A stretch of DNA of 32,315 nucleotides from Opitutales bacterium (GCA_007132315.1 SLOW01000259.1:1-32315), one strand, 5' to 3'; numbered from the stretch's first letter, positions 1 to 32,315 are shown. A program made the numbers and translations. Notes: generated by a model not told the origin, from the letters alone.

Positions 1-65
1 GCCGGTCGCTTCGGGCCAGAAACGTTTTCTGCGGGTGCTCGTGAGTTTCCCCTGAAACCCGCGAA

Positions 66-129
66 ACTGATTTCCTCTTTTGGGAGTCTGTCGGCGAAGC
101 CCGACAGACTCCCAAAAGAGGAAATCAGT
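66..129. repeat. Perfect 29-bp inverted repeat with 6-nt spacer
   Basis: actgatttcctcttttgggagtctgtcgg (66-94) is the exact reverse complement of ccgacagactcccaaaagaggaaatcagt (101-129); spacer cgaagc; overlaps the stop codon (125-127) of the minus-strand oxidoreductase. Confidence 0.95.
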
Positions 130-1159
130 GGGTCAGGCGAAAAATGGTTTGAAATGGAGGCATATTGCGCGCCACCAGAGCCATGATCAGGCGTTGGAAC
201 AGCGGACGCACCAGCATGGTCTGGAGGATCCCGGCCGTCAGGCGGCGTTTGCGGAATTTCCGGCGGCTGGCGTGCGAGGCGCGTCGCAGCGCTCCGAGCC
301 AGTCGATTTCCCCGTCCGCGTAGGCGAGCACATGAGGCAGGACGGTTTCGACGTTTTCGATGGCGAGCGACATGCCGTTGCCCGTGAAGGGAGGGATCAT
401 TCCTCCGGCGTCCCCCAGCCGGAGGGCCCGGGGGTTGCGCCCGTGTCGGCCCTCGGAAAAGTTGAAACCGGAAATCGCCGAAAAACTGCTTGCGACCGGG
501 TGCCCGGAATCGAGTTTGTCGGCCAGAGTGGTCAGTCCGGAACCGCGCAGATAGGCGGCGAGCAGGGTCGTTCCCTGTCCCTTGAGACTCGGGCGCCGGC
601 GAAACAGACCGCACAGGTTGAAGCGATCGTCCTCGATGCGGGAAACGCCGACATAGGCGCGGTCTCCGAGATACATCTGCAAGTCTTCCGTGGCGTCGGG
701 AAAGGCGCGCAGATGCACTTTCAGGCCGAGCCATTCGGATTTTCCACTGCCTTTGCCGGTTGCGACCACAGTGCCATCTGGCGGCGCGGAGAGTTCGGAG
801 GCCGCGACCCGTTCGCCCGTAAGAAGGGTTCCGCCGGCGTTTTCGAAGCGTTCCGCCAGGCGATAGTCCAGGCGCAGGCGGGACAGACCGCGTACCGGGA
901 CGGGCAGTTCGCAACGAAGCAGCCGCCGATCGCCCCGATACCAGCCCGTGACGCGATTGAACGCGCAGCCGTTGAAGGCGTCCGCGATCCCCAATGTTGC
1001 GAGCGTCTTGTCGGAGACGCCGCAGAGGAATTCGCCGCAGACTCGGTGGCGCGGGTACTGGGCCGCTTCGTGCAGGGTGACGGGAACCTCGCTTCGTCGG
1101 AGCGCTATTCCCAGTGACAATCCGGCGATTCCTCCTCCGATGATTTTGATCGGTCTCAA
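125..1159 (-). CDS. NAD(P)/FAD-dependent oxidoreductase (geranylgeranyl reductase/monooxygenase-like fold)
   Basis: N-terminal IIGGGIAG Rossmann motif, HRVCGEF motif, C-terminal [18 protein letters not shown]. Start placed at TTG 1159 because the ORF-track start (1207) lies inside the post-tRNA hairpin. Confidence 0.85.
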
Positions 1160-1180
1160 TGTATTTGCGGGTTTGCGGGT

Positions 1181-1215
1181 AAACAGGTGCGGGATACCCG
1201 GAGGCATCCCGCACC
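1181..1215 (-). terminator. Stem-loop downstream of tRNA-Pro (terminator or processing hairpin)
   Basis: Minus strand GGTGCGGGATGCC-TCCG-GGTATCCCGCACC (13-bp stem with one G-U pair, UNCG loop) followed by a short TGTTT tail. Confidence 0.6.
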
Positions 1216-1223
1216 GTGGCGAG

Positions 1224-1297
1224 TCGGGGTGAGAGGATTCGAACCTCCGACCTCTTCGTCCCGAACGAAGCGCGCTGCCAGACTGCGCTACACCCCG
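1224..1297 (-). tRNA. tRNA-Pro (anticodon CGG)
   Basis: Reverse complement CGGGGTGTAGCGCAGTCTGGCAGCGCGCTTCGTTCGGGACGAAGAGGTCGGAGGTTCGAATCCTCTCACCCCGA: acceptor stem CGGGGTG/CACCCCG, anticodon arm CTTCG-TT-CGG-GA-CGAAG, T-loop GGTTCGAATCC; CCA not encoded directly after the discriminator. Confidence 0.97.
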
Positions 1298-1411
1298 TAC
1301 TGATCAAAAGGGTAAAATCAGCCCATGTCGGTGGTCGATGCAAGATTAAATTCAGTTTTCCAAACCGGAATTCGATTGGGTTGAGCAGCGGCGGGCTCAG
1401 ACTGATGAATC

Positions 1412-2437
1412 ATGAAATCGAATGGGACTTTGCGGATCGGGATTATCGGGGCGGGTGCCAACACCCGCCTGCGCCACATCCCCGGTTTTCGGGCGATCGA
1501 CGGCGTGGAACTGACAAAGGTCGTCAACCGCAGCCGGGCGTCGTCGGAAAAGGTCGCCCGCGCGTTCGGGATCGCGGCGGTGGGAGACCACTGGCGCGAG
1601 GTCGTGGACTCGGCGGAAGTCGATGCGGTGATGATCGGCACCTGGCCCTGCCTGCACGCCGAGGCGGGTATCGCCGCGCTGGAGGCCGGCAAACACCTGC
1701 TGACTGAAGCGCGTATGGCGATGGACCTTCGGGAGGCGGAGGCGATGCTTGCCGCCGCCCGGCGGCATCCGCGCCTGGTCGCCCAGATCGTTCCGGCGCC
1801 GATGTCGCTCGATGTGGACGCCGCGGCGCACCGCCTGGTGACAGGCGGGGAGGTGGGCGAGATCCGCGAAGTGTCGGTGGTGCATACCGGCGGTCAGTAC
1901 GCGGACCCGTCCGCCCCGCTCACCTGGCGCCAGGATCGGGAGGCGAGTGGTGTCAATATGCTGACTTTGGGGATCTATCACGAAATGGTGCTGCGCTGGG
2001 TTTCGGGTGATCCGGAGGTGGTGCGGGCGGACGGCGCCGTCTTTACCCCGCACCGGCGGGATCCGGAAACCGGCCGGGACAAGGCGGTGGAAATCCCCGA
2101 AAGCGTCTCCGTCCTCGGGCGTTATCCGGATGGCGCACGGCTGATTTATCACTTCAGCGCGGTCGAACCCGGGAGTCCGCGCAACGAGATTCGAGTCAAC
2201 GGTTCGCGCGCCGGGCTGCGCTTCGACGTGGCCGCGAACCGATTGTTCCTGGCCCCGGCCGGGGGCGAGGAGGAGGAAGTGACCCTCCCCGCCGACGAAC
2301 GCCGTGGCTGGCGGGTGGAAGAGGACTTTGTGGCGTCGATCCGGGAGGGACGTCCGGTGAGTCTGACCGATTTCGAAACCGGCGTGCGCTACATGGGTTT
2401 TACCCAATCGGTGTGGGATTCATTGCATCGATCCTGA
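1412..2437 (+). CDS. Gfo/Idh/MocA family oxidoreductase
   Basis: LRIGIIGAG Rossmann start, VDAVMIGTWPCLH, ALEAGKHLLTEARM (variant of the GKHVxxEKP motif). Confidence 0.9.
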   Translation: MKSNGTLRIGIIGAGANTRLRHIPGFRAIDGVELTKVVNRSRASSEKVARAFGIAAVGDHWREVVDSAEVDAVMIGTWPCLHAEAGIAALEAGKHLLTEARMAMDLREAEAMLAAARRHPRLVAQIVPAPMSLDVDAAAHRLVTGGEVGEIREVSVVHTGGQYADPSAPLTWRQDREASGVNMLTLGIYHEMVLRWVSGDPEVVRADGAVFTPHRRDPETGRDKAVEIPESVSVLGRYPDGARLIYHFSAVEPGSPRNEIRVNGSRAGLRFDVAANRLFLAPAGGEEEEVTLPADERRGWRVEEDFVASIREGRPVSLTDFETGVRYMGFTQSVWDSLHRS

Positions 2438-2471
2438 CCCCGGTTCGGGCCTGGGCGAATTGCGATTTTCT

Positions 2472-2494
2472 GGAGGGCGGCGCTCCCGCGCCGC
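2472..2494 (+). repeat. REP-like palindromic repeat, copy 1
   Basis: GGAGG-GCGGCGC-TCCC-GCGCCGC; identical 23-mer at 17841-17863; intergenic. Confidence 0.75.
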
Positions 2495-2688
2495 CGCAGG
2501 GGGGGGAAGGCGCTCCGATGAGGGTCGTTGCCGGGGGAAACGGGTCACCGTTTACCTCCGGGACGCGCGGCGACCATGGCGGAGCAACTGCGTCTCACGC
2601 AAGCGCATTGTCGTGTTTCTTGATCAAAGATTGGATGTGGATGCGCATGGCCCTCCAGAGGGGAAGGGCCGGCCGACGTGGTTGCGGC

Positions 2689-4602
2689 TCAATCGAGGTG
2701 GGGGGAATATTCGGGGACGAAATGCCGAAGGCGCAATTTGATCTGGTCCGGGTCGCTCTGGTAGAGGATTTTCCGGAGTTCGGTCAGGAAGGTTTCGTAT
2801 TCCTGCAGAGAGGGAAGCGTTCCGTCGTCGCGGCGCAGGCGCAGGATGTTCGGATGATGGGTGGCTTCGGCGCGGTCCGCGTCCGGCCGGAAGACCTCGA
2901 CGATGTCGCCGCCCGGACGGAGTCCGACCGACTCGATCTGCAAGTCGATCTCCGGCCGCAGGCCGCTCAACTCGATCATCTGCCGGGCCAGATCGCGCAC
3001 CGGGATGGCCTGCCCGGTATCGAGGTAAAGGATGTCTCCGGCCTGTGCGAAGGCGGCGCACTCGAGCAGCAGGGAGCACGTCTCGGCCACCGAGACCACT
3101 TGCCGGACGGCTTCCGGGTGGGAGATGCGCACCGGGCCCCCATTGGCGATCTGGCGCGAGAAGGTGTCGATGAAACTGCCGGTGGAGCCGAGCGCGTGTC
3201 CGAAGCGCACCGATACAAAACGCGTTTGGTCCGGGGCTTCCCGTTGCAGGGTCTGGAGGCCGATTTCGATCAGGCGCTTCGCGGCGCCCATCACATCGGA
3301 CGGTTTCAGGGCGCTGTCGGTGGAGGTGAACACGAAGCGTTTGGCGCCGTATTTCCGGGCGGTTTGTGCGAGTTGAATGGTGCCGAGAATATTATTGCGG
3401 ATGGCCTCGCCGGGCTGATGTTCCATCATGACCGCGTGCTTGTGCGCGGCGGCGTGAAAAACAACCTCCGGACGGTGTTCGCGGAAAATGTTTTCCATGC
3501 GGCCGGCGTCGAGGATGTTTCCCACCAGCGGGACAATCCGCTCGCGGTGGCCGCGCTGGATCAGGTCCTGTTCCACTTGGAAGAGCTGAACTTCGCACTG
3601 CTCGACCAGAAGGAGCTGTGCGGGATCCTCCAACAGAATGCGCCGGCTCAGTTCCGCTCCGATGCTTCCTCCGGCGCCGGTCACTAGGACCGTCTTGGCG
3701 GAGAGGCATTGCCGGATGGCGTCACGCGACAGCGGCACCGGATTGGTTTCCAACAGATCCTCGACGCCCACCGAACGCAACTGGCTGACCCGGAACTCGC
3801 CGGTGGCCAGTTGGTGCATCGAGGGAACGGTCGTGAACCGGATTCTCGCCTGTTGCAGGAGTCCGATGATTTCCCGGATCCGCTTGGCCGGGGCTCCGGG
3901 CATGGCGATGATCACCTCGTCGAGCCGGCGGCGGATGCTTTCGTCGAGCAGTGCTTCGGGCGGCCCGATGATGGGGAGGTCGTGGATGCGCGAGCCGTGG
4001 CGGTCGGGGTTTTCGTCGAAAAACGCCACCGGTTTCCGTTTCAGGCTCGGCCGGTGGAAGAGCTCCTTGACCAGATTGGCGGCGGCGTCGCCGGTCCCGA
4101 TGATTCCCACCCGTCGCAGGTTACCGTTCTCTTGGCGGTTCCGGGCATCGCGTTGCTGGTAGCGGATCCGAAGCAACAGGCGAAAGGTCGAGATGCCGCC
4201 GAAACTGAGAAACAGATCAGCCAGAATTACGCCGCGCGGCGGGGAGTAGTCGATGCCGAGGAAGAAATACACCGCCAGCATGGCCGCCGAGGCGAGGGCC
4301 AGGGCGGAGAAGATTTTGATCAGGTCGGGGGTGCTGTAAAAACTCAGCACCGGATCGAATTGCCGGAACAGTTCGATCAGGAGCAGTTTGACCGGTATCA
4401 CCCACAGAAAGACAACGAGCATGTCTTCGCGCACGCTGGACGGTACCGCGAAGTCGAAACGCAACTGGTAGGCCAGCCAGAGACTCGCGATGCAGATGAG
4501 CGAGTAGGCCGCCAGCAGAAAAACGAAACGTGTGCCGGTGGCGCCCGAAAAGCGGCGCTTGACGTCCCAGTCGGAGAAGTATGAACGAAGCGGCCAATCC
4601 AT
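2689..4602 (-). CDS. Membrane-anchored nucleoside-diphosphate sugar epimerase/dehydratase-like protein (CapD/WbpM/PglF family) with degenerate catalytic motifs
   Basis: About four N-terminal hydrophobic helices, a CoA-binding-like Rossmann domain (VGIIGTGDAA, PVAFFDE), and an SDR domain (VLVTGAGGSIGAEL, VFHAAAHKH, VRFG, GLRPG). Confidence 0.9.
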   Translation of the reverse strand: MDWPLRSYFSDWDVKRRFSGATGTRFVFLLAAYSLICIASLWLAYQLRFDFAVPSSVREDMLVVFLWVIPVKLLLIELFRQFDPVLSFYSTPDLIKIFSALALASAAMLAVYFFLGIDYSPPRGVILADLFLSFGGISTFRLLLRIRYQQRDARNRQENGNLRRVGIIGTGDAAANLVKELFHRPSLKRKPVAFFDENPDRHGSRIHDLPIIGPPEALLDESIRRRLDEVIIAMPGAPAKRIREIIGLLQQARIRFTTVPSMHQLATGEFRVSQLRSVGVEDLLETNPVPLSRDAIRQCLSAKTVLVTGAGGSIGAELSRRILLEDPAQLLLVEQCEVQLFQVEQDLIQRGHRERIVPLVGNILDAGRMENIFREHRPEVVFHAAAHKHAVMMEHQPGEAIRNNILGTIQLAQTARKYGAKRFVFTSTDSALKPSDVMGAAKRLIEIGLQTLQREAPDQTRFVSVRFGHALGSTGSFIDTFSRQIANGGPVRISHPEAVRQVVSVAETCSLLLECAAFAQAGDILYLDTGQAIPVRDLARQMIELSGLRPEIDLQIESVGLRPGGDIVEVFRPDADRAEATHHPNILRLRRDDGTLPSLQEYETFLTELRKILYQSDPDQIKLRLRHFVPEYSPHLD

Positions 4603-4736
4603 GGTCGTAAAAAGAAACCGTGCGCTGATCCGAGCGACGGGTAAAGCCTGTTTTTCGGCTCATTTCCCGTTCCCGGGAATGGCGGGCGTCATGGTTCCGG
4701 GATTGACGCGGGACCGGCACGCGGTGGAATGCCGGC

Positions 4737-5192
4737 ATGCGCGCGGTGGTGCAACGGGTTTCTTCGGCTTCGGTCACGGCCATCGGGGCTCCTCGAACGG
4801 CGATTGGCCGCGGCCTGGTGGTCCTGGCGGCGGTGGAGGCCGGTGACGAGGCCGCCGACGCGGAGTGGCTCGCGCGGAAGTTCGTGCAACTGCGTTTGTT
4901 CCCGGACGATGCGGGCCGGATGAATCGGTCCCTGAGCGATGTCGCGGGCGACTTGATGGTGGTGAGCCAGTTTACCTTGCTCGGGACGGTGCGCAAAGGC
5001 ACCCGGCCCTCCTACAACCGGTCGGCAGGTCCGGACGAGGCGATCCCGTTGTACGAGGCCCTGGTGGCGCGCGCCGAATCGCTGTTGGGGCGGCCGGTCG
5101 CGACGGGCCTTTTTGGTGCCGATATGAGCTTGGCTTTGACCAACGATGGTCCGGTGACCATCATCCTCGATACCAAACGAAAGGATTATTAG
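4737..5192 (+). CDS. dtd: D-aminoacyl-tRNA deacylase
   Basis: MRAVVQRV start, SQFTL motif, NDGPVT Gly-cisPro motif. Confidence 0.97.
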   Translation: MRAVVQRVSSASVTAIGAPRTAIGRGLVVLAAVEAGDEAADAEWLARKFVQLRLFPDDAGRMNRSLSDVAGDLMVVSQFTLLGTVRKGTRPSYNRSAGPDEAIPLYEALVARAESLLGRPVATGLFGADMSLALTNDGPVTIILDTKRKDY

Positions 5193-5195
5193 GAG

Positions 5196-5843
5196 ATGGC
5201 GAAAAGAGCATTGTTTGTGTGGGGTGGCTGGGAAGGTCACGAACCGAAGGCTTGTGTGGATCTGTTCGTTCCCCTGATGGAGAAGGAGGGGTTCGCAGTG
5301 GAGGTTTCGGACTCGCTGAAGACGTTCGCCGACGCGGACTGTCTCCGGAACATGGACCTGATCGTTCCGTGCTGGACCATGGGAGATCTTCCGCCTGAGT
5401 CGGAAAAGGGGCTGTTGGAAGCGGTACGCCGGGGTACCGGCGTGGCCGGCTGGCACGGGGGGATGGGGGACGCGTTTCGAAAGAATCCTTCCTACCAGTT
5501 TATGGTGGGCGGGCAGTGGGTGGCCCATCCCGACAACATCATCGACTACACGGTGAACATCATCGACCACGAGGATCCGATCACGCGGGGGTTGTCGGAT
5601 TTCCGGATGCGGTCGGAGCAGTACTACATGCACGTCGATCCGGCCAACGAAGTCCTGGCCACGACCACCTTCGAAACCCGCAGCGCCCCCTGGGTCAACG
5701 GCACGGTCATGCCGGTGGTGTGGAAACGGCGTTGGGACCAGGGCAAGGTCTTTTATTCCTCGCTGGGTCACGTCCGGTCCGATTTCGACGTCGAAGAAGC
5801 CCGTGAGATCCAGGTGCGCGGGATGGTGTGGGCGAGCCGTTGA
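5196..5843 (+). CDS. ThuA (trehalose utilisation)-like domain protein
   Basis: [35 protein letters not shown] motifs; AGGAG RBS overlapping the dtd stop. Confidence 0.88.
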
Positions 5844-5871
5844 GGAGGCCGGCGTTGCGACCGGGGTCCGT

Positions 5872-6552
5872 TCAGCTCTTTCCGGTTTTCAGTCGGCGGA
5901 AGTGCTTCCAGAAGTTTTCCGCCAGGAGTCGTTTCACTTCTTCGGGGTCCGGCGCGTAGCCGAGTTCCCGGCTGAGGGAGGTGACCGAAGCGCCGGTGAG
6001 ACCGCAGGGAACGATGCCAGAAAAATGGGCGAGGTCGGGGTCCCGGTTGAGCGCGAAGCCGTGCATGGTGATCCAGCGTTTCACCGCGACTCCGATGGCG
6101 GCAACCTTGCGGTCTCCCAGCCAGACCCCCGTCATGCCCTCCCGCCGGGAAGCCGCCAGGCCGAGCGCTCCGACACTGTCGATCAGCACCTGCTCGATCA
6201 GGCGCAGGTAATGGTGTAGATCCCCGGTGTTGGCGAGACTGACGATGGGGTATCCCACGATCTGCCCCGGGCCGTGATAGGTGACGTCGCCGCCCCGGTC
6301 GGTTTCGATCACCTCGACGCCGTGACCGGCGCGCTCGGTTTCCGACCAGATCAAGTGGCGCGCCGCTCCCACGCGTTTGCCGATGGTGAAGACGGGATCG
6401 TGTTCTGTGAAGATCAGGGCGTCGGGGACCCGGTTGTCGCGGCGGAGTTTCAGGCGTTCCAGCTGGCGCTCCCAGGCGGTCCGGTACGGCGTGCGTCCCC
6501 AGTCGAGGGTTTCGGCTTCCCGCCGTGCCGGCTCGGTGTGGTTTGCATTCAT
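5872..6552 (-). CDS. lipB: Lipoyl(octanoyl) transferase
   Basis: EHDPVFTIG, TDRGGDVTYHGPGQIVGYP, KVAAIGV, HGFALN, IVPCGL; ATG at 6552 chosen over the longer ORF start. Confidence 0.95.
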   Translation of the reverse strand: MNANHTEPARREAETLDWGRTPYRTAWERQLERLKLRRDNRVPDALIFTEHDPVFTIGKRVGAARHLIWSETERAGHGVEVIETDRGGDVTYHGPGQIVGYPIVSLANTGDLHHYLRLIEQVLIDSVGALGLAASRREGMTGVWLGDRKVAAIGVAVKRWITMHGFALNRDPDLAHFSGIVPCGLTGASVTSLSRELGYAPDPEEVKRLLAENFWKHFRRLKTGKS

Positions 6553-6669
6553 GCGTTCCGACAGGATTGCGCCGTCGCGTGATTTATCAAGGCCGGGTTC
6601 CGGTAATCCTCGCGGGGAACCCTCGGCGGGAGCCAACCGCCGCGGAGATCGAGAAGTTTCCCAAATGCC

Positions 6670-6698
6670 TTGGCCAATCGGAGCGGAAGGGGTATGGT
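6670..6698 (+). promoter_or_regulatory. Candidate sigma70-type promoter for the hypothetical/lysS gene run
   Basis: TTGGCC-N17-TATGGT in the divergent intergenic region, about 85 nt upstream of ATG 6784. Confidence 0.4.
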
Positions 6699-6783
6699 GC
6701 GGGGAGTCTTGGATGGCCGGGGCGTGTGCGAGCGCCGGCCCGGCATTTCATCCGCAACGGACGAATCCGCCGCCATACCGTTC

Positions 6784-7854
6784 ATGAGATCCGAAACCAA
6801 GCGCAAACCCACCTACCCGGTGATTCCGGCTCTGCGGGAGTATCTGTTGGAATTCAAGCGGGAGATGGACCTGCCGCTGGTGTACGAGGATCTGCTGGGC
6901 TTCCGGGAATCCATTCCCCTGCTCGATGCCCGGGGCAACGACACTCTGTGGGAATCGGTGATCTACGATCCCAGCGAAATGCAACGCTTGAACCGGGATC
7001 TGACCGAGATATACGCCGTGCTCAAAGTGGACGGCGACCTCAGTGTGATGCAGCACCTGTACGTCGACCGGGTCGATTTTTGCACGTTCGGCAATTCGCA
7101 CCCGTTTCGCATTCGCATCGTCAATTCGTACAACGACAACCAGGACTATTACTACGTCAAGAAAGCCGACGCCTCCCGCGTGTACGGCCTGGAGCTGGAA
7201 CACCTCCTGTCGCCCAACCGCATCAATTATCTGACCTGCGGGACGAATCTCGTGGAAGAACACATCAGCGGGATTCCGGGCGATGTGTTCATCGACGAAT
7301 GGCTCCACAGCGAACGCCTCAACCCGGTGCGGGTCGCGAAGGAACTGGTTAAATTCAACGAACGTTGTTTCATTCGACTGCTGGGGGACATGCGTTCCTA
7401 CAATTTTGTGGTGGACGTCACTCCCGATTTCGAGGGCGTGCAGGTGCGTATCCGCTGTATGGATTTCGATCAGCAGTCCTACGACGGCCGGAAGAACTTT
7501 TATCTCCCCCAGTTTTTCAAGGATAACAGCCCGCTGGTGCTCTTTTGTCAGGAACGCCTCAACCGCACCACCGCCCGCCAGTATCAGCGGGAGGAGCAGG
7601 CGTTGATCTACCGCCGGGTGCAGATCAGCGGGACCCGGCTGAACCGCCTGCTGGCGGTGATGGAAAACGAGGAAATCGCCCCGCCCGAAAACGTGGAGTC
7701 CCTGCGCGCCGCTCTCGCCGAACACTACGGGAACCCCGCCTTCGAACAGTGCGAGAGCATGGGGGAACTGGTGTCCGAGAGCCTCCGGACGCTCTCGAAC
7801 AACGTGCGCCGCCGCGACGAGGCCGCTGGCAGCCGGGTGTTCGATTTCAAGTGA
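6784..7854 (+). CDS. Conserved hypothetical protein, putative atypical (PI3K/HipA-like) kinase fold
   Basis: Protein-like composition; ordered motifs NSHPFRI...YYYVKK...LVEEH...LLGDMRSYNFVV...CMDFD. The CDS is certain, the function is inferred. Confidence 0.8.
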   Translation: MRSETKRKPTYPVIPALREYLLEFKREMDLPLVYEDLLGFRESIPLLDARGNDTLWESVIYDPSEMQRLNRDLTEIYAVLKVDGDLSVMQHLYVDRVDFCTFGNSHPFRIRIVNSYNDNQDYYYVKKADASRVYGLELEHLLSPNRINYLTCGTNLVEEHISGIPGDVFIDEWLHSERLNPVRVAKELVKFNERCFIRLLGDMRSYNFVVDVTPDFEGVQVRIRCMDFDQQSYDGRKNFYLPQFFKDNSPLVLFCQERLNRTTARQYQREEQALIYRRVQISGTRLNRLLAVMENEEIAPPENVESLRAALAEHYGNPAFEQCESMGELVSESLRTLSNNVRRRDEAAGSRVFDFK

Positions 7855-7941
7855 CGGCCCGCATTGCCTGGATGAGGTCCGGCCGGGGCCGCGGCATTTT
7901 GTCATGGCAATTGCCGGACCGGGCGCTAGGCTCGACCGCTT

Positions 7942-9402
7942 ATGAGTGAGACGTCCGCCAGTGACAACACGCATGACCTGTACGCGGTCCGCCTGGGAAA
8001 ACTCCGGGAGATGCGAGACGGAGGATTCGACCCGTTCCGGGCCGAGTTCGAACCGGCGCAAACCTCGGCGGAAGCCCTCGGGCTGTACCGCGAGGATGAA
8101 GAGAACGACGAGGTCGTATCCGTGGCCGGACGGCTGATGGTCCACCGGGTGATGGGCAAGAGCATCTTCGCCAAGATCCAGGACCGCGCCGGCCGGATCC
8201 AGCTTTACGCGAAGAAGGACGAACTCGGTGACGAGGCTTTCGCCGCGTTTAAGAAGCTCGACCTCGGCGACATCCTCGGCGCCGAAGGAACCCTGTTCAA
8301 GACCAGGACGGGCGAGATCACCGTGCGGCTGCGCGGTTTCAAGCTCCTGAGCAAGTCGCTGCGACCGCTTCCGGAAAAGTGGCACGGACTGACCGACAGC
8401 GAACGGATTTACCGCCAGCGCTACCTGGACCTGGTGATGAACGAGCAATCCCGGGAGCGATTTCGCCTCCGCAGCCGCATCATCAGGTGCATCCGGCGTT
8501 TTCTGGAGGAACGGGCGTTCATGGAGGTCGAGACGCCGGTGTTGCAATCCGTCCCCGGCGGCGCCGCCGCCCGGCCGTTTGTCACCCACTACAAGGCGTT
8601 GGGAAAGGATTTTTTCCTGCGTATCGCCCTGGAGCTTTACCTGAAACGCCTCCTGGTCGGCGGTTTTGACCGGGTGTTCGAGATCGGGAAGAACTTCCGC
8701 AACGAGGGCCTCTCCCGGCGGCACAACCCGGAATTCACCATGCTGGAGGTCTATCAGGCATACACCGATTTTCGCGGCATGATGCGCCTGGTCCGCGAGA
8801 TGATCAGCAGGATCTGCGCCGAGGTGCTCGGCACCGAGGATCTGGAACGGCCGGATGGCACCGTCATTCACCTCGGGGGCGAGTGGCGCGAAGCGCGTTA
8901 CAAGGATCTGGTCTGCGACGCCACCGGGGATCTGGACTGGTTTTCCCGCACGCGCGCGGAAAAGCTGGCGCGGGCGGGCGAGATGGGGATCGAGGTCGAT
9001 CCGGAACTGGAGGACCACGAAATCAGCAACGACGTGTTCGAGAAGCGGGTGGAGCCCACCCTGATCCAGCCGACGTTTGTCACGCACTTGCCCAAGGAGC
9101 TTTGTCCGCTGGCCAAGATCACCGCCGACGATCCCTCGACCATTGACGTGTTCGAGCTCTGCATCAACGGTCAGGAGATCGCGCCGGCCTATTCGGAGCA
9201 GAACGATCCCCTGGTGCAGCGCGAGATGTTCGAAGCCCAGGTCGGGGAGGACATTCAGAAAATGGACGAGGATTTCCTGACGGCTCTGGAACACGGCATG
9301 CCGCCCGCCGGCGGCATGGGCGTCGGCATCGACCGGCTGCTGATCATGCTGACCGGAGCGGAAAACATTCGCGACGTCATCCTCTTCCCGCAACTTCGCT
9401 AA
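7942..9402 (+). CDS. lysS: Lysine--tRNA ligase (class II)
   Basis: OB-fold N-terminus, LRPLPEKWHGL, YRQRYLDL, GGAAARPF, FRNEG, HNPEFTMLE, GMPPAGGMGVGIDRL. Confidence 0.98.
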   Translation: MSETSASDNTHDLYAVRLGKLREMRDGGFDPFRAEFEPAQTSAEALGLYREDEENDEVVSVAGRLMVHRVMGKSIFAKIQDRAGRIQLYAKKDELGDEAFAAFKKLDLGDILGAEGTLFKTRTGEITVRLRGFKLLSKSLRPLPEKWHGLTDSERIYRQRYLDLVMNEQSRERFRLRSRIIRCIRRFLEERAFMEVETPVLQSVPGGAAARPFVTHYKALGKDFFLRIALELYLKRLLVGGFDRVFEIGKNFRNEGLSRRHNPEFTMLEVYQAYTDFRGMMRLVREMISRICAEVLGTEDLERPDGTVIHLGGEWREARYKDLVCDATGDLDWFSRTRAEKLARAGEMGIEVDPELEDHEISNDVFEKRVEPTLIQPTFVTHLPKELCPLAKITADDPSTIDVFELCINGQEIAPAYSEQNDPLVQREMFEAQVGEDIQKMDEDFLTALEHGMPPAGGMGVGIDRLLIMLTGAENIRDVILFPQLR

Positions 9403-9428
9403 GCTTGGACCGGTCTCTCGAATACGTG

Positions 9429-10664
9429 ATGCCGTGGTACCTTTATCTCGCCTTTAAGCAGTTGTTTCCCTCGGGGAAATGGATCTCGTTTTTTGCGGTG
9501 ATGTCGGCGTGCGGGGTGACGCTCGGCGTGATGCTCCTGATCATCGTGCAGAGCGTGATGAACGGTTTCGGCGAGGAACTGCGCGGCAAAATCGTCGATA
9601 CCGGTGGACACATTCGCGTGGTTTCGACCGAAGGCGACATCCTGCACGACTACGAACCCATGCTGGAATGGATGGAGGCGTTCGACGCCGTGAGCGCGGC
9701 CACCCCACACGCCGAGGGGATCGTGATGGTCCAGAGCGACCGGCGGCCCTCGTTGCCGTTGGTGCGCGGCATCGATCCGATGCGCGAGAGCGGGGTGATC
9801 AACCTGAAGGATTACCTGATCGCCGGTTCCTTCGACCATCTCTACGACGACGGCGTGTTTATCAGTTCCGGCCTGGCTTCGTCGTTGGGCGCGCGCGTGG
9901 GCTCGATCATCGAGGTTTACACCCCGCTCATCCTGGAGCGAATCAGGCGGGACGAGATCCTGCTGCCCCGGGAGCTCGAAGTGGTGGGAATTTTCGAGAC
10001 CGGGTGGCACCAGGTGGACGAGAACACGCTGGTGGTCACGCTGCGGTTGATGCAGGATTTGTACGGCATGAACGGGGGTGTTCACGGCCTGACGCTGCGT
10101 CTGCACGACGGCCACGACGCCGACGCGGTCACGGCCGCGATCAATCGGGAACTGGGGCCGGACGTGTGGGCGGTTTCCTGGATGGACACCCATCAGGACT
10201 TTCTGTGGATCCTGCAACTGGAGAAAAACGTGCTGTTCTTTCTCCTGATCTTTATCGTGATCGTGGCGGCCTTTGCGATCACCAGTTCTCTTCTGATCAC
10301 GGTGGTGCGCAAGATCAAGGAGATCGGGCTGCTGGGAGCGCTCGGCGCCACGCCTCGGCAGATCGCGCTTTGTTTCTGTTTCCAGGGATTCTTTATCGGA
10401 GCGGTGGGCACGGTGCTGGGCATCGTTTCGGCGGTGGTGCTCCTGCATTTCCGCAACGACATCATCCACGCCTTCGCGCGCCTGACCGAGAGCGAGGAGG
10501 CGTTGCGGCGCTTCTACGAATTCGCCTACATCCCGCTGCACTACTCGACCAACGACTTTATTGTGATCATCACCTGCACCCTCGTCATTTCCACCCTGGC
10601 CGGCCTGATTCCCGCGCTGCGTGCGGCCCGGTTGCAACCGACGGAGGCGTTTCGCAATGAGTGA
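9429..10664 (+). CDS. Lipoprotein-releasing ABC transporter permease (LolC/E family)
   Basis: SVMNGF after TM1, large periplasmic domain, KIKEIGLLGALGA, C-terminal PALRAARLQPTEAFR; upstream of a LolD-like ATPase. Confidence 0.9.
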   Translation: MPWYLYLAFKQLFPSGKWISFFAVMSACGVTLGVMLLIIVQSVMNGFGEELRGKIVDTGGHIRVVSTEGDILHDYEPMLEWMEAFDAVSAATPHAEGIVMVQSDRRPSLPLVRGIDPMRESGVINLKDYLIAGSFDHLYDDGVFISSGLASSLGARVGSIIEVYTPLILERIRRDEILLPRELEVVGIFETGWHQVDENTLVVTLRLMQDLYGMNGGVHGLTLRLHDGHDADAVTAAINRELGPDVWAVSWMDTHQDFLWILQLEKNVLFFLLIFIVIVAAFAITSSLLITVVRKIKEIGLLGALGATPRQIALCFCFQGFFIGAVGTVLGIVSAVVLLHFRNDIIHAFARLTESEEALRRFYEFAYIPLHYSTNDFIVIITCTLVISTLAGLIPALRAARLQPTEAFRNE

Positions 10665-11352
10665 ACCGGTGGTGGAGGCGGACGACCTGTGGAAGGGATT
10701 TCGCAGCGGCGACAAGCGGATCGAAGTGCTCCGCGGCGTGGACCTCCGGCTCGGAGCGGGGGAGAGCGTGAGCATCCGGGGCGAATCCGGATCGGGCAAG
10801 ACGACGTTCGTGCACATCCTGGCCGGACTGGAAGCTCTGGACCGGGGCGATTTGCGCTGGCGTGGCGAAAGCCTGAAGGGACGTCGCCGGGCGAGCCTGG
10901 CGCGGGATCGGGCGCGCTTTCTGGGGATGGTGTTTCAGTCCTTCTATCTGATACCCGAGATGAACGCTCTCGACAACGTGCTGATGGCGCGGCGCATGCT
11001 CGGCACGCCTGACCGGACCTCCCGGGAACGCGCCCGGGAAATGATGGAACGGGTCGGTTTGGGCGAGCGGATGGACCACCTGCCGAGCCAGTTGTCGGGG
11101 GGCGAGAAGCAGCGCGTCGGTGTCGCCCGGGCCCTGGTGAACGAACCCGCCGTCATCCTCGCGGACGAACCCACCGGCAATCTCGACGAGCTTACCGGCA
11201 ACGCGATTCTGGATCTCCTGCTCTCCGTGTGCCGCGAACAGGACACCGCGCTCGTGCTGGTCACACACAACAAGGAGCACGCCCGGCGGACTGACCGCGG
11301 GTTTTTGCTGAAGCTGGGCCGCTTTGAGGAACCCGGCGAAAACGGTCAGTAA
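10657..11352 (+). CDS. lolD: Lipoprotein-releasing ABC transporter ATP-binding protein
   Basis: Walker A GESGSGKT, LSGGEKQRV, ADEPTGNLD, VTHN; overlaps the permease stop. Confidence 0.85.
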   Translation: MSEPVVEADDLWKGFRSGDKRIEVLRGVDLRLGAGESVSIRGESGSGKTTFVHILAGLEALDRGDLRWRGESLKGRRRASLARDRARFLGMVFQSFYLIPEMNALDNVLMARRMLGTPDRTSRERAREMMERVGLGERMDHLPSQLSGGEKQRVGVARALVNEPAVILADEPTGNLDELTGNAILDLLLSVCREQDTALVLVTHNKEHARRTDRGFLLKLGRFEEPGENGQ

Positions 11353-11402
11353 AGGTTTGCCAGAGAGAGACTCCGGAGGTTTGAATTGGGTTTGTCCCGA
11401 TT

Positions 11403-12338
11403 ATGACTGAGGTGAAAGGCAAGCGAATCCGTTGCGGGGTGGCCGGGGTGGGGTACCTCGGCCGTCATCACGCCCGCGTGTATCACGAACTGACCGCGTG
11501 TGAGCTGGCGGGGGTGTACGATGTGGACGCGGATCGCGCCCGGGAGGTCGCCGACCAATACGGCTGCGCCGCGTTCGCATCGATCGGCGAACTCGGGGCC
11601 GCCTGCGAGGCCGTCAGCATCGTGGTGCCTACTGATGTCCATTGTGAGGTGGCCCTGCCCCTGATGGAGGCCGGGTGTCACGTCTTGGTGGAGAAGCCGC
11701 TCTGTTACGGCCTCGAAGAGGCCGAACGCATCCTGGAGGCCGCCCAGCGGAACGATCGGTTGATTCAAGTCGGACACATCGAGCATTTCAATCCGGTGAT
11801 GGGCTACCTGGAAAATGAGGTGGATCGCCCACGCTTCATCACGGCCGACCGTCTGGCGCCGTTTCAACCCCGCGGGACCGAAGTCGGGGTGGTGCTCGAT
11901 CTGATGATTCACGACATCGGGATCATTCTCCAACTGGTGAAATCCCCGGTGGAGCGGGTCGAGAGCGTGGGCGTGAACGTGTTGTCGCCTACCGAAGATA
12001 TCGCGAACGCGCGGATCCGCTTCGAAAGTGGTTGTGTGGCGAACCTGAACGCCAGCCGGGTGAGTCTCAAGAAGCTCCGGGAGATCCGGATCTTCCAGCC
12101 CTCGGCCTACCTGAGCCTCGATTTCATGAACCAGGCCGGCCACCTGATCAAGAAAGAGGGAACCGAACTGCGCAAGGAGGAGATTCCTCTGGAACGGGAG
12201 GAACCCTTGAAACTGGAATTGCTGTCCTTCGTCAACAGCATCACCGGATCCAGCCTTCCCAAAGTCGGCGGCGCCCTCGGAAAATCGGCTTTGGAACTGG
12301 CGATCAGGATCAGCGAACAAATCCGCCGGGCCGACTGA
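11403..12338 (+). CDS. Gfo/Idh/MocA oxidoreductase, probable GnnA-like UDP-GlcNAc 3-dehydrogenase
   Basis: GVGYLGRHHAR, HVLVEKP, QVGHIEHFNP, VVLDLMIHDI, DIANARIRF, ASRVS; located immediately upstream of lpxB. Confidence 0.8.
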   Translation: MTEVKGKRIRCGVAGVGYLGRHHARVYHELTACELAGVYDVDADRAREVADQYGCAAFASIGELGAACEAVSIVVPTDVHCEVALPLMEAGCHVLVEKPLCYGLEEAERILEAAQRNDRLIQVGHIEHFNPVMGYLENEVDRPRFITADRLAPFQPRGTEVGVVLDLMIHDIGIILQLVKSPVERVESVGVNVLSPTEDIANARIRFESGCVANLNASRVSLKKLREIRIFQPSAYLSLDFMNQAGHLIKKEGTELRKEEIPLEREEPLKLELLSFVNSITGSSLPKVGGALGKSALELAIRISEQIRRAD

Positions 12339-12379
12339 ACCCGCACCCCGAATCGAACAGCGAAACTTGTTTCAGGCAT

Positions 12380-13591
12380 ATGTCTTCCTCGTTCGCTCTC
12401 CCCCCCTCATTTCCTCCCCCTTACGGGGGCGGGCGGCCCGACTTGCTCGTGGTGGCCGGCGAGCACTCTGGTGATCAGCACGCCGCCGTGGCCGTGCGCC
12501 GGTTGATGGAGCGCGATTCCGAGTTGCGTGTCGCGGCACTCGGCGGAGCCGCTCTGCGCGAGACCGGAGCCACGTTCCTCTACGATATGACCCAGTCCTC
12601 GGTGGTCGGTGTATTCGAAGTGCTGAGACATCTCGGTTTTTTTCGCGCCCTCTTCAAGCGCATCCTTGACTGGATCGAGGAGCACCGACCGCGGGCAGTC
12701 TGTTTCGTGGACAATCCGGGTCTCAATCTGCGCCTCTGTGAAGCGCTTTACCGGCGCGGACTCGCCGGGAAGGCGGGCGGCGACGTCCGGTTGCTTTATT
12801 ACATCGGCCCCCAGGTCTGGGCCTGGAAAAAACAGCGGCGCTTCAAGATGGCCCGCTGCGTGGACGCGCTGGCGGTGATTTTCCCTTTTGAAATCGATAC
12901 CTACCGGGACACCGACCTGGAAGTCAGTTTTGTCGGCCATCCGTATCTGGCGGAGGGGCACCGCCCGTTGGTCCGGTACGACCCCGACGGCTCCATCCTG
13001 CTGCTGCCCGGAAGCCGCCGCATCGCGGTGGGACGCATCCTGCCGCTTCTGTTTGACGGATTCGAACGGCTGCTGCGCGAGCGGCCCGACGAGCGCGCGA
13101 CCGTGATCACACCCGATCCCGAGGTGCGCGCCGTGGTCGAGCGCGAACTGGGTAAACGGCCGGCGTTGAAGGACAAGGTCGCCCTGGCGGACAAATCGGA
13201 TCCGGTGCGGGGCAAGGCCGTCCTGACCAGTTCCGGCACCATGTCCTTGAGTTGCGCCCTGGCGGGCATCCCCGGCGCCATCGTTTACCGCGTCGCCCCG
13301 TTGACTTACTGGCTGGGCCGGATGTTGATCACGATTCCCTACCTGGGCATCTCCAATCTGCTGCTGGAGAAACCGATGTACCCCGAATACCTCCAGGGCA
13401 GGGCCACCGCCGAGCAACTGCTCCGGGAACTGTGCGAGTGCCTCGATTCGCCGGAGCGCCTGGAGGCGACCCATTGTGATACGGCCCGGCTGCGCCGGAA
13501 GCTGTCGGCTCCCGGAAGCGAAACCATCGACCGGTGGTTGGAAAAACGGATCGGCTCACCCGCGCGGCGGAACGACGGTGGAGATAATTAG
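12380..13591 (+). CDS. lpxB: Lipid-A-disaccharide synthase
   Basis: VAGEHSGD, VDNPGLNL, PQVWAW, IFPFE, FVGHP, LLPGSR, SGTMSL motifs. Confidence 0.95.
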   Translation: MSSSFALPPSFPPPYGGGRPDLLVVAGEHSGDQHAAVAVRRLMERDSELRVAALGGAALRETGATFLYDMTQSSVVGVFEVLRHLGFFRALFKRILDWIEEHRPRAVCFVDNPGLNLRLCEALYRRGLAGKAGGDVRLLYYIGPQVWAWKKQRRFKMARCVDALAVIFPFEIDTYRDTDLEVSFVGHPYLAEGHRPLVRYDPDGSILLLPGSRRIAVGRILPLLFDGFERLLRERPDERATVITPDPEVRAVVERELGKRPALKDKVALADKSDPVRGKAVLTSSGTMSLSCALAGIPGAIVYRVAPLTYWLGRMLITIPYLGISNLLLEKPMYPEYLQGRATAEQLLRELCECLDSPERLEATHCDTARLRRKLSAPGSETIDRWLEKRIGSPARRNDGGDN

Positions 13592-13690
13592 TATTGTGAA
13601 TTGCGCGAACGATGGCGTAATGCTGGTCTTTTGGCGCGGCGTAGATGTGTTCGCCGCGCGGCCATCATCAAGGAAGGATCCACAAGCACC

Positions 13691-15310
13691 ATGAGCGGCG
13701 ACAACTCCGTTATCATCTACGACACCACTCTGCGCGACGGCACCCAGGGAGAAGGGATTTCCTTTTCCGTGGCCGACAAGATCCGGATTACCGAAAAACT
13801 CGACCATTTCGGGGTCGATTACGTGGAGGGCGGTTGGCCGGGTTCCAACCCGCGCGATATGGCTTACTTCGAGGGCGTTCGGTCGCTCCGGCTCAAACAC
13901 GCCAAAGTGGCCGCCTTTGGTTCCACGCGTCGCGCCAACGTTGCGGCGAGCGAGGACGCCCAGCTCAAGCTGCTGCTCGATGCCGGGACGGAGGTCGTGA
14001 CCCTCTTCGGCAAGAGCTGGATCTTGCACGTGACCGAGGTCCTCCGCACCACGCCGGAGGAAAACCTCGCCATGATCGAGGACTCCGTGCGGCACCTGGT
14101 GGAGAACGGACGCGAGGTCGTGTACGACGCCGAACACTTTTACGACGGTTATGTGGAGGATGTCGACTATGCTCTGAAAACCCTGGAAGCCGCCGTCCGC
14201 GGTGGCGCCTCCTGGCTGGTGCTCTGTGATACCAACGGGGGAAAGTTGGTGGATGAACTCGCGCGGATCACCGGTGAGGTCGTGCGCCGGTTCCCGGAGA
14301 GCCGGGTGGGCGTCCACACCCACAACGACTCCGGCCTCGGAGTGGCCACGTCGCTGGCCGGCATCGAAGCCGGAGCCAGGATGGTGCAGGGGACGATGAA
14401 CGGCTACGGGGAGAGGACCGGAAACGCGAACCTGACCAGTGTCATTCCCAATCTCGCGCTCAAGATGGGCCGCGTGCTCCATTGCGGTTCCCACCTCGCT
14501 GAGCTGCGGGAGTTGTCCCTCTTTCTCGACGAACTCGCCAATATCCGCGCCAACATCAAGGAACCGTTCGTGGGTTCTTCGGCCTTCGCGCACAAGGGAG
14601 GCGTGCATGCCAACGCCGCCCAGAAAGTCGCGCGCAGCTACGAGCACATGGACCCCGCCCTGGTGGGCAACCGGCAACGGGTGCTGATATCGGATATGTC
14701 CGGTCGCAGCAGTTTCATGATGAAGGCCAAGGAACTGGGCGTTCATCTCGACGAGAACGAAGCCGATATCAAACCGATGCTCGACGAACTCAAGCAGCTC
14801 GAGTTTCGCGGCTACGAGTACGAAGCGGCGGATGCCTCCTTTCAACTGCTTCTGTCGAAATGGCTGAAACGGCAGCAGGACTTTTTCGTTCTCAAAGGGT
14901 ATCGCGTGATCGTGGAAATGCGCGGCGGCGAGGATACGCTGATCGCGGAGGCGACGGTAAAGATCGAAGTCCACGGCGAGAGCGTCCACACCGTGGCGGA
15001 ATCGACCGGACCGGTGGACGCTCTCGACCAGGCGCTGCGCCGGGCGCTGGAACGTTTTTATCCCCAGATCAAATCGGTCGAGCTGCGCGACTTCAAGGTT
15101 CGCATCCTCGAGAGCGGCAGCGGCGCTCATTCGCGTATCCGCGTGCTGATCGAGTCCAGCGACGGCGAGGAGATCTGGGGGACGGTCGGGGTGAGCGACA
15201 ACATCATCGAAGCGAGCTGGGAAGCCCTGCGCGATTCGGTGGAGTACAAATTACTCAGAACAAGCAACCCGTCGGACTTGGGCGGCAGTCAATGCCCGAC
15301 AAACGCCTAG
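13691..15310 (+). CDS. cimA: Citramalate synthase (2-isopropylmalate synthase family)
   Basis: YDTTLRDGTQGEG, EGGWPGSNP, YDAEHFYDG, HTHNDSG, GYGERTGNA, AFAHKGGVH, WGTVGVSDNIIEASWEAL. Confidence 0.92.
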   Translation: MSGDNSVIIYDTTLRDGTQGEGISFSVADKIRITEKLDHFGVDYVEGGWPGSNPRDMAYFEGVRSLRLKHAKVAAFGSTRRANVAASEDAQLKLLLDAGTEVVTLFGKSWILHVTEVLRTTPEENLAMIEDSVRHLVENGREVVYDAEHFYDGYVEDVDYALKTLEAAVRGGASWLVLCDTNGGKLVDELARITGEVVRRFPESRVGVHTHNDSGLGVATSLAGIEAGARMVQGTMNGYGERTGNANLTSVIPNLALKMGRVLHCGSHLAELRELSLFLDELANIRANIKEPFVGSSAFAHKGGVHANAAQKVARSYEHMDPALVGNRQRVLISDMSGRSSFMMKAKELGVHLDENEADIKPMLDELKQLEFRGYEYEAADASFQLLLSKWLKRQQDFFVLKGYRVIVEMRGGEDTLIAEATVKIEVHGESVHTVAESTGPVDALDQALRRALERFYPQIKSVELRDFKVRILESGSGAHSRIRVLIESSDGEEIWGTVGVSDNIIEASWEALRDSVEYKLLRTSNPSDLGGSQCPTNA

Positions 15311-15369
15311 CCGGCCGCGGGCGGGATTGCGTTTGAAACCGCCCGAGTTTTCCTCATGCTGAGGGTTTT

Positions 15370-16002
15370 ATGCGAATTGACGTTTTGCCTGCGGGGCCCA
15401 TTGAAACCAACGCTTTCCTGATCACGGCGCCGTCCGGCGAAGCGTTGCTCATCGACGCGCCCCCCGACTTGGCCGAGGTTCTGCCCGGCGTGCTGGAACA
15501 ACGCGGGGCGCGTTTGACCGCCATCCTGGTGACCCATGGCCACTGGGATCACATCGCCGATCTGGGACGCCTGCAGGGTGACGGGATCACCGTGATCGCG
15601 CATCCGGGCGACCGCGACTGGATCGAACATCCCGAGGTGATGGCGGACTTCATGCCACCCGGGGTGCGGGTGGCACAGGGGAAGGTGGCCCGCTGGGTGG
15701 AGGACGGGGAAAACTGGGAATGGGCCGGCCAGACGATCGAAACACGCCACGTACCCGGTCACGCGCCGGGCAACGTGCTGTATTACTTTCCCGTTCTGCA
15801 GGCGGCGTTTGTCGGGGACGCCCTGTTCAGCGGGGGTGTCGGCCGCTTCGATCTGCCGGGGGGGGATTGGAACACGTTGGAGGCGTCGATCAAGCGACAG
15901 ATTTACACGCTTCCGAATGAAACCGCGGTTTACCCAGGTCACGGCCCGGTTACGACGGTCGGTGCCGAAAAGAAGACCAATCCTTTCGTAAGAGCGGATT
16001 AG
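15370..16002 (+). CDS. MBL-fold metallo-hydrolase (glyoxalase II/YcbL-like)
   Basis: THGHWDH (HxHxDH), PGHAPG, GDALF, GRFDLPGG, YPGHG, EKKTNPF. Confidence 0.92.
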   Translation: MRIDVLPAGPIETNAFLITAPSGEALLIDAPPDLAEVLPGVLEQRGARLTAILVTHGHWDHIADLGRLQGDGITVIAHPGDRDWIEHPEVMADFMPPGVRVAQGKVARWVEDGENWEWAGQTIETRHVPGHAPGNVLYYFPVLQAAFVGDALFSGGVGRFDLPGGDWNTLEASIKRQIYTLPNETAVYPGHGPVTTVGAEKKTNPFVRAD

Positions 16003-16033
16003 CCATCAAAACCAGTTGCCGGATTGCACGACA

Positions 16034-17194
16034 ATGAACCGATCGGAAAAAGAAAAATGGATGGGGCGCGCCCTGGAGCTGGCGCGGCAGGCGTGGGGGG
16101 AAACGCATCCCAATCCAATGGTTGGCGCCGTCCTGGTGGACTACGGTCAAGTGCTCGCCGAGGGCTGTCACCGGCGCGCCGGTGAGCAGCACGCCGAAGC
16201 GGAAGCACTGGCTCAGGTCTCGGAGCCCATTTCCGATACCGCAGTGCTGTACGTCACGTTGGAGCCCTGTTGCACCACCGGTCGCACCGGGCCTTGCACG
16301 GAGGTCATCCGCGACAGCGGTGTCAGAAATGTGGTGGTCGGAGCGCTCGACCCCAACCCCGAACACAACGGCCGCGGCGTGGCCTGGCTGAAAGAGCATG
16401 GGCTCCAGGTGGAATCCGGCATCCTGCAGGAGGAGTGCGAGGACCTGAATCTCATCTTCAACCACCTCATCAACACGGGCCAACCGCTGATCGCGGGCAA
16501 GATGGCGACCACCCTGGACGGCAAAATCGCCTGTCGCACCGGGCAGTCGAAATGGATCACCGGGGAGATCGCCCGCGAGGACGTCATGCGCTGGCGGCGC
16601 CTGTTTCCGGCGGTCGCGGTGGGGACCGGTACCGTCTTGTCCGACCAGCCGCGCCTGACCAGCCGTCTGGGCGACCGAGAGTGGTGTCCGGTCCGGATGG
16701 TGTTCGACGGCATGCTGCGCACGGCGAACCAGCGGGAGTTCCCCCGACTGTACACGGATGAGTTTCGCGAGCGTACCATCGTGGTCACCACCGAGCTTGC
16801 GGGCACGGGTTACGTGCGCCGGCTGGAACGGGAGGGGATTCGGGTCTGGGTGCTCTCGGCCGAAAATTCCTTGGTTTCCTATCAGTCGTTCCGGGACCGC
16901 TGCAGCCAGGAAGAAATCGACGGGGTGTTTATCGAGGGCGGCTCGCAATTGCTTAGCGGTATGATTCAGCACGCGGCGCTGGATTACCTGTTTGTTTACC
17001 AGGCGCCGATTCTGTTTGGCGACGACAAGGCAAAAGCTTCCGTGCGCGGGCTGCGCACGGAACGCATCGACCAGGCCGTGCGACTTCGCAACACCCGTCA
17101 CGCGGTGGTGGGTGACGACCGTTTGATTCGGGGATTTGTTAAGTACCCTTCCAGCATGCAGGTGGATGAACTTCTATTTAGCCACTTCAAATGA
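16034..17194 (+). CDS. ribD: Bifunctional riboflavin biosynthesis deaminase/reductase
   Basis: PNPMVGAV, HAE, YVTLEPC...PC, TLDGKIA, SKWITG, IEGGS. Confidence 0.96.
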   Translation: MNRSEKEKWMGRALELARQAWGETHPNPMVGAVLVDYGQVLAEGCHRRAGEQHAEAEALAQVSEPISDTAVLYVTLEPCCTTGRTGPCTEVIRDSGVRNVVVGALDPNPEHNGRGVAWLKEHGLQVESGILQEECEDLNLIFNHLINTGQPLIAGKMATTLDGKIACRTGQSKWITGEIAREDVMRWRRLFPAVAVGTGTVLSDQPRLTSRLGDREWCPVRMVFDGMLRTANQREFPRLYTDEFRERTIVVTTELAGTGYVRRLEREGIRVWVLSAENSLVSYQSFRDRCSQEEIDGVFIEGGSQLLSGMIQHAALDYLFVYQAPILFGDDKAKASVRGLRTERIDQAVRLRNTRHAVVGDDRLIRGFVKYPSSMQVDELLFSHFK

Positions 17195-17825
17195 CCACAA
17201 GATAACGGAGTTCCGGCGGTTGCTGGCCGACCGCGGGCTCACCGGCATCTCCGTTCGCGGCGCTGCGGAACTCGGCGGCATGCCGCCGGTTGCCGAAACC
17301 GCCTCCGGTTTCGCCGGCAACGCCCGTTTGAAGGCGCGCGCCCTCCGGGAACGGGCCGGCCGGCGGGGCTGGGTGCTGGCGGACGACAGCGGCTTGGAAG
17401 TGGATGCCCTGGCCGGAGCGCCCGGTGTTCGGTCCGCCCGCTACGCCGGGGAAAACGCTTCCGACCCGGAGAACAACGCGCGCCTGCTGCGCGAGCTGGA
17501 AGGCGTGTCCCCCGAATGCCGAACGGCGCGGTTTCGTTGTTGCCTGGTGCTGATCTCGCCCGATGCCGAGGAATTCGTGTTCGAGGGAAGCTGTGAGGGC
17601 CGGATCGCGGAAGAAGCGTCCGGAACGGCCGGTTTCGGCTACGATCCGTTGTTCGTGCCGGAAGGGCGCAACGCCACATTTGCGGCCCTCCGGCGGGAGG
17701 AAAAGGATCGCCTCAGCCACCGCGCCCGCGCCTGGGAGAAGCTAGCCGCCTGGCTGGAAAAGCGGTCGATTATCGGCCGGGACGACGCCGAGACCAAGCG
17801 GTCGCACGGCCGGCCGGAGGAGTGA
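17166..17825 (+). CDS. rdgB: Non-canonical purine NTP pyrophosphatase (RdgB/HAM1)
   Basis: ATSNDHK, ADDSGLEVDALAGAPGVRSARY, GFGYDPLF, SHR; start overlaps the end of ribD. Confidence 0.95.
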   Translation: MNFYLATSNDHKITEFRRLLADRGLTGISVRGAAELGGMPPVAETASGFAGNARLKARALRERAGRRGWVLADDSGLEVDALAGAPGVRSARYAGENASDPENNARLLRELEGVSPECRTARFRCCLVLISPDAEEFVFEGSCEGRIAEEASGTAGFGYDPLFVPEGRNATFAALRREEKDRLSHRARAWEKLAAWLEKRSIIGRDDAETKRSHGRPEE

Positions 17826-17840
17826 GGGTCACTTTCTGCC

Positions 17841-17863
17841 GGAGGGCGGCGCTCCCGCGCCGC
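17841..17863 (+). repeat. REP-like palindromic repeat, copy 2
   Basis: Identical to 2472-2494; starts 15 nt after the rdgB stop. Confidence 0.75.
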
Positions 17864-17940
17864 AGGTACCGGACACGAGGAGACGGTCTGCGTGAATTAC
17901 CTTTACCTGGAGTCAGGGAATTTCCTATAAAGCGGACGTC

Positions 17941-18147
17941 ATGAAAATCGAGCCGGAAGAAGACGACGACGAACCCGCCGAGTTCGGGTGGGTCGATGAG
18001 GACGAAAACGAAGTTCCGGAGGATAAGGGCACGACCTTGAGTTCCGTGGGTCCGGTGGCGGCCTGGATCATGGGCGGGCTGGTCGGGCTTTTTGTGCTCT
18101 ACTTGATCATGCGTCTGATGCTCTCTCTCGCCGATTATTTCGGCTGA
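17941..18147 (+). CDS. Small hypothetical membrane protein
   Basis: 68 aa; strongly acidic N-terminal half followed by one hydrophobic helix (VAAWIMGGLVGLFVLYLIMRLML); fills an otherwise empty gap. Confidence 0.6.
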   Translation: MKIEPEEDDDEPAEFGWVDEDENEVPEDKGTTLSSVGPVAAWIMGGLVGLFVLYLIMRLMLSLADYFG

Positions 18148-18307
18148 GAGCGGGGGCGAACCGGCACGTCGATTTCGGCGGGCATGTGAGCACGCAACGG
18201 CGGGATGAGATCGAAGAACACTGGGATCGTCACACCACGCTCCGGTAGAGCGTCCGATCACCACACAAAAGACCGAGCGATTGAGCCGGCTATCTTTGGT
18301 GAAAACG

Positions 18308-18335
18308 AAAAAACCCGCAACGTTCTCGTTGCGGG
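18308..18335 (-). terminator. Intrinsic terminator downstream of hup
   Basis: 9-bp stem cccgcaacg/cgttgcggg with 4-nt loop, followed by T6 on the minus strand, 30 nt after the hup stop. Confidence 0.85.
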
Positions 18336-18365
18336 CTTATTTATTCTAAATCGGATAAAATCGGC

Positions 18366-18641
18366 TCAGGCCATCGCCTTGAGGCCGGTTCCCGGTTTGA
18401 ACTTCACCGTTTTGGAAGCTTTGATCTTGATGGGTTCCTTCGTGCGCGGGTTGATGCCTTTGCGGGCGGCCCGCTTGGCCACACTGAAGGTGCCGAAGCC
18501 GGCCAGCTGAACGGATTTGTCTTTCTTGACGCCTTTCTTGATTCCTTCGAGGACGGCATCGACGGAACGTTCGGCGGCGGCTTTGGATGAGTCCGCGCCA
18601 AGTGACTTCTGTACTGCTTCAACGAGTTCTGATTTGTTCAT
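18366..18641 (-). CDS. hup: DNA-binding protein HU
   Basis: MNKSELV start, GFGTF, RAARKGINPRT, VKFKPG. Confidence 0.96.
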   Translation of the reverse strand: MNKSELVEAVQKSLGADSSKAAAERSVDAVLEGIKKGVKKDKSVQLAGFGTFSVAKRAARKGINPRTKEPIKIKASKTVKFKPGTGLKAMA

Positions 18642-18846
18642 TTGTTCTTGAGTGAGGGTTCTATTAACGCGTTTCGCGTTGTTAACAGGGGCATCGAAGC
18701 GGATTATTCGATGTTTCGTCAACCTAAATCCCGCTATTTAAGCGGAATTCGTTACTTTCCTGAAAGGCTGTCGGCGTCGGGGGAGCGCGGGGGGCGGTTC
18801 GCTGGCGGGCGGTGCCCCGAACGCGTGTTCCCCGGCGGTGTGGAGC

Positions 18847-19920
18847 TTAACCGGCTTCGGCCTTTTCCTGGGCTTGCAGACAGAGCTCTGCGGCCTTGAA
18901 CGCGTGGGTTTGGGTCATGGCGTTTTCGGTGCGGTTCAGGCAATCGAGAACCAGCTGGCCGAAGTACGGGTAACCAACCTTTCCGTTAAGATCCATGTGT
19001 TGCTCGCCGTCCTGGTTCACCAGGTAGAGCTGGTTGCCTTTGCGGCCGGTGGCGATCTCGATGTATTTGCGCAATTCGATGTAGCCGTCGGTTCCGAGTA
19101 TAAACGTGCGGCCGTCGCCCCAGGTGCTCAAGCCTTCGGGCGTGAACCAGTCGACGCGGAAGTAGAAGGAGGCACCGTTGTCGCCGGCGAGCGAGGCCTC
19201 GCCGAAGTCTTCCAGTTCCGGATAGTCCGGGTGGTTGAAGTTGGCGACCCGGGCTGAATTGATCGTGGCGTCGGTCGCTCCCGTGTAGTGCAGAAACTGT
19301 TCGCACTGGTGGCTGCCGATATCGGTCAGGATGCCGCCATACTCCTTTTTGCGATAAAACCAATCCGGGCGTTTGCTCGGGTCGCCCAGGCGGTGCGGAC
19401 CGAAACCGACGACTTGCAGGACGCGGCCGATGGCGCCCTGTTCGATGAGTTCCCCGGCGAAGATGGCGCATTCCACATGCAGCCGTTCGCTGTAGTACAC
19501 GGCGTACTTGCGCCCGGTTTCGGCGACCTTTTTGCGGGCCGCTTCGAGCTGGTCCATCGAGGTGAACGGTGTCTTGTCGGTGAAATAGTCCTTGCCGGAA
19601 TCCATCACGCGGAGGCCGAGCGGGCCGCGTTGATTGGGGATGGCTGCGGCGGCCACGAGTTTGATGGCGGGGTCGTCCAGGATCTGTTCTTCGCTGGAGG
19701 CCACCTGGACCGTGGGGAATTTCTGGCGGAACGCTTCGATCTTCGCCGGATCGGGATCATAGACGTAGCGCAGGTCCGCGCCGGCTTCGATCAGCCCGTT
19801 GCACTGTCCGTGGATATGCCCGTGGTCGAGACCGATCACGGCGATGGGAAACTCGCCTTTTTCGACTACGGGTGCTGGTTTGCCCTGGGGGGCGTAGTTC
19901 ATGCCGTCTTTTGTGCTCAT
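18847..19920 (-). CDS. Gfo/Idh/MocA family oxidoreductase
   Basis: IAVIGLDHGH, GKDYFTDKTP, YYSERL, GGILTDIGSHQ, RVDWFTP. Confidence 0.9.
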   Translation of the reverse strand: MSTKDGMNYAPQGKPAPVVEKGEFPIAVIGLDHGHIHGQCNGLIEAGADLRYVYDPDPAKIEAFRQKFPTVQVASSEEQILDDPAIKLVAAAAIPNQRGPLGLRVMDSGKDYFTDKTPFTSMDQLEAARKKVAETGRKYAVYYSERLHVECAIFAGELIEQGAIGRVLQVVGFGPHRLGDPSKRPDWFYRKKEYGGILTDIGSHQCEQFLHYTGATDATINSARVANFNHPDYPELEDFGEASLAGDNGASFYFRVDWFTPEGLSTWGDGRTFILGTDGYIELRKYIEIATGRKGNQLYLVNQDGEQHMDLNGKVGYPYFGQLVLDCLNRTENAMTQTHAFKAAELCLQAQEKAEAG

Positions 19921-19962
19921 AGTGGTTTTGTTAAAGGGTCGGGGCCGCGGGAAATCCGCGAA

Positions 19963-20737
19963 TCAATTGTCGCAGAGGTGATCGAGGATGTATTCAAAAC
20001 TCTGTCGTGCGGAGTCGAAGGGATCGCCGGGGCAGGTGTCCTGTTCGACCGCGAACCATCGGCAGCCGCTTTCCTCGGCGGCGGCGATGATGGGCCGGAA
20101 ATTGATGTTGCCGTTGCCGATTTCGGCGTAGTCGGGTTTCCGCTCTTCGGTGACGCGGTAGTCCTTGAGGTGAATGATGGGAAGCCGCCCCGCTAGTTTG
20201 CGGCACCAGTCTAGCGGACTGGCTCCTCCGTACTGAACCCAGTACGTGTCGATTTCGCCTTGAAGGTAACGGGAATCGGTTTTTTCGAATATCAGATCGA
20301 ATACGGTGCGGTCGCCGATGCGTCGAAACTCGTGATTGTGGTTGTGGTAGGCGAGTGTCAGTCCGGCTTCGTGCAGGACCCCGGCCAGAACGGTTGAGCT
20401 TTTCGATCAGGGCGTGCACCGCGTCGGCCGATCCGAAGTCGATGCCCTTGGGAGCTGGATACGCGGTGATCTCGCAGCCCAGGGCGCGCAGGCGATCCAC
20501 GACTTTTTCCGGCTCGTCGAGAATGGTGCCGGACGGTTCGTGGGTGGCGCATATGCGGAGGCCTTCGCCGTCGGTGATGGAAACGAGTTCCTTTTCGTCG
20601 ATCGGCCCCATACCGCTTACCTGAATGGCACGGTAGCCGATGGCGGCGACTTTCTTGAGGGAGGCGGCGATATCGGCCGGTGTCTTGAGGGCGTTGCGGA
20701 TGGTGTAGGTCTGAAGCGCGATTTGCTCGATTTTCAT
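19963..20737 (-). pseudogene. Sugar phosphate isomerase/epimerase (xylose isomerase-like TIM barrel), frameshifted by 1 bp
   Basis: N-terminal IALQTYTIR; removing one base from the C4 run at 20379-20382 restores LAYHNHNHEF...EIDTYWV...HLKD...EIGNG...VEQD through to the TGA at 19963-19965; span is 775 nt (3n+1). Confidence 0.85.
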
Positions 20738-20781
20738 AGGTCGTGTCGGTCGGGAGGTCGGGGTGAGAGCGGCTGGCGGGG

Positions 20782-21948
20782 TCAGGTGTTGAAGGAGTTG
20801 GACAAGTCTTCCTCGACCCGGCGGACTTCCTTTTTTTGAAACGTGGAGTTTTCGATGCGCTCGCGCAGGGCTGACTCGTACTCGGCGCCTTCGATGGGCA
20901 GCTCGACGCTAGCGTCGCGGAACGCGGACAGGAGAATGGCGTTGGCCAGTTCCACGGAATGGATTCCCTCGGCGGCCGGGGCGATGAGTTCGGTTCCGTC
21001 GACGATGGCGTCCACGAAATTTTTGAGGATTTCGTTGTGCTGCCCCCCGTGCCCGCGCACGGGGATATTGACATCCCACACCGGCGGCCTGCCGAAACTA
21101 AACTCGGACCGGCGGCTGAATTCCGTCATGGGGGTTTCATTGCGCAGAAAACTGAGCCGGTCCTCTTCGACCACCAATCGGCCGCGCTCGCCCGTGATTT
21201 CCAGGCGGTTGGTGCCGGGTGCTTCGCCCGTGCTGGTGATGAAGATGCCGTTGGCGCCGTCGGCGTATTCCAGGTAGGCGGTGACCTCGTCCTCGACCTC
21301 GATGTCGTGGTGGCGGCCGAAGCCGCAGAAGGCGCGGACTTTTTGCGGCATCCCGAACATCCATTGGAACAGGTCGAGCTGGTGGGGGCATTGATTGAGC
21401 AGGACGCCGCCGCCCTCGCCCTTCCAGGTCGCCCGCCACCCGCCCGAAGCGTAGTACATTTCCGTGCGGAACCATTTTGTGATGATCCAGTTTACCCGGC
21501 GGATCGCGCCGAGTTCACCGTCCCGGATCAGCTGGCGCACCTTGCGGTAGTGGGGGTCGGTCCGCTGGTTGAACATCGCGGCGAAAACCTGCTTTGGGCC
21601 GCCGCGGTGGGCGGCGATCAACCGTTCGCAATCAGCCTTGTGCACGGAGATCGGTTTCTCGACCAGCACGTGCAGACCCGCTTCCAGGGCTTCGATGCCC
21701 AGGGTGGTGTGTGAGTAGTGGGGGGTGGCGATCAACACGGCATCGATTTCTCCCGACCGCAGCATTTCCGAGGGATCGGAAAACGCTTTCGCCTCCGGAA
21801 CCCGGTCGCGGTTGCTCTCGACCGCGTCACAAATCGCCGTGAGCCGACAGCGTGGGATTTTTCCGTCCAGTACATTGCGCGCATGGGTGGAGCCCATGTT
21901 GCCGATACCGATGATGCCCAAGCGGACGTCTGAATTGGAATTTGCCAT
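20782..21948 (-). CDS. Gfo/Idh/MocA family oxidoreductase
   Basis: LGIIGIGNMG, IATPHYSH, HVLVEKP, MFNQR, WRATWKGEGGGVLLNQCPH. Confidence 0.93.
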   Translation of the reverse strand: MANSNSDVRLGIIGIGNMGSTHARNVLDGKIPRCRLTAICDAVESNRDRVPEAKAFSDPSEMLRSGEIDAVLIATPHYSHTTLGIEALEAGLHVLVEKPISVHKADCERLIAAHRGGPKQVFAAMFNQRTDPHYRKVRQLIRDGELGAIRRVNWIITKWFRTEMYYASGGWRATWKGEGGGVLLNQCPHQLDLFQWMFGMPQKVRAFCGFGRHHDIEVEDEVTAYLEYADGANGIFITSTGEAPGTNRLEITGERGRLVVEEDRLSFLRNETPMTEFSRRSEFSFGRPPVWDVNIPVRGHGGQHNEILKNFVDAIVDGTELIAPAAEGIHSVELANAILLSAFRDASVELPIEGAEYESALRERIENSTFQKKEVRRVEEDLSNSFNT

Positions 21949-22141
21949 GGGTACGATTCAACCGCCCCGACGGGAAATGTCTATGGGAAAACGTCTTGAA
22001 AGCAGGGAAATTCGTGGCGCGCACCGGTAAGGTGGAGCTGGCCGCGTTGGCGCTTGCACGGAGGAACCCGCCCGATGCCAAGATACCAAATGAACGAATG
22101 GGGTTGGATTGCGGCTTGATTGTATTATTGAATGTTCCGTT

Positions 22142-23062
22142 ATGAAACCGGTCCTCTACTTGTTGAGCGGCTGTACCGCAGCCGGAAAGACGGCGCTGGC
22201 CCTGGATTGGGCCGAGCGGAACGGGGCCGAGATCGTGTCGTGCGACGCAATGCTGTTTTACCGGGGGATGGATATCGGAACGGCGAAGCCCTCTGAGGCA
22301 GAGCGTCGTCGGATTCCGCACCACCTGATCGATGTCGCCCCGGTGGATCGCGCGTTCGACGTCGGGCGCTACGCGCACGAGGCGGTTCGGGTGGTCGCAT
22401 CCATCCTGGAACTGGGGAGACGGCCGTTGATTGTCGGCGGCAGCGGATTTTACCTGATGAGCTTTCTGCGTCCGGTGGTGGACGAGGTGACGGTGGATGC
22501 GTCCGCACGAACGCGAGCCGAGGAGATACGGCGGCGGGCGGGGACGGCCGGCCAGCTGGCGGAATTGCGCCGGCTCAATCCGGACGGGCTGGATGGGCTG
22601 GACCCGGTCAATCCCCGGCGCGTGAGCCGCGCCCTGGAGCGTTGCCTGGCGTCGGGGAAGACCCTGCGGGAGCAGCGCGAGGCGTTCCGGAGGTTGCCGC
22701 TGCCTTTCGCCGGGTACGACAAGCGAATTTCTCTGATCGACCGGGACGACGAGGAGTTGAGGAAGCGGGTGCGCGAACGGGCCTTCCGGATGGTCGAGAC
22801 GGGCTTGATCGAGGAGGTCCGCCGTCTGCTCGATCGCGGCATCGGGAACAACCCCGCGGCCGCCCGGGCCATCGGCTACCGGGAAACCATCGCCTGGCTG
22901 CGCGGCTCAGAAGCGGGTGGGCGAAATGAGCTGGCGGAGCGGATCGCGGCCAACACGTGGAAGCTGGTCAAGAAGCAACGCACCTGGTTTCGCAACCAAC
23001 TGCCCGACGCCCGGCGTGTGCCGCTTTCCGGCGACGCGCCCCCGCCGGACCCGTTCACTTGA
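22142..23062 (+). CDS. miaA: tRNA dimethylallyltransferase
   Basis: GCTAAGKT P-loop, YRGMDIGTAKP, PHHLID, VGGSGFY, RRVSRALE, AIGYRE, KKQRTWFR. Confidence 0.96.
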   Translation: MKPVLYLLSGCTAAGKTALALDWAERNGAEIVSCDAMLFYRGMDIGTAKPSEAERRRIPHHLIDVAPVDRAFDVGRYAHEAVRVVASILELGRRPLIVGGSGFYLMSFLRPVVDEVTVDASARTRAEEIRRRAGTAGQLAELRRLNPDGLDGLDPVNPRRVSRALERCLASGKTLREQREAFRRLPLPFAGYDKRISLIDRDDEELRKRVRERAFRMVETGLIEEVRRLLDRGIGNNPAAARAIGYRETIAWLRGSEAGGRNELAERIAANTWKLVKKQRTWFRNQLPDARRVPLSGDAPPPDPFT

Positions 23063-23255
23063 GGAAGTATTGATGACTTTTTTCGATCCGGGCTTGCGTC
23101 CGGCCCCGGCGGCGGTCACCTTTATCCGTTTCACGCACCGCGTCGGAATTCCGGACGGGAAATGCGCGGACCCTTTGCGAAGCCGGTTGACGGGTCGCAG
23201 GCTCCGCGCAAAACGCTTCCCGTTTGAAAAACTGTCAAATTCCGCAAAAAATGAC

Positions 23256-23284
23256 TTGCCCGTCGTTGGACGGCTCCTCATTTT
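23256..23284 (+). promoter_or_regulatory. Candidate promoter of the str/S10 ribosomal operon
   Basis: TTGCCC-N17-CATTTT preceded by A-tracts (UP-element-like), 38 nt upstream of rpsL. Confidence 0.35.
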
Positions 23285-23322
23285 GGTCTCTTTTCACCGA
23301 TTAACCGTAACACGATTCTGGC

Positions 23323-23700
<378 letters not shown>

Positions 23701-23706
23701 ACGATC

Positions 23707-24180
23707 ATGTCACGTCGTCGCAGAGCCGGTCGCAGGCCGATCATTCCCGATTCCCGTTACAACAGCACGTTGGTGACGCAGCTCATCAACATGATCATGG
23801 TTGACGGGAAGAAATCCACAGCCCAGCGCATTGTCTATGGTGCGTTCGAGCGGGTGAGTGAGAAACTCGCCAAGGGAGATCCGGTCGATCTCATGCTGGG
23901 CGCCATGGAAAACATCCGCCCCCGCCTCGAGGTCAAGAGCCGCCGTGTCGGCGGCGCGACCTATCAGGTTCCGGTGGAAGTTCCTTTTGAGCGGCAGCAG
24001 AGCGTCGCCTTCCGGTGGATCATCGCGTCCGCTCGCGGTCGCAAGGGTTTGCCCATGCGCGAAGCGCTGGCGGACGAGATTGTCGATGCTTACAATAACA
24101 CCGGCGCCGTCGTCAAGAAGCGGGAGGACACCCATCGCATGGCGCAGGCCAACCGCGCGTTCGCGCATTTACGCTGGTAG
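23707..24180 (+). CDS. rpsG: 30S ribosomal protein S7
   Basis: [30 protein letters not shown]. Confidence 0.99.
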
Positions 24181-24187
24181 TCAGATT

Positions 24188-26353
24188 ATGCCGAGTTCCG
24201 TCAAACAACACGAGATTTCCGCGGCCAACTGCAAGGCGCGTACCTACCCGATGGAGTTTACCCGCAACATCGGGATTGCGGCGCACATCGACGCGGGAAA
24301 AACCACGACCACCGAGCGTATCCTCTACTATACCGGGGTGGTACACAAGATCGGTGAGGTGCACGATGGCAACGCCGTGACCGACTGGATGGAGCAGGAG
24401 CGGGAACGCGGTATCACCATCACTTCGGCCGCGATTTCGTGTAGTTGGACCAACGCCACCGGTCCCTATGCCGACATCAAACACCAGATCAACATCATCG
24501 ATACGCCGGGACACGTCGATTTCACCGCCGAGGTGGAGCGTTCCCTGCGGGTGCTCGATGGAGCCGTTGCGGTGTTCTGCGCCGTGGCTGGCGTTCAGCC
24601 CCAGTCGGAAACCGTATGGCGGCAGGCGGACAAATACCGGGTTCCCCGCATTGCGCTCGTCAACAAGATGGACCGTGTCGGCGCCGACTTCCTCGGTGCC
24701 GTCAACGATATGCGGGAGAAACTCGGAGCCAACGCCCATCCGCTCTATCTCCCGATCGGCGCGGAAGAGAATTTCAAAGGCCTCGTCGACCTCGTCACCA
24801 TGCAGGCCTACTACTACGACGAGAGTGATCCGCTCGGCGTCAAGTACGACATTAAGGAGATCCCCGACGACCTGAAGGACCAGGCGCGCAAGTACCGCGA
24901 GGCGCTGATCGAAGCGATTTCCGATTACGACGACGTCATTGCCGAAAAGTACTTGGATGGCGCCGAATTCACGGAAGACGAACTCAAGACCGCGATCCGC
25001 AAAGCGACGATTTCGCTCGATTTTGTGGGGGTGATTCCCGGATCCGCCTTCAAAAACAAGGGCGTGCAGCGGGTTCTGGACGCCGTCGTCAATTACCTGC
25101 CCTCGCCGGTCGATATGCCGCCGGTGGAAGGCACCGATTCGGAAGATGAAACGGTCTCCATCCGTCCGGAGGATTCCGGCAAGACCGCCCTTCTCGCGTT
25201 CAAACTGGCGAGCGATCCGTACGTCGGCAAACTGGTTTTTGTGCGCGTGTACAGCGGAACCCTCAAGAAGGGCGACGAAGTGTACAACCCGCGCACCCGA
25301 AGAAAGGAGCGGGTCAGCCGCTTGATGCTGATGAAGTCGAACGCCCGCGAGGACGTCGATGTGGTGTACGCCGGGGATATCTGTGCCGTGATCGGGATCA
25401 AGGATGTCTCCACCGGGGACACCCTGGCTTCCCAGGGGCTCGACATTCGCCTGGAGCCGCCCTCTTTCCCGCAACCGGTCATTTCAATGTCCATCGAGCC
25501 GAAAACCAAGGCCGACCAGGAAAAGATGTCGAACGGCTTGCAGCGTCTGGCCGAGGAGGACCCGACGTTTGTGGTCAGCTCGAACGAGGAAACCGGTCAG
25601 ACCATTATCGCCGGGATGGGCGAGCTTCACCTCGAAATCATCCGCGACCGCCTGTTCCGCGAATTCAAGGTGGAAGCCGATGCGGGCAAACCGCAGATCG
25701 CCTACCGCGAAACCATTACCGGCAAGGCCGATGCCGAAGGCAAGTTCATCCGTCAGTCCGGCGGCCGCGGGCAATACGGTCACTGTGTGATCCGGGTGGA
25801 GCCCAACGAGTCCGGCAAGGGCCCCGAAATTCTCAACAAGATCGTCGGCGGCGTGATCCCGAAGGAGTTCATCAAGCCCACCATGGAAGGAATCACCGAA
25901 GCCTCCCACAACGGGGTGGTCGCGGGTTATCCGGTCATCGACTACAAGGTCGAGATCTACGACGGCAGTTTCCACGAGGTCGATTCTTCGGAAATGGCCT
26001 TCAAGATGGCCGGCATCTTCGCCTTCCGTGAAGCGATGAAAAAGGCCGGCCCGATCCTCCTCGAACCGATCATGAAAGTCGAGGTCACCACGCCCGAGGA
26101 ATACCAGGGCGACATTATGGGCGACCTGAACCGCCGCCGCGGCCGGATTCAGGAAATGGGCAGCAAAGGCAACGTGTGCATCATCAACGCCCAGGTTCCG
26201 CTGGAGACCATGTTCGGTTACGCCACAGACGTCCGGTCGCTCAGCAAGGGCCGGGCCAGCTATTCCATGGAACCCTCCCATTTTGAACAGGTTCCCGCGA
26301 GCCTTCTGGCGAACATCGTGGAAACCTCCTCTCGCGCTCCCGCGAGAACGTAA
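24188..26353 (+). CDS. fusA: Elongation factor G
   Basis: [57 protein letters not shown]. Confidence 0.99.
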
Positions 26354-26363
26354 CAGGTGTGTC

Positions 26364-26672
26364 ATGAGCGATCAAAAGATACGAATTAAACTCAGAGGTT
26401 ACGATTACCGGGTCATCGACCAGTCCGCTTCGGATATTGTCGAAACCGCGAAGCGTTCCGGCGCGCGGGTCTCCGGCCCGGTTCCGTTGCCGATCCGGAT
26501 CGTGAAGTACACGGTCAATCGCTCCCCGCACGTGGACAAGAAATCGATGGACCAATTCGAAATGCGCACCCACAAGCGCCTGATCGATATCCTCGATCCC
26601 ACCGCACAGACGGTCGATGAGCTCAAGAAGCTCAACCTGCCGGCCGGGGTGGACATCACCATCAACGTCTGA
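26364..26672 (+). CDS. rpsJ: 30S ribosomal protein S10
   Basis: [33 protein letters not shown]. Confidence 0.99.
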
Positions 26673-26738
26673 GCGCCAACCGTTGTTTGGAGTCCGGAAT
26701 TTAAGCAATACACGAGAGTATAGAACAATACATACAGC

Positions 26739-26800
26739 GACTAACGTAGGTTGTTAAAAGTATAAACGGGAGCCTCGCTCCCACCTACCGCTTAGCAGTC
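26739..26800 (+). promoter_or_regulatory. Candidate structured RNA leader upstream of rplC
   Basis: gtaggt (26746-51)/acctac (26783-88) encloses the hairpin gggagc-ctc-gctccc (26768-82); outer gact/agtc pairing reaches the ATG. Confidence 0.4.
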
Positions 26801-27448
26801 ATGAAATTAGCACTATTGGGTAAGAAACTGGGTATGACCCAGATCTACGACAGTGACAACCAGCTGGTTCCGGTCACTGTGATCCAGGCCGGACCATGTC
26901 CGGTTGTCCAGGTAAAGAATCCGGAGCGGGACGGTTACCACGCAATCCAGATCGGGTTTTCGCCGCAAAAGGAATCACGCCTGACCAAGGGCAAACTCGG
27001 CCACATTCGCAAGGTCGGCGTCGACCCGGTTTCACGTCTGCAGGAAATCCGGCTCGGAGAAGCTCCGGAGCAGAAGGAAGGGGACGTCCTCAACGTCTCC
27101 CTGTTCAGTGAGGGTGAATTGATCGACGTGGTGGGCACCACCAAGGGCAAGGGATTCCAGGGGGTGATGAAGCGGTTCCGGACACGGGGCGGTCCGGCCA
27201 GCCACGGTTCGATGACCCACCGGCGGATCGGTTCGATCGGTCTCTGTCAGACACCGGGACATGTCTTTAAGAATCAGAAGATGCCCGGACACATGGGGGC
27301 GGTGCGCCGCACCGTGCAAAATCTCAAAGTGTTGAAAATCGATGCCGAGAAGAACCTTCTGCTGATCCGCGGCAACGTTCCGGGAGCCAACGGCGACACC
27401 GTTCTGGTGCGCGCGGCCAAGAAAACCCGCAAGGCCCAGGCCGCATAA
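26801..27448 (+). CDS. rplC: 50S ribosomal protein L3
   Basis: GKKLGMTQ, PVTVI, KGKGFQG, SHGS, MPGHMG. Confidence 0.99.
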   Translation: MKLALLGKKLGMTQIYDSDNQLVPVTVIQAGPCPVVQVKNPERDGYHAIQIGFSPQKESRLTKGKLGHIRKVGVDPVSRLQEIRLGEAPEQKEGDVLNVSLFSEGELIDVVGTTKGKGFQGVMKRFRTRGGPASHGSMTHRRIGSIGLCQTPGHVFKNQKMPGHMGAVRRTVQNLKVLKIDAEKNLLLIRGNVPGANGDTVLVRAAKKTRKAQAA

Positions 27449-27464
27449 CCGAGAGAGTTGATCG

Positions 27465-28103
27465 ATGAAGTTAAAGGTTTACACAGCGGATGGCTCGTCG
27501 AGCCAGGAGAAAGATTTCCCCGGAATTCCCTCGTTTGAGGGAGGAACGGGACAACAGGCGGTCAAGGACGTGGTCACCGCGATGCGGGCGAATGCCCGCC
27601 AGGGCGATGCCAACACCAAGACCCGCGGCGAAGTCAGCGGGGGCGGCAAAAAGCCCTGGCGCCAAAAGGGGACAGGCAACGCCCGGGCCGGGAGCCGGCG
27701 ATCGCCCATTTGGGTTGGCGGCGGCACGGTCTTCGGACCCCGGACCCGCGATTACTCCAAGAAGGTGAATCGCAGGGTCAAGAGCCTCGCCCTGCGGCGC
27801 GCGTTTTACGATCTGGCCAGCGGAGGCGGCCTCCACGTGATCGAAGAGTTTCGGGTGTCTCCCGCGAAGACGAAGGTTCTGGCCGGGACGCTGGACCGCA
27901 TCGTACCAAAGGGACGTTTGCTGCTGGTGGACGATTCGTTCACCGACGAGACCGTCATGGGCGGGCGCAACATCGCCCGGGCTCAGTTTCAGGAAGCCGA
28001 CACGCTGAACACCTACGATCTCGCCCTCTACCAGAACATCCTGATTTCCGAAAAAGCTCTGGAGCGTCTCCTGAAGCGAATCAACGGAGGAAACGAATCA
28101 TGA
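27465..28103 (+). CDS. rplD: 50S ribosomal protein L4
   Basis: TKTRGEVSGGGKKPWRQKGTGNARAGS, GGGTVFGP. Confidence 0.99.
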   Translation: MKLKVYTADGSSSQEKDFPGIPSFEGGTGQQAVKDVVTAMRANARQGDANTKTRGEVSGGGKKPWRQKGTGNARAGSRRSPIWVGGGTVFGPRTRDYSKKVNRRVKSLALRRAFYDLASGGGLHVIEEFRVSPAKTKVLAGTLDRIVPKGRLLLVDDSFTDETVMGGRNIARAQFQEADTLNTYDLALYQNILISEKALERLLKRINGGNES

Positions 28104-28387
28104 AGTCGCCCGATCAAGTGATCAAGGCGCTGCGGTTGACCGAAAAATCGACCCAGCTTTCAGCCAATACCGGCCAGTACACCTTCGAGGTGTTCGACAG
28201 TGCCGACAGGATTTCCATCAAGAACGCCGTTGAAAAGGTGTTCAAGGTCACCGTTCGACGCGTCAACGTTCTGCGCACCAAGCCGCGCGTCTCGCGCAAC
28301 ATGCGCACCGGGCGCATGGGCCGCAAGAGCGGAATGAAAAAGGCGATCGTGACGCTTCAGGAAGGCGACAAGATCGAGATCGTGTAA
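28100..28387 (+). CDS. rplW: 50S ribosomal protein L23
   Basis: LTEKS, YTFEV, IKNAVEKVF, KKAIVTL; ATGA overlap with rplD; GGAGG RBS. Confidence 0.97.
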   Translation: MKSPDQVIKALRLTEKSTQLSANTGQYTFEVFDSADRISIKNAVEKVFKVTVRRVNVLRTKPRVSRNMRTGRMGRKSGMKKAIVTLQEGDKIEIV

Positions 28388-28421
28388 GGGTTGTCGAGAC
28401 CCGCGAAGGAGAATAACGACC

Positions 28422-29267
28422 ATGCCTCTCAAGAAATTCAGACCACACACGCCGACTCAGCGCTTCCTGTTGTTGAGCAAGCAGCCGGACCTGGCGGACA
28501 AGCGGCCGGAGAAGCGCCTCGCCAAATCGACCAAAAAGTCGGGAGGACGCAACGCCTACGGACGCATCACCTCGCGCCGACGCGGCGCGGGTCACAAGCG
28601 GCTCTATCGTCGGATCGATTTTCGGCGCGAGAAACTCGATATCCCCGCCCGGGTACAGACTATCGAACACGATCCCAACCGCTCCGCGAATATCGCCCTG
28701 CTGGCGTACCGTGACGGAGAAAAACGCTACATCCTCGCCCCGCGCGGAGTTGCGGTGGGTGACACGCTGATTACCTCGGAAAAGGCGGCGTTCGATTCCG
28801 GCAACTGCATGCCGCTGCGCGTGATCCCGCCCTCAACCAAGATTCACGCCATCGAGATGATTCCGGGCAAAGGCGCCCAAATAGCCCGCTCGGCCGGGAT
28901 GACGGCGCAACTGGTTTCGGTCGATGGCAACCGTGCCACAGTGAAATTGCCTTCCGGAGAAATCCGGATCATCCATGCGGCCTGCCGGGCGACCATCGGT
29001 GAAGTCGGCAACCACGAACACGGCAACGTCATCGAAGGCAAAGCCGGACGTCGTCGCTGGAAGGGGCGCCGGCCGCGCGTGCGCGGCGTGGCGATGAACC
29101 CGATCGACCACCCGATGGGCGGCGGTGAAGGCCGGACCTCGGGCGGCGGACACCCCGTCTCTCCCTGGGGCCAGCTCGCCAAGGGGTACCCGACCCGCCG
29201 GCGCTCGAAGCCGTCCAACGCCTTCATCCTGGTGCGCCGGGACGGAACCAAAGTGAAGAACAAATAA
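28422..29267 (+). CDS. rplB: 50S ribosomal protein L2
   Basis: [37 protein letters not shown]. Confidence 0.99.
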
Positions 29268-29271
29268 GGTT

Positions 29272-29541
29272 ATGGCACGTTCGATCAAAAAAGGATTCTA
29301 CGTCGATCCCTCCCTCCAGGACAAAATCGAGGAGGCGCAGAAAGGTGGCGCCCGCAAACCGGTTCAAACCTGGTCGCGCCGATCGACAATCACGCCCGAC
29401 TTTGTCGGCGTCACGTTTAATGTCCACAACGGCAAGTCTTTTGTGCCGGTGTACGTGACCGAGAACATGGTCGGGCACAAACTCGGCGAATTCGCGCTGA
29501 CCCGTACCTTCAAGGGACACGGTTCCCACACCAAGAAATAA
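29272..29541 (+). CDS. rpsS: 30S ribosomal protein S19
   Basis: [28 protein letters not shown]. Confidence 0.99.
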
Positions 29542-29561
29542 CCCGCCCGCCCGATAGTCCG

Positions 29562-29999
29562 ATGCCGTTCCAAACCAACAGAGTTTTCCGCGCCGCGCGC
29601 TCCTTCCCCCCCGGGAAGGCGGGCCTGGCCGCGCGAACCCTGTGTGGTTGCCTGGCGACGGCGGGGTTCCTTTGCGCGGAACCGGCCGGCGCGGAGCAGG
29701 AGACGCGGGCCTACGAACATCCGGCCTTTGTCGGAGTCGATTCGAGCGCCGTGCATCCGACCCGCGTTCACGACATCGTCTCGACCGAAGTCACCGACTT
29801 GGTCATGCTTCCGGCCGGAGCCGACGCGGGATATCGTCCGGGCATGGTTTGCCGGGTGACTCGCGACGGCGAAGCGGTGGCTGAAATTCTTCTGGTGGAA
29901 GTGCGCGAACACGTCGCGGCTGCCATCATTGTCGGAATCTTTCCCGATCAACTTATCCAGACCGGTGACGCGGTACGCGTCAAAACCGTCCAGCAGTAA
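29562..29999 (+). CDS. Hypothetical protein, probably exported, inside the S10 operon
   Basis: 145-aa ORF exactly fills the rpsS-rplV gap in the same orientation; signal-peptide-like N-terminus; beta-rich C-terminus; start codon uncertain. Confidence 0.8.
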   Translation: MPFQTNRVFRAARSFPPGKAGLAARTLCGCLATAGFLCAEPAGAEQETRAYEHPAFVGVDSSAVHPTRVHDIVSTEVTDLVMLPAGADAGYRPGMVCRVTRDGEAVAEILLVEVREHVAAAIIVGIFPDQLIQTGDAVRVKTVQQ

Positions 30000-30013
30000 C
30001 CTCTATCACGAAC

Positions 30014-30358
30014 ATGGAAATCCAATCGTTAACCAAATACGCCCGAATGTCGCCGAAGAAGGTTCGGGAAATCGTCCTGGAAATCCAGGGGCGCAACGCG
30101 GCGGGCGCGCTGGAGATGTTATCCTTTATCCCCCGCAAGTCGGCGCGCCTGGTGGCGAAGACACTGAAGTCTGCCATAGCGAACGCCGAAAACAACAACA
30201 ATTTGTCCTCGGACGACCTCATCGTGAAGAAGGCCGTCGTCGAGCAGGGGCCGGCTTTTCGCCGTTTCCGCGCCGGCGCCCGCGGAATGGCCAAACCATA
30301 TCGTAAACGGACCAGTCACATCCGGATCGTGCTGAGCGATGAACCGGCAACCAAGTAA
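30014..30358 (+). CDS. rplV: 50S ribosomal protein L22
   Basis: RMSPKKVR, LKSAIANAENN, ARG, RKRTSHI. Confidence 0.99.
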   Translation: MEIQSLTKYARMSPKKVREIVLEIQGRNAAGALEMLSFIPRKSARLVAKTLKSAIANAENNNNLSSDDLIVKKAVVEQGPAFRRFRAGARGMAKPYRKRTSHIRIVLSDEPATK

Positions 30359-30364
30359 TTTCCC

Positions 30365-31006
30365 ATGGGCCAAAAAGTAAATCCAATCGGTTTTCGTCTC
30401 CCTATCAACCGGGCCTGGCAATCGCGCTGGTATTCGGACAAGAAGAATTTCGGCCTGCTCCTGCGGGAGGATGAGTTGATCCGCGATCGCCTCCACGAGA
30501 AGCTTCGCTTCGCCGCGGTTCCCCGGATCCTGATCGAGCGCGCCTCCAACCGGGTGCGGGTGAAGATCTTCACCGCGCGCCCCGGCATCGTGATCGGGCG
30601 CAAAGGCCAGGAACTGGAGAAAATCAAGGAAGACCTGGCCAAGATCACCGGCCGCGACATCCTGCTGGATATCCAGGAGGTGAAGAAGCCGGAACTGGAC
30701 GCGCAGTTGGTGGCCGAGAGTGTCGCCCTCCAGCTTGAGCGCCGCATTTCCTTTCGGCGCGCCATGAAGAAGGCCGTGCAGATCGCTGTGAGTCTGGGCG
30801 CGGCGGGGATTCGCATTCAGGTGTCAGGACGCCTCGGCGGCGCCGATATCGCCCGAACCGAATCGCAGCGCTTCGGCAGCGTGCCCCTGCACACCCTGCG
30901 CGAGGAGATCGATTACGGCTTTGCCGAAGGCCGCACCATGTACGGGATCATCGGCGTGAAGTGCTGGGTGTGCGTTCCCGGCGCCGACGGCGACTCCAAT
31001 AATTGA
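30365..31006 (+). CDS. rpsC: 30S ribosomal protein S3
   Basis: MGQKVNPIGFRL, RPGIVIGRKG, SGRLGGADIARTE, VPLHTLR. Confidence 0.99.
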   Translation: MGQKVNPIGFRLPINRAWQSRWYSDKKNFGLLLREDELIRDRLHEKLRFAAVPRILIERASNRVRVKIFTARPGIVIGRKGQELEKIKEDLAKITGRDILLDIQEVKKPELDAQLVAESVALQLERRISFRRAMKKAVQIAVSLGAAGIRIQVSGRLGGADIARTESQRFGSVPLHTLREEIDYGFAEGRTMYGIIGVKCWVCVPGADGDSNN

Positions 31007-31049
31007 AAACACGTTAACGACCAGCAGAGAACGCCAGCCTGATTGAGCC

Positions 31050-31463
31050 ATGCCACTACTTCCAAGCAGAACCAAATACCGCAAGGTCCACCGCGGCAGC
31101 CGCGCCGGGAACGCCACTCGGGGCAATGCCTTGTCCTTCGGCGAATTCGGTATTCAGTCCCTGGGACGCGGTTGGATGACCGCCTCGCAGATTGAAGCCG
31201 CCCGTGTTGCCATCACCCGCAATATGAAACGTAAGGGAAAAGTGTGGATTCGGGTGTTTCCGCACAAACCGGTCAGCAAGAAACCGGCCGAGACCCGCAT
31301 GGGGAAAGGCAAAGGCGGCGTGGAATTCTGGGTGGCCGTGGTGCGGCCCGGCACGGTGTTGTTCGAAGTCTCCGGCGTCTCTCCCACCGTGGCCAAGGAG
31401 TCGCTGCGGCTGGCCGACACGAAGCTGCCCTTCCGCTGCCGGTTCATCGCCCGCGAAGCCTGA
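31050..31463 (+). CDS. rplP: 50S ribosomal protein L16
   Basis: [29 protein letters not shown]. Confidence 0.99.
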
Positions 31464-31486
31464 AGGCCCAACCCGGATAATCATCC

Positions 31487-31690
31487 ATGAAAGCATCGGA
31501 AATCAACGAATTGTCCATCGAGGAAATCGGCAAGAAACTCCGCGATTCGCGCGACGAATTGCTGGATCTGCGGTTGCGCAAACAAGCCGGCCAACTCGAG
31601 AAAACCCATGAAATTCGTCTGCTGCGGCGCGATATCGCGCGCTGCCAGACGGTTCTGGCCCGGAAGAAAAAGGCGAGTCCCGCCGCCTGA
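31487..31690 (+). CDS. rpmC: 50S ribosomal protein L29
   Basis: Size and position; ELLDLR, GQLE, RRDIARCQTVL. Confidence 0.95.
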   Translation: MKASEINELSIEEIGKKLRDSRDELLDLRLRKQAGQLEKTHEIRLLRRDIARCQTVLARKKKASPAA

Positions 31691-31712
31691 CGCCAATCAA
31701 CCATTGACCACT

Positions 31713-32018
31713 ATGAGTGAACAGACGCGCAACAAGCGTAAATCCTACACCGGCACCGTTACCAGCAGCTCGGGCGACAAGTCCGTCAAAGTGACGATTC
31801 CGTACAAGATTCCCCACCCGCGCTACCGCAAGACGATCAACCGCAAGACGGTGGTGCACGCCCACGACGAGAACAGCGCGTCCAAGCCGGGCGACAAGGT
31901 GGAGATCATGGAAACCCGCCCACTGAGCAAGCTGAAGCGTTGGCGCATCCTCCGGGTCGTCGAAAGCGCTCCGGGGGGGGCCGTGCCTTCGGGCGCCGAA
32001 GCGGGGGAGGCTTCCTGA
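31713..32018 (+). CDS. rpsQ: 30S ribosomal protein S17
   Basis: [28 protein letters not shown]. Confidence 0.97.
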
Positions 32019-32040
32019 TTCCAGAAAGGAAAAATCCGTC

Positions 32041-32315
32041 ATGATACAACTTCTCAGCAGCTTACATGTCGCGGACAATACCGGCGCCCGGCGCGCGAAG
32101 ATGATCCGCCGCCTCGGTCAATTGAAAATGACCGCGGGGGTGGGAGACATCGTCGTGGTCAATATCAAGGACAGCGTCACCGACGCCAACGTCAAGAAGG
32201 GCGAAGTGGTCCGTGCCGTGGTGGTGCGCACCAAGGCGCCCATTCGCCGGGCGGACGGCAGCTACCTGCGTTTCGACAGCAACGCGGTGGTGATTCTGGA
32301 TGGCAACAACAACCC
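32041..32315 (+). CDS. rplN: 50S ribosomal protein L14 (partial, runs off the window end)
   Basis: Translates as [16 protein letters not shown]...VGDIVVV...[15 protein letters not shown]...[14 protein letters not shown]. Confidence 0.98.

Follow-up and report, generated by a model that had tools for sequence, protein, structure and literature searches.

We found that the open reading frame between lipB and lysS in a 32,315-nt stretch of DNA from an Opitutales bacterium (GCA_007132315.1 SLOW01000259.1; the whole stretch is called the window below) probably codes for an ATP-dependent phosphotransferase, cytoplasmic and stand-alone, that has a PI3K/PI4K/HipA-type core and belongs to the SEAE1 family, and that it is a constrained chromosomal gene, not a toxin. 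On the plus strand, the frame that opens with the ATG at 6784 and closes with the stop codon at 7852-7854 translates into 356 residues. The same frame can be read in a longer form from a TTG at 6670; judged by sequence comparison, the start at 6784 is the better one, since the 356-aa homologues begin there and conservation sets in at residues 6-8. The protein is acidic (pI 5.3), and a sequence scan found no transmembrane or hydrophobic segment in it. Its gene has a GC3 of 0.79, like its neighbours (lysS, GC3 = 0.83; window, 62% G+C), and a long antisense ORF (6748-9393, minus strand; GC3 = 0.64) was set aside as an artefact of composition. The coordinates of the gene, its motifs and its surroundings are collected in Table 1.

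Table 1. The SEAE1-type gene of the window, its candidate active-site elements and its immediate neighbours
Feature	Position	Strand	Basis
Kinase-like protein gene, 356 aa, stand-alone, SEAE1-type	6784..7854	+	ORF and translation
N-terminal region, residues 1-95, with conserved K8, L21, Y34, W56 and L73	6784..7068	+	139 homologues
Putative ATP-loop FGNSHPFRIRI, residues 102-112 (N104, S105, P107, F108, R109)	7087..7119	+	Conservation
YYYVKKADASR, with putative ATP-binding Lys K126 and helix-C Arg R132	7147..7179	+	Conservation, SEAE1 match
Putative hinge LVEEHISGIPG (E158, H160, G163)	7249..7281	+	E158 and G163 invariant, n = 19
Predicted catalytic loop LLGDMRSYNFVV, residues 199-210 (D202, catalytic base; N207, Mg)	7378..7413	+	Conservation, SEAE1 match
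MDFDQQ and conserved activation-type segment to N248	7459..7527	+	Conservation, SEAE1 match
Spacer between the gene and lysS, 87 nt, without recognisable terminator or RNA element	7855..7941	+	
lysS (class II lysine--tRNA ligase), neighbour only	7942..9402	+	Pfam tRNA-synt_2 and OB fold; NCBIfam lysS
lipB, divergent upstream neighbour	5872-6636	-	Neighbour annotation

The five motifs from which the original prediction had read an atypical kinase were all recovered in the translation, with YYYVKK at residues 122-127 (nt 7147-7164), LVEEH at residues 156-160, the stretch G201-N207 of LLGDMRSYNFVV at nt 7384-7404 and MDFD at residues 226-229 (nt 7459-7470). We then examined their conservation. 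Across 19 diverse full-length homologues, with identity down to 29%, K126, D202, N207, D227 and D229 were invariant, as were N104, P107, F108, D129, S131, G135, E158, G163, L199-M203 and D227-Q231, while S105 and R109 were conserved in at least 90% of these sequences. The larger set of near-full-length homologues gave the same result: the core motif residues were kept in 136-138 of 137-139 sequences (at least 98%), including K126 (137/138), R132 (136/138), D227 (137/137), F228 (137/137) and D229 (138/138), and Y240, P242 and N248 of the activation-type segment were at least 98% conserved (139 sequences). The conservation of the Lys, Asp, Asn and Asp residues, which had been put forward as a check on the kinase reading, is thus borne out in both sets. 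The motif pattern is more than chance, because its residues are invariant or nearly so across a large and diverse family. Moreover, dN/dS ranged from 0.012 to 0.181 in nine of ten pairs of related loci (dS was saturated in the tenth), and the SEAE1-type gene is therefore under strong purifying selection.

The family is indeed large. A word-indexed search returned at least 8000 homologous clusters at 90% identity, all with E<=0.001; the best 120 of these were 63-100% identical to the window protein, contained no Pfam domain and, where named, were called 'hypothetical protein'. When 50%-identity representatives were searched exhaustively, 631 matched at E<=1e-3, 97 of them at E<=1e-30. With one genome taken per species, at least 599 species genomes of Opitutae and Bacteroidota carried a family locus. 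Our context analyses covered 80 of these loci and left out the relatives that are 82-85% identical to the window protein (P0003-P0009). By label, 50 of the 80 loci belong to Verrucomicrobiota (38 Opitutia) and 29 to Bacteroidota (Cytophagia 11, Chitinophagia 8, others).

A family of the same description was reported in a preprint of 24 Sep 2026, which presents SEAE1 (WP_147203046.1, from Segetibacter aerophilus, Chitinophagaceae) as a new kinase-like family whose 7,867 BLAST homologues fall largely in Bacteroidota and Verrucomicrobiota (bioRxiv 10.64898/2026.09.18.752743). The active-site residues of the AlphaFold3 model described there are K140, R146, D216, N221, D241 and D243 (bioRxiv 10.64898/2026.09.18.752743). 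In one of our Chitinophagaceae loci (L071, a 369-aa ORF), K, R, D, N, D and D stand exactly at 140, 146, 216, 221, 241 and 243, and their counterparts in the window protein are K126, R132, D202, N207, D227 and D229, at a constant offset of 14 from the SEAE1 numbering. The taxonomic range reported for SEAE1 is that of our 80 loci, and its reported neighbours, which include ABC substrate-binding proteins and FBP aldolase (bioRxiv 10.64898/2026.09.18.752743), correspond to the substrate-binding protein and FBP aldolase genes that we found in the Chitinophagaceae clade. Given these six residues and their spacing, the shared range and the Chitinophagaceae neighbours, we infer that the window protein is an orthologue within the SEAE1 family. 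The window copy differs from SEAE1 in being of the Opitutae type, about 55% identical to the Chitinophagaceae copies, in lying between lipB and lysS, and in having no PAP2 phosphatase nearby of the kind described for Segetibacter. The gene had been called unannotated, which holds for Pfam and NCBIfam, but the family itself is described in the preprint; the window gene is hence a new member of a recently described family, one described by computation only.

The SEAE1 model offers a structural frame for these residues. According to the preprint, it has a bilobal kinase fold (pTM 0.88), binds ATP, in its usual orientation, along with two Mg ions and lacks the usual Lys-Glu pair, and the closest characterised structures are always lipid kinases or PI3Ks (bioRxiv 10.64898/2026.09.18.752743). 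The fold that we assign to the window protein follows this model of a homologue, and the roles proposed below for single residues follow from the model together with the order of the motifs. That order runs from a glycine-free beta-hairpin loop through a Lys, a helix with an Arg and a hinge-like EEHIxGIPG to a helix leading into GD-x4-N, two short strands, DFD and a short conserved segment. FGNSHPFRIRI is placed as the putative ATP-loop because of its rank in this order, ahead of the beta-3 Lys, and LVEEHISGIPG as the putative hinge because of its position. Members of the PI3K superfamily are described as having a DRH catalytic-loop motif with a downstream Asn, and an activation loop that starts from the Mg-binding DFG (PMC7619004). 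The window protein shares with PI3K/PI4K (PF00454), as described there, an ATP-loop free of a glycine motif, the Lys, an Asp and an Asn five residues apart, and an Asp-Phe that opens a short activation segment (PMC7619004). The element order matches the one described for the superfamily core (PMC7619004), and we take the window protein to be probably an active phosphotransferase. The window protein differs from PI3K/PI4K in its loop, GDMRSYN, which has M-R where R-H is expected (D202 and N207 being invariant), and in the residue after D227-F228, where D229 replaces the Gly of DFG. It is also bacterial and stand-alone, with 356 aa and without helical or C2 accessory domains.

In the mechanism that we propose, Mg-ATP would be bound between two lobes. 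The first, the N-lobe, would consist of the ATP-loop (FGNS105xPFR), the beta-3 lysine K126 and the helix-C arginine R132, with K126 and R132 holding the ATP phosphates. The usual Lys-Glu pair would be replaced by a salt bridge between R132 and D229, as in the SEAE1 model of the preprint. From the C-lobe, N207 and D227 would hold the two Mg ions, and D202 would serve as the base that takes the proton from a hydroxyl of the substrate, presumably a conserved cellular molecule. Activity is not assured, given DMR in place of DRH and DFD in place of DFG. The same two departures, together with the missing Lys-Glu pair of the SEAE1 model and the ability of some kinase-fold proteins to AMPylate or glutamylate, as noted in KINtaro, would fit a kinase-like fold with other chemistry or none, such as an AMP- or glutamyl-transferase or a nucleotide-binding pseudokinase scaffold. 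We consider this very unlikely: the phosphotransfer residues K, D, N and D are all invariant, and the SEAE1 model is reported to hold ATP in the orientation usual for kinases, with both metal ions in place.

Sequence and profile searches returned no kinase family for the window protein. It had no family match in Pfam or NCBIfam, and a Pfam H2TH hit was rejected (E = 0.051, 14 bits against a cut-off of 34.7). Nineteen family members scanned singly against Pfam likewise matched no kinase family; neither they nor the window protein matched PF00454 (PI3_PI4_kinase) at E<=10, and no Pfam profile of other kinase-like families (ePK, APH/ChoK, Kdo/WaaP, UbiB) matched. The preprint describes a similar situation for SEAE1, with no significant Pfam match and an HHpred E-value of only 250 for PF00454 (bioRxiv 10.64898/2026.09.18.752743). 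Against PDB sequences, the whole protein gave nothing significant (best, Rab27B, E 0.65), its N-terminal 95 aa gave nothing, and both the family profile and a profile of the core (residues 95-262) gave 0 matches at E<=10. Polyubiquitin chains did match the C-terminal 104 aa, with E down to 1.6e-7. This candidate was rejected, as no single stretch passed, and we read it as weak scores summed over tandem repeats because two-unit ubiquitin chains reached only E ~1. Comparisons by hhalign with E. coli SrkA, WaaP and UbiB gave probabilities of 0.1-0.3%, within the noise of shuffled controls.

Such divergence has parallels. The Legionella lipid-kinase effectors LepB and MavQ have divergent PI-kinase-like cores that escape sequence searches, like the window family; they are secreted and, as effectors, target lipids of the host. 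The window family differs from them in being predicted to be cytoplasmic and in occurring in free-living bacteria, and the preprint states that SEAE1 homologues were all called non-secreted (bioRxiv 10.64898/2026.09.18.752743).

A protein-language-model resource, Atlas, gave a further lead. With a homologue 65% identical to the window protein (P0100) as query, the named clusters that came closest were HipA_2, HipA_C and PI3_PI4_kinase, with scores of 0.88-0.90 that Atlas itself grades as a lead only; its features may thus point to the HipA_2 and PI3_PI4_kinase clusters. PF07804 and PF20613, the HipA and HipA_2 families, both belong to the Pfam kinase clan CL0016 (bioRxiv 10.64898/2026.09.18.752743). 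We weighed these results against the reading that the motifs resemble those of kinases by coincidence and that the family is an unrelated enzyme with a non-kinase fold, in favour of which no sequence or profile method ties the family to any kinase. That reading appears highly improbable given that the five motifs occur in kinase order with K, D, N and D invariant, that the residues correspond exactly to those of SEAE1, which the preprint independently modelled as a kinase fold, and that the Atlas lead falls in the same clan. The prediction of an atypical kinase thus gains from the invariant K, D-x4-N and DFD residues and from the match to SEAE1, and its PI3K/HipA flavour is plausible, but by sequence the protein matches neither of the two Pfam families.

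We further considered HipA, with which the window protein shares an Asp-x4-Asn catalytic loop; D309 and N314 of HipA were invariant in an alignment of eight HipA sequences (E. coli and plasmid records). The window family differs from HipA in having no Pfam or profile similarity to HipA_C or HipA_2. By hhalign, the probability was 0.07% against E. coli HipA and 0.16% against the eight-sequence alignment; the score in the latter case was 16.5, and 15 of 30 shuffled controls scored as high. One hhalign run matched GDMRSYNF to the D-x-H-x-K-N-F loop of HipA; this was discounted, as the score was at noise level and a second run aligned elsewhere. Searches of 72,556 plasmid and 50,697 phage records by tblastn returned no match to the family, nor did PADLOC models. 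The patchy, mobile occurrence that is typical of toxin-antitoxin modules was thus not seen. Among plasmid HipA loci with gene annotation, six of seven have an HTH/antitoxin gene immediately upstream, whereas no HipB-like Pfam match was found among 78 upstream neighbours of the window family at E<=1e-6. In the window itself, the neighbours are lipB and lysS, which confirms that no antitoxin-like ORF is adjacent. HipA toxins thus differ from the window family, which is highly conserved and vertically inherited, with no antitoxin neighbour and no copies on plasmids or phages, and membership among the HipA toxins was rejected on the absence of an antitoxin, of profile similarity and of plasmid or phage copies.

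The proximity to lysS had raised the idea that the protein is a HipA-like Ser/Thr kinase that regulates LysRS or some other part of the translation machinery, whether in a housekeeping role or as a toxin. The 87-nt gap on the same strand is real (stop at 7854, lysS from 7942), and the spacer contained no terminator-like site, had no Rfam match and folded no more stably than its shuffles (z = -0.79). In the window's lineage the gene may therefore be co-transcribed with lysS, which would say little about function. However, none of the 80 related loci had lysS close to the gene, either at E<=1e-10 or at E<=1e-3, and 69 of the 80 include at least 1.5 kb of downstream sequence. Pfam scans of the nearest neighbours (78 of 79 upstream, 72 of 74 downstream) also identified no aminoacyl-tRNA synthetase. 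Since lysS is absent from all 80 related loci, the link to LysRS is not supported, and the adjacency, seen in the window alone when set against the 80 loci, is most likely a local accident. Conserved synteny with lysS, named in the original prediction as a check, was accordingly not found, and its idea of a LysRS regulator falls with it. A protein kinase of this kind would fit the position upstream of lysS, the nearest named Atlas clusters and a report that Caulobacter HipA1 and HipA2 phosphorylate LysS (PMC7029023), a result that has been contested (PMC8262856). We hold it to be most improbable, in view of the synteny result, the lack of an adjacent HTH antitoxin, the noise-level comparison with HipA and the empty plasmid, phage and PADLOC searches. 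In a wider scan of 14 loci, one (Daejeonella L072) had serS about 1.1 kb downstream on the other strand, a synthetase gene that this reading could also claim.

None of the window's neighbours was conserved in the 80 related loci, and this includes the downstream envelope genes (lolCD, lpxB), to which a small-molecule or lipid kinase had been tied. Other neighbour patterns were clade-specific only. Genes for a periplasmic binding protein (Peripla_BP_2) lay upstream in 6/78 loci and for class II FBP aldolase downstream in 5/72, in both cases all in the Chitinophagaceae clade; LytTR regulators were found in four Pontibacter among the 78 upstream neighbours, and PntB in 3/72 downstream. Wider clustering placed 6-phosphogluconate dehydrogenase upstream in 11/80 loci. 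Neighbour clustering had also suggested an upstream paralogue, but this signal was an artefact that traced back to long, spurious ORFs of GC-rich DNA. The gene is thus an ordinary chromosomal one, vertically inherited and without a conserved partner gene.

With regard to the substrate, we consider a non-protein hydroxyl, on a lipid head group or a soluble metabolite, more likely than a protein, and LysRS is not a candidate. SEAE1 itself is suggested in the preprint to be a kinase of phosphatidylinositol or inositol lipids, which would imply phosphorylated inositol lipids in free-living Bacteroidota and Opitutae. This suggestion draws on the modelled likeness to lipid kinases and on a PAP2 phosphatase nearby in Segetibacter, an arrangement that the preprint reports as confined to 4/20 Segetibacter genomes (bioRxiv 10.64898/2026.09.18.752743). 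In its catalytic loop and in DFD, the window protein has motifs similar to the DRH and DFG elements of the PI3K superfamily (PMC7619004), and a phospholipid methyltransferase lay downstream in 1/72 of our loci (L021). However, PAP2 was not found among the 78 upstream and 72 downstream neighbours, and the protein is acidic and without a membrane segment. Gene clusters for inositol lipids are described as frequent among gut Bacteroidales (Bacteroides, Prevotella and Parabacteroides), and Sphingobacterium is said to have them rarely or not at all (PMC9246714). The range of the SEAE1 family is unlike that of these known clusters, since none of our 80 loci is labelled Bacteroidales, the majority being Opitutia, Cytophagia or Chitinophagia. 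Our analysis is neutral to slightly negative on the lipid-kinase idea, and we regard an inositol-lipid kinase as unlikely.

We also considered a broader proposal, namely that free-living bacteria have a housekeeping PI3K-like kinase, with about 55% identity between the Bacteroidota and Opitutae copies, whose target is a lipid head group or some other cellular hydroxyl. In this specific form it is speculative and quite unlikely; if true, it would give bacteria a non-effector equivalent of the phosphoinositide-type signalling or membrane homeostasis of eukaryotes. A lipid substrate would place PI3K-type lipid phosphorylation outside eukaryotes and pathogen effectors. In the window's lineage, the gene might also share a transcript with lysS-lolCD-lpxB and have a tie to envelope biogenesis. 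Returning to the phosphotransferase as such, the family is large and strongly constrained, with an active site that looks like that of an intact kinase, and automatic annotation calls every member 'hypothetical protein' because no curated profile exists for it. If the substrate were identified, core metabolism in two abundant environmental phyla would gain a new enzyme activity. In practical terms, the gene is best labelled an SEAE1-type kinase-like protein, and the suggested LysRS link dropped.

We finally examined the descent of the family. A quick maximum-likelihood tree of 95 rows, the root of which is uncertain, placed 49 of 50 Verrucomicrobiota rows together with the window's group on one side of a branch (SH-aLRT 94), and the Verrucomicrobiota clade followed family-level taxonomy. 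When rooted on the long-branched distant members, this clade sat among Bacteroidota lineages, which may reflect a single ancient transfer and vertical descent thereafter, subject to the position of the root. A search started from a distant member (P0201) brought in one further protein only. Longer fused forms were confined to three singletons and one 50%-cluster representative with an N-terminal Zn-ribbon, and are too rare to inform function. One of the 80 loci bears the label Citrobacter; it is probably mis-binned, as it sits among Chitinophagaceae and has their neighbour genes.

In the maximum-likelihood tree of the kinase-like family, 49 of the 50 Verrucomicrobiota copies among the related loci kept from the scan (L001-L080) formed one clade together with the window's group, and rooting on the distant members placed this clade amid Bacteroidota lineages. 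This placement suggests an old transfer of the kinase-like gene between phyla. The exception was L056, a Verrucomicrobiales locus, which clustered with Bacteroidota. Two further loci carried copies that disagreed with their taxonomic labels: L069, labelled 'uncultured Citrobacter sp.', encoded a copy of the Chitinophagaceae type flanked by the Chitinophagaceae set of neighbours (binding protein and FBP aldolase), and L013, labelled 'Akkermansia', encoded a copy of the Opitutaceae type. In each case the MAG contig was probably mis-binned.

A distinct architecture occurs in one branch of the family, represented by P0123 (491 aa), a representative of a cluster at 50% identity, in which an N-terminal zinc-ribbon (PF13453, E = 1.5e-10) is separated from the kinase-like part by a linker of ~150 aa. 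When the C-terminal 104 aa of the window's protein (window 7540-7851) were compared with the PDB using phmmer, polyubiquitin chains were matched with E-values down to 1.6e-7; no single stretch of the match passed in this search, and homology to polyubiquitin was dismissed as apparently a repeat-summing artefact.

An antisense ORF (6748-9393, minus strand, 881 aa) covers both the kinase-like gene and lysS. We rejected it as a real gene and regard it as a composition artefact of DNA with 62% G+C, because its GC3 was 0.64 compared with 0.79 for the kinase-like gene and 0.83 for lysS. Spurious ORFs of the same sort were also met in the neighbour clustering of the related loci.

The stretch 7942-13591, running from lysS to lpxB, looks like a single transcription unit that combines a tRNA synthetase with outer-membrane biogenesis genes. 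The tRNA, RdgB/HAM1, HU/IHF-like and ribosomal protein genes of the window are ordinary housekeeping content.

Features annotated in the window around the kinase-like gene
Feature	Position	Strand	Remark
tRNA-Pro(CGG)	1223-1297	-	
GFO/IDH/MocA oxidoreductase gene	1412-2437		
ThuA-like gene	5196-5843		
lysS	from 7942	+	first gene of 7942-13591
lolC/E-type permease gene	start 9405		2 nt after lysS
lolD-type ATPase gene	10621-11352		overlapped by lolC/E-type permease gene
UDP-GlcNAc 3-dehydrogenase-like GFO/IDH/MocA gene	11403-12338		after lolD-type ATPase gene
lpxB			last gene of 7942-13591, after GFO/IDH/MocA gene
RdgB/HAM1 NTP pyrophosphatase gene	17136-17825	+	
HU/IHF-like protein gene	18366-18722	-	
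GFO/IDH/MocA oxidoreductase gene	18847-19920	-	
GFO/IDH/MocA oxidoreductase gene	20782-21948	-	
rpsL-rpsG-fusA-S10 ribosomal protein cluster	23323-32018	+	

GFO/IDH/MocA oxidoreductase genes number four in 32 kb, the UDP-GlcNAc 3-dehydrogenase-like one included. A small number of Opitutaceae loci (L004 and L017) likewise have members of the GFO/IDH/MocA and ThuA-like families next to their kinase-like gene, which may simply reflect the abundance of GFO/IDH/MocA genes in these genomes.
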